Shown here: one piece after another, positions 1 through 58,642 of the stretch
How the letters are laid out: every line of letters begins with the position of its first letter
Numbering within the stretch: the stretch's first letter is position 1
Source of the DNA: a virus
Reading direction: 5' to 3' (one strand)
Virus genome (UHGV): UHGV-0101169
Length of the DNA stretch: 58,642 nt
Made by a program: the position numbers and the translations under genes
Notes under the pieces: generated by a model
Database searches by the model: none
Told to the model about the DNA's origin: nothing
The model's input: the letters and a program-made list of their open reading frames with translations, nothing else

Positions 1-68
1 TATTGTTTTACATATTTTACGAAATCACTTAGCATTGCTATTCACTCCTCAAAAATCAATTTTCAAAA

Positions 69-141
69 TCGGAACACCTGGAATCGAACCAAGGCACATG
101 GCTTAAAAGGCCACCGCTCTAACCGGCTGAACTATGTTCCG
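69..141 (-). tRNA. tRNA-Lys (anticodon TTT)
   Basis: Reverse-complement folds as a cloverleaf. Acceptor CGGAACA/TGTTCCG, U8, D-arm GTTC/GAGC, anticodon loop CTTTTAA, T-arm CTTGG-TTCGATT-CCAGG, discriminator A. No encoded CCA. Confidence 0.8.
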
Positions 142-439
142 TTTTTGATGCGGTGCCGATGTTAGGCAGCGTATATCACGATATAAGCTTTGCGCAAAGC
201 CATTATCTATATACCCAGCTCTCAACATCAGCATTGTCAATCTCTCTGAGACGGTCCGCATACGCTCAGTTCAGTTGGGAGCTACCCAACAGTATATCCT
301 TTATAAACCACGCTTTTTGTACTTCCAGGATATAATCTGTGAGTCCCGGACTAGCTCATATCACCGGCATGTCTTTTCTCTACTCACAGACAAGTTATTC
401 ACAGCATCAACATGAGCTTGTTGTACCGCACTATGGAAA

Positions 440-529
440 TGGAGAAGAGAGGAATTGAACCTCCAATGTTTACCGCAAGGGAACTGATTTACAGTCAGCC
501 GCAACACTTCCAATCGTTGCCGCTTCTCC
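440..529 (-). tRNA. tRNA-Tyr (anticodon GTA), class II with long variable arm
   Basis: Acceptor GGAGAAG/CTTCTCC. Anticodon stem-loop GCTGA-CTGTAAA-TCAGT is identical to the Bacillus tRNA-Tyr loop. T-loop GGTTCAATTCC and a long variable region. Positions 8-9 are atypical (CG), so possibly degenerate. Confidence 0.6.
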
Positions 530-806
530 AAACTGCATATGCCCCGTGAAAGCATTCTAGGTGATATGCAAGCACCTGACGGCCTTGTACGTGACCGCCG
601 AACGGATTTTAACGTCTTTACTGACCTTAACCTTATTGCGAGGAGAAGGATTTTACTGCCTATAACAGCCGTGTTGGCGCACAGGTTGATTTTCACAAAT
701 CCCACCGGACCTTGTGACGGTCCTTTAATCAGCTTTCCGCTAGTGGGTCAGGGAGGATACCTATATGAAAACACATACAGATATTGGGGCCCTTGCCATA
801 CCCCAG

Positions 807-879
807 CTAGGCTACCGGGATTCGAACCCGGGCATCCAGGAGTCAAAGTCCTGTGCCTTAACCGCTTGGCTATAGCCCA
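807..879 (-). tRNA. tRNA-Gln (anticodon TTG)
   Basis: Reverse-complement TGGGCTATAGCCAAGCGGTTAAGGCACAGGACTTTGACTCCTG...GGTTCGAATCCCGG closely resembles B. subtilis tRNA-Gln. U1-A72, discriminator G. Confidence 0.8.
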
Positions 880-1014
880 TCATTTTTCCGCCGTTCTTCA
901 TGGTCTATCTGACAGCGAATCATTTGCACAATATTTTCTCTTTCGCGCCCTATTCCATGCCCTTGCCTGCACAACTCACAGATAAGGATTTCTCCGCAGT
1001 ATTGACATTCATCG

Positions 1015-1437
1015 TTAATCTGCTTGTTGCCTATCTTCATTTTTGGCCTCTTCCAGTTCAATATATTTTTTCAAATACCAGTCAGCTTTCTTGATGTCTT
1101 CAATGTCGCTCTTACGTTTGTGCCGATACAGATATTTGAATGCGTTGCATATGCAGAAGTTCTTTACGGCCTCAGTGCCTTGTGTTTCCAGCATGACATC
1201 GATACATTCAAACTTACCAGTTTCATAATGTCCAGGATGATTAATTGAATCGATTTCAGAAGAATCCATGTGGACTTCTGTATATGTAAACGGAAGTTCT
1301 TCAATTGCATCAGGTCCGTATACATCGCATTCATCTATTGCTTCAATAAACCGATCGTAATTATCACTGCTACTGTTCCCGCAGACTAACTTATCATTGC
1401 ATTTGAAAAGCTTAGGGCATCTCTCACATTCTTTCAT
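1015..1437 (-). CDS. DUF3310-family phage protein with N-terminal CxxC pairs
   Basis: Motif HPGHYETGKFECIDVM...FCICNAFKYLYRHKRK...DIKKADWYLKKY matches the DUF3310 consensus. ATGA start/stop overlap with the upstream MazG gene. The start was moved to the ATG 9 nt inside the track ORF. Confidence 0.65.
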   Translation of the reverse strand: MKECERCPKLFKCNDKLVCGNSSSDNYDRFIEAIDECDVYGPDAIEELPFTYTEVHMDSSEIDSINHPGHYETGKFECIDVMLETQGTEAVKNFCICNAFKYLYRHKRKSDIEDIKKADWYLKKYIELEEAKNEDRQQAD

Positions 1438-1784
1438 TTTACCCAAATGTCGCCCTCTTTTCTATGCAGGGATTTATCCGCCTCGAAACCATTTGGGTAT
1501 CGTTCCCAGAGCTTACGATTGTTTGTAATGGCAACGTTTTCTAGTGTTGTCCCCAGAGACTCAGCAATCAAGGCTAAATAATATAGCACGTCACCACACT
1601 CTTTGATGTAATGATCCCTGTCATGCGGATGACCTTGGAATAATTCCTTTTTAATCAGATCGGCAAGTTCACCTGATTCACCGGCCGCTCCTAAAATACC
1701 ATTTAGCAGCATATTTTCCTTTGTGGCCGCTGTTACCCCGCTTGCAGTACGCAGGCAACCTTTCTGAAATTCATCAAATGTCAT
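1434..1784 (-). CDS. mazG: MazG-like nucleoside triphosphate pyrophosphohydrolase
   Basis: The ~115-aa all-alpha protein carries EExGEL-like acidic motifs (AAGESGELADLIKK...ECGDVLYYLALIAESLG). SD is GGAGAA. ATGA overlap with the upstream gene. Confidence 0.7.
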   Translation of the reverse strand: MTFDEFQKGCLRTASGVTAATKENMLLNGILGAAGESGELADLIKKELFQGHPHDRDHYIKECGDVLYYLALIAESLGTTLENVAITNNRKLWERYPNGFEADKSLHRKEGDIWVK

Positions 1785-2116
1785 TTTGTGTTCTCCTTTT
1801 CCGTTTCAAACCGAACGCCACCATATGTCCATAAATCTTCTACCATGGAATCCATTGATACTTTTCCTGCCTCATACTGTTCGTATAGGTCTAAAACCTT
1901 TTGAACAAATCCAGGACATCTTTTCTCTGCTGATCTAGGCCAATAATCTTTTGCCAAGACCTCCAGAGGAATTGTCAGCATCAATTTCATTGCCTCTGCT
2001 ATCGCTTCTTCATAAGCCACTTGCTTTAACTGTTCTATCTGCGATTGCGTCAGCGTATATGTATTTTGCTTTCTTTGCTCAGCCTTTTGCATTCTACGCA
2101 TTTCAGCTCTTCCCAT
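1781..2116 (-). CDS. hypothetical phage protein (111 aa)
   Basis: ORF with SD GGGAGA 7 nt upstream of the ATG. Translationally coupled to mazG. Confidence 0.5.
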   Translation of the reverse strand: MGRAEMRRMQKAEQRKQNTYTLTQSQIEQLKQVAYEEAIAEAMKLMLTIPLEVLAKDYWPRSAEKRCPGFVQKVLDLYEQYEAGKVSMDSMVEDLWTYGGVRFETEKENTK

Positions 2117-2138
2117 CCAACCATCTCCCGTATATTTG

Positions 2139-2301
2139 CTATTTTCGCTTTAGTCTAAAATACTCAGATACCGCCTGTCTAACTATCTGTGATACGCTCT
2201 TTCCTGTTCGGTTCTTTTCCTCAAACAGCCTATTTGCCATATCATCATCAAGCCTAATCCTTAATGCCTGACCTTTTAAAACTACTCTACGACTACTCAT
2301 T
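2139..2301 (-). CDS. small ribbon-helix-helix (Arc/CopG-like) DNA-binding protein, 53 aa
   Basis: Not in the ORF track (<60 aa). Sequence MSSRRVVLKGQALRIRLDDDMANRLFEEKNRTGKSVSQIVRQAVSEYFRLKRK is typical of a beta-strand plus two helices RHH. SD AAGGGATGA. Confidence 0.5.
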
Positions 2302-2336
2302 TGGTATCATCCCTTTGTGTTTTATATTATTTTATC

Positions 2337-2537
2337 GGCATAGAAGCTGTATCTATACAGTTTATCGGATTATCCTATCTATGCCAGGAGAGTGCCTTTT
2401 TATTTTTGGCGGTTATTTGAGGGACTTAGTAGGCCCGTCTTCGGGCATCTCCCAGACCCCTACCCCGGTGCCCCTGGGAGCTAATCCGGTGGTATTTCTG
2501 TAACTATTCGTTAAAGAGATGTTTCACGAATAGTTAA
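2337..2537. promoter_or_regulatory. nested perfect palindromes (GGCATAGA...TCTATGCC; CTGTA...TACAG; CTCCCAG...CTGGGAG; TAACTATTCGT-N15-ACGAATAGTTA)
   Basis: Several perfect inverted repeats lie in a GC-enriched 250-bp intergenic region, between the TerS-like gene's 3' end and the RHH gene start. Confidence 0.4.
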
Positions 2538-2555
2538 ATGCTATATTTTGTGGTT

Positions 2556-3173
2556 TTATTCGTTATTTGCACAAGATATAGAATCATCCCCATTGTTTTC
2601 CACTTTTGTGGATAACTTTGGGAGTGCTTCGGCTGTAAGCGCTTGTTTTGGCGGCTCAATATGTACCGGAGCAGTCTCCACTAGACCATCAACAGCTTTG
2701 CAGAGGAAGATATAACCAACATTGCCAGCTGCGGCCCCTTTGTAGCGTCCTAACCTGCATTCATTCTGCCATTTTCGGACGGTGTCGGCCCTCGAACAAC
2801 TAAGTTTAGAACACCAATCACTACTCCTATACTCACCAGAAGCCCATGAATATAATATATCTCTTGAGCATCCAATCAATAACGCAAACTCTTCTAATAC
2901 AGGCTTTTGATCATATTTATAAGCTATATCTATATACATATCCCATATATCATCTAAAAGATTAATATCGTCATATATAGCCCTAGTAAATCCCATTTTT
3001 TTATTAATATATCTTATAAGACCTGTAAACGTACTGGAGGATAGTTTATATAAGTTTTCTGGGTGTGGTAAACTGTCCTCATACTCCTGAGCATATATAT
3101 GCATATCATCTGGGTATATTTCAATACCTGCATCTGTGCTGACTGCATTAGTTTTTTTTGTAGATCTGCTCAC
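2556..3173 (-). CDS. terminase small subunit-like protein (two HTH-like repeats and a GNVGYIFLCK motif); GTG start with SD GGAGGTG
   Basis: The C-terminal AAGNVGYIFLCKAVDG resembles the TerS 'GNPxGxIFxLKN' motif. IGCSRDILYSW and SCSRADTVRKW form two HTH-like repeats. The track ORF extends upstream over non-coding leader A. GTG lies 7 nt after GGAGGTG. Confidence 0.45.
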   Translation of the reverse strand: MSRSTKKTNAVSTDAGIEIYPDDMHIYAQEYEDSLPHPENLYKLSSSTFTGLIRYINKKMGFTRAIYDDINLLDDIWDMYIDIAYKYDQKPVLEEFALLIGCSRDILYSWASGEYRSSDWCSKLSCSRADTVRKWQNECRLGRYKGAAAGNVGYIFLCKAVDGLVETAPVHIEPPKQALTAEALPKLSTKVENNGDDSISCANNE

Positions 3174-3197
3174 TGTATCACCTCCAGAAAAGAATAT

Positions 3198-3290
3198 AAA
3201 AAACGCCCACAGACAGAACCGATATAGATCCCATCTGTGAGCGTGTAGCCTCGAATTTTGCCGTCCTTGCTCCTGCTGCCTATCCTGATC
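3198..3290 (-). promoter_or_regulatory. conserved leader element copy A ending in an intrinsic terminator (CGCUCACAGA-loop-UCUGUGGGCG-U6)
   Basis: A near-copy lies at 36308-36397. Shared blocks in mRNA sense are AGGATAGG, AG(C/T)AAGGACGGCAAAA, CACGCTCAC and GTGGGCGTTTTTT. It lies ~25 nt upstream of the TerS-like start. Confidence 0.55.
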
Positions 3291-3797
3291 CGAGTTGTGC
3301 GCCCTTCTCACGGCTCCAGGGCAACCCTACAAGACTCAGCTATATTGTACATAAAGCATACACCAGATTTTTTTATCTGTCAAGCATATACACTATGTCA
3401 TTTTTACAGATACCCCAGACCCTTATATATAATATATATTAATAATAATTATCGTTGATTATATTAAAAATAAAATATATAAAAAAATTAATATAATAAT
3501 TAAATTCGCCAAAGGGATTAAAAGAGATAAAAGGATATAGAATAATAATAGGGGGTATGGGGGAAAGAAGAAGGGAAAAGGGAAGAAGAGAAATTAAGGG
3601 AAAGGACACATTTTTACACGCATTGTCTACCCGCTGATCTGCTCACCTTGCCCGGCCGCCCGGGTCCGGTCCGGTTGCGATCTTTGTAGCCCTGGAAAAC
3701 CTAGGATTTGCGCCGGTTTCCGGGATTTATGAAAGTTGCCCGGCGCAGCTCCTGAAAATGTCATCAAAGCGTAAAAATAGACGGTATGAACACAGGG

Positions 3798-3940
3798 TGA
3801 ACCAGAAAGCGAACTAACACATGAACCACCAGACGAACTAGCAAAAACCCAGTAAATACAAGGTTTTTAGAGCATATGAGAACAGCAGGCGAACCAACTA
3901 ACGAACCAGTAAACGGACACCCAGACGAACCAACAAGACA
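3798..3940. repeat. iteron cluster R: at least four ~22-bp units TGAACCA-N5-6-CGAACTA(R)C
   Basis: Units tgaaccagaaagcgaactaac, tgaaccaccagacgaactagc, cgaaccaactaacgaaccag and gacgaaccaacaagacac. An inverted homologous cluster lies at 35388-35469. Confidence 0.6.
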
Positions 3941-3941
3941 C

Positions 3942-3969
3942 AAAAAAGGGGCCATATTCGACCCCTTTT
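3942..3969. terminator. bidirectional intrinsic terminator (A6-GGGG..loop..CCCC-T4)
   Basis: aaaaaaGGGGccatattcgaCCCCtttt. In minus sense the hairpin is followed by U6, directly downstream of the 3999..4154 gene. Confidence 0.5.
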
Positions 3970-3998
3970 CATGTGGGACGGTTGCCCGTCCCGGTGGT

Positions 3999-4154
3999 TT
4001 AGTCCTCTAACGTGCTTTGCAGGTTGTCCAGAATTTTCTGAATCCGCTCATCTTTCTTTTCGGTGTCCTGCTCTTCCTTGGCTTCTTTTAACCCGTCAAT
4101 CAGGAATCGAATAAAACCGTTAAACTGCTTGTCTGTCATTCCCATGTCTTGCAT
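3999..4154 (-). CDS. small hypothetical protein (51 aa), expressed from operator-containing promoter PL
   Basis: Not in the track. Sequence MQDMGMTDKQFNGFIRFLIDGLKEAKEEQDTEKKDERIQKILDNLQSTLED. SD AGAGAGG. Confidence 0.45.
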   Translation of the reverse strand: MQDMGMTDKQFNGFIRFLIDGLKEAKEEQDTEKKDERIQKILDNLQSTLED

Positions 4155-4216
4155 CTTTTACCTCTCTTTCTGGCTCTCGCCTATTGCCATTCGGTTACTA
4201 CCTCTTGACAGTTATT

Positions 4217-4245
4217 ATTATATACTATTATTAGTATAATATCAA
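4217..4245 (-). promoter_or_regulatory. consensus sigma-A promoter (TTGATA-17-TATAAT) with the 18-bp palindromic operator TATACTAnnnnTAGTATA in its spacer
   Basis: Minus-sense TTGATAttatactaataatagtaTATAAT. The palindrome spans 4221-4238. An identical 18-mer lies at 4569-4586. Confidence 0.6.
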
Positions 4246-4249
4246 TAGG

Positions 4250-4477
4250 TTAATAAAATTTTATTTTTTCGTCATCTGTTGGGATAACCTCGATAATATC
4301 ACCAGGTTGCATTTTTAACATGATACAGATTTTGTTTAGCGTATCTAATGTAATGCTTTTTCCTGCTTTTATGTTCTGCATCGTTTGCCGTGGTAACAGA
4401 TTGTCACGCTGCAATTTTGTTTGATTGTATCCCCTTTCTTTCAATTCTTTAAACACATCAATTTTATAATTTATCAT
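4250..4477 (-). CDS. XRE/Cro-CI family HTH transcriptional regulator (HTH_26-like), candidate repressor
   Basis: Sequence MINYKIDVFKELKERGYNQTKLQ...IKAGKSITLDTLNKICIMLKMQPGDIIE is a classic HTH_26 pattern. SD AAGGAGG. It sits between two outward-facing operator-bearing promoters. Confidence 0.7.
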   Translation of the reverse strand: MINYKIDVFKELKERGYNQTKLQRDNLLPRQTMQNIKAGKSITLDTLNKICIMLKMQPGDIIEVIPTDDEKIKFY

Positions 4478-4561
4478 GGCGTTACCTCCTTATATATAAA
4501 GATAGCATTTTATACCTTAAAAGTCAAATTTTGTTTATACTAAAAATAGTGTATTTATATA

Positions 4562-4590
4562 TTGACATTATACTATTATTAGTATATAAT
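4562..4590 (+). promoter_or_regulatory. consensus sigma-A promoter (TTGACA-17-TATAAT) with the same 18-bp palindromic operator in its spacer
   Basis: TTGACAttatactattattagtaTATAAT. Operator at 4569-4586. Drives the plus-strand operon beginning at 4640. Confidence 0.65.
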
Positions 4591-4639
4591 ACAACCATAA
4601 GGAACGGAAAACAGCAAACAAAAAAAGGAGATAGAAAAC

Positions 4640-5020
4640 ATGAAAAAAATCAAAATTGAAAACGGAAAAATCTATTCAGAGTCTTTCGGAAAAACGAACG
4701 TATTCGAGATTGTCGGAAGAATCCCGGTAAGTTATCAGATCTGGAACATCGGCGAAAACATGGGAACACATGACTACATTCCATTATGTCAAGACCTGCA
4801 CCCAGAAGATAAAGACGATTACAGCATTAACCCGGCAACACTTAAAGCTATAAGAGTAACCCCGGAAGAATGGGAGAAGCTGAACAAAGCAGCAAATTAT
4901 GGAGTTAATAACCTCCAGACAGCAGCCAAGGCGTTAAAGAGTAAACGTCGCGGATACATGAGCGACAAGAAAAGAGCGCTTGCAGAACTCACAATTGACA
5001 TTTTTATGAAAATATCATAG
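4640..5020 (+). CDS. hypothetical early protein (126 aa)
   Basis: ORF with SD AAAGGAGA. First gene downstream of promoter PR. Confidence 0.6.
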   Translation: MKKIKIENGKIYSESFGKTNVFEIVGRIPVSYQIWNIGENMGTHDYIPLCQDLHPEDKDDYSINPATLKAIRVTPEEWEKLNKAANYGVNNLQTAAKALKSKRRGYMSDKKRALAELTIDIFMKIS

Positions 5021-5101
5021 TCGAAACCGCCGCCCGGCGGTCTGTAGGAACTGCCCCACCTGCACTGATGAGACAGGGCAAAACGAAAGGAGAATAAAAC
5101 C

Positions 5102-5377
5102 ATGACAAAGAACGAAATGCTGAAAGAACTTGATAGACTGGAGAAAGAAAAAGGCGTTGACCTGGACGGAATCGGCCAGAACAGCAATAAAAGCACTATC
5201 CAGAACGCTATAAACTGCCTGTTATGCCCAGATGATCTGTTAGAAAAGTATTTGACCGTTTTAACGCTCAAATACCCAAATACAGGCGCAAAAATCTCAG
5301 AAAATGGAGACTTTAAAAAGCACCGTTTCAATCGGTTATATGTTTTCAATACCGCCAGAATGATTTTAGCAGATTAA
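5102..5377 (+). CDS. hypothetical early protein (91 aa)
   Basis: ORF with SD AAAGGAGAA. GC-rich stem-loops flank it. Confidence 0.55.
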   Translation: MTKNEMLKELDRLEKEKGVDLDGIGQNSNKSTIQNAINCLLCPDDLLEKYLTVLTLKYPNTGAKISENGDFKKHRFNRLYVFNTARMILAD

Positions 5378-5441
5378 GCCGAAACGCCCGTTAGGGCGTC
5401 CGGATCGGGTGCCGCCGGTTCGCTGATGATGGCAGGCAGAA

Positions 5442-5729
5442 ATGAATAACACTATGAAAAAAAGATATAGAAACGAAAACGGACAGCTTACAGTGAGCCT
5501 TGACCAGATTAAAAAGGAAACAGCCGCAGAAGCTGCCAAATATTACCACGTAGGAGGGATTTACCTTAATTCCGAAGACTCCCGTGAATATGTCATGATC
5601 GAAGCCGGGATCCTGGCACACTTTCAGAGTTTTGACGGGTATAACTTATTTATCCCAGCTGACAGCCTGGGCACATTCCTTCCGGATGTAGCCACGGAGG
5701 GCGCGGAACTGGTAGAAACTGAATACTAA
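5442..5729 (+). CDS. hypothetical early protein (95 aa)
   Basis: Plus-strand ORF in the same operon. Codon usage is consistent with its neighbours. Confidence 0.55.
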   Translation: MNNTMKKRYRNENGQLTVSLDQIKKETAAEAAKYYHVGGIYLNSEDSREYVMIEAGILAHFQSFDGYNLFIPADSLGTFLPDVATEGAELVETEY

Positions 5730-5817
5730 GCCGCCGCAGAGGATGCAAGCCCGGCCCGATACCGGGCGGCGGTGTTTATCTCCCGGCTCCCAGGGTAAAA
5801 GGGAAGAAAGAAAACAT

Positions 5818-6183
5818 ATGAAAAAATTTGAACTGTTTATGTGCTGTCAGGGTAACGGACTGGCTGTATATAACAAAGCTGTTTCAGAAAACGGCGGTTA
5901 TAAGCAGATCGCACATATTGCTAATTGCGGAAAAATTACTTGGTACGTAAATCCGGCGGCATATATTCCCGGATCCGACCTGTTAAGGATTGAACACACT
6001 GCAGACACAGCACGCGCAAACTGGGAAAAATGGCTTGACAATATGCCGGAATTTGAACGCTTATACAGGCTTTACAATATGGTTCCTATTGATGTGTATT
6101 TATATGTCAGCGGTTTAGACCTGGAAACCTGGCAGAAAATAGAATATCTGAAAAATGTAGTTTATCAGATATCAACGTTTTAA
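5818..6183 (+). CDS. hypothetical early protein (121 aa, MKKFELF start)
   Basis: The track ORF begins inside a GC-rich hairpin. The ATG at 5818 lies after AAGGGAAGAAAG. Confidence 0.5.
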   Translation: MKKFELFMCCQGNGLAVYNKAVSENGGYKQIAHIANCGKITWYVNPAAYIPGSDLLRIEHTADTARANWEKWLDNMPEFERLYRLYNMVPIDVYLYVSGLDLETWQKIEYLKNVVYQISTF

Positions 6184-6195
6184 GGAGGGCGCACC

Positions 6196-6276
6196 ATGTT
6201 AGATTTTTTACTTGCAATGTGTATATTTTTAGGCGGCTATATGTGCCGCGTAGCTGCTGAGGATATAGAAGAATAA
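6196..6276 (+). CDS. 26-aa hydrophobic micropeptide MLDFLLAMCIFLGGYMCRVAAEDIEE
   Basis: Strong SD AAGGAGG 7 nt upstream. Immediately followed by the SD of the next gene. Confidence 0.3.
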   Translation: MLDFLLAMCIFLGGYMCRVAAEDIEE

Positions 6277-6292
6277 TAAGGAGGTTCACACA

Positions 6293-6589
6293 ATGAGAAA
6301 ATACGATTTTGACAAAATGGGCAGCCTGTGGGCAGATCAGGCCCGCGAGATTACAGAAAAAGGCGAGTTTGTCGCCCATTCCGGCAATTGGGATTTATGG
6401 AGCTATTCCGGCACTGTTTATAGTATCCCGGTTAAAGGCTCCGGCTGCGGTGCTTCCGCTTGGTGTGCCCTGTCCAATCTGCGGCGGCATCTGTACCACC
6501 TGCGGAACGTCTGCAGCTATGCGGATCTAATCCCGGCATATTGGGAAGATGTCAACCGGGCTTTCCTGAAGTCTTACGGCATCGCTTAA
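6293..6589 (+). CDS. hypothetical early protein (98 aa)
   Basis: SD AAGGAGG. Last gene of the plus operon. Confidence 0.6.
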   Translation: MRKYDFDKMGSLWADQAREITEKGEFVAHSGNWDLWSYSGTVYSIPVKGSGCGASAWCALSNLRRHLYHLRNVCSYADLIPAYWEDVNRAFLKSYGIA

Positions 6590-7190
6590 AATCATTGTCT
6601 GCTATCCGGATCCAGTCCGGCGAGGGTTCGCGACCTGTAGCAGGCGTTTCCTCTGTTGTACCTTGCCACGCCCGGCAAACGTGGAAACCATACCGGAACA
6701 GAGATAGCAAAGCGGCTAGGATGTCAAGAAAGCGAAGGCAGCCGCAAAACTTCGCAACGATTTTATAGCAGCCCCAAGAGCATATACAGCAAATAAACGG
6801 CCTTACAGCCGTTCCGAGAGCCGCGAGCGGTAAATAACAGCGGCGATCCTATAAGCCACGGGGCAGGACGCGGGCGGAAGAAGGCCACACTATACAAAGC
6901 AACCAGAAAACCATAGCAAAACAGAAAGAAAGTGATAAAAATGTTTACAGCTGACATTATAAGCCAGAAAACAAGGGCGGTGTATATTGCCTCCCCAGTA
7001 TCTATGATCTTGTTAATTCTTCAATACATTTGTACGGCGGGTCTTGCCTCTGCTCACACGCTTCTTTTGCTTGCGCTGCCTGTATTCAGTCTTTATGATT
7101 GTTATGTTTCCGCGCTTTTCTTCCGTTCTAATCTTGACGGCCTCCGGGATATAGGCAGACGTTATAAGCCGGTGCTTGCTCCCCGATCTA

Positions 7191-7880
7191 CTACCCATTT
7201 ATCCACACCCCCGCATCATTTGAAACGGTTTGTCCACCACTACGCCTCCGGATCTGCTGCCCGTATGACTCCAGGTAGACCACCGGCGCAAGGTCCCGGG
7301 GTAAATTCTGAAGCTCAGGCCCCACAACTAGCACTTGATCTGGATGTAACCGGCGAATCATTTCCCGGTATCCGATCTCAAAGCAGTGTTGCCCGTCATC
7401 CCAAAAGCAGCCGGTCGTACTTACCGCCACTGTTCCGCCCTGGCTCAGTCCATCAAAACAAAAACTAAAGCTGTCTGGGCTGCCCCATCCAACCGAAGGA
7501 ATCACTTCAAAACCGTTGGCATGGAGCCACCAGCTAAGCGCCCGGCTTCTGTAGACTTGCCAAATTTTCATAGCTAGCGGCATACCGTCATAAAATGAAA
7601 AATCCGGTGCGCAAACATATCTGAAATTTTCCAAAATTCCGAAATATTTCTCTGGATTATTCCATAATCGCTCAAACCTGTGATCATCAATAAAAAAATG
7701 GCATACAGAATTTCTGGGATTTAATTCTCTTTGCGCCAAGTTAAAAGGCACCGCTTTAACTCCGGTCAAATCTGCGTTGACCGCCGAAAGCTTTGGAAAA
7801 CCATATTTCCCGTCTAATTCTGCGCCATACAAATAACGCTCACGTATCACATCATTAATCGTATTGATTTCTTGATACAT
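7191..7880 (-). CDS. DUF4417-like protein (229 aa)
   Basis: FIDDHRFERLWNNP...CAPDFSFYDGMP...IWQVYRSRALSWW...VIPSVGWGSPDSFSFCFDG resembles the DUF4417 consensus. SD AAAGGAGAT precedes the ATG at 7880. Confidence 0.5.
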   Translation of the reverse strand: MYQEINTINDVIRERYLYGAELDGKYGFPKLSAVNADLTGVKAVPFNLAQRELNPRNSVCHFFIDDHRFERLWNNPEKYFGILENFRYVCAPDFSFYDGMPLAMKIWQVYRSRALSWWLHANGFEVIPSVGWGSPDSFSFCFDGLSQGGTVAVSTTGCFWDDGQHCFEIGYREMIRRLHPDQVLVVGPELQNLPRDLAPVVYLESYGQQIRRRSGGQTVSNDAGVWING

Positions 7881-7971
7881 TTGGATATCTCCTTTCGTCA
7901 ATTTCAACAACCAAAGCTGTAGGCTGTTAATCACAATTCATGCAAAGAGGTAAAAATCCAAATCATACCAA

Positions 7972-8310
7972 TCAATTTCCTGTATTCAGCATACCATTAT
8001 TCTGTGAATTAAGCAACATTAAATTGTCTAGCAAATACACCAGGTCCGTCCCATACAGGCTAATCCAGTCTGCCATACATTCTTCTTGTTCAATAGGCAT
8101 ATGGATTGAGTATGAAAAGCAGAACACATGGCAGAGTTCATGTGCCAAAACTTTGCGCAGAAATGCCCCTTTAAGCCGTTTATTTAGGTAAATGGTTCTG
8201 TTGTTCCAATCGGTTACTCCAACGGTTTCTGAGCCGTCTGAGCGCATCAGAAAGGCACTTCCACTGGGCACTCTACTTATAGTCCATTGTATCCCGTTGA
8301 TTTGAAACAT
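7972..8310 (-). CDS. small HExxH zinc-metallopeptidase-like protein (ImmA/SprT-like)
   Basis: LAHELCHVF motif in a 112-aa protein. Confidence 0.45.
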   Translation of the reverse strand: MFQINGIQWTISRVPSGSAFLMRSDGSETVGVTDWNNRTIYLNKRLKGAFLRKVLAHELCHVFCFSYSIHMPIEQEECMADWISLYGTDLVYLLDNLMLLNSQNNGMLNTGN

Positions 8311-8368
8311 AATTTGCCCCTTTCAAAAAGAACTACCGCCTGGCAGACGATAGTTCCTATTTATCAAT

Positions 8369-9001
8369 TTACAGTTTGGTAGCCAGCGCAGAAATCTTAG
8401 ACTTAAGCATATTGCGTTCTTCCGGTGTCATATCAGACAGCAGCCCTGTGATGTCAGAAGAAATTTCTTTAAAATAATCTTCCAGGCCTCTCATTTTGGC
8501 TTCTTTGTCCTGCGGAGTATTAGCTCTATGCAGTTCTTTTGTTTCGGTGTAATTGCGCTTTGCTCTATCATAGTTGCTTTCGCTCATGGTCATACTTGGC
8601 TCAGTGTAGTACATCCGCCCGGTATTTCTGTCCATGTCCCGGTATTCCTGCATGTCTTTGTACATTTCCGGGGTCATTCTCCAATATGGTCCTTCATATC
8701 CTCTGCGATAAGTGCCTCTGCCTTTTGGAGCAAATCTTCCGTCAGAATAGCGGTAATGATCGTAATATCGTCTTTCTGGATAATCTTCATATTGTTCCAG
8801 CATTTCCATAATATCATCGTTTTCTTCTGCTTTTTTCATTGCCTCTACGATTTTAAAATCTTTATCAAAGCAAGCAATGTTCTTAGCAATTTCTGTCCAA
8901 TCTTTCAAATCATCCAGATTTTGTCCTTCAAAATTCTCAATTCCGATTGATTCCGCTTTTGCCTTAACACATTCCAGGATTTTTTTTGCCCATTCATGCA
9001 T
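8369..9001 (-). CDS. hypothetical protein (~210 aa), acidic/Tyr-rich
   Basis: ORF with the ATG (MHEWAKKI) placed after AAAGGGTGG. Confidence 0.5.
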   Translation of the reverse strand: MHEWAKKILECVKAKAESIGIENFEGQNLDDLKDWTEIAKNIACFDKDFKIVEAMKKAEENDDIMEMLEQYEDYPERRYYDHYRYSDGRFAPKGRGTYRRGYEGPYWRMTPEMYKDMQEYRDMDRNTGRMYYTEPSMTMSESNYDRAKRNYTETKELHRANTPQDKEAKMRGLEDYFKEISSDITGLLSDMTPEERNMLKSKISALATKL

Positions 9002-9017
9002 ACATTCCACCACCCTT

Positions 9018-9440
9018 TCACGCTTCTCTGGTAACTACAAGGTTAGCGTTAGCCACTTCAATAGCCTGTGTGCTGGTATTTTCAACCGCAATATTCGCAC
9101 AGCAGCCTGCCGGAACATCAATATAGATTCCGGCGGACACGTTGTTATACTGTGATACTGCTGCCGGAGTGGAGCGCATCTGAGATGAAAGAACCGGTTC
9201 TCCACTGATTGCGATTGCCAGAGAAATTTCACCTGCTGTTCCACCTGTCGGGACGGCGATATTTGCGGAAAAGTTTACAAAGTATCTTGCTCTGCACTGA
9301 TTGGTCAACCCACGAAGCGTGATAATGCCGGATCCTTCCCGGTGTTTAATGCAATTCCCGCCTTTAACAGCGGTGCTTGTAAAGACTACGTTCCCATTCT
9401 GCGCTACTTCCTGAGCAGCTACAGCCACAAATTCAGCCAT
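9018..9440 (-). CDS. BclA-C/C1q-like (TNF-fold) domain protein
   Basis: FTSTAVKGGN...GSGIITL...RYFVNFSANIAVPTGGTAGEISLAIAISG pattern. SD GGAGGT precedes the ATG at 9440. Confidence 0.35.
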   Translation of the reverse strand: MAEFVAVAAQEVAQNGNVVFTSTAVKGGNCIKHREGSGIITLRGLTNQCRARYFVNFSANIAVPTGGTAGEISLAIAISGEPVLSSQMRSTPAAVSQYNNVSAGIYIDVPAGCCANIAVENTSTQAIEVANANLVVTREA

Positions 9441-9567
9441 AATATTTACCTCCATAAATGATAAGGGCAGACTGTTAAGCCTGCCCTGTGTAATTCTGCT
9501 ATGCAGACATAACCTGTTTGGTTAAGTTACGATTATTCCGTTGTAACCGTATGTGATTCCATACGGT

Positions 9568-10359
9568 TTAGCAACCGCAGCCTGTATTGCAGCCACAGCC
9601 ATATGCATAAGCGTTCGGATTCGGAACAACGTATGCCGGAACTGCTGCCGGATTAACCGCGTTGATAATCTGCTGTGTCTGATTAGCCATCTGAGTTGTG
9701 AGCAATGCGCTCTGACGATCCTGAGAAGCTGCCCGACGAAGATCGTTGTTTTCTGCTTGCAGAGAAGAAATCTTCTCATTGCACAGATAATCAAGAATAG
9801 CACGGGTTCCAGCATTCTGGCTATCAATAATATCTCTGGTATTGTTGTTCATTGTATTCTGCAATGCGCAGGTATTCTGTGCCATGTTGTAGTTTACGCC
9901 CTGGATTGCTTCCCGGGTTTCGCAGCAACATGAAGCATTTTGAGCTGCCATATTAGCAAGTGTAGACTGAATAGCATTTGTATTCTGCATTCCCGCTACT
10001 GTATCAGCGTTGATAGCCTGCTGAATGCCATAGCCTGTCTGAAGTATATTGGTATTAATACCATTAAATCCAGTCAGCATGCCATTGTTTACAGCATAGA
10101 AGCCATCACATAATCCATTAGAAATTCCGTCAAGTTTGCTGATAACCGCCTGATTATCAAAACCACGCTGGATCGCAGAATCCGTATAATAGCTAGAGTT
10201 GGAACCGTTTCCTCCCCAGCCTCCATTGCCCCATCCTCCGAATACGAAAAACAGAACAAACAGGATGATCCACCATCCATTGCCATCTCCAAAGCCATCT
10301 CCTCCGTTGCCATAAGCAGGAGTTACCGGCATTGTAAAAGGTGTGTTTGAATTAAACAT
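9568..10359 (-). CDS. Gly-rich single-TM protein with Q/N-rich ectodomain and Cys clusters (CCCE; C-terminal GCGCNTGCGC)
   Basis: N-terminal GNGGDGFGDGNGWWIILFVLFFVFGGWGNGGWGGNG, then a low-complexity Q/N/A/T region. SD AGGAGGTAAAATCATG. Confidence 0.5.
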   Translation of the reverse strand: MFNSNTPFTMPVTPAYGNGGDGFGDGNGWWIILFVLFFVFGGWGNGGWGGNGSNSSYYTDSAIQRGFDNQAVISKLDGISNGLCDGFYAVNNGMLTGFNGINTNILQTGYGIQQAINADTVAGMQNTNAIQSTLANMAAQNASCCCETREAIQGVNYNMAQNTCALQNTMNNNTRDIIDSQNAGTRAILDYLCNEKISSLQAENNDLRRAASQDRQSALLTTQMANQTQQIINAVNPAAVPAYVVPNPNAYAYGCGCNTGCGC

Positions 10360-10541
10360 GATTTTACCTCCTGAAATTGATATATACTTAATTCTTGCAA
10401 GAAATTAGTATCTTTTTTATAAAACTTGTTGTATAATATTTGTGTACGGATAGGGTAGCTCCCGAAAGCTGTTTGTCCTAACAGTTTCCGTACATCAAAC
10501 TTGTATAGGACATTTACACTGAAAGGACAGGTGTTATTTTT

Positions 10542-11357
10542 ATGCTCAAATACAAAATTGAAGACTATATTGGCAAAAAATATGGTCACCTAAAAGTTTT
10601 AGGAAAAGCTATTGAGTCAAATGTTCCTAATTGTTTTTTGTTTCTATGTGACTGCGGAAGAGAAATCTCTCTCGCTCCTGACCTAGTTATAAAAGGATAT
10701 CAGAAATCCTGCGGAAAATGTTTGTTTTCTAACGAGTCTCCCGCAAGAATAAAGCCGGAAGATTACATCGGAAAAAGAAATAATCTTTTAACTGTTGTTT
10801 CCACACACAAAGAGCCAAAGGGAAGAACAAAGCTAATTTGTCTATGCGATTGTGGTAAAACTACAGAAGTTTTACCATATCAATTCAAAAAAGGATCTAT
10901 AAAAAGTTGCGGTTGCTTGCTCAAAAACAGTCCAAACTACTTGGACGGGAGAAGCGCCAACGAACTTTATGGACTTTGGAAAAACATGCTTGGAAGATGC
11001 GAAAATCCAAATCACCCAAAATTTTACCGGTATGGCGCTAGAGGAATCAAAGTGTGCAATGAATGGCATAATTTTTGGAGTTTTGTTTCGTGGTCTATTT
11101 CTGTCGGAGGAAGACCAAATGGCTTTTCCTTAGACCGAATAAACAATGATAAAAATTACTGTCCAGAAAATTGCAGATGGGCTGATTCCAAACTTCAATC
11201 TACAAACAAGTCAACAAACAGAATCATTGAACATAACGGAGTTTCAAAGACTCTTCATGAATGGGCCGCAGAAATCGGAATAAGCGATCAATCTTTATCC
11301 AAACGCCTGCAAAAAAAATGGCCACTAGAAAAAGTTTTTGCTCCAAAGTCCAAATAG
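10542..11357 (+). CDS. HNH/AP2-like homing-endonuclease family protein, paralog 1 (N-terminal duplicated Zn-finger modules)
   Basis: Motifs YGARGIKVCNEW and SLDRINNDKNYCPENCRWADSKLQSTNKS. An extended -10 promoter (TGTATAAT) and a structured leader lie upstream. Confidence 0.6.
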   Translation: MLKYKIEDYIGKKYGHLKVLGKAIESNVPNCFLFLCDCGREISLAPDLVIKGYQKSCGKCLFSNESPARIKPEDYIGKRNNLLTVVSTHKEPKGRTKLICLCDCGKTTEVLPYQFKKGSIKSCGCLLKNSPNYLDGRSANELYGLWKNMLGRCENPNHPKFYRYGARGIKVCNEWHNFWSFVSWSISVGGRPNGFSLDRINNDKNYCPENCRWADSKLQSTNKSTNRIIEHNGVSKTLHEWAAEIGISDQSLSKRLQKKWPLEKVFAPKSK

Positions 11358-11588
11358 CTATTTTATGGGGAATTGGTTTTTAAATTCAGCAAATGCTTTA
11401 TCAAAATCAATTCCCTTTTCTTTTGCAATGTTCCTTCCAAATTTCTCTATGCCTTGTATATCTCCTCTTTGAGCCATATTCATTATATTTCTTACCATTG
11501 GATTGCTCATGATCTGGTTGTTTCCCATAATATTTTGCATAAACTGCTGTGGATTTTGAAACATCTGCATTAAATTCATCGGATTCAT
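11358..11588 (-). CDS. hypothetical M/N/Q-rich small protein
   Basis: ORF only. Confidence 0.45.
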   Translation of the reverse strand: MNPMNLMQMFQNPQQFMQNIMGNNQIMSNPMVRNIMNMAQRGDIQGIEKFGRNIAKEKGIDFDKAFAEFKNQFPIK

Positions 11589-12103
11589 TCAGCATCCTCC
11601 TTTTTAGTCATAGAACTACGGCTTTTAGCCATAGGTTTAGTCATAGACTGCTCTAATCGGTCAATCTTTTCGGAAAGTTCATTGAAATGTCTTTCAAATA
11701 CCTCTGTGACGTTCTGTGCGAGTCCAGAAGCCATTTTATCTGTGTCAGCCTGTACTTCTTTGGTCGTATTTGGTTGAACCGGTTTATAGGTCAATGTGCG
11801 TATTGTTCCATCAGCACACCAACTTTTAACATAGATTTCTGATAAGTCCTGTTTTGGGAAGAAAGCTGCTGATCCATCCATAGGCACACAATCAGCTGTC
11901 ACGTTTTCAATTGCCTGCACGACCATTCCGTTAAGTCCCCTTGGCATCTGTTGCACCGGCGGATTTTGTTGCTGAACCTGTTGCACTGGAACTTCCGGTT
12001 GCTGAAATCTCGGCTGCATATACGGAAGATAAGAATTTACACCGTATTGCTGCTGTCCATATGGTATCTGAGGATACATATTATTCTGATACGGAACTGG
12101 CAT
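11585..12103 (-). CDS. hypothetical protein with Q/P-rich N-terminus
   Basis: ORF only. Overlaps the downstream gene's start. Confidence 0.5.
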   Translation of the reverse strand: MPVPYQNNMYPQIPYGQQQYGVNSYLPYMQPRFQQPEVPVQQVQQQNPPVQQMPRGLNGMVVQAIENVTADCVPMDGSAAFFPKQDLSEIYVKSWCADGTIRTLTYKPVQPNTTKEVQADTDKMASGLAQNVTEVFERHFNELSEKIDRLEQSMTKPMAKSRSSMTKKEDAE

Positions 12104-12342
12104 CTTCTTTTACCTCCTCTAAAACTTCCTCTATTGCATGAATTACGGCAGACTGAGTTTGCAAATCAAGTCTCTGCAATTCTTCTCTGGCAAAAATCTT
12201 TTCTAAAACTTCATCAGAAAACATACCTCATCCTCCTTCCACTTAAATTTTCGCATAAAAAAAGACGGTTAAACCGTCAAATTATCGCAAATTATCAGTA
12301 TATTATTAGTAAAACAGAATAAAAACCTATCCATTTATGAAT

Positions 12343-12386
12343 TTCAACTTTCTATATTTCGGTCCAGCGATACTTAGAAAGTTGAA
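12343..12386. promoter_or_regulatory. 12-bp perfect inverted repeat TTCAACTTTCTA-N20-TAGAAAGTTGAA abutting the recombinase stop; candidate attP core or terminator
   Basis: Perfect arms lie 6 bp from the serine recombinase stop codon. No adjacent U-tract. Confidence 0.35.
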
Positions 12387-12391
12387 GTATA

Positions 12392-13741
12392 TTACAAAGT
12401 AACAAAACGAATCGTAATTTCGTCCTTGTCAACCACTATATCTTCAACGCATTGCTTCAATATTTTGTTTTTTTCTTTCAATGTCAAGCTGTCCCAAACA
12501 TCTGACATATGCCTGATTTCTGCTATTTTTGTTGGATCACACCTCTTTTCTGTTTTTGCATCATCGAGTTTCTTTTTTAATTTCTTGATATTTTCTTCCT
12601 CTGCTTTTATCACATCAAGTAGATTTTCGCTAGGGTTATCTGCATATAAGCCGTACAACCGCCTAACTTTTGTATCAGATTTTTTTAACGATTCCACTAA
12701 AATTTCAGTGCTATCTTGATGGCTTTCAGTATACTCATTAATATTAATGGCAAAATTTTTAAAACATTCTTCCACTTCTGCTTCGATTTTATAAGCATCT
12801 ACTGGATGATTTTTGCAACAATCTGACTTTCGCATATATGCTTTTGAACTTTGATAATGTGAATAGCACACCAACTTCATTGTTTTTGCAGTCCATTTCT
12901 GGTATCTCATTCTTGCGCCGCAGTAACCACAATGGCACAAACCTGTCAGTAAATGTCCGCTACTCAAATAAGCATTGGTATGTCTTTTTTTCATTTCGTC
13001 TTGGACTTTCCAAAATACCTTTTCATCAATAATTGGTTCATGTCTGCCTTTATATACCTTGCCTTTATATTCAATTAAACCAATATTTGATTTTCGTTTT
13101 AAAATCCCCTTAACTATTGGTTCACCTTTAAATCCAAGAATCTTTGAAATGTTTTCGCAAGAAAATCCATTTAGATACAGATCATATACTTTTCGCACCA
13201 CAGACGCTTGTTGCTCATTAATGTGTAATATGCCATCATTGCGATCATAATAATATCCCCATGGGGTTCTGCCACCACCCATCCAATATCCTTTTTTTAC
13301 GCGTTCTAACATCCCGGCGGACATTCTCATTCGAATAACTTCACGTTCATACTGGTTCATGGCCGCATTCATTGTCAACATCATCCTGTCCATTGGATTT
13401 TCTGTCCGTAGTTCTTCAGTCATAGAAATAACCTTAACTCCATATCCAGGAAGAATTTTGTAAAACAAGTTCAGCGTATCAATAACATCTCGGCTCATGC
13501 GATCAAGCTTGTAGATGTACACTGTATCAATGATTCCGCTTTTTGCGTGGTTCAAAAGTTCTTGAATCTCTGGTCTGTCAAGTTTGCTTCCACTATACCC
13601 CCCATCTATGTACCATTTGTCAATAGTAATACCATGTTTTTCACAGTAATCCATTATTTTTTGTTTCTGCATATCCAAGCCGTACTTTTCAGTCTGTGTT
13701 TCTGTTGATACTCTCAAATATGCCACCTGCAATTTGCTCAT
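12392..13741 (-). CDS. large serine recombinase (integrase)
   Basis: N-terminal resolvase catalytic domain (YLRVSTETQ...), recombinase domain and Cys-rich zinc ribbon (CHCGYCGARM). 449 aa. Confidence 0.85.
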   Translation of the reverse strand: MSKLQVAYLRVSTETQTEKYGLDMQKQKIMDYCEKHGITIDKWYIDGGYSGSKLDRPEIQELLNHAKSGIIDTVYIYKLDRMSRDVIDTLNLFYKILPGYGVKVISMTEELRTENPMDRMMLTMNAAMNQYEREVIRMRMSAGMLERVKKGYWMGGGRTPWGYYYDRNDGILHINEQQASVVRKVYDLYLNGFSCENISKILGFKGEPIVKGILKRKSNIGLIEYKGKVYKGRHEPIIDEKVFWKVQDEMKKRHTNAYLSSGHLLTGLCHCGYCGARMRYQKWTAKTMKLVCYSHYQSSKAYMRKSDCCKNHPVDAYKIEAEVEECFKNFAININEYTESHQDSTEILVESLKKSDTKVRRLYGLYADNPSENLLDVIKAEEENIKKLKKKLDDAKTEKRCDPTKIAEIRHMSDVWDSLTLKEKNKILKQCVEDIVVDKDEITIRFVTL

Positions 13742-13798
13742 AGGCCATCCTCCTAAAAGAAAATGGCTAGGTTTTTATTCTAGCCATAGTCTACAACA

Positions 13799-14146
13799 TC
13801 ACTTTGTCTTAGTCAATTTCTCAGCAAGTATTTTTTTTACACTTTCTATTTTAATTTCATTATTTTTCAGATCTTCCTTTGTAACACGCTGTCCATTAAC
13901 ATAAATTGTAGTCATGTTTTCAAACACCTCCAAAAAATCAATTATTTTTCTGAAAACAATTTTCTTCTTTTTGGTTATGCTGGAAAGCGACAAATTCAAC
14001 TTTTCTGCCATTTGAATATCACTAGCACCAGCACTTGCCATTTTTAATAATATGATTTCAGTTTGCGAAAAATTACAGTTATCCAATAAAAAATCAACTT
14101 CTGGCTTACTCAGTTTATTAAACCCTAACCGCATAAGCCCTCCCAT
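13799..14146 (-). CDS. sigma-70 region-4-like HTH regulator (candidate late-gene activator)
   Basis: LSKPEVDFLLDNCNFSQTEIILLKMASAGASDIQMAEKLNLSLSSITKKKK fits the sigma r4/LuxR HTH pattern. Confidence 0.45.
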   Translation of the reverse strand: MGGLMRLGFNKLSKPEVDFLLDNCNFSQTEIILLKMASAGASDIQMAEKLNLSLSSITKKKKIVFRKIIDFLEVFENMTTIYVNGQRVTKEDLKNNEIKIESVKKILAEKLTKTK

Positions 14147-14803
14147 TTAATTTCTAAAAATTAATTGATTACTTTCTTTCCACGATTTATTCTGAGGAAA
14201 TTTTTCTGGATGTGTTCTTCTTAGTTCTATAGCATCATCATGACATTTTTGTATGCATACAGTACACACTTTTTTCCTGGATCCATCTTCAAGCGGTGAT
14301 CCGCAGTATCGACAAAGATGATTTTTTTCTTTATATTCCATTTTAGGTATGACATTCGGAGGAAGTCTGTGCTTTTCCGCATCTTTTTCTAGGCACAGCT
14401 TGCATTTCTTTCTTCCGGGAGCAGCCTTGCGTTTTCCGCATCTTGTACAAATACCTCGTTCGCTTCTTTCTCTGTATACACTGCGGCCATAATTTCTCAT
14501 AGCTGCTTTCTGTTCATCTGTTAAAGGATCCTTGCTTTTCTGCTTCCATTCATATTGTTTCTGTCTGCAAGCAATGCATATTTTTTCGGTTCCGAAAAGC
14601 CGTTCTTTGCCACATTCCGGGCAAATATGGTGTGACCTCCAAAATGCCCTACTTTCTCTTGTATATTCATTGCGCTTTTCCAAACATGCTTTGCAATAAT
14701 ATCCTTGTCTATCTTTTTCTTTACCGCACTTAGGGCATTTTCCATCGTTTATCCTTCGGCGGCGTGTATATTCAATCCTTGTCTTCTTTTGAGTTATTGC
14801 CAT
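14147..14803 (-). CDS. protein with four tandem CxxC-CxxC zinc-ribbon repeats
   Basis: Four repeats of CP(K/E)CGK...C(K/I)AC spacing. Basic. Confidence 0.5.
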   Translation of the reverse strand: MAITQKKTRIEYTRRRRINDGKCPKCGKEKDRQGYYCKACLEKRNEYTRESRAFWRSHHICPECGKERLFGTEKICIACRQKQYEWKQKSKDPLTDEQKAAMRNYGRSVYRERSERGICTRCGKRKAAPGRKKCKLCLEKDAEKHRLPPNVIPKMEYKEKNHLCRYCGSPLEDGSRKKVCTVCIQKCHDDAIELRRTHPEKFPQNKSWKESNQLIFRN

Positions 14804-14862
14804 AGTTTATGGAGTAAAGTGCACTTTGTTGTCCGGACAAACCTCTTTACCTCCAATTCACA

Positions 14863-15516
14863 TTATCTCAAGCCAAGTGCTTTTAATTTCTCCATGGCAT
14901 TATCAGGAATGCCATGCAACCTTACAGAAGCTTTATTTTTCTGTTTTTCCTCTTCTCTCGTATTTTCTATCAATTTGGTATCCGAAGCCTCTAACCTTCC
15001 TGCCAATGCGTTCTGGTTAAGATTTTCAACTAATTCCCTAATTTTTTCAGGAAGTTTATTAAGTTCCTTTCTTCTATCCATAACCACACGATATGACCTC
15101 ATAAAATTGCTACTGGCAACACTCTCATTAAAAGTTTCGTCCATAGCCCATATTTTGAGTTGTTCTGGCCTGCCAACTGCCTTTTGAACCGATGCGGGAA
15201 GTTTTTGAAATTCTTCACCACTGTTGTATGTGCTATTTCTCAATGCCTTGCTTACTAAAGTCCAGGCTTCCAGCTCATTCATTTCTTGTGGAGAAGTTAA
15301 CAGCATGATTTTTTCCATAATCTGTCCTGGAGAAGGCGCAAAGCCGCTGGAATTTGTACGCATGTATATAGCAAACGCCCGTTGAACTGTATCCCATTCG
15401 CAATCACTTAATGCCATTCTCCAGGCATTAACTGCTGCTGTCTTATCTGGAGGATTAAAGTTCGGATAAGTTGCCTGTATCATTGCAAGCAAGTTCTGAG
15501 TTTCTTCTCTTGTCAT
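14863..15516 (-). CDS. G39P-like helicase loader/inhibitor family protein
   Basis: N-terminus TREETQNLLAMIQATYPNFNPPDKTAAVNAWRMAL resembles SPP1 G39P. TAATG overlap with the upstream replisome organizer. Confidence 0.45.
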   Translation of the reverse strand: MTREETQNLLAMIQATYPNFNPPDKTAAVNAWRMALSDCEWDTVQRAFAIYMRTNSSGFAPSPGQIMEKIMLLTSPQEMNELEAWTLVSKALRNSTYNSGEEFQKLPASVQKAVGRPEQLKIWAMDETFNESVASSNFMRSYRVVMDRRKELNKLPEKIRELVENLNQNALAGRLEASDTKLIENTREEEKQKNKASVRLHGIPDNAMEKLKALGLR

Positions 15517-16151
15517 TATGACTGCCTCCATTCATCTATAAGATTTCTATCTGTATGGGTTTCAGGCTGCTTCCGTGTTCTCTCCCATGTCCTAACAGCA
15601 GCTTTCCAGTCTTTCATCTTGTTTTTGCCTATCATCCAGCCTTTAGAACTGTAAAAATTTACAAAAGATTGAGCATCAATTCCATTTTGCCTTTGCTCAC
15701 AGTAAGCCTGGACCTCATCCGCTGTTGGTGGAATAAAAATCTGTCTTTTTGGTTCAGGCTTTTTCTCTGCGTTAGGTGGTTCATCTGGTGGTTCGTTAGG
15801 TGGTTCACTCAGATTTTCGGTAACCTGAAATTTATTGTAATTTACTACGTTTATCAGCGTTCCTCTGTTGGTTCGCTCCGTGGTCACCATTTGTTCATCC
15901 TCCAACAGTTTAAGGAATCGTTTAACTTTATTTCTGGACCATGACCAACGGGCACTTAGCTTCTCTATGCTGAACATATAGGAGCCTTTTGGAACTATGG
16001 TAGTCTTGCCGTCTATCAACATTTTTACATCCTTATGAGAAGCTGAAAGCAATATATCTATCCAAGCTGATCTTCTATCAAACGCCTCCCTACTGTTCCA
16101 AATAGAACAGTCAAATATTTGTCTATGTAGCTTTATCCAGCCTTTTTCCAT
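15516..16151 (-). CDS. phage replisome organizer (DnaD-like N-terminal domain)
   Basis: MEKGWIKLHRQIFDCSIWNS...SRNKVKRFLKLLEDEQMV, plus the C-terminal motif FVNFYSSKGWMIGKNKMKDWKAAVRTW. Confidence 0.6.
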   Translation of the reverse strand: MEKGWIKLHRQIFDCSIWNSREAFDRRSAWIDILLSASHKDVKMLIDGKTTIVPKGSYMFSIEKLSARWSWSRNKVKRFLKLLEDEQMVTTERTNRGTLINVVNYNKFQVTENLSEPPNEPPDEPPNAEKKPEPKRQIFIPPTADEVQAYCEQRQNGIDAQSFVNFYSSKGWMIGKNKMKDWKAAVRTWERTRKQPETHTDRNLIDEWRQS

Positions 16152-16166
16152 AATCCCACTCCAGTA

Positions 16167-16514
16167 TCATTCAATCGTTGTAAATTGTTTCAATAAGCAG
16201 TCTTCGCAAAGTTCCCTATCTTCATATTCATAAAGACGATCCACCTCTGACTTGCACTTATCACAAATTAATGTTTTTTCATGCCGCTTCGGGCAGCTAT
16301 CTCCCAAACAAGGATATCCAGGAGTAGCGCACCCACAGCAATTATTTACTTCTCGAACCATTCTATCTCCTATAATCCGAATCCGGGCACAACTCAGTAT
16401 ATGCATATGGTGGCATATTGGCCGACCAGGTATTTGGTCTATCCCGAAGCGCAGCTGCATCACTAGCTGCTTGCACAGCTTTGAGACGTAATGCATTTGC
16501 TTTTCTCTGCGCAT
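16167..16514 (-). CDS. Cys-rich zinc-ribbon protein
   Basis: CCGCATPGYPC...CPKRH...CDKC...CEDC. Confidence 0.4.
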   Translation of the reverse strand: MRREKQMHYVSKLCKQLVMQLRFGIDQIPGRPICHHMHILSCARIRIIGDRMVREVNNCCGCATPGYPCLGDSCPKRHEKTLICDKCKSEVDRLYEYEDRELCEDCLLKQFTTIE

Positions 16515-16589
16515 CCGTGTTCTTTAATCTCATGTTTTTTATCCTCCGTTAATTTTCTCATCCTTTGAATAACATACTCAAACGCTGGT

Positions 16590-17192
16590 TTATTTCGCTT
16601 CCACATCTTTTCCCTCTTTCAATAACTCTTGGAATTTTTCATACTGCCTTTGGGATATCTTATTATTGGATTTATCAGGTCTAATAGCAATTGTGAGGTG
16701 TTTTTCTGCGATAGACGATAATTCCCTAGCCATAGCCTTTCTGCCTTGCTGTATGCCGTCCCTGTAGCCCCTAACAGGCTTAAATTCATTTATCTTTTCC
16801 TTGCCTTCACCCTGACCGCCAGCAGTCTTATTGTATCGGCACTGATACCCTTTTTTTGTGTATTCCAAAATCCAGTATTGTTCCCACTTATCCAATTCCG
16901 ATACCGGATAATGAATAAAGTTCAACTTCCACCCATATTGGTTATCTTTACTGTAAAACCCTCTCTTTTTAATAGAAAGATCTATATGCTGGTATCCCAC
17001 TAAATGTCCGCACATCCTTTGCAAAAGATGTTTCGCCTGGCCAATATAAAAATAAGATATACCATTTTCATCCTTGCGTGTCAGAAAGTAAATTCCACTC
17101 TCATTATCAAGATTGGAATTTATTTCTAGCAGTTTTTTTGAGTTTGCCTTCTCGATTGCCTTTGCTTTCGCAATGTTCCTGTAGTTTTGCAT
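16590..17192 (-). CDS. GIY-YIG homing endonuclease-like protein
   Basis: GIYFLTRKDENGISYFYIGQAKHLLQRMCGHL is a GIY...YIG...R...H motif. Confidence 0.65.
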   Translation of the reverse strand: MQNYRNIAKAKAIEKANSKKLLEINSNLDNESGIYFLTRKDENGISYFYIGQAKHLLQRMCGHLVGYQHIDLSIKKRGFYSKDNQYGWKLNFIHYPVSELDKWEQYWILEYTKKGYQCRYNKTAGGQGEGKEKINEFKPVRGYRDGIQQGRKAMARELSSIAEKHLTIAIRPDKSNNKISQRQYEKFQELLKEGKDVEAK

Positions 17193-17234
17193 TGCCTAGT
17201 CTTTAATCCTTTTCATCATATTTTCTGGTAACAT

Positions 17235-18068
17235 CTATAGGAAATCTGTAATATCCATTTGACCGTCCTGTTCAAACACCAGCATTTCATTTTTTGCTCT
17301 AGTATAGAAATTTCGGTCTATTTCAAACCCATAAGCATTTCTGCCAAGTTCTACGGCAGCTCTCAATGTTGATCCCGATCCACAGCACGGATCAATAACC
17401 AAATCTCCTGGATCAGTAAATATTTCAATTAATCGTTTTAATACCGTTACCGGTTTCTGCGCTGGATGAATTTTAGGGATATCTTTCCCGTCCTTCTCCC
17501 AGCTGAACCAGTTGAACACCATCTTCCCAGTTCCACGGATGGTCTTTCCGTTCTCGTCTCTTTGTGCGCCGTTACGAAACTTTGGGAGCCTGTCACGATA
17601 GAACACTAGGGCGTACTCCGTAGCACCTACAACACGCATATTCGCTTTAAGAACTTGTGGACTGTAATTCTTCACGAATACCAACGGTATGTAGTGGGCA
17701 AATCCATGCTTGGAAGCCGCAGTAATCAGTGTCTGCAGCTGCTCGAAAGCGCAAAATACAATCATGCATGGGCTGTCACTGCTTCGCCCTCTGACAGACT
17801 TTTTGGTATCCTCTTTCCGTAGCATCCGACTACAAAAATGGAAATACTCATACAGGTTAAAGTTAAAATCAGAATTGAACGCAGCCTTTCCAGCTAATTT
17901 GCTCTCTCCATTAGAATTATCTCCACCGTTGTACCACATGGGATTACTGCCATAAAAGTTATTACCTACGTTATATGGCACATCTGCAATTACAAGCTGT
18001 GCTCTGGGTATTCCGTATTTTTTATAATTCTGCATTGAATCACGGTAAATCTCACATTTTGCTTTCAT
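17235..18068 (-). CDS. DNA methyltransferase (N6-adenine/N4-cytosine, beta class)
   Basis: DPPY-like motif IADVPYNVG precedes the AdoMet motif IDPCCGSGST. Confidence 0.8.
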   Translation of the reverse strand: MKAKCEIYRDSMQNYKKYGIPRAQLVIADVPYNVGNNFYGSNPMWYNGGDNSNGESKLAGKAAFNSDFNFNLYEYFHFCSRMLRKEDTKKSVRGRSSDSPCMIVFCAFEQLQTLITAASKHGFAHYIPLVFVKNYSPQVLKANMRVVGATEYALVFYRDRLPKFRNGAQRDENGKTIRGTGKMVFNWFSWEKDGKDIPKIHPAQKPVTVLKRLIEIFTDPGDLVIDPCCGSGSTLRAAVELGRNAYGFEIDRNFYTRAKNEMLVFEQDGQMDITDFL

Positions 18069-18137
18069 TTTTTGTTTGGAGTAAAAACGTTTTTTGTACC
18101 GGCCGGTAAACCTCTTACTCCTTTCGATTATTCTAAG

Positions 18138-18302
18138 TTATTCTTTTTGGTATTTATCACACGAGCCAATTTCGCAATTTCTGCTCCTATGGGTTATAAT
18201 TATATAATTGCAGCTGACTTCTTTATTGGTATTATGTGTACGGTATTTACAAGTCCGACAAATTTTACGACCTGTTTTAATCATCTGTTTTTCACTTGGC
18301 AT
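18138..18302 (-). CDS. small Cys-rich protein (54 aa)
   Basis: Not in the track. Sequence MPSEKQMIKTGRKICRTCKYRTHNTNKEVSCNYIIITHRSRNCEIGSCDKYQKE. SD GGAAGTGA. Confidence 0.3.
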   Translation of the reverse strand: MPSEKQMIKTGRKICRTCKYRTHNTNKEVSCNYIIITHRSRNCEIGSCDKYQKE

Positions 18303-18312
18303 ATGTCACTTC

Positions 18313-18759
18313 CTAATTAAATGGTAATGAATCATCATCCAAATTCTCCGGGATATTCATAAATCCGTCTGAATCAGCCGAACCATACGGAGAAGCACCA
18401 GGATCAGCCTGCGAAGGTGTACTGTTATTCTGCTGTTTACTTTCACCAAACTCAATCTCTTCCACCACAACATCTGTGGTATGTACAGTATTCCCCTCTT
18501 TGTTCTTGTAACTTCCAGTCTGAATGCGTCCAAAGACAACGGCTTTCATCCCTTTTCGGAAATATTTTTCGATAAACTCCGCAGTATTTCTAAACGCAGT
18601 ACAGTTAATAAAGTCAGCGGTCTGCTGGTCTTTATCTTTTTTTGCAAATCTTCTGTCAACAGCAAGTGAAAACTTCGCCACTGCCATTGACTGAGCGCCC
18701 TGTGTATATCTCACTTCTGGATCATGTGTAAAACGTCCTGTTAAAATTACTTTATTGAT
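18313..18759 (-). CDS. ssb: single-stranded DNA-binding protein with apparent non-ATG (ATC) start
   Basis: OB-fold consensus (I)NKVILTGRFTHDPEVRYTQ...FSLAV...C-terminal DDDSLPF. The track ORF starts at an internal Met. Upstream in-frame sequence restores the SSB N-terminus, with SD AAAGGAGG 8 nt before ATC. Confidence 0.7.
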   Translation of the reverse strand: MNKVILTGRFTHDPEVRYTQGAQSMAVAKFSLAVDRRFAKKDKDQQTADFINCTAFRNTAEFIEKYFRKGMKAVVFGRIQTGSYKNKEGNTVHTTDVVVEEIEFGESKQQNNSTPSQADPGASPYGSADSDGFMNIPENLDDDSLPFN

Positions 18760-19286
18760 AAGTCATTCCTCCTTTTATTGCGACATCTTTCTAACATATG
18801 ATGTCTAGCATGTTCCGAAAAAGTCATAAGTTTCAAGTTTTCTTTTCTATTATCATTGCGAACTCCATTTATATGATGTACTACCTCATCATCTTTCAGA
18901 TGCCTACCAATAATACATTCCATTACTAAATCATGTTCCATAACATACCCGTTTTTGCTTGCCTTCGGATAATCCGGAAAATAAATACTTACATATCCAT
19001 CTGACCTAATCTTTTTATGCCCTATTCCACCAATCTTTTTGCTTTCAGACATTTTCCTTCTGGATTCTTCCGAAACAGTCTTATTAGTATGTGCTTTACT
19101 TATTCGTTCTCTTGCAGATTGAGGATATTCCCAACCTTGCTGTTTTAAGTTTTTAAATACTTCTTTTGCTGTTCTTGATTTAATATCATATTTTTTCATG
19201 TAGTTATACACTGTTCCAACACCAATATGTAACTCTTTTGCAATCTCATGCATGGGTTTCTTATGAACTATATATAGTTCATACAA
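18747..19286 (-). CDS. HNH homing endonuclease with N-terminal HTH
   Basis: EVVHHINGVRNDNRKENLKLMTFSEHARHH. Confidence 0.75.
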   Translation of the reverse strand: MYELYIVHKKPMHEIAKELHIGVGTVYNYMKKYDIKSRTAKEVFKNLKQQGWEYPQSARERISKAHTNKTVSEESRRKMSESKKIGGIGHKKIRSDGYVSIYFPDYPKASKNGYVMEHDLVMECIIGRHLKDDEVVHHINGVRNDNRKENLKLMTFSEHARHHMLERCRNKRRNDLSIK

Positions 19287-19326
19287 AGCTTCCTTAGATA
19301 AATTCGTATTAGCCCCCCTCCCTTTG

Positions 19327-20049
19327 TCAAAACGGGCATTCGCCCGGATTTTTTAATTCCCAGCATTTACCTGGTTCTGCAACATCTACATTTACTCTGG
19401 GAACCACTGCTTTCATCTTCTCGAGAAATTTAGCAGCATCTGCATTTTCGTTTGATAAATGGCACATAATCACATTTTGTAACTGATCTGATGCATTAGC
19501 TTTCACAAAATCACAAGCTGTATCAATGCTCATGTGTCCACGGACAACATGGTTCGTTTTTGCACCGTCACCAGGCAACAATTGCGGATCGTAATTGACA
19601 CCAAGCAGAATGTGATTTACATTCTTGAACCGCCACTTAATCAATTCTGTGTCAGTTACATAAATCATTGTTCCCATCTCCGGGTGCTGAATCCAAAAGC
19701 CGTAACACTGGCATTCAGAGCCATCACCGTTCGTGTGCATCCATTTGTCAGTTAAGTCAGTTAAGTCAAATGCCCTCACTTTCCACGGAGCTTTGAATTT
19801 CACGTCACTATCATTCCTGTATGGTGCAAATATTTGTACCCCAATACTTTCTAGGACACTTATTGCTTTATTGTGATCTTTATGTTCGTGGGTGACTATA
19901 CATCCAAAAACATGTCTTAAATCCCAATTCAAGCCTTTTTTAATTTCTGCTATTCGCAAACCAGCATCTAATATAAGTGTTTCTTCAGTATTTGTTGTTA
20001 AAAGATAACAATTCCCAGAAGATCCAGTCCCAATAACTTTCAACCTCAT
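19327..20049 (-). CDS. metallo-beta-lactamase-fold hydrolase (possible nuclease)
   Basis: HEHKDH (HxHxDH) motif and MBL fold pattern. Confidence 0.7.
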   Translation of the reverse strand: MRLKVIGTGSSGNCYLLTTNTEETLILDAGLRIAEIKKGLNWDLRHVFGCIVTHEHKDHNKAISVLESIGVQIFAPYRNDSDVKFKAPWKVRAFDLTDLTDKWMHTNGDGSECQCYGFWIQHPEMGTMIYVTDTELIKWRFKNVNHILLGVNYDPQLLPGDGAKTNHVVRGHMSIDTACDFVKANASDQLQNVIMCHLSNENADAAKFLEKMKAVVPRVNVDVAEPGKCWELKNPGECPF

Positions 20050-20050
20050 A

Positions 20051-20191
20051 CTACGCGGCTTTACCGGTATTCTTCCGGTCTTTTCTTTCCAGGTACAGCT
20101 TTACCAGTGTGTAGATCTGACGAAGAAATAGGCTGTCTTCTATGTGGATTATATTCTGGATGATGTACTGCTTTACATGTTTGTTATTCAT
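20051..20191 (-). CDS. small hypothetical protein (46 aa)
   Basis: Not in the track. Strong SD AAAGGAGG. Stop overlaps the downstream start. Confidence 0.35.
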   Translation of the reverse strand: MNNKHVKQYIIQNIIHIEDSLFLRQIYTLVKLYLERKDRKNTGKAA

Positions 20192-20220
20192 AGGCTACCT
20201 CCTTTAAATTTCAGTTTTGC

Positions 20221-20625
20221 TTACCATTCATGCTGCTCTGCCTTAATTTCAAACTTCAATTCGTCTTCTTTAATATCAAGAGCTTTTTTCATATTGCATC
20301 TACTGGTTCCCCCTACATATGGGACAAATAAACTTCTAATTATTTCGCTTGTGTACAATTGGATATAAGGTGTTTCCCCGTCAATCTTCGTATCAACTTC
20401 CAGATAGTCCAAAATCTCATTGACCTGCTGCACCACATCTTCAATGAGATTTAATGCGCCCTTATAGATATCAACGTAGCCATTAATCCTGATAGAATGC
20501 TGTCCTTCATCAATAATCCAGGCACCACAATCTGGGCATTTTCCATCAATAGGTTGTAATGCTTCGTACACCGTTTTGATCTTTGCATTTTCCTTGATTT
20601 CGCAATATGGGCAATGTAAACTCAT
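20221..20625 (-). CDS. hypothetical zinc-ribbon protein
   Basis: CPYC...CPDCG. Confidence 0.5.
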   Translation of the reverse strand: MSLHCPYCEIKENAKIKTVYEALQPIDGKCPDCGAWIIDEGQHSIRINGYVDIYKGALNLIEDVVQQVNEILDYLEVDTKIDGETPYIQLYTSEIIRSLFVPYVGGTSRCNMKKALDIKEDELKFEIKAEQHEW

Positions 20626-20717
20626 GCTTTAATCCTCCAAATTTAAATTTTCATCTTCTAGGGATTTATTATATGGTGTCATTTAACGCCTTCTGCACTC
20701 ATGAAATTTCTCATTTA

Positions 20718-20972
20718 TTAACCTGCATCAAAAATCACTTCTGGTACAGGCAATTGGTTATCTAATTTTTTCCAAAGTCCTCCTGTTTTCTTATATTCTC
20801 TATCAATATCAAAAGTTGGTCTAAAATCGCCATCACCATCAGAATAAAATGCAACTACAGATGAGTGACCTAATTTTCCGCAACTTTCCATCCAATGTAA
20901 CATTGAACAAAACTCATTAACCCATCTTTCATTCATTGTTACTTTAATATTAAACTCAACTGTTCTATCCAT
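20718..20972 (-). CDS. hypothetical protein (84 aa)
   Basis: ORF only. Confidence 0.45.
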   Translation of the reverse strand: MDRTVEFNIKVTMNERWVNEFCSMLHWMESCGKLGHSSVVAFYSDGDGDFRPTFDIDREYKKTGGLWKKLDNQLPVPEVIFDAG

Positions 20973-21276
20973 TAACCTTTCTCCTAATCTTAACTTTCAG
21001 TTCTTCTATGGCTTTTTTATATTTCTGTACTATCTTATTGAAAAACTCAGCCATTGTTACAAGAGCTTTCTTCTTTGCTTCATTCATATCTTCCGTTTTC
21101 AAAGGTACGTTGCTAATATTCAATTCATAGCATGATAACAGCCATTCATTGCCATAATCTATATGTTTATGAACCCTAAACTTAATTCCATTAGCCTCAT
21201 TTTCTAATACACGTATTTCTCTTTTTACGTCATTTCGACTATACGTAGTAATATCTTTATACATCTTTCCCTCCAC
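20965..21276 (-). CDS. hypothetical protein (103 aa)
   Basis: ORF only. Confidence 0.45.
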   Translation of the reverse strand: MEGKMYKDITTYSRNDVKREIRVLENEANGIKFRVHKHIDYGNEWLLSCYELNISNVPLKTEDMNEAKKKALVTMAEFFNKIVQKYKKAIEELKVKIRRKVNG

Positions 21277-21319
21277 TAAATCCTAAATTAGGATATCTCA
21301 TCATCTTTCCTTCCTGCAT

Positions 21320-21514
21320 CTAATGACTTATAACTTCTGTACAAATATCGAACAGACCACACCCTCTATTTTCAATAATGCCATCGACACCATTTTTATT
21401 AAGTTCTTCTTGCCGTTTTAAAGCTTTTCTTTCAGATGTCCATACACTGTCGATAACATAATAACTATCATCGGCAAATCCACAAGCCATAACGATGTAT
21501 ACTACATTCTGCAT
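21320..21514 (-). CDS. hypothetical protein (65 aa, MQNVVYIV start)
   Basis: SD GAGGAAGTGA. Confidence 0.4.
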   Translation of the reverse strand: MQNVVYIVMACGFADDSYYVIDSVWTSERKALKRQEELNKNGVDGIIENRGCGLFDICTEVISH

Positions 21515-21657
21515 TTTTTCACTTCCTCTACATAATCTGGACACTCTACCGCATACTCGTAAGCATCTATATAGTCACACTGAAACCCGCAAGTATCATT
21601 TGAAGGGCACTCTAGGCAACAGTACTGTGATCCGAATGTACATTCCCTTTTACACAT
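21502..21657 (-). CDS. small Cys-rich protein (51 aa)
   Basis: Not in the track. Sequence MCKRECTFGSQYCCLECPSNDTCGFQCDYIDAYEYAVECPDYVEEVKKCRM. SD GAGGAA. Confidence 0.35.
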   Translation of the reverse strand: MCKRECTFGSQYCCLECPSNDTCGFQCDYIDAYEYAVECPDYVEEVKKCRM

Positions 21658-21665
21658 ACTGTTCC

Positions 21666-22409
21666 TCACTTCATAAAATCCGGCATTGCCTGCTGGCCGT
21701 CTGGTTCGGTTACTGTTTCCGGTTCTTCTGGTTCAAAATCAACCATATTGGCATTGGCTGCAATTTCTTTTTGAGCCTGCATCTGCATTTCTTCCACTGG
21801 ATATTCCTTAAAGTCGTTGTCCTGCATTTCCTCTTTTGTATACAGTCCCATAGTCAGTTCTGGGCAATTAAGGCTAGAAAAGAAAGATGCAGCTCTGTAA
21901 CGAAGCATCAGCTGTGGCATGGTTTTCCATTTACTCCCATTTTTAGAAAGCCAGCCTTCATCTTTTGCCATATCCATATCAACAGTCATACCTTCAACTC
22001 GTCTGCCGTTCTTCATTGTCCATGCCATGCAAGAAAATGGCTTTCCGTCCTTGCCCTTCGTTTCCTCAAACTGCAATTCCATGTCAAATTTTCCAGAATT
22101 GTTAATAGCTGCAATCAAGAATTTAGAACTCCATGACGGTCTTCCCTGGATAACATAAAGATTCTGCATAACCATAAGCGGACTAACCTTAAGCCGATTG
22201 GCCTGCTCTATTGCAATTAAACAGTTTGCATCATTTCTCTGAAATGTAGCCGGAACAATTGTAGAACTCGAAAGCGCTTTAGCCATTTGCATAGCCATAA
22301 TGAAGTTATCTGACGTTCCAAAAATTCCAAGGCTGTAGTCTGTCACCTTGTTTCTTGCCTGAACTGCCTCTTTCTTTTCCTCTGATACTGCCATCTGTGT
22401 ATCTGTCAT
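21666..22409 (-). CDS. recT: RecT-family single-strand annealing protein
   Basis: KWKTMPQLMLRYRAASFFSSLNCPE region, size and context beside SSB and nuclease genes. Confidence 0.5.
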   Translation of the reverse strand: MTDTQMAVSEEKKEAVQARNKVTDYSLGIFGTSDNFIMAMQMAKALSSSTIVPATFQRNDANCLIAIEQANRLKVSPLMVMQNLYVIQGRPSWSSKFLIAAINNSGKFDMELQFEETKGKDGKPFSCMAWTMKNGRRVEGMTVDMDMAKDEGWLSKNGSKWKTMPQLMLRYRAASFFSSLNCPELTMGLYTKEEMQDNDFKEYPVEEMQMQAQKEIAANANMVDFEPEEPETVTEPDGQQAMPDFMK

Positions 22410-22459
22410 CTATTTTTCCTCCAATAATTCTTTTACATATAAATCCATCGAATATAACA

Positions 22460-22930
22460 TTAGCATTTTCTTGAATATCTTTTATCAATAGGCGTACTCA
22501 ATGCCTTATCAATGCTCCATCCCATATGTAATCTCTTTGCTAACGAATCTCTGGAAATCCCTATAATTCTAGCCCATTCAGATATGCTTTTTTTCTTTCC
22601 GTTATACTCAATAAATTTCGCATGTCTGCTATTATTGTTTTGAACCAAACTAGTTACCCATCTACAATTTTCTGGACAATAGTTTCCATTATTATCAATT
22701 CTGTCAATAGTTAATTCTTCCGAATATCCGTTTTTCAATGCCCAATCTAAAAAATTTACAAATCCATTTTCTCCTAGCCATTGATCGCACATTCCAATTC
22801 CTCTTCCACCATAATTTTCATATTCTTTCGCATACGTTTTATAACATCTACTTTTAATATTGTTGTATATACGATATAACCTTGAGTCAGAAAATCCGTG
22901 TTTTTTATTAAATCTATTTCCCGTACCTAA
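22460..22930 (-). pseudogene. HNH/AP2-like endonuclease paralog 2, N-terminally decayed
   Basis: Frame is open upstream of the track Met, encoding ...RLYRIYNNIKSRCYKTYAKEYENYGGRGIGMCDQW homologous to paralogs 1 and 3. No ATG/GTG/TTG lies in that extension. Confidence 0.5.
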
Positions 22931-23004
22931 TCACCTCCTGCAAGGTATGTTCCGCTAATTCTTTTGCCTTAAGAATTACCTTTAAGTCGGTTTCTGCCAT
23001 TTAC

Positions 23005-23613
23005 TTATTCCTCTGATTCAAAGATTGAAGAAGAAAAGATGCAAAATGGACGAATACCGATGCCGTTACGGTAGAAGTCGTAGTAGATACAGCCAGCAGA
23101 AGAAACAACGGAAACTGCACCAGAACAACCATTGCATGGTGTACTCCATGGGCTAATTAACCACCACCATTTATTCGCGTTAGGAATATACTTCCTATAT
23201 TTTCTGTACTCATCCACTGTCAGAAGCGACACTTTATCAGTGCATGATCCGTATTCTGTCTGACCGTCAAGAGAAAGAAGGTTTCTTTCAAAACCTAATA
23301 CATTTCCTTCCCCTATTTCTTCTTCCAACTTTTCTAAAAACTCTTTGTTCAGATAGCTTCTCAGCTTACTTGTGGTCCAATTGTTATCATCAGAGTCAAA
23401 CTTTTTATTCCCAATAGATTCTGCTAGGCACATATATCCCGTATCTGTAATATCCATAATTTTCCATGTTGTTCCGGCAAGCTGAAATTCATCTCCGATT
23501 GAAAGTCCGATCGGTAACTTATTCATATTTTTAGAATTATTACCTTTTAATGCATTTATTTCTTTCTTCAACACATCGATCTGATCCTGAAGCGCTTTCA
23601 TTGTTAATGCCAT
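23005..23613 (-). CDS. DUF6273-like protein (WWW...PWST...GIRPFCI C-terminal domain), paralog A
   Basis: N-terminal coiled coil. C-terminus NKWWWLISPWSTP...VSVVSSAG...GIGIRPFCIF. Confidence 0.45.
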   Translation of the reverse strand: MALTMKALQDQIDVLKKEINALKGNNSKNMNKLPIGLSIGDEFQLAGTTWKIMDITDTGYMCLAESIGNKKFDSDDNNWTTSKLRSYLNKEFLEKLEEEIGEGNVLGFERNLLSLDGQTEYGSCTDKVSLLTVDEYRKYRKYIPNANKWWWLISPWSTPCNGCSGAVSVVSSAGCIYYDFYRNGIGIRPFCIFSSSIFESEE

Positions 23614-23615
23614 GA

Positions 23616-24221
23616 CTATTCTCCCTTCGATACAAAGATATGAGATTTCAAGATACAGAATGGACGAACACCGCTGCAGTTATTGCAGATGCCGTTGCAG
23701 AAATAGCCAGAAGAAGAAACAACGGCAATTGAGTAGTCACAACCACGCTCTCTGGTGCTCCATGGGGTGCATGTCCACCACCAGTCATTCAGATTCTTAT
23801 TGACAAGAAAGCCGTTAAATTCCCTTGCCTCATCAAAGGTAATGGGTCTTACCTTGCACATGCAATTTTCAAATTCATGTTGCATATCTATTGATGTCAA
23901 GTTTGCAGTATGCTCAATCAGATTTTCTGCGCCCACAGCCTTTTCAATAATGGGCTGGATATCAGCTTCAATCATCTTCTTTATGTTAGATTTGTTGTAA
24001 TCTTTTGTATTTCTGTCAAACATAACATTTTCTGCCATAAAGCCTTTTGAAATAACTTTTGTTGTCTGACTAGAATCATCTTGACACAGCACGATAAAAT
24101 CATACTTATCGATCTTAAATGTTTCCCCTGGCTTTAGTTCTGACAGCCTTACTTTGTTCTTTTTCTCTGCTTCTTCCAGCTGTTTAACCAGCTCTCTCGC
24201 CATATCTAATGCTTTGCTCAT
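23616..24221 (-). CDS. DUF6273-like protein, paralog B
   Basis: C-terminus NDWWWTCTPWSTR...IAVVSSSG...GVRPFCIL. Adjacent to paralog A. Confidence 0.45.
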   Translation of the reverse strand: MSKALDMARELVKQLEEAEKKNKVRLSELKPGETFKIDKYDFIVLCQDDSSQTTKVISKGFMAENVMFDRNTKDYNKSNIKKMIEADIQPIIEKAVGAENLIEHTANLTSIDMQHEFENCMCKVRPITFDEAREFNGFLVNKNLNDWWWTCTPWSTRERGCDYSIAVVSSSGYFCNGICNNCSGVRPFCILKSHIFVSKGE

Positions 24222-24239
24222 TTTCGTTCTCCTCCTTCA

Positions 24240-24401
24240 CTAAATCGCATTGAATGTCTGGATTGCAAACAGCTCATTTACGGTCTTTTTAAATACTTCA
24301 CCGTCAACCTTCACGCTGTACATAAATCCGTCATTTTCAAGGGTTACTCTGCACTGCCTTTTCCCTGTCCAAATTTTCTTTTCTTTTTCGATAACCAGCA
24401 T
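24240..24401 (-). CDS. small hypothetical protein (53 aa)
   Basis: Not in the track. SD GGAGGGATAAAAATG. Confidence 0.4.
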   Translation of the reverse strand: MLVIEKEKKIWTGKRQCRVTLENDGFMYSVKVDGEVFKKTVNELFAIQTFNAI

Positions 24402-24403
24402 TT

Positions 24404-26320
24404 TTATCCCTCCACTTTTAATTTTTCATTATCGTTTACAACTAGCATAATCAACTGACCGATAACCATGTCAGAAACCTTTTTCTGGTTTTCAGAGTCC
24501 AGTGATTCACAGTCATCCACCCAGATAGGAACTGATATTCCGGCAATATCCTGTACGCTCTGGCAAATATCAACTCTACCCAGGATCCGGTTTCCCTTGT
24601 TGCTGATCGTTGTAAGAATAGATTTACCATCAACCATAGGAATACAGGTTGACTTATAATTTCCATTCTTTGCAGTTTCAAATAACTGCCACTGGACTAA
24701 TTTGAATTTCTGGTTAATCTGGTTTGAAAACTCCTCATTCTTAGCTTTTTCTAATTCAGTAAGCAGATAGAGGACTTTTTCTGCATCTGCCTGCTGCTGC
24801 ACCATGTCAGTTCTCTGCTGTTTCAACTCTGCCAGACGTTTTTCTTCGATTTCCGTATTTGACATGAGGATTTTTGATTCGCAATCAGAAAGTTCTTCTC
24901 TTAGCTCCTGTTCATCTTCCTTAAGTACCTTTCGGTACTCAGAAATATTTTCCATACTCTTAAGAGCATTTTCTTTTTCGGTAATCTGCTGATTAATTTC
25001 CTGGTATTCACTTGTATCAGATATATCAAGCTTTTTCGGAAGTTTTGAAAGCTTATCTTCTAATTCTTTAATCTCGGAAAAAACTGCATTATACTCAGCT
25101 TTTCGCTCTTTCATATCTAACCGAAACTGGTCTAAATCTTTTGTTTTCCTATCCAACTGGTCTTTGGTATTGTTTCCGTCTGTTGTGATTGAAGCAAGCA
25201 GCTCTGCCTTTTCCTTTTCAAAATTGGTAAAAAGCTCTTCCTTCTTCTCTTCTGGATAAAGTTGCTTGCAGTACGGGCAAATGAGAGACTTTTCGTCAAA
25301 CTTTCTCTCATTCTCCTCTTTCCACTCTATACGAATACCTTCCAGTTTTCCTTTTAACCGATCAATAGCATCTGTAGCCGCAGAAATTTTGGTTTCGATA
25401 GCATTTATATCTGCCTGTAATTTGTCACGCTCCAATTTCTTTTGTATGGAAATATCCAATAATTTAGACCTTTCTTCCACCAGTGACTCATTTGCTTTTC
25501 TTTCAAGCCCAGACAGTTCCATTTTCAGTTCTAAAATACCGTCAGTCAGCTCATTGTAATTCTTATAAAGTTTTTCACTTTCAAGCTGCTTTTCAGCGTT
25601 TTCTTGAATTTTCTTCTTAAGGTAATTTTTCTGAATTTCCAAATCAGATACGTCCATATCAGTCTTTGCCTTTATGTCCGCTTCCTTTTCCCTAATCTGT
25701 CCCTCTAATATAGGAAGCTCTTTTTTAATATCAGCTACTTTTTTCTTATTCATAGCTGATAATTCCTCTGCTGAATATTTTTCAAGCAGCGCTTCCAGTT
25801 CTGCCAGATCTGGATATTTATCTGCTACGGACGTATCTGGAATATCTTTTACGGTCTGGAACAAAAACTTGCGAACCTCATCTGATTTCTGATTAAGAAA
25901 TGTGTTGATATTGCTCGACATCTTAAAAGCATTATCAATTTCCAAATACTCATTAAACGCCGTTTTTGTCTTCGGAACATCATTAATAAAATATTTGTTA
26001 TCGTCCTTATATGAACTACCGTCTTTGCTATAAGTACGCTTCTGCACCTTGCAAACCGCAATCTTTCTTCCGTCTATATCCAGAACCATAGTTACTTCAA
26101 CATCACCTTCTACCGGTGATCCGTTCACTTCACGTCTCACGACTGGATTACTTCTCATTTCGTAATCACAGTCAAACAGGCACCATGTATATGCACTTGC
26201 TATGCTGGACTTGCCCTTTCCATTTGCTCCAGAAATCACGGTCTTATCATGGAAATCAAAACCCTGTTCTTCATAGCACATGAAATTTTTAAGGTGCATG
26301 CTTAAGAGTTTAATTCTCAT
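24404..26320 (-). CDS. SbcC/Rad50-like SMC-family ATPase with zinc hook
   Basis: N-terminal Walker A GANGKGKSS, long coiled coil with central CPYC hook, C-terminal Walker B/D-loop PIWVDDCESLD. Confidence 0.7.
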   Translation of the reverse strand: MRIKLLSMHLKNFMCYEEQGFDFHDKTVISGANGKGKSSIASAYTWCLFDCDYEMRSNPVVRREVNGSPVEGDVEVTMVLDIDGRKIAVCKVQKRTYSKDGSSYKDDNKYFINDVPKTKTAFNEYLEIDNAFKMSSNINTFLNQKSDEVRKFLFQTVKDIPDTSVADKYPDLAELEALLEKYSAEELSAMNKKKVADIKKELPILEGQIREKEADIKAKTDMDVSDLEIQKNYLKKKIQENAEKQLESEKLYKNYNELTDGILELKMELSGLERKANESLVEERSKLLDISIQKKLERDKLQADINAIETKISAATDAIDRLKGKLEGIRIEWKEENERKFDEKSLICPYCKQLYPEEKKEELFTNFEKEKAELLASITTDGNNTKDQLDRKTKDLDQFRLDMKERKAEYNAVFSEIKELEDKLSKLPKKLDISDTSEYQEINQQITEKENALKSMENISEYRKVLKEDEQELREELSDCESKILMSNTEIEEKRLAELKQQRTDMVQQQADAEKVLYLLTELEKAKNEEFSNQINQKFKLVQWQLFETAKNGNYKSTCIPMVDGKSILTTISNKGNRILGRVDICQSVQDIAGISVPIWVDDCESLDSENQKKVSDMVIGQLIMLVVNDNEKLKVEG

Positions 26321-26495
26321 TCGTCTTTACCGCCTTTCTTTCAACTCCCAGAATAGCCCTCACGACTTCATCTGAGATATAACCGCAGGTTTCAAAAACT
26401 TCTTTAAGGACATTAAGCCTAGCTTGTTTATCTACTAATACTTCATACTCAGATTTAGTAAGCAGAACGATTCTGCTATTTTTATTTTCATCCAT
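26310..26495 (-). CDS. hypothetical protein (61 aa)
   Basis: ORF only. Confidence 0.35.
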   Translation of the reverse strand: MDENKNSRIVLLTKSEYEVLVDKQARLNVLKEVFETCGYISDEVVRAILGVERKAVKTNEN

Positions 26496-26500
26496 CCAAC

Positions 26501-26686
26501 TTATCTCCTCGCTCTTTTAAATTTGTCCACGATTTTTCTCTTATTCGTGGTCTTGTTACTGAGTTTCAAATAAAACTCAGTTTCTTCTACCAGCATCCAT
26601 TCCCCAGCATTTAAATGAGCTGCCGAAACAGCTTCTTTTTGCGACCGGTTTAGCTTCTTCGGCTGCTTCATTTTCTGCTTCTCCAA
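26501..26686 (-). CDS. hypothetical basic protein (61 aa)
   Basis: ORF only. Confidence 0.35.
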   Translation of the reverse strand: MEKQKMKQPKKLNRSQKEAVSAAHLNAGEWMLVEETEFYLKLSNKTTNKRKIVDKFKRARR

Positions 26687-26783
26687 GCTACATAGAATAA
26701 AAAACCTAAAACCACTGCAACTTCAGTCACAAGTGTGGTTAAAACTCCGGCCCAAAATTGGTCAATATACATTGCGCATCCTC

Positions 26784-26993
26784 CTATCTTGTTACCAACC
26801 ACAGTGCCAATGCTGCTCCAACCATCATCAGCCCTGCTACTACAATCACTGTATCCGCAACCTTCCAAAAGATTTCTTTCCAGTGTTTTTTTTCAGTCTT
26901 AATTGCCACGTAGCTTACACCAAGCGGGCAATCATGATTTTTCATCTTTGCCATTTTTCCAATACCTTTCTTGTGGTATAATCTCCTTATCAT
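26784..26993 (-). CDS. small membrane protein (one TM)
   Basis: Hydrophobic C-terminal helix. Divergent from the 27015 gene. Confidence 0.35.
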   Translation of the reverse strand: MIRRLYHKKGIGKMAKMKNHDCPLGVSYVAIKTEKKHWKEIFWKVADTVIVVAGLMMVGAALALWLVTR

Positions 26994-27014
26994 TTAACAA
27001 GGAGGTGAATTAAA
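26974..27014 (+). promoter_or_regulatory. conserved promoter/operator/SD module copy 1 (TGgTATAAT-CTCCTT-N10-AAGGAGGTGA)
   Basis: The 34-nt string ggtataatctccttatcatttaacaaggaggtga is identical at 28945-28978. Confidence 0.6.
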
Positions 27015-27242
27015 ATGTTTATTAAAATCAGAATTTCTTGCCCTTGCCATTGCTCATATATCGTGAATGAGAATATCAATTCCGACAAAGTTGTTTGCCC
27101 CAACTGTGGAAGTGAATATCCTTACTCCGAAAAATTAGCATCTATGCTCAGATTGGCAAAAGAGATACCTGAAGGTGAATGTCTTTCAGAACATTCCGTT
27201 CAGGTTATTTCTCTTTCGGAAGATATGAACAGCCGTCAATAA
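27015..27242 (+). CDS. small zinc-ribbon protein (75 aa)
   Basis: CPCHC...CPNCG. Strong SD. Confidence 0.55.
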   Translation: MFIKIRISCPCHCSYIVNENINSDKVVCPNCGSEYPYSEKLASMLRLAKEIPEGECLSEHSVQVISLSEDMNSRQ

Positions 27243-27426
27243 CTAACTTCATATATTCCAGAAACCCTTTAGCAACCGTAGCGGTCAGATTATTTTCAGC
27301 AATTAGCATTTTTACATTCTTTTCTAATTCTGATGCTTGCTGACCGTTACATTGCCGGTAATAGGAATAATGTTTTCCTTCATACGTCTTTTCAAGTTCA
27401 TCTGCTGTTAATGCATATGGAGACAT
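27205..27426 (-). CDS. hypothetical protein (73 aa)
   Basis: ORF only. Confidence 0.4.
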   Translation of the reverse strand: MSPYALTADELEKTYEGKHYSYYRQCNGQQASELEKNVKMLIAENNLTATVAKGFLEYMKLVIDGCSYLPKEK

Positions 27427-27668
27427 ATTTTTTCACCCTCTTTCTACTTCAACGCTAAAAACAAAACGGTCAATATACCTGCAATAAAACCTAATGCAGT
27501 AACAATGTTATTGTCATTCTTCATATGTATTCAATTTTTCCTTTCCTATGCTGTTTTCTCCGCATCCAGTATTTTCTTTCTGATTGTGTCAACGCCTTTC
27601 TGGTACACCATCTGGCTGTTGCCGCAGCCCTAAACAATGTTCCATACTTCAAAATCTCAACAAATAAT

Positions 27669-27944
27669 TCACTGGCTCTCTGTAGCAAGAGATCCGATTT
27701 TATACTCTTGCCCATTTTTGAATCTGATGCTTTCAATCTCTCCAACATCATCCTGATTAACATTCAGCAGCCACAGGTCTGTTGTGATGTCAAATGCATT
27801 CAAATCAATCGTTAATGTCGGAATTCCCGCACCTTTTTGCTTCAATTCGTAACTTCTGATACCACTAATTTTATGACCGTCAATCAGAATTTCTGTGAAT
27901 ATTCCTTCTTGTCCATCAACCTGTCTAATTTCAATTTTTGCCAT
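27669..27944 (-). CDS. hypothetical protein (91 aa)
   Basis: SD GAGAGGG. Confidence 0.5.
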   Translation of the reverse strand: MAKIEIRQVDGQEGIFTEILIDGHKISGIRSYELKQKGAGIPTLTIDLNAFDITTDLWLLNVNQDDVGEIESIRFKNGQEYKIGSLATESQ

Positions 27945-27946
27945 TT

Positions 27947-28099
27947 TTACCCTCTCTCCGCTTCTTCATCTTCCTCATTTTTCCGACTGCACTCAGCCAT
28001 ACTCTCAACCTTTCCAAGAATATATCCCTTGTCAAAGTCAGACATTTTAGGAATGGCATCTCTCAGCTTTTCCACAACCTGTTTTTCTTTCTCACTCAT
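27947..28099 (-). CDS. small acidic protein (50 aa)
   Basis: Not in the track. SD GGTGAAGTTAATG. Confidence 0.35.
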   Translation of the reverse strand: MSEKEKQVVEKLRDAIPKMSDFDKGYILGKVESMAECSRKNEEDEEAERG

Positions 28100-28115
28100 T
28101 AACTTCACCGCCTAT

Positions 28116-28931
28116 CTACGCACAATACTTAACTTCATACTCCTGGACGATTTTGGAGTAAATCTCACGAAGTTTCTTGTCATGTTCAATTACATCAATC
28201 TTTTTGATGTCAATCTGTTTCTTAGTTCCGCCAGCGTTTTCAATTCTCTGCTTCATGTTTCTGACACGTTTACCCAAATCGGCGCCAGCCCTACGTTCAA
28301 GTTCCTTATGCATTTCAGCCTGTAACTCTGCATAACCAATATTTGCTTTGAGAGCAATCTTTACTATTTTTGCCCTGATCTCCACACGCCAGTTATCCAT
28401 AATTGGTTTAACAGCTTCTTTGATATTCTCCGTAGTCTCAACAGCTTTCCGCGCTGTTTCATTCGCAAGAGCTATCTTCCGGTCGCGTTCCTTATCTTCC
28501 AGCTCTTTATTTGCAATGCTCTGCGCTAATTGCAAAATGAGTTGTGTCTGTGGAGATAAGTCCTCTGTGGCAAGTTTCCTTGCTTTAAAGTAGCCATTTA
28601 CAAGCTGTCTCTGAACTGTCCACGCCAAATCGTCCGTAAACGACTTGACTAACATCAAATAACCTTGTTCTGTCAGAAGAACCACTTCATTGTTTGGATT
28701 TCCGCCTTTTGAGTTAGGTACGAAATTCGTACAGAACTCTGAATACGGTATTATAAAGTAATCTTCATCTTTTATAAAATGTTCTCTATTTACATTGAAA
28801 TTTCTTTTTGCCGTTCCCTCAGGTCTTTCATGGACCATATCAATATCTTTCAATGTAATCACTCTTTGATTTCGATATTCTTTTACTGAAATATCTGAAT
28901 TTCTGATACGTATTAGCTCATTCATTTTCAT
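28116..28931 (-). CDS. ORF6N-domain antirepressor-like protein
   Basis: VKEYRNQRVITLKDIDMVHERPEGTAKRNFNVNREHFIKDEDYFII fits ORF6N. Confidence 0.6.
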   Translation of the reverse strand: MKMNELIRIRNSDISVKEYRNQRVITLKDIDMVHERPEGTAKRNFNVNREHFIKDEDYFIIPYSEFCTNFVPNSKGGNPNNEVVLLTEQGYLMLVKSFTDDLAWTVQRQLVNGYFKARKLATEDLSPQTQLILQLAQSIANKELEDKERDRKIALANETARKAVETTENIKEAVKPIMDNWRVEIRAKIVKIALKANIGYAELQAEMHKELERRAGADLGKRVRNMKQRIENAGGTKKQIDIKKIDVIEHDKKLREIYSKIVQEYEVKYCA

Positions 28932-28944
28932 TCACCCTCTTTCA

Positions 28945-28984
28945 TGGTATAATCTCCTTATCATTTAACAAGGAGGTGACAAAG
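28945..28984 (+). promoter_or_regulatory. conserved promoter/operator/SD module copy 2
   Basis: Identical 34-mer to copy 1. Extended -10 TGgTATAAT at 28945-28953. Confidence 0.6.
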
Positions 28985-29164
28985 ATGAAATTATTGCCAG
29001 ATATAGGTTATCCACAAACAGGAGAAAAAGCAGAAGCCGGTACTTATGTTTGCATGACTTGCTCTCATTCAGACACAACCGAAAATTCTACTATCAATCT
29101 TTTAAAGCCTAGCAAGCTTCCAGATTGCCCCGTTTGTGGTTGTACCTATTGGATGAAAATCTAA
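28985..29164 (+). CDS. small zinc-ribbon protein (59 aa)
   Basis: CMTC...CPVCGC. The ATG lies 8 nt after AAGGAGG. The track uses an upstream GTG. Confidence 0.55.
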   Translation: MKLLPDIGYPQTGEKAEAGTYVCMTCSHSDTTENSTINLLKPSKLPDCPVCGCTYWMKI

Positions 29165-29181
29165 TTCATCCTATGCAAGTG

Positions 29182-29349
29182 TCAGTCGTTAAGACTGGCA
29201 CTTACTTTCAATATTCTCTCGACATTGCACAGTGCGTTCAGCGCCATTACTTCAATGCCAAGTCTTTCATCTGGCTTTTGTTCACGGTTTCTTACTGCTT
29301 CAATATCTTCCATAATGTAATTTGAAAGTTTTTTAATGTGTTCCTGCAT
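29182..29349 (-). CDS. small hypothetical protein (55 aa) divergent from the XRE gene
   Basis: Not in the track. Strong SD GGAGGTGAGAATATG. Confidence 0.45.
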   Translation of the reverse strand: MQEHIKKLSNYIMEDIEAVRNREQKPDERLGIEVMALNALCNVERILKVSASLND

Positions 29350-29365
29350 ATTCTCACCTCCTCGA

Positions 29366-29448
29366 TTGACTTTGTGAGTTTAATATATCACATCGAGAGT
29401 TATAATGCAATACTAAATATTGACTTTGTGAGTTTTTTTTGATATATT
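29366..29448 (+). promoter_or_regulatory. two direct 16-bp repeats TTGACTTTGTGAGTTT; the second forms a TTGACT-17-TATATT promoter for the XRE gene
   Basis: Repeats at 29366-29381 and 29420-29435. TATAAT at 29400-29405 between them. Confidence 0.5.
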
Positions 29449-29471
29449 TATTTTGAAAGGAGGACTCAAAA

Positions 29472-29834
29472 ATGAAAGATCGTATAAAAGAAGTAAGAAA
29501 ATCTACCGGAATGACTCAAGTTGAGTTTGGTGAAAAACTTGGAGTAAAAGGAAACACTGTTACAAATTATGAAACTGGTCAAAGAACCCCTACAGACGCA
29601 GTTATACGTTCTATTTGCAGAGAATTTCATGTAAACGAAGAATGGCTCAGATATGGAACCGGAGAAATGTTTCCACCGAAAACCAAAGACGAATTGATTT
29701 CTGATATGATAGGAGAAATTCAAAGGTCTGGTGAAGACAATTTTAAGCACAGGCTTGTATCGGCGCTTTCAAAGCTAAGTAAGTCTGATTGGGAAGCATT
29801 AGAAAGATTAATTGATTCTATTGCAAAAAAGTAA
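29472..29834 (+). CDS. XRE-family HTH transcriptional regulator (CI/Cro-like)
   Basis: TGMTQVEFGEKLGVKGNTVTNYETGQRTP is a canonical HTH_3. Confidence 0.75.
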   Translation: MKDRIKEVRKSTGMTQVEFGEKLGVKGNTVTNYETGQRTPTDAVIRSICREFHVNEEWLRYGTGEMFPPKTKDELISDMIGEIQRSGEDNFKHRLVSALSKLSKSDWEALERLIDSIAKK

Positions 29835-29841
29835 AAGAAAA

Positions 29842-29876
29842 GTCAAGGGACATGCGCAATCCCTTGACTTTTTTTC
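29842..29876. terminator. bidirectional intrinsic terminator GTCAAGGGA-loop-TCCCTTGAC-T8
   Basis: Perfect 9-bp stem. A-run before and T-run after. Confidence 0.75.
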
Positions 29877-29877
29877 T

Positions 29878-30141
29878 TTATCCTATAAGTTTTTTTACAT
29901 ACGCATAAATAGTTTTTAGCCAATGTAAATTTTCACACTGAGTAATTAATGTTATAATTTTTTCCTTATAATATTCTTTCTCCTCCACTAAAAGTCCCTC
30001 CAATTCATCCAATTCACACGTCCTTGTAGCGATAATCGTATTATAGAACATATGTTCGATTATGTCAAGATAGCATCGGGGACACCGATACAAAATCAAT
30101 GTCCCCAAACCAGAAGTTGATTGCCCATTTTCATTGGACAT
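29878..30141 (-). CDS. hypothetical protein (87 aa)
   Basis: ORF only. Confidence 0.4.
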   Translation of the reverse strand: MSNENGQSTSGLGTLILYRCPRCYLDIIEHMFYNTIIATRTCELDELEGLLVEEKEYYKEKIITLITQCENLHWLKTIYAYVKKLIG

Positions 30142-30194
30142 TTCTAGTATATGCTTTTAGTGGGTAAAATATTCTTACGAGCAACGAAAAACTT

Positions 30195-30335
30195 TTATGA
30201 TTCTTCTGTTTCTTCTGCAAGTTCTCCGCAATCCAGATCAATTAAAACCTGTTTTACCTGTGGCTTAATCTTTTCTGGTACCTGTGCGTAAGTCTTTCTA
30301 CCTTTGATAATAAGAGTTGCATAAATAATTGCCAT
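30195..30335 (-). CDS. tiny phage protein (46 aa), paralog of 30376..30489
   Basis: MAIIYATLIIKGRKTYAQVPEKIKPQVKQVL. SD AAGGAGGTAAGCGATATG. Confidence 0.45.
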   Translation of the reverse strand: MAIIYATLIIKGRKTYAQVPEKIKPQVKQVLIDLDCGELAEETEES

Positions 30336-30375
30336 ATCGCTTACCTCCTTTCGTAGTATTAAGAAAAGCAATAGC

Positions 30376-30489
30376 CTAAGCATCTAACAAAGCCTCGACC
30401 TCTGCTCTAATCTTCTCTGGAACATCATCAATTGTTTTTTTGCCCTTGCGGATTAAGTCCGCGTATACTGTTGCCATGTAGCTTGCCAT
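30376..30489 (-). CDS. tiny phage protein (37 aa), paralog
   Basis: Not in the track. MASYMATVYADLIRKGKKTIDDVPEKIRAEVEALL. SD GGAGG. Confidence 0.4.
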   Translation of the reverse strand: MASYMATVYADLIRKGKKTIDDVPEKIRAEVEALLDA

Positions 30490-30491
30490 GA

Positions 30492-30857
30492 TTAAGCCTC
30501 CTTTGTGGTTGTAGTGGTTTGGGTTGCTTCATAAAGTTCAGTCAATGCTAACTGGGTGTTAGTGACTTCATCTTCCAGTGCCAGATTAGCTTCATACTGC
30601 TCGGTAAGAGCTAACTGGGCTTCGGTGAGCTGGTTTTCCAGTTCTGTTACTCTAATCTGTAGTTTTCCAATATCTGATTCCGGCAGATAAGAAAACACTG
30701 CTTTAGGCTCATCTGGATTAGTTACGTCAATTTTTTCAAGAGCTGCTCCGTCTGGAATGTCCACGAACATTGACAACAGACCTTGTGGGGCTTGTTCTTC
30801 CCCATACACAATTGACCAGATTCTACCTGTGGCATCGTAAATTACTAATGCTTTCAT
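30492..30857 (-). CDS. tail fibre-associated hypothetical protein
   Basis: ORF. C-terminal coiled-coil repeats. Confidence 0.45.
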   Translation of the reverse strand: MKALVIYDATGRIWSIVYGEEQAPQGLLSMFVDIPDGAALEKIDVTNPDEPKAVFSYLPESDIGKLQIRVTELENQLTEAQLALTEQYEANLALEDEVTNTQLALTELYEATQTTTTTKEA

Positions 30858-30974
30858 TTGTTCTGTTCCTTTCTTGATTGTGATATACTGTTAATATCTT
30901 TTTACTTTTCTACAATTTTCTGCATCACCCCCATATGCCGGTAATCCACATTGGTATGTGATTGCAGGATATTA

Positions 30975-31631
30975 TTAATAGTATCCTGTAACGTAGTAAT
31001 TGTACTTCTTATTTGGGGTTGTAACTTTTACTTTAAAAGTCGTTCCGCTTCGAATTGGAGAAACCAATGTATAATTGGGCAATATTACACTTAAATTAGC
31101 CGGATCCCAAGGGCAAGAAGTAGATAAGTCATGTGGGCCATTTTCCGCCATAAACATCCAACTTTGAATATAAAAACCAAGAGATAATGTTACATAATAG
31201 TCACTGCCAGAGGTTACTTGCCCAATACGAGATACAAATTTTCTCACATTACCTGAAACTCCGAATATCGACTTCCCATAAAGTATATTATTGCCAGTTA
31301 GATTCCCATCACCTTTGATAACAATATTACCGGTCATTTTCTTACCACTACATGATACTGTCTGCTGAGCTGCCTTAGGCGTATAAGTTCCACCGCCCAT
31401 CGTACCCATGGTGCCGGTCTGCTTGCTTTTGGGATTGGTGGTATAGAAAGTTTTGCCTGATAACACATCACCGGCTCCAGCATCGCCACTGAGGGTTAGT
31501 GTACCAGTTAAAGGCTCTCCATCTGCGCCAACAATTACCTTTCCAGACAAAACATCGTCCGCTGCGGCTGATACAACATCGAGGTCAATTCCACCACTGC
31601 CACCAATCATTAATACCTGTCCCATGGTCAT
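30975..31631 (-). CDS. Gly-rich tail fibre-like protein
   Basis: Repeated DVLSGK(T/V) and G-rich beta-like repeats. In the tail region. Confidence 0.45.
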   Translation of the reverse strand: MTMGQVLMIGGSGGIDLDVVSAAADDVLSGKVIVGADGEPLTGTLTLSGDAGAGDVLSGKTFYTTNPKSKQTGTMGTMGGGTYTPKAAQQTVSCSGKKMTGNIVIKGDGNLTGNNILYGKSIFGVSGNVRKFVSRIGQVTSGSDYYVTLSLGFYIQSWMFMAENGPHDLSTSCPWDPANLSVILPNYTLVSPIRSGTTFKVKVTTPNKKYNYYVTGYY

Positions 31632-32086
31632 ACCCCTTTCAAGCCAATAACAATATCAACAGTTGGCAGTTTGTAAACTTTAAATGTTACACTGCCATCT
31701 GCTGTAGTTCCAGTTCCAGAAGATATAATTCCAAATGCTTTACTATATGCCTTTTGTGCATCCACAGAAGCCCCATCAGCAAGCATACTTACAATTATTG
31801 GATTATCGTCTGCCCTAAGTCCCTCAACATCTACAGTTTGGCTATATGGGGCTGTATCGCCTACCCAACCAGTAGCAGTCAGTGTAACCGGTATAATATG
31901 ATTTATCTGATTGACATTTTTATTAGTCTTGTTGATATCATTTGCCCCAAAGGTATCCCCGACCTGTGAATAACTTGTAGCATCTGTAAACGATACTGTG
32001 CCATCATCATTGCTTGTTTGCGTATATTTTCGACTGTTTCCAGATGCAATGATATCGTCCATATAATTCGTTTTTAAAGTTTCCAT
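31628..32086 (-). CDS. tail protein (152 aa)
   Basis: Position; overlapping start/stop. Confidence 0.45.
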   Translation of the reverse strand: METLKTNYMDDIIASGNSRKYTQTSNDDGTVSFTDATSYSQVGDTFGANDINKTNKNVNQINHIIPVTLTATGWVGDTAPYSQTVDVEGLRADDNPIIVSMLADGASVDAQKAYSKAFGIISSGTGTTADGSVTFKVYKLPTVDIVIGLKGV

Positions 32087-32493
32087 CAGGTTCTCACTCC
32101 TTTCACATTCCCAAGTCTAAATGCTAATACTGGCAACCCAGCTTCCAGCCTGTTCAACATTTCATAGATTCTTAATGTCGCAGACTCTATCCTGTTCAAC
32201 TCATTCCATTGGATAAATGCTCCATTGCTGTAAAAGGTAGATGTCATGCCTATATTCTGGGTGTAAACGTTTTTGTTGATGGTTTCCAGATTCTTCTCAA
32301 AATTATTGATTTCTTTGGCATACGGATAATCCGCATACCCTTTATCAGCTCCCATATCAATAATTCCAAAATTAGGGTAAAATTGTTCTGCTCTTTCATG
32401 CAGAAAATTCAAGTTCCCTTTTATCCGATTGTAATCACTGACATTGAATTTGTCAGAAGATTCCCAATCAGTTTTAGGTTGTATCCATGGCAT
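32086..32493 (-). CDS. tail protein (135 aa)
   Basis: Position; coupled ATGA-type junctions. Confidence 0.45.
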   Translation of the reverse strand: MPWIQPKTDWESSDKFNVSDYNRIKGNLNFLHERAEQFYPNFGIIDMGADKGYADYPYAKEINNFEKNLETINKNVYTQNIGMTSTFYSNGAFIQWNELNRIESATLRIYEMLNRLEAGLPVLAFRLGNVKGVRT

Positions 32494-34796
32494 TACCCCA
32501 CCACCTTTCTAGCCTTTAATGTGCCGCTCCAAGCACCGCTATAATTTAGCTCGTTTTGATATGCACGTATCATTGTCTTATCCCTGTCTTTCAATTCCAG
32601 AAAGAATAAATCATTAGCATCAGTACGCGGGTCTCCATTCCATGGTATTTGATAATCGACATCGCCTAGATAATATTCCGCTAACCATTCTTCCTGGTCC
32701 TTCGCCAGCTTTTCTTCACTAATGAGCGGATTATTCCATGTCTTATTCACTCCTGTATCATTGTGCTTTTCAGTATAAGACTTTTCTGATACCACATATT
32801 CGTATCCGCTTACAGATATCTGAATAGCATCCCCGACTGTACCTGTAACTTTGATATTCGCATAATAATTGCTGCTCGATACTATTTCGACCACTGCTGT
32901 TCCTGAAGTAACAGATACTTCCAGTCCATATGCAGGATTTGTAAAATATATCGTCTTTGTCATTTCTTCACTATCAAGTGTCAATTCTTCTGATGTCAAT
33001 TCAGTGATTTCCGCTTGCGACATACTGTATATATTTCGTTTAACCGTAATGGACTGAATTTTTTCTTGCCTAGTAGCTACAGGAGATCCTTTTAAATTAA
33101 AATCTCGTGACAGCGTATAATCTGTTGAGTCTCCAAATGATACTTTATCAACCGTTATCCTTGCATTAGGATATCCTTTCGAAAAAACGATTTCCATTTC
33201 ATCGAATTTTTCAAGTTGTTCTTTATACTCACTATGCAGTTGTGGATTTACTATCTCAATATCTTGTACCTGTTCCTGCTGATAATAAGTGATAATATGG
33301 TATTTCTGAGGTGCTACATTACGAAAATCAATGGAAAATCCAAAACATGTGTATCCTGTTTCTAAGTCAATATTAATTTTAGGAATATCTTCAAAATCAC
33401 CATTTGAATCCGCTATACTATCACTAACGTACCCTGTATCTTTTGAATACTCCGCTTCATCTTCCGGCAGAAACAAAACAGATCCGTCAACCAATGAAAA
33501 ATCATTACTATATATGGCATAGCCTATACGTTGATCTTGTTTCAAAACATTCTCAACATGGCTAAATTTGGTCTCGTTGTTAGCAGCTTTAATGCCTGCC
33601 GGTAAAATATCCTCTCCTGGATACAAAAATCTACTCGGATATACAAGATCAATACCGGCACTGGCATACATGTCTGGCAAAAATGATGATTTTATCCATA
33701 CCCTTCCTTGCCGGTCAACGCTTAATACGCATCTGCCTGCATTTGAGATTATCTGTAATGCCTCTGAATGTTTTACCACAGGAACAGGATTATATACCTT
33801 AACATTTTGCAAATATGGATCAACCACGTACTCATCTGTTTTCATACCGGCATCTTCCAGTACATCTAATGCCAAATCATAAAGAGAGATTCCTTCTGGT
33901 CTATACAATCCCCTGTAATATGTTTCATTCAATTTCCAGTCAAACACATCAACCATTGTGAACTTGGCTTCTGTATCAGTTGCGCTCCAAGATTTTAAAA
34001 ATGCTGTAATTTCAGGAACCCATTCAATATTCCTAGTCCCATCCAGATCATATCCAAATGACACTTTCATTTGCTGTCCTTGTTCCATATAAGCAACTGC
34101 TGATTCTGGATTATCTGGATTGTAATATAGATTCTGATTATCTACAGTCAAAGTCATATCTTGGCTTGGAAGCGATTCACAAATCGTTGATACATAATCC
34201 TTATAAGTAAATGATTTCACTTGCTTATTTGAGAAAGTATTTGAAATTCCACATGTAAATTCCAAAATCCTCATTCTTCCATGCCCATTAACCATTGTCA
34301 GTGGGGTTATCCGCAAGAAAGAAATAGCATCGAATGTATCTTCTGTAACGAAATTCCGGGAAGAATTTTCATAGGCTTGTGTGCCATTATCAGATTGAAC
34401 CGTAAATGAAGTTGGGTAATATTCGCCAAAATCAATTGTCAAGCCTTTTATGTCTGCCACATTGCCGTCAAAGTTAATATATACTGAGCCTTGGATTTTA
34501 TCTGGAACCAAGCCATTATTGTAATAGGCATATCCGTCATCCTGCTCTGGAAGAAAATACATTGTGCCGTCAACCTTGGCAAAATTTTCTTCCAGTGTAG
34601 CGTATACCTGGCTAACTGTATTGCCTTTAAATGCTGCTGTTGTATTTGCAAAATAAGCGAAATCATTGTCTGCTTCACTTGCCACTATATTATTTTGTGC
34701 TATGGAACTAATAATACCAATCCTGGCAGTGATATAACCACGATTCCTATTAGGTTTTCGCATGGCTTTTTTATAAGCTGCACTTACAGTTTGCAT
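32493..34796 (-). CDS. large distal tail / receptor-binding tail protein (767 aa)
   Basis: Size and position downstream of the tape measure protein. Confidence 0.55.
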   Translation of the reverse strand: MQTVSAAYKKAMRKPNRNRGYITARIGIISSIAQNNIVASEADNDFAYFANTTAAFKGNTVSQVYATLEENFAKVDGTMYFLPEQDDGYAYYNNGLVPDKIQGSVYINFDGNVADIKGLTIDFGEYYPTSFTVQSDNGTQAYENSSRNFVTEDTFDAISFLRITPLTMVNGHGRMRILEFTCGISNTFSNKQVKSFTYKDYVSTICESLPSQDMTLTVDNQNLYYNPDNPESAVAYMEQGQQMKVSFGYDLDGTRNIEWVPEITAFLKSWSATDTEAKFTMVDVFDWKLNETYYRGLYRPEGISLYDLALDVLEDAGMKTDEYVVDPYLQNVKVYNPVPVVKHSEALQIISNAGRCVLSVDRQGRVWIKSSFLPDMYASAGIDLVYPSRFLYPGEDILPAGIKAANNETKFSHVENVLKQDQRIGYAIYSNDFSLVDGSVLFLPEDEAEYSKDTGYVSDSIADSNGDFEDIPKINIDLETGYTCFGFSIDFRNVAPQKYHIITYYQQEQVQDIEIVNPQLHSEYKEQLEKFDEMEIVFSKGYPNARITVDKVSFGDSTDYTLSRDFNLKGSPVATRQEKIQSITVKRNIYSMSQAEITELTSEELTLDSEEMTKTIYFTNPAYGLEVSVTSGTAVVEIVSSSNYYANIKVTGTVGDAIQISVSGYEYVVSEKSYTEKHNDTGVNKTWNNPLISEEKLAKDQEEWLAEYYLGDVDYQIPWNGDPRTDANDLFFLELKDRDKTMIRAYQNELNYSGAWSGTLKARKVVG

Positions 34797-34802
34797 TTGC
34801 TA

Positions 34803-35231
34803 TCACTCCAGTCCTGAATCAATCAGATTAAACTTGCAGTTTTCATACTTGGTTACTATATGGCTCTCCGGATCTGCGTACAATGGTTTAGCTTCACGGT
34901 CTCCAGGATACATTGTTATGGTTATCGGCTTTCCGGTTCTATAATCTTCAAATGTTACCGGAATGTAAAAAGGTTCAACTGCTCTCAACATCATCTGCCA
35001 GACTTCCGGTTCAAGCATGGCCCATTCAAGGTTATTCAGCTTATACAGATCTCTACCCACTCGTTGACCTATGACGGCATTGTTAGCATTTCTTCCGGCA
35101 TTGACAGTCGTTGTGATGAGATAACTAAACCCAGCCTTAGGACAAGGAAAGTCATATCCATTCACGTTCAGGAAAGCTGTTAGACCTGATCCAGTAACCT
35201 TTGTTGTTTGCGCCATTAGGTACACCTCCAT
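34803..35231 (-). CDS. distal tail protein (142 aa)
   Basis: Position. Confidence 0.45.
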   Translation of the reverse strand: MEVYLMAQTTKVTGSGLTAFLNVNGYDFPCPKAGFSYLITTTVNAGRNANNAVIGQRVGRDLYKLNNLEWAMLEPEVWQMMLRAVEPFYIPVTFEDYRTGKPITITMYPGDREAKPLYADPESHIVTKYENCKFNLIDSGLE

Positions 35232-35325
35232 TTATTGGCAGTAATCTTTCTGCCCCCAAAGGTAAAATCAGGGGACTTTTTCTTTTTAGATTATTACGTA
35301 AGTAATAATCTTTTTCTTTTTAATT

Positions 35326-35371
35326 TCTTACATTCTTATATTCTTACATTCTTTATATTCTTACATTCTTG
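35326..35371. repeat. three tandem ~16-bp repeats TTCTTACATTCTT(T)ATA
   Basis: Copies begin at 35326, 35341 and 35358. Confidence 0.55.
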
Positions 35372-35387
35372 TTTTGTGGTCCGCCTG

Positions 35388-35469
35388 GTAGTTCAAGTGG
35401 TGGTTCAACAGGTAGTCCGTTAGGTGGTTCAATAGGTAGTTCATCTGGTGGTTCGTTGGTTGGTTCAAT
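35388..35469. repeat. iteron cluster R' (four ~22-bp units, inverted relative to cluster R at 3798-3940)
   Basis: Reverse-complement units tgaaccaaccaacgaaccacc, tgaaccaccagatgaactacc, tgaaccacctaacggactacc and tgaaccaccacttgaactacc. Confidence 0.6.
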
Positions 35470-35650
35470 ATTTTTTCAAAAAGTTAGCAAACCGTTGATT
35501 TTACTAGCTTTTTCGGCTATCAATATCAGTTCGCCAGTTGGTTCACATACCCAACACTACTTGAACACCAAAGTAATCACTAAACGTACACCAAAACGAT
35601 CACTCATCGATCACATTTTTAGGCATATTTTGACGGTCATAAAAGCCATT

Positions 35651-36277
35651 TTAAAGCTCATAATCTGGATAAACAGCTTCCCAAACATCTTTATGATAAG
35701 CATTAATCGACCCATAATTAGCGTCGAAGATCTTCTTGACTTCGTACCCCATACGTTCCCCAGCCTCTTTTAGCCTTCTCCATTTGAATGTTTTCCAAGA
35801 AACATTATTCAGTGCTGCTACTCGCTTGATAGAGTACCAATCTTTGCTTGTATCAAGCTGTGCCTGTAGCTCTGCTTCCCGATCCAGGCTTTCCAAAAGC
35901 TGTGCGATAGCGTCCCGGTAAGACATCGGCATATTCATCTTATCGTCTTTCTTCTGGAAGTAATTGTCAACTAGGCGGTCATACACTTCCCACGCCTGAT
36001 CCGTGTTCAGGGACTTAGCGTGAAGAAAAGCACCTTTTTCTGTCCAAAGGTAAATTGTTTTTGCATTTTTCAGACCGTCGTGATTTTCCAGACGGTTCAC
36101 AAATAGGGTCTTTTCTTCATTTTCAAGTTTTATAAAATGTTTTCCTTCTATAAAACGATCAATATTGTGGTTAAAATTGTACGAGATTGTTTTTCTGTCC
36201 GTTCCATACGCTTCCGCAATCTGCTGTGTGGTTAAAACTCTCTGGCATCTGTACTCTGTTACTTTTAATCCTTCCAT
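35651..36277 (-). CDS. ORF6N-domain antirepressor-like protein
   Basis: TEYRCQRVLTTQQIAEAYGTDRKTISYNFNHNIDRFIEGKHF. SD GAAGGAGA. Confidence 0.6.
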   Translation of the reverse strand: MEGLKVTEYRCQRVLTTQQIAEAYGTDRKTISYNFNHNIDRFIEGKHFIKLENEEKTLFVNRLENHDGLKNAKTIYLWTEKGAFLHAKSLNTDQAWEVYDRLVDNYFQKKDDKMNMPMSYRDAIAQLLESLDREAELQAQLDTSKDWYSIKRVAALNNVSWKTFKWRRLKEAGERMGYEVKKIFDANYGSINAYHKDVWEAVYPDYEL

Positions 36278-36307
36278 CCAATTATCTCCTTCTGTATTTA
36301 AAGCAAC

Positions 36308-36397
36308 AAAAAACGCCCACCAGACATAGATTTTCTACATCTAGTGAGCGTGATTCTTAAACTGTTTTTGCCGTCCTTACTCAGTTCGTCCTATCCT
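36308..36397 (-). promoter_or_regulatory. conserved leader element copy B ending in an intrinsic terminator (CGCUCAC-loop-GUGGGCG-U6)
   Basis: Shares AGGATAGG, AGTAAGGACGGCAAAAA, CACGCTCAC and GTGGGCGTTTTTT with copy A. Compensatory U-G pair in the stem. Confidence 0.55.
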
Positions 36398-36465
36398 TTA
36401 AGCCTTGTTTTTCCCGCAACGGCTATTGGGCAAAGCTGATGGATTCGGCTAAATTTTACCCTTTT

Positions 36466-36494
36466 ATTATACCTGTTTTAGGCTGGAATATCAA
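36466..36494 (-). promoter_or_regulatory. consensus promoter TTGATA-17-TATAAT driving leader B
   Basis: Minus-sense cTTGATAttccagcctaaaacaggTATAAT. Confidence 0.55.
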
Positions 36495-36661
36495 GGTTTC
36501 TTGCGCATTTACCTCAATCTTCTACCAAAATAAAATCTGTCAAGTTCTTCCAAGCGGTCAAGATAATCGTCTGCAGTTTTTCCAAGGTCTGTGAAGTGGT
36601 GAACTACCCATTGTCTAAAGCCAATGGGATTGCGGTAGCCCTCCTTTCAATAGCAATGACT

Positions 36662-36925
36662 TCACTCATTTTTCATGCCTCCCCCAAATTCAATCTTTCC
36701 ATTGGAAAGGCACTTGCAGGCATAGGCAAAACCTGCAATAAATGACTTCTCTTGAACATCAAATACGCACCTGTTTATAGAACTTTCAATTTCATTGGCC
36801 AGCTTTGGATTTAAAATCTCATAAACTTTTTTCCACGCATCATCATATTCCCGTCCCCATGTATAATCTTGCGCTTCATCAGAATGAAACCACTGCTCAT
36901 AAATCATCTTTGCAAATTCATCCAT
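36662..36925 (-). CDS. hypothetical protein (87 aa)
   Basis: ORF only. Confidence 0.4.
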   Translation of the reverse strand: MDEFAKMIYEQWFHSDEAQDYTWGREYDDAWKKVYEILNPKLANEIESSINRCVFDVQEKSFIAGFAYACKCLSNGKIEFGGGMKNE

Positions 36926-37047
36926 TACTGTTCACCGCCTTTCTGGCGGTCTGCCAGTCTATTAGTGTACGCAAGGATGCATTTCAAAAAATGCTCGTTG
37001 GTATGTTCCAGATTGTTGATGATTGCTTCAATAAGTTTTTCTCTCAT
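36925..37047 (-). CDS. small hypothetical protein (40 aa, MREKLIEAI start)
   Basis: SD CAGGAGG precedes the internal ATG of the track ORF. Confidence 0.3.
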   Translation of the reverse strand: MREKLIEAIINNLEHTNEHFLKCILAYTNRLADRQKGGEQ

Positions 37048-37156
37048 AAAAAACCTCCTGTGAAATATTGATTTTCCACAAGAGGTATGATACATTATTA
37101 GTGCATATCCCCTTGTGGATGTGATCGTGTAAGAACAACTTCGACCCGCCAAAGTT

Positions 37157-37351
37157 TTAGTTGTTCTTATTTTTTGCCTTTTGGTATTCATCTTCAATAC
37201 CTCTTCGGACAATTTCGGATCTGCTTACATTAAACTTTTCCGCTGAATAATCAAGTTTTTTTAATGTTTCATCGTCAAGTCTAGTTCTAAGCATAAAATC
37301 CTTTGTATTATCCTTAATTTTCTGCCCTGTTTTAGGCGACACTTTTTTCAT
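37157..37351 (-). CDS. ribbon-helix-helix DNA-binding protein
   Basis: FMLRTRLDDETLKKLDYSAEKFNVSRSEIVRRGIE. Confidence 0.5.
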   Translation of the reverse strand: MKKVSPKTGQKIKDNTKDFMLRTRLDDETLKKLDYSAEKFNVSRSEIVRRGIEDEYQKAKNKNN

Positions 37352-37474
37352 CCTCCTTTCAGAACGTTGCTACATTTTGCATATCTTTATATTAACATTG
37401 TAGCAACAAACTGTCAACCCCCAAAATAAAAAAATCAGGGAAGTTTTTAGCTTCCCTGATAATTCATGCCAATA

Positions 37475-37768
37475 TTAAACTTTCCATGTGTGACCGCAAT
37501 TCTGACATGTGGCTCTGGTTTCGTTAATGGTTCTTTCTTTAATACGTCCCTTTGAACCTCTTTCCCAACCAAAAGCAAGCTTTGTCCACCAACCGATGCA
37601 GACAAACCATAATAAGTCAAACAACCAACCACAGCAGCACCAATACAGGCACCCTTTTTGCTTTTTAGACTCCTGTACTCCGATTTTACCAGAAGATACA
37701 CTTCCAGTCTGTACGCTCTGAACTAGAACGTTTTCGCTTCCACACTTAGGACACTTCATAATATCCAC
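37475..37768 (-). CDS. membrane protein with TM hairpin flanked by two zinc ribbons
   Basis: CPKCG...CLYWCCCGWLFDLLWFVCIGWW...CQNCGH. Confidence 0.45.
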   Translation of the reverse strand: MDIMKCPKCGSENVLVQSVQTGSVSSGKIGVQESKKQKGCLYWCCCGWLFDLLWFVCIGWWTKLAFGWERGSKGRIKERTINETRATCQNCGHTWKV

Positions 37769-37835
37769 CCCTTATATAATATTTGTGGATATTGTATCAC
37801 ATAAAGGGGCAAAAGAAAAGAGGCTCGATGGCCTC

Positions 37836-38483
37836 TTATGCTGTCAAGTATGCAATATCTGCAAATCTCTCCAATCTGTCTTTGCAGTCCTTGTAAATAT
37901 CTTTATATGGCATTCCCATTGACATGTCAATTCTAATTGTCTGTAAAATAATGCTTTCAACTAACGTCAGGTTATTCAGGTCGGTAACCGATACAGTGTC
38001 CCGATTTCCACCAATGATTGATTTTGCCAACTTTGTATATGTGAGATACAGTTTATCAGAATGCGTACTGCCCTGTTCTTTCGCATAATCAACAAGCATC
38101 TTAATCACATCAGTTTCTTTCAGTCGGTTTTCTTTGTTGGCAAGTCTGGTGTCGTTCCACTGCTTTGACTGTTTATCCAGAAGAAATTTGCGCATGGCAT
38201 AGAACTGACGCACAAGTTCCTTTTTGAATTTGACTACTGTTTTGGAATTTCTCAAAAGGGTAATGACAAAAGTTGCCTGCTCTTCATTCAGATAAATAAC
38301 TTCCATGGGTCTTCCACCTGAACTTTCCTCATTTAAAATGAGCAAAGTACCGAACTCTTCGATATCGCTTTGGTATTTCTTGATTACCTCTCTTACTGCA
38401 TGATGCTGATTTCCTGTCCCTTCTGCAATCACCTTACTATTTGTAAATACATCGTTTCCTTTAAGTTCCACTAATTCATACAT
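37836..38483 (-). CDS. rha: phage regulatory protein Rha
   Basis: N-terminus LVELKGNDVFTNSKVIAEGTGNQHHAVREVIKKY is a typical Phage_pRha domain. Confidence 0.65.
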   Translation of the reverse strand: MYELVELKGNDVFTNSKVIAEGTGNQHHAVREVIKKYQSDIEEFGTLLILNEESSGGRPMEVIYLNEEQATFVITLLRNSKTVVKFKKELVRQFYAMRKFLLDKQSKQWNDTRLANKENRLKETDVIKMLVDYAKEQGSTHSDKLYLTYTKLAKSIIGGNRDTVSVTDLNNLTLVESIILQTIRIDMSMGMPYKDIYKDCKDRLERFADIAYLTA

Positions 38484-38576
38484 ACTGATACCGCCTTTCT
38501 TGGACTACTGCTTATGCAGGTAGGTTATTTTATATCAGTATTATGGACATGTACTTCATCAATGGAACGGACATAG

Positions 38577-41500
38577 TTAAGTGAAGCTAAATCCATTTCT
38601 GCTGATTCGGCTGTTAATAGCACTGACAAGTTCACGCCCGTCAAGACTAATTGACGTATCCTTGTCAGCAGTTTCCCTGGTATTTTCTGCAATCTGGGAC
38701 AAATATGGAGCTAAGACATCTACAACAGCTTCTCTTACTCCTGCAGTAATGCCAGCTACAATCTGCTCATTATTTGCTACTGCGGTTTTGCCATTGGAGA
38801 ACTGACCAACCATCTCATTATGGTTTGCAAAGAACAGACCATCTTCTGGAAACCCACCTACAGAGTATTTAGGAATGTCAACATGAGCTATTGCTCTGAA
38901 AGATACATGTGAAATGGTATCTTCTTGCATTTCCTTTGCTGCCTCATTGTAATCGCTGATCAGGTCATTCATAGACTCTGCAATTCTGGACAATCCAGTA
39001 TTGAACAGGTCAATCATGCCATTGACTAAATCTCCAACTTCTTTCACAATGCCTTTAAATCCAGAATAGATACCGTCCTTCATATTGGTTCCAAATGGTT
39101 CCCACTTTTCCTTTGTGAACCAGGTAGACACATTGTTGGTAAACCAATTGTTGATATTAGTGTTCCACTGGGTTTCAAATTCAGCCCATTTATCCAGAAG
39201 TGCAGTTTTGAAGTGATCGCCCTGTTCCTTCCACTTTTCAACGGTAAACCATGTTTTTACGTTAGTATTCCACCACGTATTAGTTTTTGTTTTCCACTGA
39301 GATACAAATTCGTCCCACTTGGCAATAAGACCTGTTTTCATTCCGTCCGTTGTAGTTTTCCATTTTTCGGTGGTAAACCACGGAGAAACATTTGCACTAA
39401 AAAATGTTGGCATTGCTGTTCCAGACCACCATACAGCAGCTTGGTTCCATGCATTCATTAACGATGTCTCAAGATTGCCAAAAATAGGATCCAGTGCCGT
39501 AGTAGTAAAACTTGACGCAAGACCAGATACAGCAGTAGTACCAATCGTGCTAAACTGCGACTCACTAAGGGTATCAGAAATAGTATTGTATACGTCAGTA
39601 GCAAATGTGCTAATTGTATCAATACCGTTACTGCTCTCAAATGGCTTGATTAAACCATCCAGCATACCTTGCCCAATCTCTTTCCATTTGGATTCAGAGA
39701 ATATGTCATAAACATCATTTATAGTACCGGAAATACCATTTTGCAGTCCTTCAATGAGATAAACACCATTCTCATCCATGACAGTAGACGGGGAATGGAT
39801 ACCAAGGATGTCCTTAAATTTATCAATGACACTTTGAGCTACCGTACCAACACTCTCTTTGATATTATTCCAACCGTCTTTGATACCATTAATCAAGCCT
39901 TCCATGAGGTACCCACCCATGTCAGCCATAACCGTAGACGGAGAATGGATACCAAACGCCGCCTTAAATCCGTCAATAAACGGAGTGAAAATATTATCAA
40001 TTATCCATTGACCTACAGATTTTAAAGCATCTACAATACCATTGTATAAGCCCTGAATAATATTTCCACCGGCAGCCTGAATGTAAGTATCAAAATATGC
40101 TATAGTCGCATTAAATCCAGCAACCAATTGATTCCATACAGCTTGTCCAACACCTGCGGCCAAGGCAAGTGATGCACCAATAGCAGCGCCTAAATATGTA
40201 TACGCACTGCTTACAAGACCAGCATAATCAATAGTGGTTACAATCTTAATTAATTCGTTTACTATACTAATTCCAATTTGCTGCCAGTTAACCGAAGTAA
40301 TTGCATCGGCTAAAAATCCATATAAGCCCTCTACAATCAGCACTGCGGAGCTCACTAATCTCTCTGCCAGGCCTTCCCAGTCAATACCTACAAGAAAATC
40401 CATGACTCCTTCGCCAAAAGCTCCCCAGTCTGTTTCGTCAAGAAGCGCAATCAAAGTATCAAGCAAACCTGTGACAACAGAACTAAGACTAGATGCGGCT
40501 CCAGACCAGCTAAAAGTTGATGCAAATGTATTTAAACTAAGCGCAAGACTACTTCCGAAATTAGTCCAGTCAAATGTTGTCGCAGCATTTTCTAATACCG
40601 TAAATACAGCATTTAATCCATTTGCAAGCATTTGTCCAATTTCATCCCATTGAACAGAGTTGACAATCCCATTAAGACCATCACCGATAAATTTTCCAAT
40701 GGAATCCCAGTGTGTAACATCCAAAAGAGTATTTGCGAAGTCTACAGCTGTATTAATTCCCTGACCAATGGTTGTACCGATTGAAGTTGCCAGCCCCTCA
40801 GTTTCAACAAATCCATTAATAAAGGTTCCAATACTGGATGCAATCTTTCTGGCAGACTCCTGAATGCCGTCCCAAGGGATAGCGTCAAGGCCGTTCTTAA
40901 GCCAAGTACCAACGGCAGAACCAAGTTCTGTAAAGTCTGCTGCTTCCCACATGGATTTGATTTTATCAGACCACTCCTTGTATTTGCTGTCAATCTCATC
41001 AGTCTCAAACATATCAGCGGCGCTTGCACCGCTACCGCCAGATCCGCCACTCTTGCTTTGGTCAACAATATTCAGCTCATCAATTCCAAGTGTATGGGTC
41101 TTAAGGTCATCAGCAGCCTTCCCAGCCTTTCCAAGACTCTTAGCATAGTCTTGTGTCTGCTTCTTGGCTTTAATCCATGTACCATGTCCTGTAAGCGCAG
41201 AAAACAGCTGATTAACAGCATTTGCCGCATTAATACACATCTGAATGATAGTATTTAACGCCGGAGCCAGTGCGTTAAGAAGTGGAGATGCTGCCGCTGC
41301 TACAGAGTTTTTCAGCTGATTTGTGGAATTCATCAGCAATGACATGCTGGCATTGGTCTCACTGCTGTACTTGACCAAATTTTGCATACCGTCAACAAAA
41401 GCTTTTCGCAACTTATTGATTAATGCAAATAAGGTCCTCACTCCTACTGCATATCTAAGCATGGTTCCTAGATTTTTTAGCAATGAATTATGAGAGCCTT

Positions 41501-43340
41501 TACTTGCCCCTGTAAGTCCAGAGAACGCTTTAATAAGCTTGCTTTTAAGTGCAGAAGCTAATGAAAGTATTGACTTTTTAGCTGCCTTTAATGGTGCAGT
41601 TAAACCAGTTAATATGGCTTTCTTTGCTACACCCGCTGCTGCTCTAGCCGCTGTGCCAATAGATGGCATTTTTCTGACAGCATCAGAAACAGCACCTTTA
41701 GCTGAACTTGCAAGCCCTTTAAAGATATTACCATTTGCCAAGTCTCTAAAAGACTGAGATATCATGTCTTTCATGTTTTGCAACTGGCCAGATAAACTGT
41801 TTATGCTTTGTTTTGCCGCTTCTGTATTTTTCTCAATGTCCTGTGATGCATCTGCATTATTCTCACCGCTTGACGTTTTGTCTTGGAACATCGCTGGATC
41901 ATTCAACGTCATTCCGGCAGACTTTCCATATTCGCTTACTGCCTGTGCCCAATCTCTAATTTGCGCAGCTGACTCGCCGAACGTTTGAGCCATAGCATCT
42001 GCATTGTATTGCATATCAGAAGCAGCTACTTTTACAGACTCTTGGGCTTCAGAAGCGCTTTTTTCAATGTTATCTCCAAAATATGACGATATATCATCCT
42101 TATCAAACATATCATCAAGTTTTTCTGATGATGCACCATTAATTGTGCCAGTAAACACATTAGGATTAGGCCCTGTGCTTGCTGCCTGTTTCTCAGTCAC
42201 TTTTGCAGCTTCCTCAGCCGCTAAACGTGCAGATTCACGCATGTTATCCAGCTGTGCAGTAAGAGATTCAATCTGATTCTCATACTTTACAACGCTTGCA
42301 ACAGTATTCTCATAGGTCTTGCCATCTGTATTTCCAGATGCTTCTAGTTCTTGCTGTTTCAGCTTTGCATTTTCCAGACTGTTAGTTAAAGAAGTGATTT
42401 TATTTTCAATCTGCTTCTCATTTCCAGACATGGTAAAATCTTTTCCCAAGTCTGCATACTGCTCTCTGATTTCTTCAGCAGTGCGTGATATATCTTTTGA
42501 AAAACCTGACATCTGAGCAACCATTTTTTCTCGCATTTCTTTCATGCCATCAAACAAGTCACTCCACATGTCATCTTCATTGAAATTTGCGCCTTCTGAA
42601 CCAGCAGATACCAGTCTAGTAGCATCTAATCTGGCAGCTTTGACAGCTGCAATAATTTCTCTAAACTGCTGCGTCTGGTCCTCTGTACCAGAAAATAAAT
42701 CCTTAAATTTATCAGACATTTCCTGATAAATAGAATCTATTTCAATTCCAGACCCATCGGTACTAAACGATCCCATTGCAGTAGCGCGTAAACTTTTCCA
42801 ATCATCTCCAAGTTCGGCAATAACGTTTTTAGGAATATCAATTTTTCCTAGACCTTTGAAATGGTTAAAAAAGTTTTCATATTCGCCAGTGGTAGATTGC
42901 AAAACTTGTGCATTCTTTTTGACCGTATCACCTAATTTATCAAAAGTTTTCAAAAGTTCTGGATTATCCATTCCAGATGCAATCTCACCAATATTCATTC
43001 TGGCAAGAGATTGTGTCATTTCTTGAATATTTGCCCGAACTTCTTTATCTTTGATTTTATATCCCCTGATGATACTGTCTGCAAAAGTTTTACCTAACTT
43101 ATTGCCTGCCGTAACCGCACTTTTAACATTTCCAAGAGATTTTACACTTTTATCAAGCCCTCCACTTTTAGAAAGATCAGATATCTTTTTTGAAAAATCT
43201 GATAATCCGGAATCTTTTGTAAGTGCCGAAAGTCCTTCCGCCACGAGACCAAGTTTCTTTATCAATCCATCAAGGCTCTTATTTGCTTCATTCGCAGTAG
43301 TTTTGACCGCTATTTCAAGAGAATCTATTTCTGCTCCCAT
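38577..43340 (-). CDS. tail tape measure protein
   Basis: ~1590 aa, alpha-helical, Gly/Ala-rich segments. Follows the chaperone genes. Start set at MGAEIDS after SD AAAAGAGGTG. Confidence 0.85.
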   Translation of the reverse strand: MGAEIDSLEIAVKTTANEANKSLDGLIKKLGLVAEGLSALTKDSGLSDFSKKISDLSKSGGLDKSVKSLGNVKSAVTAGNKLGKTFADSIIRGYKIKDKEVRANIQEMTQSLARMNIGEIASGMDNPELLKTFDKLGDTVKKNAQVLQSTTGEYENFFNHFKGLGKIDIPKNVIAELGDDWKSLRATAMGSFSTDGSGIEIDSIYQEMSDKFKDLFSGTEDQTQQFREIIAAVKAARLDATRLVSAGSEGANFNEDDMWSDLFDGMKEMREKMVAQMSGFSKDISRTAEEIREQYADLGKDFTMSGNEKQIENKITSLTNSLENAKLKQQELEASGNTDGKTYENTVASVVKYENQIESLTAQLDNMRESARLAAEEAAKVTEKQAASTGPNPNVFTGTINGASSEKLDDMFDKDDISSYFGDNIEKSASEAQESVKVAASDMQYNADAMAQTFGESAAQIRDWAQAVSEYGKSAGMTLNDPAMFQDKTSSGENNADASQDIEKNTEAAKQSINSLSGQLQNMKDMISQSFRDLANGNIFKGLASSAKGAVSDAVRKMPSIGTAARAAAGVAKKAILTGLTAPLKAAKKSILSLASALKSKLIKAFSGLTGASKGSHNSLLKNLGTMLRYAVGVRTLFALINKLRKAFVDGMQNLVKYSSETNASMSLLMNSTNQLKNSVAAAASPLLNALAPALNTIIQMCINAANAVNQLFSALTGHGTWIKAKKQTQDYAKSLGKAGKAADDLKTHTLGIDELNIVDQSKSGGSGGSGASAADMFETDEIDSKYKEWSDKIKSMWEAADFTELGSAVGTWLKNGLDAIPWDGIQESARKIASSIGTFINGFVETEGLATSIGTTIGQGINTAVDFANTLLDVTHWDSIGKFIGDGLNGIVNSVQWDEIGQMLANGLNAVFTVLENAATTFDWTNFGSSLALSLNTFASTFSWSGAASSLSSVVTGLLDTLIALLDETDWGAFGEGVMDFLVGIDWEGLAERLVSSAVLIVEGLYGFLADAITSVNWQQIGISIVNELIKIVTTIDYAGLVSSAYTYLGAAIGASLALAAGVGQAVWNQLVAGFNATIAYFDTYIQAAGGNIIQGLYNGIVDALKSVGQWIIDNIFTPFIDGFKAAFGIHSPSTVMADMGGYLMEGLINGIKDGWNNIKESVGTVAQSVIDKFKDILGIHSPSTVMDENGVYLIEGLQNGISGTINDVYDIFSESKWKEIGQGMLDGLIKPFESSNGIDTISTFATDVYNTISDTLSESQFSTIGTTAVSGLASSFTTTALDPIFGNLETSLMNAWNQAAVWWSGTAMPTFFSANVSPWFTTEKWKTTTDGMKTGLIAKWDEFVSQWKTKTNTWWNTNVKTWFTVEKWKEQGDHFKTALLDKWAEFETQWNTNINNWFTNNVSTWFTKEKWEPFGTNMKDGIYSGFKGIVKEVGDLVNGMIDLFNTGLSRIAESMNDLISDYNEAAKEMQEDTISHVSFRAIAHVDIPKYSVGGFPEDGLFFANHNEMVGQFSNGKTAVANNEQIVAGITAGVREAVVDVLAPYLSQIAENTRETADKDTSISLDGRELVSAINSRISRNGFSFT

Positions 43341-43403
43341 TTGACACCTCTTTTCTGAAAACAAAAAAAGGGAGATAAGCAATTACACCTATCTCCCTAA
43401 AAC

Positions 43404-44183
43404 TTAAAAATTTCCCACATCCTGTTTGCCATCTGAATTTGTCAAGTACAATGCACACTCATATGGATGTCCTGATCTAGGCTCAAAGTAATACCAACTA
43501 TCGCCAATATCTTGCCAGCCAGTTACTGCATATCCATCTTTGTTGAAATAATACTTATGATGGTTGATAACTTTCCAACAATTTTTGCAATATGTTGATT
43601 TCGTATCTGCATACCACCAACCATTGCTATCATGGTTCCATCCAACAGTGTATGAATTACTTTCTGCAAGGGTCCAATCTGGTCTTCCATATCCATCAAT
43701 TCTGCTGTTGTTAAGATTATACGATTTTTCGCAGACGGCACCACCATTAGCGACAACTTCTGCACCGCTGCTGGTATTACCTTCAATCGTATAGACTTTT
43801 CCACCGGAAACTTTTATTACAATTCCGGTGTGGCATATTCTTGACGAATTGCGGAAAAAAATCTGATCTCCTGGTTTGGGATCAGATTTGTGGTATTGGC
43901 CCTTATTCTTAAAATATTGTGCAGACGTAGGAGTATAAGCGCTAAAGCCACCACACAACAATTGTTTAGCTTTTACTGAACCAAAGGCTTGTACAAAACA
44001 CCAGTCTACGAACATATCACACCACGCTTGACCTTGAAGTGACGGATAAATATCCCTGGCATACTTTGTGTAATTATTGCTACCTGCATTGCCGGTTTTA
44101 CTATCTAAAATATCATTTGACATTTTTTCAAGATATCCAACTTCTGCTTTTGCAATTCCTATTAATCTGTCAACTACGCTCAT
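43404..44183 (-). CDS. CHAP-domain peptidoglycan hydrolase with C-terminal choline-binding-type repeats (endolysin or virion-associated lysin)
   Basis: Cys/His CHAP motifs (QAWCDMFVDWCF; HTGIV). YG-type cell-wall-binding repeats (GWQDIGDSWYYF). Confidence 0.7.
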   Translation of the reverse strand: MSVVDRLIGIAKAEVGYLEKMSNDILDSKTGNAGSNNYTKYARDIYPSLQGQAWCDMFVDWCFVQAFGSVKAKQLLCGGFSAYTPTSAQYFKNKGQYHKSDPKPGDQIFFRNSSRICHTGIVIKVSGGKVYTIEGNTSSGAEVVANGGAVCEKSYNLNNSRIDGYGRPDWTLAESNSYTVGWNHDSNGWWYADTKSTYCKNCWKVINHHKYYFNKDGYAVTGWQDIGDSWYYFEPRSGHPYECALYLTNSDGKQDVGNF

Positions 44184-44197
44184 TCATAGATTCTCCT

Positions 44198-44595
44198 TTA
44201 ATCCGGCCCTTCAGGAAGACCAGCTTGCCTTAGCAAGTTAATTCTCTGCTTCATTTCATAGACAGCGCATTCCTCATTAGATTCAACATTACCGTTATCA
44301 GAGCTATCTTTGTATTTATCCAATACTGGATGTTCGATATACTTAGCTCTTGACTTTTTGCCTGCCAAATTGCGTTCAATTGCAACCCCAACGGCAGATA
44401 ACCCATAAGATCCCCATTGCATCCATGCTTCTACATCTCTATGTTTACGTTCAAGCATATTAGCCTCAGCATATGGCTGTAAATCAGTCGGGCATGATTC
44501 GTCTATTTCTGATACTGTCAATCCATAACCTTTAGACACCATTAACCAATACGGCCGTATTTCTTTACAATATGTCTGCCAGGTTAATTCTTTTT
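44198..44595 (-). CDS. tail assembly chaperone, -1 frameshift extension (T-like part)
   Basis: The -1 frame is open across the stop of the 44584..45000 ORF. Slippery AAAAAG at ~44590-44595. Confidence 0.55.
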
Positions 44596-45000
44596 GCTCT
44601 CTGCCGTTTCCAAAACTGCCTGAGACGTTTTCTGCTTTTTGGCTTTTGCCATTCTGGATAAAAAACCATTCTCAAGCAACTCCTTCTGTAAAATAGAAAA
44701 CAAGGTATTCATGTCTCCATCTTCACCATCAAAATAATCATCCAGAAGCGCATATACTTTTTCCAGACATGCGTCTTTCTGACTTTTATTTTCCGGTTCA
44801 TAACCAAACTCTTCTTTGTGGAATTTTTGCAGACCAACTAAAAGCATCTCTGGTAAGAAAAGTAAAAGTTTTTCCACTGACTCCATGTCTCCTGAAATAT
44901 TATCCATATTCATCAGATCACGAATAATGCCAGACTTGATTGTAGCCTCATAGCCATACTTGATTTTTAATTCTCTATCTCCAAACTTAATTGTAGTCAT
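44584..45000 (-). CDS. tail assembly chaperone (G-like)
   Basis: Position between the major tail protein and tape measure protein. Acidic. Confidence 0.6.
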   Translation of the reverse strand: MTTIKFGDRELKIKYGYEATIKSGIIRDLMNMDNISGDMESVEKLLLFLPEMLLVGLQKFHKEEFGYEPENKSQKDACLEKVYALLDDYFDGEDGDMNTLFSILQKELLENGFLSRMAKAKKQKTSQAVLETAESKKN

Positions 45001-45068
45001 TTTTATCCCTTTCCCCTATGGTATACATAGGAAAGGGGGCACTCCGTAGAATGCCCCACTTATCTTAC

Positions 45069-45569
45069 TTATGATTTTTTAGTTAATGTAATGCTTGTCG
45101 GATAACCATTTTCATCCTCAACAACTGCAACGTCATAATCATCCTCAATCCACTTCGGAACCGTCTGAACAGATACCGTTGCAGTACCAGTCAGATGATC
45201 ATCGGATGCTTCGCCAGGTGCAAAGGACTCCTGACCGATAAATCCACAGATTCCCTCTGAACCCTTACCGTCTGTTCCATACAGAATGATAAAGTCCAGT
45301 TTCTTGCCCTCGTTGGTCACCATCTCATCTTTGTACTTTTTCTCAAAAGCGCCCTCAACTTCCATAGAACCAGCAGAACGTCTTCCCATTTCCTGAGTCT
45401 CTACAAGATCCTCCAGTGTAGATGTGTCTACCATATTCTGAGATCCGAATGGAGACGGAATGCTCTTCGCTCTCAGCAAAAGCTTATAAGTACCAGCCCA
45501 ATACTCGCCTGTAGTTGCAGAAGTGCTGGTTTCTTTGTAAGCAATCCTTGATTTTAAGCCTGTAGCCAT
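45069..45569 (-). CDS. major tail protein
   Basis: Size and position. SD AGGAGGTAAAAAT. Confidence 0.65.
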   Translation of the reverse strand: MATGLKSRIAYKETSTSATTGEYWAGTYKLLLRAKSIPSPFGSQNMVDTSTLEDLVETQEMGRRSAGSMEVEGAFEKKYKDEMVTNEGKKLDFIILYGTDGKGSEGICGFIGQESFAPGEASDDHLTGTATVSVQTVPKWIEDDYDVAVVEDENGYPTSITLTKKS

Positions 45570-45619
45570 ATTTTTACCTCCTGAATTTTCATAAAAAAAT
45601 AAGAGCCATAAGCCCTTTA

Positions 45620-46033
45620 CTACAAAATGTCTGTTGCGCTAATAATGCGCCGCACCCTCATCGTGCTTCTGTACGTTCCATTGTCACCGGAAAACTCCGG
45701 CATTGCAGTTATCCAGAAGCACATGCGTTTAAACTCATCGGCTATGACTGCCATAACCTTATTTGCATCACTCTGATTTGTATTAGTGATGACATCAACC
45801 TGGAACGTTTCTTGTACTGCATTCACGCTGATCCCTTCTAGGTCTTGTGCTTTCTCAACACCAGGGAGTTCATGCAGGTACACCGTAGGAAACAGGGCCT
45901 TAGAAGTGTTCTGCTCAATATCGGTAAAGTAAATGTTCGGGTATTTCCCAGAAAGCTTCTCACTCGCCCTGGATTTCACGATTGAGAATATTTTCTTTTC
46001 AAGGTCATATACCCATTGATTTACACTTATCAT
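45620..46033 (-). CDS. tail terminator / head-tail joining protein
   Basis: Position. Confidence 0.45.
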   Translation of the reverse strand: MISVNQWVYDLEKKIFSIVKSRASEKLSGKYPNIYFTDIEQNTSKALFPTVYLHELPGVEKAQDLEGISVNAVQETFQVDVITNTNQSDANKVMAVIADEFKRMCFWITAMPEFSGDNGTYRSTMRVRRIISATDIL

Positions 46034-46584
46034 GCGCCAAACACCTCCCTTGCTGTCTCCTCTATAATGTCCCTCAATTCATTTGCTGTGTTGTGCATGA
46101 ATGGTCGGCTTGGCATGCCTTTTGTGATATGCAGCTTCCCATCCTTGCCAATGTAAGTCCAGTAATATTCGCCGGCTTTTACAAATGTGCTGCCATGGAT
46201 GACAATATCTTCCATAGCCTGCCGAATTGTGCGCCCTGAATTATAAGCCCATGAAACACCATCCGGAAACTCATATGGATATGGCGAAGACTGACCAACT
46301 TGTCCCGTTCCGAACTCTACGAACGCGCAATGGTTAGTTCCTGCTATCACAGCCCATATCCCACTGCCCGTTTTTTCAGAATGTATGCTTTCCAAAAGTT
46401 CACTTGTAAAAACAGCATCGAGACTTATGATTTCTGCCTTGGCAATCTCCACGCCTTTTTCAGCCAATTTTTGGCTAAGCATGTTACACTTATTCGCCAA
46501 ATCCTTTTTATAGTCCTCTAAGTCCTTTATAGCGGCTTTAACGGACGAAACTGAAAGGTTAAACGTTATGGTATGGCCCGTCAT
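46030..46584 (-). CDS. HK97 gp10-like tail component
   Basis: C-terminal ...GMPSRPFMHN motif. Confidence 0.55.
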   Translation of the reverse strand: MTGHTITFNLSVSSVKAAIKDLEDYKKDLANKCNMLSQKLAEKGVEIAKAEIISLDAVFTSELLESIHSEKTGSGIWAVIAGTNHCAFVEFGTGQVGQSSPYPYEFPDGVSWAYNSGRTIRQAMEDIVIHGSTFVKAGEYYWTYIGKDGKLHITKGMPSRPFMHNTANELRDIIEETAREVFGA

Positions 46585-47009
46585 TACTTCACCACTTTTT
46601 GTAATAAGAACAAGTCTACGGTCAACCCCTCGTCAGCTACACCACGGACCGTGTAATCCGCAGTCAGTGGGTCAACGCCACCATCAGCATCATATCCCAC
46701 AGCTGACTTTTTCCAAACCATGTCCCCGGCAGTCAGTGATAGATAACCTTTGTCTGTCACAATCTGGACATAAGTGCTACTATCATCAATACCAAATTCT
46801 TTAACAAGAACCTCACTAAGTTTGTTGCTGATGTTTGCATAAAACTCTTGTGGTTCGGAATAACCAATTTTTTCATCAGCAATAATCGGTATCTTATTCC
46901 CATCCCCATCAATGTAGTATTTTATGCTTCCATCTTCTTCTTTTTCATATACAATGATACGCTGTCCTTTGCGGGAACATTTCATTTTCTGCTTATTAAT
47001 ATCAAGCAT
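46584..47009 (-). CDS. hypothetical structural protein
   Basis: Position. Confidence 0.4.
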   Translation of the reverse strand: MLDINKQKMKCSRKGQRIIVYEKEEDGSIKYYIDGDGNKIPIIADEKIGYSEPQEFYANISNKLSEVLVKEFGIDDSSTYVQIVTDKGYLSLTAGDMVWKKSAVGYDADGGVDPLTADYTVRGVADEGLTVDLFLLQKVVK

Positions 47010-47271
47010 CTTTTTTTACCTGCTTATAAATCTGGTTTACACCGGTACTGGCAAGCCCGCTTACGATCCCCACTGCAATAGCTGTCATAATGTCCGTTGC
47101 TGGGAAATCTGGGATAACATACATTCCAACCGCACCAAGGATGCCACCCACAGCACCAACAATTACTGGAATGTAATTATCCTTAACTCCGTCTACAGTC
47201 TTTGCTCCAAGCCCAACCAAATAGCAGATAACCACAATCGCTAACGATGTTCCGACTTGTGTAATATCCAT
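47002..47271 (-). CDS. holin (multi-TM, Gly-rich helices, charged C-terminus KQVKKDA)
   Basis: Three predicted TM segments. GAVGGILGAVG...AIAVGIVSGLASTG. Confidence 0.55.
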   Translation of the reverse strand: MDITQVGTSLAIVVICYLVGLGAKTVDGVKDNYIPVIVGAVGGILGAVGMYVIPDFPATDIMTAIAVGIVSGLASTGVNQIYKQVKKDA

Positions 47272-47576
47272 TATTCTTTGCCCCCTTTTTTAAAGTGTAG
47301 CTCTTGGATCTCTTTATACATTTTAGTAATCATTCCGTTTCCGCCTAAAGCATGATAAGCGTCATACATTTCGGAAAAATTATCATAAGCGTATGAGGGG
47401 ATTTCCCCCTCTTTCATATACTTAGTGTGATACTCAATCAGCTGCACACGCAGCAAAAGCATGGTACCTTTGCTGTTTGCATCTCTGTCCTTTTTTTGCT
47501 GTTGCAAAAGCCAAACAATGTACCCTAAAATCACCGGCAATGCCAATGTATATGTCTGTAGTAAAATTTCTTTCAT
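47271..47576 (-). CDS. single-TM small membrane protein (possible second holin component)
   Basis: MKEILLQTYTLALPVILGYIVWLLQQQKK. SD AGGAG 7 nt upstream. Confidence 0.4.
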   Translation of the reverse strand: MKEILLQTYTLALPVILGYIVWLLQQQKKDRDANSKGTMLLLRVQLIEYHTKYMKEGEIPSYAYDNFSEMYDAYHALGGNGMITKMYKEIQELHFKKGGKE

Positions 47577-47705
47577 TTCATAGCTCCTGCTGCTGTAAAA
47601 ATTACACACTGCCCACCGCCACAAAAAAGTGTGCCCCTGCTATCGTTTTGTTAACCTCAACAAAATCATAACGCACAATCTTCTAAACTCCTCGATATCG
47701 AGGAG

Positions 47706-48068
47706 TTATAAAACCTTTACAAACGGATATACCCCAGCCAGAAGGCTATCACGATCTTTCCAGTTCCTGCTTACTCCATTCTCTGTATAAGATGCCATAT
47801 AAGCCTCTCCTGCCTGCGACCTATCATACACAGTCAGATTTACGATGACACTTTCATATTTCTTCATGTCATTTTCAATTTGTTCCTTTGTATAACTCTC
47901 TGGGTACATCCGCCTGCTCATGATTTCATCTGTTGCCTGAACAATTAGCTGCTCCAATAATGGATTTTCTTCTTTATGGTCAAACACAGTAATGTCAGTT
48001 CCGGAGCTATCATCGATATGAAATTGTTTCAGCCGGATCTTTACCTGCTCTAATACCGTATATGCCAT
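47706..48068 (-). CDS. head-tail connector (gp6-like)
   Basis: Size and position after the capsid gene. Confidence 0.55.
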   Translation of the reverse strand: MAYTVLEQVKIRLKQFHIDDSSGTDITVFDHKEENPLLEQLIVQATDEIMSRRMYPESYTKEQIENDMKKYESVIVNLTVYDRSQAGEAYMASYTENGVSRNWKDRDSLLAGVYPFVKVL

Positions 48069-48076
48069 AAAACCTC

Positions 48077-48313
48077 CTAAAGCCCAAACAAGTTGATAAA
48101 ATACTCTTTCAGTGCTGATCCTGTCATAGATTCATATCCTACAACTCCATTTTCAGCAGCAAGAGACTTTAAATCGTCAGTACTCATTCTGTTAATTTCT
48201 GTTTTGGTAAACCTTTGGTCAAATGGTAAAGAAGCGGTTTCACCCACTTCTTTAATTTCTTGACCAGGAAGATACCATTTGCCATTGTATTTAACTTTGT
48301 GGTCAAACTTCAT
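48077..48313 (-). CDS. hypothetical small head protein
   Basis: ORF only. Confidence 0.45.
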   Translation of the reverse strand: MKFDHKVKYNGKWYLPGQEIKEVGETASLPFDQRFTKTEINRMSTDDLKSLAAENGVVGYESMTGSALKEYFINLFGL

Positions 48314-48329
48314 GGTAATAGCCCTCCAA

Positions 48330-49436
48330 TTAATAACACTTGATTACATATGTGCTATCCATTCTTTCATAGGACGGAAGTACGATTTCAGATACAGTAG
48401 TCTTTGTCTGTACTGGATCACTGGTAGTTGTCACTGCCACAGCTACACCAGTATTGACAATTGATACATCTGCTTCTCCACTTCCCATAAGGGTTCTTTC
48501 CTCAGGAGTTGTACCATACCAAGTGTTTCCTAATGCACCATTAGGAATCAGTGTTGCAAATCCATCTGGATAGAATTTGGCAGCAGTGCCAGCCTCATTC
48601 TTGTACTGCTTTGAGTATACAATAATGCTTACTCCTAACTCGTTGGAGAATACTTCTTTTACACGATTGTCATTCATGAAAATGTTAGCTGTTACATTTT
48701 GTGCCAGAATAGCATTGCGGATTTTCTTATTCTGCTTCAGATAATCCATTGTCTTTCTGGAAACAATCATGATGGATGGACGTTCTCCAGTTTCTGCTTC
48801 TACCGCATCTAATGCAGTAGCAACATCATCTAATGGGTCAGAATTAGTAGTATCGTCCCATTTATCAGTTGCAGTTTCAAGTGAAGCAAAATTCTTCGTA
48901 GCATATGTGTTGTTTGGATCATAGTTATATGCATAATTTACTCCATTTGCCTGAATGGAAATCTTAGGATGTCCATCGGATGGTGCTAATAGCTGCATAA
49001 TCATACGTTCAGGAACAACATTAGCACCGTCAATTAAGGTATTGGCATCATCGAAGATTCTGCTCAATACTTCTGATGCATATGGATCCGTACTATCCTG
49101 AACACGCATAATTTCCTGTTCATCCGCTTCCTTAATCAGCATTGATTCGCGAAAAAACGCCATCTCTGTTTCGGTAAGCTTAAAACCTTCACGGCTTCTA
49201 AGAGTAGACACAGCATCAAAATTTGATGGTGCCAGGGAAACCGGAAGACCTTTAGATGTCTTGATCCACTTCAGATCAAGCCCCATTTTCTTTTTTGCCG
49301 GAAATAATCCGGAACCAAGATATGCAATTTTGTTACTTGCAACTTCTGTATTTACGAGTGCAATCGCTTTAGCGCTATACGCATCTCTAATATTCATCAT
49401 GTCCTCACTTTCTACCGATACGGTTAATGGTCGCAA
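48330..49436 (-). CDS. major capsid protein
   Basis: 368 aa, between scaffold and connector. Confidence 0.75.
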   Translation of the reverse strand: MRPLTVSVESEDMMNIRDAYSAKAIALVNTEVASNKIAYLGSGLFPAKKKMGLDLKWIKTSKGLPVSLAPSNFDAVSTLRSREGFKLTETEMAFFRESMLIKEADEQEIMRVQDSTDPYASEVLSRIFDDANTLIDGANVVPERMIMQLLAPSDGHPKISIQANGVNYAYNYDPNNTYATKNFASLETATDKWDDTTNSDPLDDVATALDAVEAETGERPSIMIVSRKTMDYLKQNKKIRNAILAQNVTANIFMNDNRVKEVFSNELGVSIIVYSKQYKNEAGTAAKFYPDGFATLIPNGALGNTWYGTTPEERTLMGSGEADVSIVNTGVAVAVTTTSDPVQTKTTVSEIVLPSYERMDSTYVIKCY

Positions 49437-49456
49437 ATCTTTATGACCATTTTTTC

Positions 49457-49795
49457 TTACTCAAATACAATAAGCGGAAGTGCTGTTTTTACTCCTGAAG
49501 CAATTGTAATTCCCGCATTAGTGTTCGCATTGGTCTCATTTACACATGCAAATGCCTTTACAATGGTTCCATTCGGGTTTGAATCATATACATCTGTCAG
49601 AAGTATTCCTACTGCTGCCCCATCAGAAGATTCAGCATTTACTTTTTTTCCAGTAGCATCAATGGGATTTCCTGCCTTACAAACATGATTCGTAAAAGCT
49701 GTAGAATCGAGGGTGATCTCTTCAAACAGTTCTCCGCCCAGTCTTCTTTTTAAAATTTCTTTCTGTGTAGTTACACTAGACTCTGTAAATTTCAT
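49457..49795 (-). CDS. head decoration/Ig-like protein
   Basis: Position. SD GGAGG. Confidence 0.45.
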   Translation of the reverse strand: MKFTESSVTTQKEILKRRLGGELFEEITLDSTAFTNHVCKAGNPIDATGKKVNAESSDGAAVGILLTDVYDSNPNGTIVKAFACVNETNANTNAGITIASGVKTALPLIVFE

Positions 49796-49805
49796 TGCTT
49801 GCCTC

Positions 49806-50363
49806 CTATAAATAACTATCTACGACTGACTTTGCAGCTTCATTCACTCCGGCAAGTGACTTTCCAATTGACTCAGCTGCTTTTTCAGCATCTGTTTTTG
49901 CTTTATTACCGCCTGTTCCACCACCCGGAATGTCCTGATTTTTAGCAATCTCTTGTTCCTTTGCCTGTGCAGCAGCCGTTTCTTTATCGGACATAATTTT
50001 TCCAAGTTCAGCGTAGTCAAGGCTACCGTCATCTTTCACAACCGTTTTGGCCTGCTCAGCTGTAATCTTAAAATTGGTCATTGCAGCCTCTCTCTGATCT
50101 CTGATGGCATTGTTCTTTTGCAAGTCAGCAATTGTCTTATTCGCCGCTTCCAGAGCCTTGTTGACCTTCTCAACCTCAGAAAGGTTTCCAGCCTCCAAGT
50201 CATCAATTCTTTTCTGAAGATCAGCCGCCTTGTCTGCATCAGCTTTATAAGCCTTTGCTTTTTCTTTTTCCCTAGCCACTTCACTGTTGTTCTGATTCAA
50301 CAGATTTGTAATCTGGTCATCGGTTGCATCTGGAAAAAGCTTTAAGATTTGTTCCCTTGTCAT
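49806..50363 (-). CDS. scaffolding protein
   Basis: Highly charged, helical, K/E/A-rich, upstream of the capsid gene. Confidence 0.6.
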   Translation of the reverse strand: MTREQILKLFPDATDDQITNLLNQNNSEVAREKEKAKAYKADADKAADLQKRIDDLEAGNLSEVEKVNKALEAANKTIADLQKNNAIRDQREAAMTNFKITAEQAKTVVKDDGSLDYAELGKIMSDKETAAAQAKEQEIAKNQDIPGGGTGGNKAKTDAEKAAESIGKSLAGVNEAAKSVVDSYL

Positions 50364-50452
50364 AAAAAATTACCTCCATTACTCACGCTTTTGTTCCCGC
50401 AGGTCGCTCCTGCTGAGTTTCCTATTTACCGCATAGGTGCAAATTTTTATAA

Positions 50453-50480
50453 GAAAAAAGCAACCCTAAAAAGGTTGCTT
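50453..50480 (-). terminator. intrinsic terminator AAGCAACC-loop-GGTTGCTT-U6
   Basis: Perfect 8-bp stem followed by a T-run in minus sense. Confidence 0.65.
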
Positions 50481-51108
50481 AATCTTTCGTATATCTTAAA
50501 GAGCATCGACAATTAATGATTTCCTCCGGAAAGGCATCAGCTCCCAATGACGTATCTCTTGGAAACATCATCTGCGCATCGCCAACATCGAAATGCTCAA
50601 AAATTCCTATTTTATTTTCATCAAGTCTCACATGGGTGTGTCGAACACGATTGTCTTTCATTGTACGCCATGTTTTGAACCGGTATCCATTTTTTATCAT
50701 TTCTACCTGTTCGCGATAGTTTCCAACAGAATTCGCTTCATTCGCAGCCAGAAGCATTGCTCTTTCTTCTGACAAGTAATACTCACTGTCGATATTCTCC
50801 AATGTGGTATCAACAATGGACTTTGTTACCTGCGCAGCGTATTCCGCAATATATGCCGGAGTTACTTTTACACCCATGTACTCTGTGGCAATCTGACAAT
50901 ATTTATCATCAATATACTGATAACAGCTGTCTGCATTCTCATCATCTTGTACTGCCATTGCAAACAGAAGTAAAAAAGCCACTTCCATATCTTTTGCAAG
51001 TTGAATTCGGTCTTTCTTTTCCTTTTCCGTTATCTCCATTTCTCCAAAATATTGCTCATAGGATAGCGGTTCGGTTATATTCAGTTCATCAATTTTATTT
51101 ACCGCCAT
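50479..51108 (-). CDS. head morphogenesis protein (Phage Mu F / SPP1 gp7-like)
   Basis: C-terminal HTHVRLDENKIG...EEIINCRCSL motif. Confidence 0.6.
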   Translation of the reverse strand: MAVNKIDELNITEPLSYEQYFGEMEITEKEKKDRIQLAKDMEVAFLLLFAMAVQDDENADSCYQYIDDKYCQIATEYMGVKVTPAYIAEYAAQVTKSIVDTTLENIDSEYYLSEERAMLLAANEANSVGNYREQVEMIKNGYRFKTWRTMKDNRVRHTHVRLDENKIGIFEHFDVGDAQMMFPRDTSLGADAFPEEIINCRCSLRYTKD

Positions 51109-51221
51109 ATGGCACTCCTAAAATGGTTTGAACCTGTTCCATTTTGGAAACAGTTGATATAAAAATAGCAACTGCCAAGAATTACTCAGTAGTTGCTTTA
51201 TTATTTTGGTTCTAGTTGATA

Positions 51222-51854
51222 CTATTTGGTTTTATGCCATTTGTCCGCACCTACTGGTGTATTCAGCGCTCGCTCTATGGTCCAACCTCTTTGTAATCTT
51301 CTGTAAAGCACATTTTCTGAAATACCTATAAACCTTGCCCATTCAGCCACTGTTTTTCTTTCACCATTATATTCCTCATACCTTTTCCCTGTTGACTTCA
51401 TTTTCTTAACGCTTGTACATAATGCATCTTCCGTTGAATACCCATGCTTCAATCTCCAACGTATAGTTCCTTCTTTAATCCCTAATTCATTGGACCAGTT
51501 CTGTAAACTTTGCGTTTTCCCATTGTGTTCAATAAAAATTGTATTAGTTTTATTATTTGCTTGAACCTTCGCATTGGTAAATCTGCAATTTTCAGGACAA
51601 TAATTACCATTTACGTCTATTCGGTCAATGCTTTGCTGCCTTTGATGTTTATTTTCATCAAATCCATTTGAATACGCCCAGGTAGCAAAATTTTTTGCTC
51701 CATTTTCACCAAGCCACTCATCACATATTGATATGCCTCTTCCACCATATTGTGGATATTTTAAGTCATTGGGATTGTAGCATCTTGCTTTCATACTTTC
51801 CCATGTTTTATATACTCTTGTTCCCGTAAGCCCATGTGTGTAATGTCCTTTCAT
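51222..51854 (-). CDS. HNH/AP2-like homing-endonuclease family protein, paralog 3 (two C-terminal HTH repeats)
   Basis: YGGRGISICDEW, SIDRIDVNGNYCPENCRF and duplicated EHNGKT...WRLKHGYS units. SD AAGGAGG precedes the ATG at 51854. Confidence 0.6.
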   Translation of the reverse strand: MKGHYTHGLTGTRVYKTWESMKARCYNPNDLKYPQYGGRGISICDEWLGENGAKNFATWAYSNGFDENKHQRQQSIDRIDVNGNYCPENCRFTNAKVQANNKTNTIFIEHNGKTQSLQNWSNELGIKEGTIRWRLKHGYSTEDALCTSVKKMKSTGKRYEEYNGERKTVAEWARFIGISENVLYRRLQRGWTIERALNTPVGADKWHKTK

Positions 51855-51910
51855 ATAACAAACCTCCTTTTCTTTAAGTATACCATAATAGCTAGCAACT
51901 TGCAAGCGAC

Positions 51911-51939
51911 TTGACAATTACTGTCTGGTAACTTATACT
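51911..51939 (+). promoter_or_regulatory. consensus promoter TTGACA-17-TATACT
   Basis: ttgacaattactgtctggtaacttatact. Confidence 0.55.
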
Positions 51940-51961
51940 TATAAAAAAGTGAGGTGTTATT

Positions 51962-52129
51962 ATGCCACAAGGTAAAATATCTGAAAGCAAAGTAAAAACA
52001 ACAATTGTAATGGAAAAATCCCTAAAATCTTCTCTTGAAGGTATTGCAAAAGAAGATTTGCGTTCCTTCAATAACTTAATGGTAAGTATATTGTCAGAAT
52101 ATGTAGCCAAAAGAGCCAGAGAGAATTAA
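51962..52129 (+). CDS. ribbon-helix-helix (CopG/Arc-like) small protein, 55 aa
   Basis: Not in the track. MPQGKISESKVKTTIVMEKSLKSSLEGIAKEDLRSFNNLMVSILSEYVAKRAREN. SD GTGAGGTG. Confidence 0.5.
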   Translation: MPQGKISESKVKTTIVMEKSLKSSLEGIAKEDLRSFNNLMVSILSEYVAKRAREN

Positions 52130-53547
52130 GTCTCTGGTTCTTTTTTATTCGTATCAATCAAATTTTCTTTTTCTATCGAATCTATAGTCTTATATAATAC
52201 ATCAAAGTATGGCTGAGATTGCAAAAATACCTTTTCTGCATCTCCCCACAATCCGCATGTTGCCACAGCAATTCTGGGATTAACTCCTGCTTGCAACATT
52301 TGAGTAAGGGCTTGTGTCTTAGTGTATAAATTATCCAATGGGCTATGACTTATTTGAACGTCAAAATCACGTATAGATAATTTTAAATCATTCCCGGCAA
52401 CTCTAAGAACATTTAGTGCAATCATTGCCAATCTTTTTTCTGATGATCTTACGATTGGATCTTTCATCTTGGCTCTTGTCTTAGAAAAATCCCACCCAGC
52501 TCTTAAGCTTACAGCTCCTTGTGTATCACCACCGGAGTTTTGCGATTCTCTGTTTGGTATAGCAAGTATGGCTTGCAAATTATCAAGCAAATCATCTTTC
52601 GCAACCTGGCACTGTGTCTGGTTAAGCTCCTGTGTCATCACATCAACATCAGACTTATTGTCCTTATTAATGGACGTTACTACCAGTGCCCTGCTCATCT
52701 TCATTTTTTTGAACTGTTCTTCATCGACTTCGCAGTTGACAAATTTAATCCATGACTGTACAAATTGTTCAATGCCGTCCATGCGGTTTGACTGCATGTT
52801 GTTGATTGCATCCAGCATGGAAATAACCAGTTCAATATCTGAAATTCTTTCATGGTTATTTGGATACTCCACAATTGGAATACCGCCATAAGTATGCAGC
52901 TTTGATTCTACCAGATCGCTATTAACCATTTTGAAGGACATGGTATCAGAAAATGCCAGCTTGTAATACCGACCATCCTCATCTTTCAGTTCCTGAACAA
53001 CCAGAATCGGTTCTTCCGTATTCCGATTGTAAATCATGAAAGTATTCATAGGAGTAGGGGCTGTAATTCGGAATGGAACATCACCTTGCTTTGGCTGTAC
53101 AGCCTTGAATGACGTTCCCGTAGCTGACTGCCACTCACCAGCCTTAATGTCCTTTTCCTGCTTGTTGGCATCTACCATGTAATCGTTCAGCTCATCAACA
53201 GCTTTGTTAATGGCTTCATCATCTTTCCGGCTGATAAACTGCACAGGTTCTCCATATGTCTGGCCCACTTTAAACTGGACAATCTCATAGGCATGATTCT
53301 CAACGATTTTGTTTGTTATGTCCTCATTGGTAATCTTCGTTCTGTATAAAGTTGGCTGATCACCTTTATAGTAGCGCCACAGATACCTGATTGCAATTTT
53401 ATTCCCATAGAAAACACCAATGCAATCACCAATTACCTTCACAACATTCTGTGGTGTGATTTTATCGACATCCGTATATGCTATTTTTCGTCCATAAACT
53501 CCATGAACCAGGTCTTGGAATTTCATTGTGTTTCTTGTAAAATTCAT
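52126..53547 (-). CDS. portal protein
   Basis: ~474 aa, downstream of the terminase. SD AGGTGAAAACATG. Confidence 0.7.
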   Translation of the reverse strand: MNFTRNTMKFQDLVHGVYGRKIAYTDVDKITPQNVVKVIGDCIGVFYGNKIAIRYLWRYYKGDQPTLYRTKITNEDITNKIVENHAYEIVQFKVGQTYGEPVQFISRKDDEAINKAVDELNDYMVDANKQEKDIKAGEWQSATGTSFKAVQPKQGDVPFRITAPTPMNTFMIYNRNTEEPILVVQELKDEDGRYYKLAFSDTMSFKMVNSDLVESKLHTYGGIPIVEYPNNHERISDIELVISMLDAINNMQSNRMDGIEQFVQSWIKFVNCEVDEEQFKKMKMSRALVVTSINKDNKSDVDVMTQELNQTQCQVAKDDLLDNLQAILAIPNRESQNSGGDTQGAVSLRAGWDFSKTRAKMKDPIVRSSEKRLAMIALNVLRVAGNDLKLSIRDFDVQISHSPLDNLYTKTQALTQMLQAGVNPRIAVATCGLWGDAEKVFLQSQPYFDVLYKTIDSIEKENLIDTNKKEPET

Positions 53548-53555
53548 GTTTTCAC

Positions 53556-53753
53556 CTACATATAAGTAAGGCCTGAAGAACATTTTCTTTCAGGTCTCTC
53601 TTTCAGTTCAGTATCATCATTATCGGGATAATAGATAACACGCCTATAGCATTTTTTACAAATACAAATAACTGGTGTTGATGTACGCCCGTCCCATCTG
53701 CCTACTCTTATACCGCATCTAGGACAGTACACAGTTTTAGGTTCATGCTTCAT
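53556..53753 (-). CDS. small zinc-ribbon protein (65 aa)
   Basis: CPRCG...CICKKC. Confidence 0.4.
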   Translation of the reverse strand: MKHEPKTVYCPRCGIRVGRWDGRTSTPVICICKKCYRRVIYYPDNDDTELKERPERKCSSGLTYM

Positions 53754-53893
53754 ACTCGTATCCTCTTTTTACATAAGAAAAGCGCTACCACATTATGGTA
53801 GCGCTTCTCACGTTTGGATGGATTGGATTTTTACAAGTATATAGTAACACATTGTTTTTTCAAAATAAAGCATTGTAAAGAGGACATTTCGGG

Positions 53894-54337
53894 TCATTTT
53901 GACTCATTGTAGGACACTTTGCCACCTAAATACTTATTCCCGTACATATTTTCAAAAACAGCCAATGCATTGTAATAAATCCTTTTGACTTGTTTAAGCG
54001 AAATATCACCTCTAAGTCGAATGGTTTTTAAATCCTTATCCAAAATAAACTTCTGACACAGAACATCATACATATTCGTATCTGGAATGCTTTCAATTTC
54101 TTGAACAATCTCATATCGCTTATCAATAATATTGTCAACTTCACGTTCCATATCTACAATTTTGGAAACATATGAACTAATTTTGTCAGGATTCTTCGAG
54201 GTCTGTATTCTATCACCATTACTCTGAACAGCCGATGTGCTGTAGATAATAGACCTTAGATTTTCAACTTCCTTTAATTTATTTTCAATCATTCGATTAT
54301 ATCTTACTACTAAAGATAAATACTCTCTCGTTTCCAT
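53894..54337 (-). CDS. hypothetical protein (147 aa)
   Basis: ORF only. Abuts the terminase stop. Confidence 0.45.
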   Translation of the reverse strand: METREYLSLVVRYNRMIENKLKEVENLRSIIYSTSAVQSNGDRIQTSKNPDKISSYVSKIVDMEREVDNIIDKRYEIVQEIESIPDTNMYDVLCQKFILDKDLKTIRLRGDISLKQVKRIYYNALAVFENMYGNKYLGGKVSYNESK

Positions 54338-57177
54338 TATCCAAACCTCCTAAACGGATTTATTACTGCTTCAACCTTTGCTGTCCTGTTCCCTTGCGTA
54401 ATCCTAAGCGCAAAGTTTGAGAATACATCTGGAACATCGTCTAATTGCTTCTTTCCAGATACAGAATATTGCTTAAGCAACGTCATCATCACACCATATG
54501 GTTCTTTCGGTGTATACTTTGACGCATCTTTGAATATCACATGTTGTAATATCCAGTTTGAGCACTGGAAGATACGTGCTTCTTTGTTAGTTTCAGTAGG
54601 GACATCAGTGATATTACAAATCCATCCCTTTGCTTCTACTCGCTTATTGACTTCCATTGCTACACGGTCACCACCAGCATTTCTCTCAAATTCGCACTCA
54701 ATAACCTCGTTATTGACAAGCATATTTGCCGCATTTTCATACTGCATTTCATAATCTGCTGTATTGTCGCACACGGCATCCACACAATAATAATCTTCAC
54801 CAAATTTTTGGAATACTGGCATAACAAAATAATCAGTTCCCTTACCCTTGGTATCGCACTGAGCTGTGACAATCTCAGGTACACCATGTGGCAGATTCAA
54901 ATATCGCCTGATTTTATCTTCTGGGAATAACAGGCCCTCACGTTCAATAGGCTCCTGCTTATACAGACATTTGTATGAAATATCATCCATCAATAATTGT
55001 TGGTCTGCAAAGAACTCCTCGTCAAAGCCTGAGAATTCATAATCAAAATTGCTCTTTCCAGTAACCGGATCAACATCAGGAACAGCAATTACCTTTACCC
55101 TCGGATTACCTTCATACATTTTTTGGATACGCCCTATGACATCCTGGACACTCCATCTGGTTGCAATGTGTATTTCCTTACAATTCTTACCATCAGTATC
55201 TTTGATTTTTCTTTGGCGTGCATCTACGGAATACTTACTCCACAACTTTTCAAGTATAGCCGGATTCAATGCTTCCTCGATACCGCCAATCATATCATCA
55301 ACCAGCAGAAACTTAGAAGCACGGACTTTACCCGCATTTTTGCTTCCTACTGATGTGCACTGCACAGATGGGAACGGCTTATATTTTCCTACGTTGAACT
55401 GTTCTGTCTTTGCATTTGTACTTGTCACATACAAATCAGGGAAAATCTCATTCCATGCATATTCGTCTGAATTAGTAACTATATCATATATACCGTCATA
55501 GTACATTCTGGTAATATCACCGCTATGGGAATAAAACAAATTGAAGTCTTTCGGATACCAGCCAATTACTGCAGCATTGAAGAATTTTTCAATGGTAGTA
55601 TTGTGAGTAATAATGTAATCATCTGTAATGTACAAATGGCAAGGATTATCAATCATAATACACTGGCACTCTTCTTCTCCTACATACTCAATATTTTTTA
55701 TATAACGTTTCCAAAGCTTGCGTTTTGGATTATATATTTTAGCTTTTCTCTCTAACCAAAATGGATTATCATGATTTGCACTAAACAAAATTGTAATCCT
55801 ATAGTTATCAAGGCACGAAACACTATTGCCGTCCTTGTCTCTGTACCCAGATTTCCGTTTTGTTAAGCTCGCATATCCTCCCAAAGAACGTACTAATTCT
55901 GTTACATTTTCCGCAAGTTTTTGAGAGGCTGTTGAATATTCTATTCCCTTGTATTCTGCGTATCCGTCTGTATCTAACAATCCACGTAATAGCCACAATC
56001 TTTGTTCATGACTTGAATATAGATATTCTTCTGGTATAAATTTTGTAGCAGATTTTGTACCAAGAAGGCCTAATCTATTTAGTTCCTCTTTTAATAGGTT
56101 GGGTTTTTTTGCAGCATCTTTAGAGCGCAAATAATAATCTTTATCACTTCCACGTTTTAGGACAAACTCATATCCGCCAATGAGTGAATTGATTTTTTCA
56201 ACTATTTCTTTATCTTTTTTTGTAAAGCAAATTGTTTTTGTACTTAATCCACCATCTCCCAATAAGCATCCAAGAAGATACGGGTGTATATAAAACTTTT
56301 TTTCTTCAAAGGCTTTAATTTCGGGAACATAGTCTATAGAATAGTTTTTCCTTCCGTCTTTTTCAATAATAAAATCTTTAAGCATATCTTCCGTTTTTAT
56401 TATTCTTGTCCTATGATTTCCCGTCCTTGTTTCAAATTGTCTATCACACCGATTTTGTACTTCCCATAAGTGATTATCTGAAACTTCTGTAAAGCCTCCG
56501 TCATTCATTGTAATTCTGTATATTCGGCGTTTCCCTTGTGGATATACTCCAATAACAGACGCTTTTTCTCCGTCTCCGGCCACAACCTTTGTTCCAACCT
56601 TTACATCACGCATTTCAATGAATCCGCTTGGTGTTAGGACTTTAGACGACATCTTTCCAGCTTTCCCGGCACCAGGAATAAGGCTAATGCACAAAATGTC
56701 GTACTTGTCATCAATCATGCCCTGTAAAGCATCCACCAAACCGATTTTAAGCAGCTGTTTGCGCCTAGGCATATAAAACCGCTCTTTCGGTTCTCTTTTG
56801 TGCTCTATATACCTGAAAAAACTGTCAATCACTTTATGTTGAGCTTCTAAAAGCAAAACCGAATAAAAACAGTCTATCAGCTCCAATATGGTTTTATTGG
56901 TTGTCTTATACTCAAATGCATATTTTTCCAATTCCCATATAGCACCACCTGTCTGTTCTAAACAATAACGCTCCGTCAGCTCCTTTGAGCGCTTTGCAAG
57001 TTGTAATCCATAATGAATATCATTTTCACCATTAATAGCCACTGCGCAAGCCTTTGCGTATGCCTGAACAACCCGCCAATCGACACCGTTAGCCTGTATG
57101 TAATTTTCATATTCCCTGATTGTTTGCTTCAGATTTTCGGAAGCCAAAAGAAAAGCACCTCCACTTTCAAAAAGCAA
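54337..57177 (-). CDS. terL: terminase large subunit interrupted by an intein; TTG start (an alternative TTG 30 nt downstream has SD GGAGGTG)
   Basis: P-loop region LIPGAGK..., Walker B KFLLVDDM, C-terminal nuclease-like region. 946 aa because of a ~350-aa intein. Confidence 0.8.
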   Translation of the reverse strand: MLFESGGAFLLASENLKQTIREYENYIQANGVDWRVVQAYAKACAVAINGENDIHYGLQLAKRSKELTERYCLEQTGGAIWELEKYAFEYKTTNKTILELIDCFYSVLLLEAQHKVIDSFFRYIEHKREPKERFYMPRRKQLLKIGLVDALQGMIDDKYDILCISLIPGAGKAGKMSSKVLTPSGFIEMRDVKVGTKVVAGDGEKASVIGVYPQGKRRIYRITMNDGGFTEVSDNHLWEVQNRCDRQFETRTGNHRTRIIKTEDMLKDFIIEKDGRKNYSIDYVPEIKAFEEKKFYIHPYLLGCLLGDGGLSTKTICFTKKDKEIVEKINSLIGGYEFVLKRGSDKDYYLRSKDAAKKPNLLKEELNRLGLLGTKSATKFIPEEYLYSSHEQRLWLLRGLLDTDGYAEYKGIEYSTASQKLAENVTELVRSLGGYASLTKRKSGYRDKDGNSVSCLDNYRITILFSANHDNPFWLERKAKIYNPKRKLWKRYIKNIEYVGEEECQCIMIDNPCHLYITDDYIITHNTTIEKFFNAAVIGWYPKDFNLFYSHSGDITRMYYDGIYDIVTNSDEYAWNEIFPDLYVTSTNAKTEQFNVGKYKPFPSVQCTSVGSKNAGKVRASKFLLVDDMIGGIEEALNPAILEKLWSKYSVDARQRKIKDTDGKNCKEIHIATRWSVQDVIGRIQKMYEGNPRVKVIAVPDVDPVTGKSNFDYEFSGFDEEFFADQQLLMDDISYKCLYKQEPIEREGLLFPEDKIRRYLNLPHGVPEIVTAQCDTKGKGTDYFVMPVFQKFGEDYYCVDAVCDNTADYEMQYENAANMLVNNEVIECEFERNAGGDRVAMEVNKRVEAKGWICNITDVPTETNKEARIFQCSNWILQHVIFKDASKYTPKEPYGVMMTLLKQYSVSGKKQLDDVPDVFSNFALRITQGNRTAKVEAVINPFRRFG
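55600..56649 (-). mobile_element. intein with LAGLIDADG homing endonuclease inserted in the terminase P-loop
   Basis: Hint block A (SSKVLTPSGF...VGTKVVAGDG) aligns to canonical inteins. Block B SDNHLW. Two LAGLIDADG motifs (LLGCLLGDGGL; LWLLRGLLDTDGYA). C-terminal ITHN followed by Thr. Confidence 0.75.
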
Positions 57178-57246
57178 AGGTGCTAGTGACCTCTGCCTAT
57201 AATTTTTTAGGTTAGCAACTGTATCTAACTACAGCCGGTAATGTTC

Positions 57247-57627
57247 TTATGAATTTGTTGGCACTGCTTCTTCACGCACCGAATTGAGAAGCTCGTTATA
57301 ATTGTCAATCACATATTCTGCTCTGATACGATAGTTCTTGATTCCATAAGCAGACGCAACACTGCTCTCGGTTTCGCACCCTTTACAGTCCCAGCTGTTA
57401 TCAAGTCCGATAAACACATCTGCTTCTGCCAGTTTTTCTAGTGACTTACCCAAATACCAGACACCAGCATTATTATTTTCAGGTGGATTATCTTCAATGT
57501 ATGTATCAATCAGCTCCAACGCCTCACCTTCACAAATTTCGGCAATTTTCTTCATCTTCTCGATACTTGTCTTAATTGCTTCCTCTGTTCTGTCTCTCAT
57601 TGGTACACTTACAAATAATTTTTTCAT
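57247..57627 (-). CDS. DUF4406 / nucleoside 2-deoxyribosyltransferase-like protein
   Basis: LFVSVPMRDRTEE...ADVFIGLDNSWDCKGCETESSVASAYGIK pattern. Strong SD GGAGGAAAATCATG. Confidence 0.45.
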   Translation of the reverse strand: MKKLFVSVPMRDRTEEAIKTSIEKMKKIAEICEGEALELIDTYIEDNPPENNNAGVWYLGKSLEKLAEADVFIGLDNSWDCKGCETESSVASAYGIKNYRIRAEYVIDNYNELLNSVREEAVPTNS

Positions 57628-57735
57628 GATTTTCCTCCATATTAATTGCCCGGCTGCCGTCGCGTCTACAGCATCTCTTTTGACCATATTGGTGCGTGGG
57701 TGCAACGAACTTTCCTACCTCGGGCAAACATGATT

Positions 57736-58089
57736 TTAAATACAGCCTCCGCAGCTTCCGGATCTAAAATCTTTTTCATTTATCGCAAAAAAGATATTTC
57801 TTTTTATTTCCGCATCAGCAGTAATGTTTTTAAGCCAATAATCATTATCTGCAATCCACTTATCACATTTTAACCCGTCTTCATAATCTTCCCATATTTC
57901 ATCGTAATGTTCTCCAAAACGCCACGTTTCATATGTTTTATAGGTGTTCATACTAGAGATTCTCAGGATTTCAGGAATTTTGGAAGAAACATTTTTGCCA
58001 TTTACTATCAATGTCCATTGCCCTGAACACAAACATGGATATGATCCGCTCCAATTAGCAAATACTTTTTCTCTTTTATATTTTGCCAT
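57736..58089 (-). CDS. hypothetical protein (117 aa)
   Basis: ORF only. Confidence 0.4.
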   Translation of the reverse strand: MAKYKREKVFANWSGSYPCLCSGQWTLIVNGKNVSSKIPEILRISSMNTYKTYETWRFGEHYDEIWEDYEDGLKCDKWIADNDYWLKNITADAEIKRNIFFAINEKDFRSGSCGGCI

Positions 58090-58135
58090 ATATTATCCTT
58101 TCTAAATTCCTTCAGGGCTTCACAGGTTCATTCTT

Positions 58136-58642
58136 CTACGCCGTCCGTTGCCAAACATAAACTGTCAAGTATGGCGGCATGTTATTATGAGATTGTCCTC
58201 CACCAGAAGCTTTTATATAACTTTCTCCCATATCTGTTCCTGCTGGTGCAGTTCTATCTTGTGTCTTCATTCCACCACTTTTAAAAATGCCCGTAGTATA
58301 TTGCACTTGATTATACCAGTTTAATGCTACAAAAGTACCTAAATCTGGTATTTCAGAAGTTGTCAGTGTATGAGTTTCTTCACCGCCAGTAATTCCGGCC
58401 GTATAGGTATCACCTGCCGCAAGCAAGAACCTGTCCTTTATGCGTTTCCACGTGCCCCCACTAAAACATCTGCGGGGTTAGCCTCATTAGTAGACATATA
58501 AATGCTTCCAACAGGGTACACAGCATCCAGAAAGCTTCTCCTAATTTCCGCCAAGGCATCACTGTTTGCCTTGATTCCGGCTTCGATATGATTTAGCCTT
58601 TGCGCTGATAATGGAGTGCTTTTGTCTGGTCTATCGTGCCAG
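58136..58642 (-). pseudogene. tail fibre protein with phage Tail Collar domain, disrupted by a 1-nt frameshift in a C5/G5 homopolymer; 5' end beyond the window
   Basis: Upstream frame encodes ...YPVGSIYMSTNEANPADVLV then stops. Downstream frame encodes GGTWKRIKDRFLLAAGDTYTAGITGGEETHTLTTSEIP... One extra G in the run at 58455-58459 would join them. Confidence 0.6.

Follow-up and report, generated by a model that had tools for sequence, protein, structure and literature searches.

Genomic context of the two leader copies

The window analyzed here, a stretch of 58,642 nucleotides of the virus genome UHGV-0101169, carries on its minus strand an antirepressor-like gene that is preceded by a promoter, a structured leader and a terminator (copy B). 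The promoter (36466-36494) consists of a -35 box TTGATA (36494-36489), a 17-nt spacer and a -10 box TATAAT (36471-36466); with a match of 11/12 it is one of only two sites scoring at least 11/12 in the 18 kb scanned, and transcription is predicted to start near 36459. The conserved RNA (~150 nt, 36455-36307), which scores 144 bits against the covariance model of the family described below, ends in an intrinsic terminator (36308-36351) composed of an 18-pair hairpin (36351-36313, -25.5 kcal/mol) and a TTTTTT (U6) tract. A Shine-Dalgarno sequence, GAAGGAGA (36292-36285), follows upstream of the ATG at 36277, which opens an ORF6N antirepressor-like gene (35651-36292 with its Shine-Dalgarno sequence). 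Its product, of 208 aa, is assigned to ORF6N by Pfam (E 8.3e-22) and has matches in several anti-repressor families of PHROG. An earlier, sequence-only reading of this DNA had proposed a TTGATA-17-TATAAT promoter, a ~180-nt untranslated leader with a terminator, and a Shine-Dalgarno sequence leading to the start codon of an antirepressor gene at 36277, and each of these parts was recovered on the minus strand at the coordinates proposed, as was the antirepressor identity of the downstream gene.

The copy B cassette is located between the tape-measure gene (38577-43382) and genes that are conserved after the tape-measure gene in related contigs, and the island that contains it most likely lies inside the tail module, in agreement with its earlier placement. 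The island also carries a Rha gene (37836-38483), a zinc-ribbon ORF, a ribbon-helix-helix (RHH) gene and several more terminator-like hairpins. Elsewhere, the early region encodes a second ORF6N-domain protein of 271 aa (28116-28931, minus strand), and its gene is adjoined by one of two 44-nt repeats (26965-27008 and 28936-28979, 91% identical) that contain a TATAAT-like box and a Shine-Dalgarno sequence. Repeats with a 12-nt period (GGTGGTTCA and variants) occur at 35373-35467, 15773-15884 and ~3790-3950 and appear to encode proline-rich 'EPP' repeats on the minus strand; one tract falls in a small ORF after the antirepressor gene (an ORF that is intact in contigs L010/L011), and another within the coordinates of a DnaD-like gene (15516-16151).

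Local alignment of the copy B leader against the window revealed one other site, on the minus strand at 3350-3189 (copy A, E 4.6e-9), and the covariance model likewise finds exactly two copies, at 144 and 116 bits, the next match scoring 17 bits. The shared blocks and terminator that had been noted in the last ~90 nt of the leader are indeed common to the two copies, while the similarity is not confined to that part and covers the whole ~150-nt RNA, from ~10 nt past the -10 box to the U tract (blastn E 4.6e-9). Copy A has the promoter TTGACA-17-TATGCT (3355-3383, minus strand) and an RNA that spans 3197-3346 on the same strand with its terminator included (116 bits), the terminator itself running from 3244 to 3203 and being followed by a U tract. 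The GTG start codon (3173) of a TerS-like gene (2556-3173, minus strand, 205 aa), the first gene of the packaging/late operon, begins 24 nt past the RNA 3' end as bounded by the covariance-model match. Since TerL (54337-57177), portal and capsid genes follow the copy A operon after wrap-around of the window, the window is circularly permuted, with copy A at the head of the packaging/late operon.

The portal protein shows 47.5% identity to proteins of uncultivated human faecal phages, 39.8% to that of Dulem virus 39 and 32.6% to that of Clostridium phage Maintenon of [Clostridium] innocuum, and on this basis the phage is grouped with them; to judge from these portal relatives, its hosts appear to belong to the gut Firmicutes. 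A serine integrase (12392-13741) and a CI-like helix-turn-helix (HTH) protein (29472-29834) are encoded in the window, and the phage is therefore temperate.

Additional features were observed in the vicinity of copy A and in its operon. Just upstream lies a mini-cassette (3943-4245, minus strand) with an 11/12 promoter (4245-4217), a 12-bp terminator (3970-3943) and an apparent ORF of ~50 codons that was read by eye and is absent from the ORF-tool calls; the sequence then turns GC-rich, passes into a low-complexity run made up of pyrimidines only (~3540-3600) and continues as a block of very high AT content (3420-3540). On the plus strand, at 5377-5441, a type II hammerhead ribozyme (RF02276) scores 41.5 bits against a gathering score of 37; it belongs to a unit whose 12/12 consensus promoter (4562-4590) diverges from an HTH_26 gene (4250-4477). 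Two tRNA genes (69-141 and 807-879, minus strand) lie between the terS-proximal genes and the TerL gene, the same relative position as that of two tRNAs (Trp, Gln) in phage Maintenon, and the second of them is abutted by a Cys-rich 63-aa ORF without a family match (870-1061, minus strand), which recurs at 52-75% identity in the late operon of 15 loci of the terS class (class 1, below), with several RNA types, ~2-3.6 kb downstream of the leader. A skipping-rope RNA (RF02924, 52.7 bits, 57645-57728, minus strand) lies in the late operon downstream of copy A, just upstream of the TerL gene. The TerL ORF (54337-57177, minus strand) comprises 946 aa as compared with 585 aa in contigs L040 and L024, and its N-terminal half also matches primase, DnaC-like and endonuclease PHROGs, pointing to a domain that was inserted or fused, perhaps an intein or a homing element.

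Conserved anatomy and covariation of the leader RNA

From its 5' end, the RNA presents a conserved AAUUUA-GCCGA sequence, a helix P0 (CC/GG) and a helix P1 (4-7 bp), with a small GA/A internal loop between the two, followed by P2 (4-7 bp), a 3' bulge of 4-5 nt that is A-rich in most types, P2a (CCC/GGG) and a ~12-nt loop with GCCGU(G). The 3' strand of P1 is followed by AGG, ~6 variable nucleotides, GAGCAAGG, ACGGC and AAA, and a pseudoknot between the loop GCCGU and the tail ACGGC was chosen independently by RNAalifold. A variable, purine-rich linker of 10-17 nt in the types inspected leads to the terminator, whose base, ACACGCUCAC.../...GUGGGCGUUUUU, is almost invariant across types while its top varies freely.

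In copy B, covariance-model match, pair counts and helix parsing place the structured domain at 36370-36455 on the minus strand. The 5' AAUUUAG is followed by P0 (CC at 36448-36447, paired with GG), P1 (AUCC 36444-36441 with GGAU 36396-36393), P2 (36437-36431 with 36407-36401), P2a (CCC 36430-36428 with GGG 36415-36413) and a 12-nt loop in which GCCGU (36423-36419) would form the pseudoknot with ACGGC (36374-36370); the conserved single strands are AGG and GAGUAAGG (36382-36375). A purine- and A-rich linker (36352-36369), of a length and sequence that differ between types in the alignments, joins the pseudoknot to the terminator, the base of which, ACGCUCAC.../...GUGGGCGU, is near-invariant, in contrast to the variable top of the stem.

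The covariance-model alignment has 88.6% of its cells paired, compared with 36-46% when the partners are slid, and contains 18 pairs with changes on both sides; its covariation score of 0.317 compares with 0.03-0.07, and none of 500 shuffles scored as high. P0 and P1 were misaligned by the model in some types, and the columns were extracted by anchors and recounted. In the anchored recount P0, P1 and the pseudoknot are 100% paired in 13 of 13 types, with three compensatory pairs, and the slid-partner controls over both counts gave 24-48%. P1 occurs as AUCC/GGAU, GUUGC/GCAAU, AUCAC/GUGAU, GUUCUGU/ACAGAAU, AUCCGC/GCGGAU and, in copy A, GUCUUG/CAGGAU. Because pairing and covariation exceed those of the slid and shuffled controls, we conclude that the structured domain is under selection. 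About 25 of its ~85 nucleotides are both invariant and unpaired.

Two parts of the structure vary little. The pseudoknot is never broken and shows one change, from G-C to G-U, and is thus consistent with the data rather than proven. The pairs of the terminator base are 100% kept in the covariance-model alignment and almost never vary, the few variants preserving pairing; by eye, type K (L244) has a G-C pair where other types have A-U. The terminator base therefore seems constrained in sequence beyond what pairing demands, which points to recognition by something. Three further structures or signals were considered and set aside. An outer helix pairing a 5' GCCG with CGGC gave way to the loop-tail pseudoknot, as the 5' G changes to A in the lineages L002 and L176 and the first positions vary (ACCG, UUCG), the loop GCCGU being kept. 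By eye, an outer helix between the 5' segment and the linker is seen with one compensatory change in types A/A2 and is absent in types B, C, D, G and I. A leader peptide would start from an AUG inside the terminator arm that is seen, again by eye, in some types only.

An uncatalogued family of gut-phage leader RNAs

The family was collected by exact-pattern scans of public collections and then by searches with the covariance model R1; the scans depend on exact words, and divergent members would escape them. The covariance model gave 102 matches of at least 72 bits, corresponding to 70 distinct sequences and ~15 sequence types in gut viral and metagenome contigs. The sources are UViGs of IMG/VR and metagenome contigs, several with a human-gut label, together with a single contig from a rabbit-gut MAG (L080). 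The latter is the one true match from an exact-pattern scan of 185,579 species genomes, and there the RNA stands before the TerS-like gene known from the phage contigs; throughout the collections scanned, the element was seen only in phage or viral contexts. Two copies per genome are also found in other phages (L047 with L174, and L010 with L176). Two copies are defective (L222, 12264-12400, minus strand, and L255, 154-304, plus strand): in one, the domain is intact and the terminator has been swapped for unrelated sequence after ACGGCAAAA, and the other, of D type, is without the GGAUAGG segment.

A search of the whole window against Rfam 15 at the gathering threshold returned only two tRNAs, the skipping-rope RNA and Hammerhead II, none of them at the leaders. 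Both leaders, searched at E<=10, gave only chance matches of 9-18 bits, and an Rfam 15 search of six further loci gave nothing at the element, so that a known RNA family, as represented by a score at the Rfam 15 gathering threshold, is ruled out. Relatives were found neither by blastn in GenBank phages nor by the covariance model in the nearest portal relatives, and full-text literature searches yielded no description of the element. A 2023 catalogue reports 10,006 candidate viral RNAs (PMC10690425), and the element may be among the unnamed candidates there. The 102 matches in other contigs, together with the compensatory base changes, place the resemblance far beyond chance; the copy A/B element is a real member of an uncatalogued gut-phage leader RNA family.

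Promoters, terminators and downstream genes across types

A near-consensus promoter (8.5-11.5/12) is present in 17 of 17 types, with a spacer of 17 nt in 15 types and of 18 nt in two. The -10 box ends 13-21 nt ahead of the CCGA motif, indicating that the RNA domain begins near the 5' end of the transcript; the region following the -10 box is AT-rich and in most types contains (T/G)AAAAT-like hexamers, which might or might not act as the -10-like hexamer of a sigma-dependent, promoter-proximal pause element such as lambda-type late leaders have. Terminator energies range from -24 to -29 kcal/mol. Where a gene follows directly, its start codon comes just 21-43 nt after the terminator (23-35 nt in the terS class), which leaves no room for a promoter, and the gene must therefore be transcribed through the terminator. 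With terS reached in this way, TerL, portal and the rest of the operon must be as well. The late operon is thus preceded by a promoter that is strong as judged from its consensus match, by a terminator less than 200 nt further on, and by no other promoter.

The gene contexts fall into two classes. Class 1, which comprises copy A and at least eight other types, is followed after 23-35 nt by a TerS-like family of 203-223 aa; Pfam GP3_package (P22 gp3 small terminase) matches five of eight of its members (best E 2.6e-5), and the homologous genes of L040 and L024 are followed by TerL at a distance of ~3 kb, with a portal gene after TerL in L040. Class 2, which comprises copy B and the C types, is found in the island after the tape-measure gene and is followed by ORF6N, Rha, Bro-like or other HTH proteins. 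The element is thus not specific to antirepressors, given that the L010/L011 cassette has no antirepressor gene, its first downstream ORF being short, proline-rich and 125 nt away. No promoter above 9/12 lies between the copy B cassette and the downstream genes, and the interior of the late operon contains several further terminator-like hairpins. Taken together with the position of copy B cassettes within the late operon, this suggests terminator-resistant late transcription, and the internal hairpins would fit processive antitermination. In contig L004, an int-alpA RNA (RF02996, 48.3 bits, 1943-2013, minus strand) directly follows the terminator of a C2-type cassette and places two structured RNAs in tandem before the cargo gene; L007, L008, L013 and L015 share the same downstream sequence.

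Dulem virus 39 and Clostridium phage Maintenon lack the element RNA, yet both have a promoter (12/12 and 10/12, respectively) and an intrinsic terminator directly before terS. From these arrangements the control point appears to be conserved and older than the element RNA, with the leader as an exchangeable specificity module. Antitermination specificities are exchanged among lambdoid phages, and we liken the exchange of leaders at a kept control point to such swaps. Two other leaders deserve mention. In L003 (7218-7376, minus strand), a second Rha-like gene of the same island is preceded by a different promoter-RNA-terminator cassette, which combines the promoter TTGACA-17-TATAAT with a 5' AAUUUAACUGAAAC and with a terminator base of its own, CCCUCAGC.../...GUUGGGGG; the model gives it only 24.7 bits, and it may represent a sister leader class. 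The other precedes the terS-like gene of Dulem virus 39 (L301 8432-8655, record 53431-53654); besides the 12/12 promoter it has a terminator of 16 bp, it folds stably (z -4.6), and it echoes the motif in a different order (GGAGCAAAGAC, CCCCGGA...UCCGGGG, GCAAGGAC, AGCCGU) and may be a distant or rearranged relative.

Search for an antiterminator helix and for a regulatory factor

Complementarity between the upstream RNA and the 5' arm of the terminator was at the level of shuffled sequences in 17 types (z -1.7 to +1.5), and read-through is therefore not achieved via a built-in antiterminator helix. This discards a classical attenuator with alternative pairing; an antiterminator formed by the loop GUGAG or by CGCCC with the terminator arms is possible in some types only, the global test being at chance. 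The conditional terminator that had been proposed for copy B is still the natural reading, in view of the conservation and covariation of the shared promoter-leader-terminator unit and of the absence of space for a promoter beyond the terminator. The position of copy A at the head of the terS/late operon fits control that is linked to the late phase.

As regards the regulator, two candidates had been named. The supposed sigma-like protein (13799-14146) has only sub-threshold GerE/LuxR-type HTH matches, is unrelated to the sigma-like gene of phage Maintenon and has no link to the element; Rha (37836-38483) likewise has no link to it and is another moron in the same island. Pfam, PHROG and NCBIfam scans of the ~65 window proteins detected no Q-, N- or NusG-like antiterminator families, many of the small ORFs being unannotated, and in the partial loci available no small protein consistently co-occurs with the RNA. 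Among potential co-occurring regulators, the RHH protein (37157-37351) belongs to a widespread multi-copy family, the HTH_26 protein (4250-4477) is inconsistently placed, and the Cys-rich 63-aa ORF (870-1061) is situated downstream in the late operon of many class-1 loci and is without a family match; all three were rejected. A search for operator words shared near the two promoters or in the immunity region returned only noise.

A proposed antitermination checkpoint and its alternatives

We put at roughly 45% the probability that the element is a factor-dependent antitermination checkpoint, similar to lambda PR'-tR', for lytic or late-phase genes. The near-consensus sigma-A-type promoter would fire, and the first ~85 nt of the transcript would fold into the pseudoknotted three-helix domain. 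By default, RNA polymerase would then stop at the strong terminator ~30 nt further on and release the ~150-nt RNA, until, presumably late in infection, a trans-acting factor recognized the folded domain and/or the invariant terminator base and brought about read-through, at copy A into terS and the late operon, at copy B into the antirepressor gene and the conserved, presumed tail genes that lie beyond it. Such a factor would most likely be a phage-encoded protein acting on RNA or polymerase. This proposal builds on the anatomy, conservation, covariation and gene contexts that we observe and on the absence of alternative pairing. Counted against it are the missing antiterminator protein and the lack of a consistent partner, as well as the elaboration of the ~85-nt domain, which exceeds that of boxB or RAT sites and makes it as much like a ligand aptamer or an RNA polymerase-binding RNA. 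In a wider and distinctly tentative formulation, the domain and the invariant-base terminator could constitute a new antitermination switch in gut Firmicutes phages, either a polymerase-acting RNA or the receptor for an antiterminator protein or signal molecule, that would switch the late operon and the antirepressor together without an alternative-helix platform.

The order of promoter, aptamer-like domain, terminator and Shine-Dalgarno sequence is typical of transcriptional riboswitches, and the domain, whose structure is supported by covariation, has a pseudoknot and strongly conserved unpaired nucleotides enclosed by covarying helices. It would accordingly be conceivable that the domain binds a small molecule or second messenger reporting the state of the host or of the infection and thereby alters adjacent termination, an explanation that we regard as unlikely. 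The domain and the terminator do not overlap and are separated by the variable linker (10-17 nt in the types inspected). GAGC in GAGCAAGG can pair with GCUC of the terminator 5' arm, and RNAfold predicts this in 7 of 14 truncated transcripts; however, only 4 bp would compete with a terminator of -24 to -29 kcal/mol, and complementarity to the terminator arm is at chance. Moreover, the cargo (TerS, ORF6N/Rha/Bro-like proteins, HTH morons) has no common metabolic theme, the one true match among the 185,579 species genomes of the exact-pattern scan (L080) is upstream of a TerS-like gene, and no Rfam riboswitch is similar. A passive attenuator or insulator, in which a strong promoter and a leaky terminator would set a fixed low expression and the fold would affect only RNA stability, is in our opinion highly improbable: promoter-plus-terminator units are common in phage morons and no regulator was found, but stability would need neither ~25 invariant unpaired nucleotides nor a pseudoknot and an invariant terminator base over ~15 diverged types, and late structural genes need high, timed expression.

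The presence of two copies per genome, each just after the strong promoter of a different operon, the conserved unpaired residues of a structured RNA, the lack of an antiterminator helix and the additional terminator-like hairpins within the late operon are all compatible with a put-like RNA that would bind polymerase in cis, without a protein, and enable it to pass this terminator as well as later ones, control being exerted at the promoter, for example by a repressor. If always overridden, however, a terminator with an invariant base right after the element would be pointless, no operator-like repeat is common to the two promoters, and the three helices and pseudoknot differ from HK022 put, which has two stem-loops; we consider this explanation very unlikely. 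Hardly more probable is that the terminated ~150-nt RNA is itself the main product, a phage small RNA in lysogens on the pattern of lambda 6S/StxS or of the P1 c4 and P4 CI immunity RNAs, with read-through being incidental. Its own consensus promoter and terminator, a terminator base that is near-invariant across types, as expected of a hairpin in a functional RNA, and the movement of the cassette between different downstream genes would be in line with such a role, for which StxS, a PR'-tR' leader acting as an sRNA, provides a precedent (PMC7547250). On the other hand, the terS/late operon has no other promoter in reach (gaps of 23-35 nt), so that read-through is essential, and the conserved single strand GAGCAAGGACGGCAAA has no complementary target on the minus strand, which encodes most phage genes, even when three mismatches are allowed. 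A role as a small RNA is compatible with the antitermination checkpoint and not exclusive of it.

For the switching of late genes in temperate gut Firmicutes phages, the element marks the control point exactly, at the head of the terS operon and ahead of antirepressor cassettes. It is a compact portable unit of ~190 bp, by which the beginning of the late operon can be annotated in a clade of uncultivated phages; it may also explain how cassettes inserted after the tape-measure gene avoid cutting off the downstream late genes. As it encodes no antiterminator helix, the answer is likely to prove a new antiterminator, an RNA that acts on polymerase or a riboswitch of an unusual sort.

Comparison with known systems

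The closest parallel to the proposed checkpoint is provided by lambda PR'-tR' and Q, where a strong sigma-70/sigma-A-type promoter is likewise located directly before the late operon with a terminator within ~150-200 nt, a short default RNA is produced (6S, or StxS in Stx phages), the late genes are reached only by read-through, and related phages keep the layout and swap the leader. The element phage differs in that the ~65 proteins scanned include no Q-like one, in that its leader is covarying and pseudoknotted and its terminator base invariant, neither of which is needed by Q systems, in that a second copy, close behind the tape-measure gene, would control an antirepressor cassette within the late operon, and in its host group, apparently gut Firmicutes. 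The boxA-boxB nut sites used by lambda N are similar as RNA recognition elements at the start of two operons whose specificity could be phage-encoded; in contrast, nut sites are short hairpins, and no N-like arginine-rich protein was found among the scanned proteins of the element phage.

HK022 putL/putR and the Bacillus EAR element are cis-acting RNAs that render polymerase resistant to termination. What the element has in common with such systems is a pair of related structured RNAs in one genome, both close behind a promoter, the lack of alternative pairing and the terminator-like hairpins further along the operon. Their fold and sequence are different, and the element is followed immediately by a dedicated, sequence-conserved terminator. 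EAR is listed in Rfam, and the Rfam search gave no EAR match at the element. The element resembles transcriptional riboswitches in how its parts are ordered, in its covarying helices and their conserved junctions, and in having a pseudoknot, whereas it has no overlap or encoded competition between aptamer and terminator, conserves the terminator sequence, is found only in phages and precedes genes unrelated to metabolism.

The placement of an RNA element directly before the antirepressor gene of a temperate phage is also reminiscent of P22 sar, P1/P7 c4 and P4 CI, and the small RHH gene (37157-37351) near copy B recalls arc/mnt. Those RNAs are antisense RNAs with defined complementary targets; for the element none was found, and it heads the terS operon as well. 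An antisense immunity RNA of the c4/CI/sar type was rejected on the basis that there is no minus-strand target for GAGCAAGGACGGCAAA and no Rfam C4 match. A promoter-proximal conditional terminator before phage late genes is of a classical kind, and the RNA family that occupies this position here is absent from Rfam, GenBank phages and the literature searched. What sets the element apart is that, with no antiterminator helix, it joins a covarying pseudoknotted domain to an invariant terminator base.
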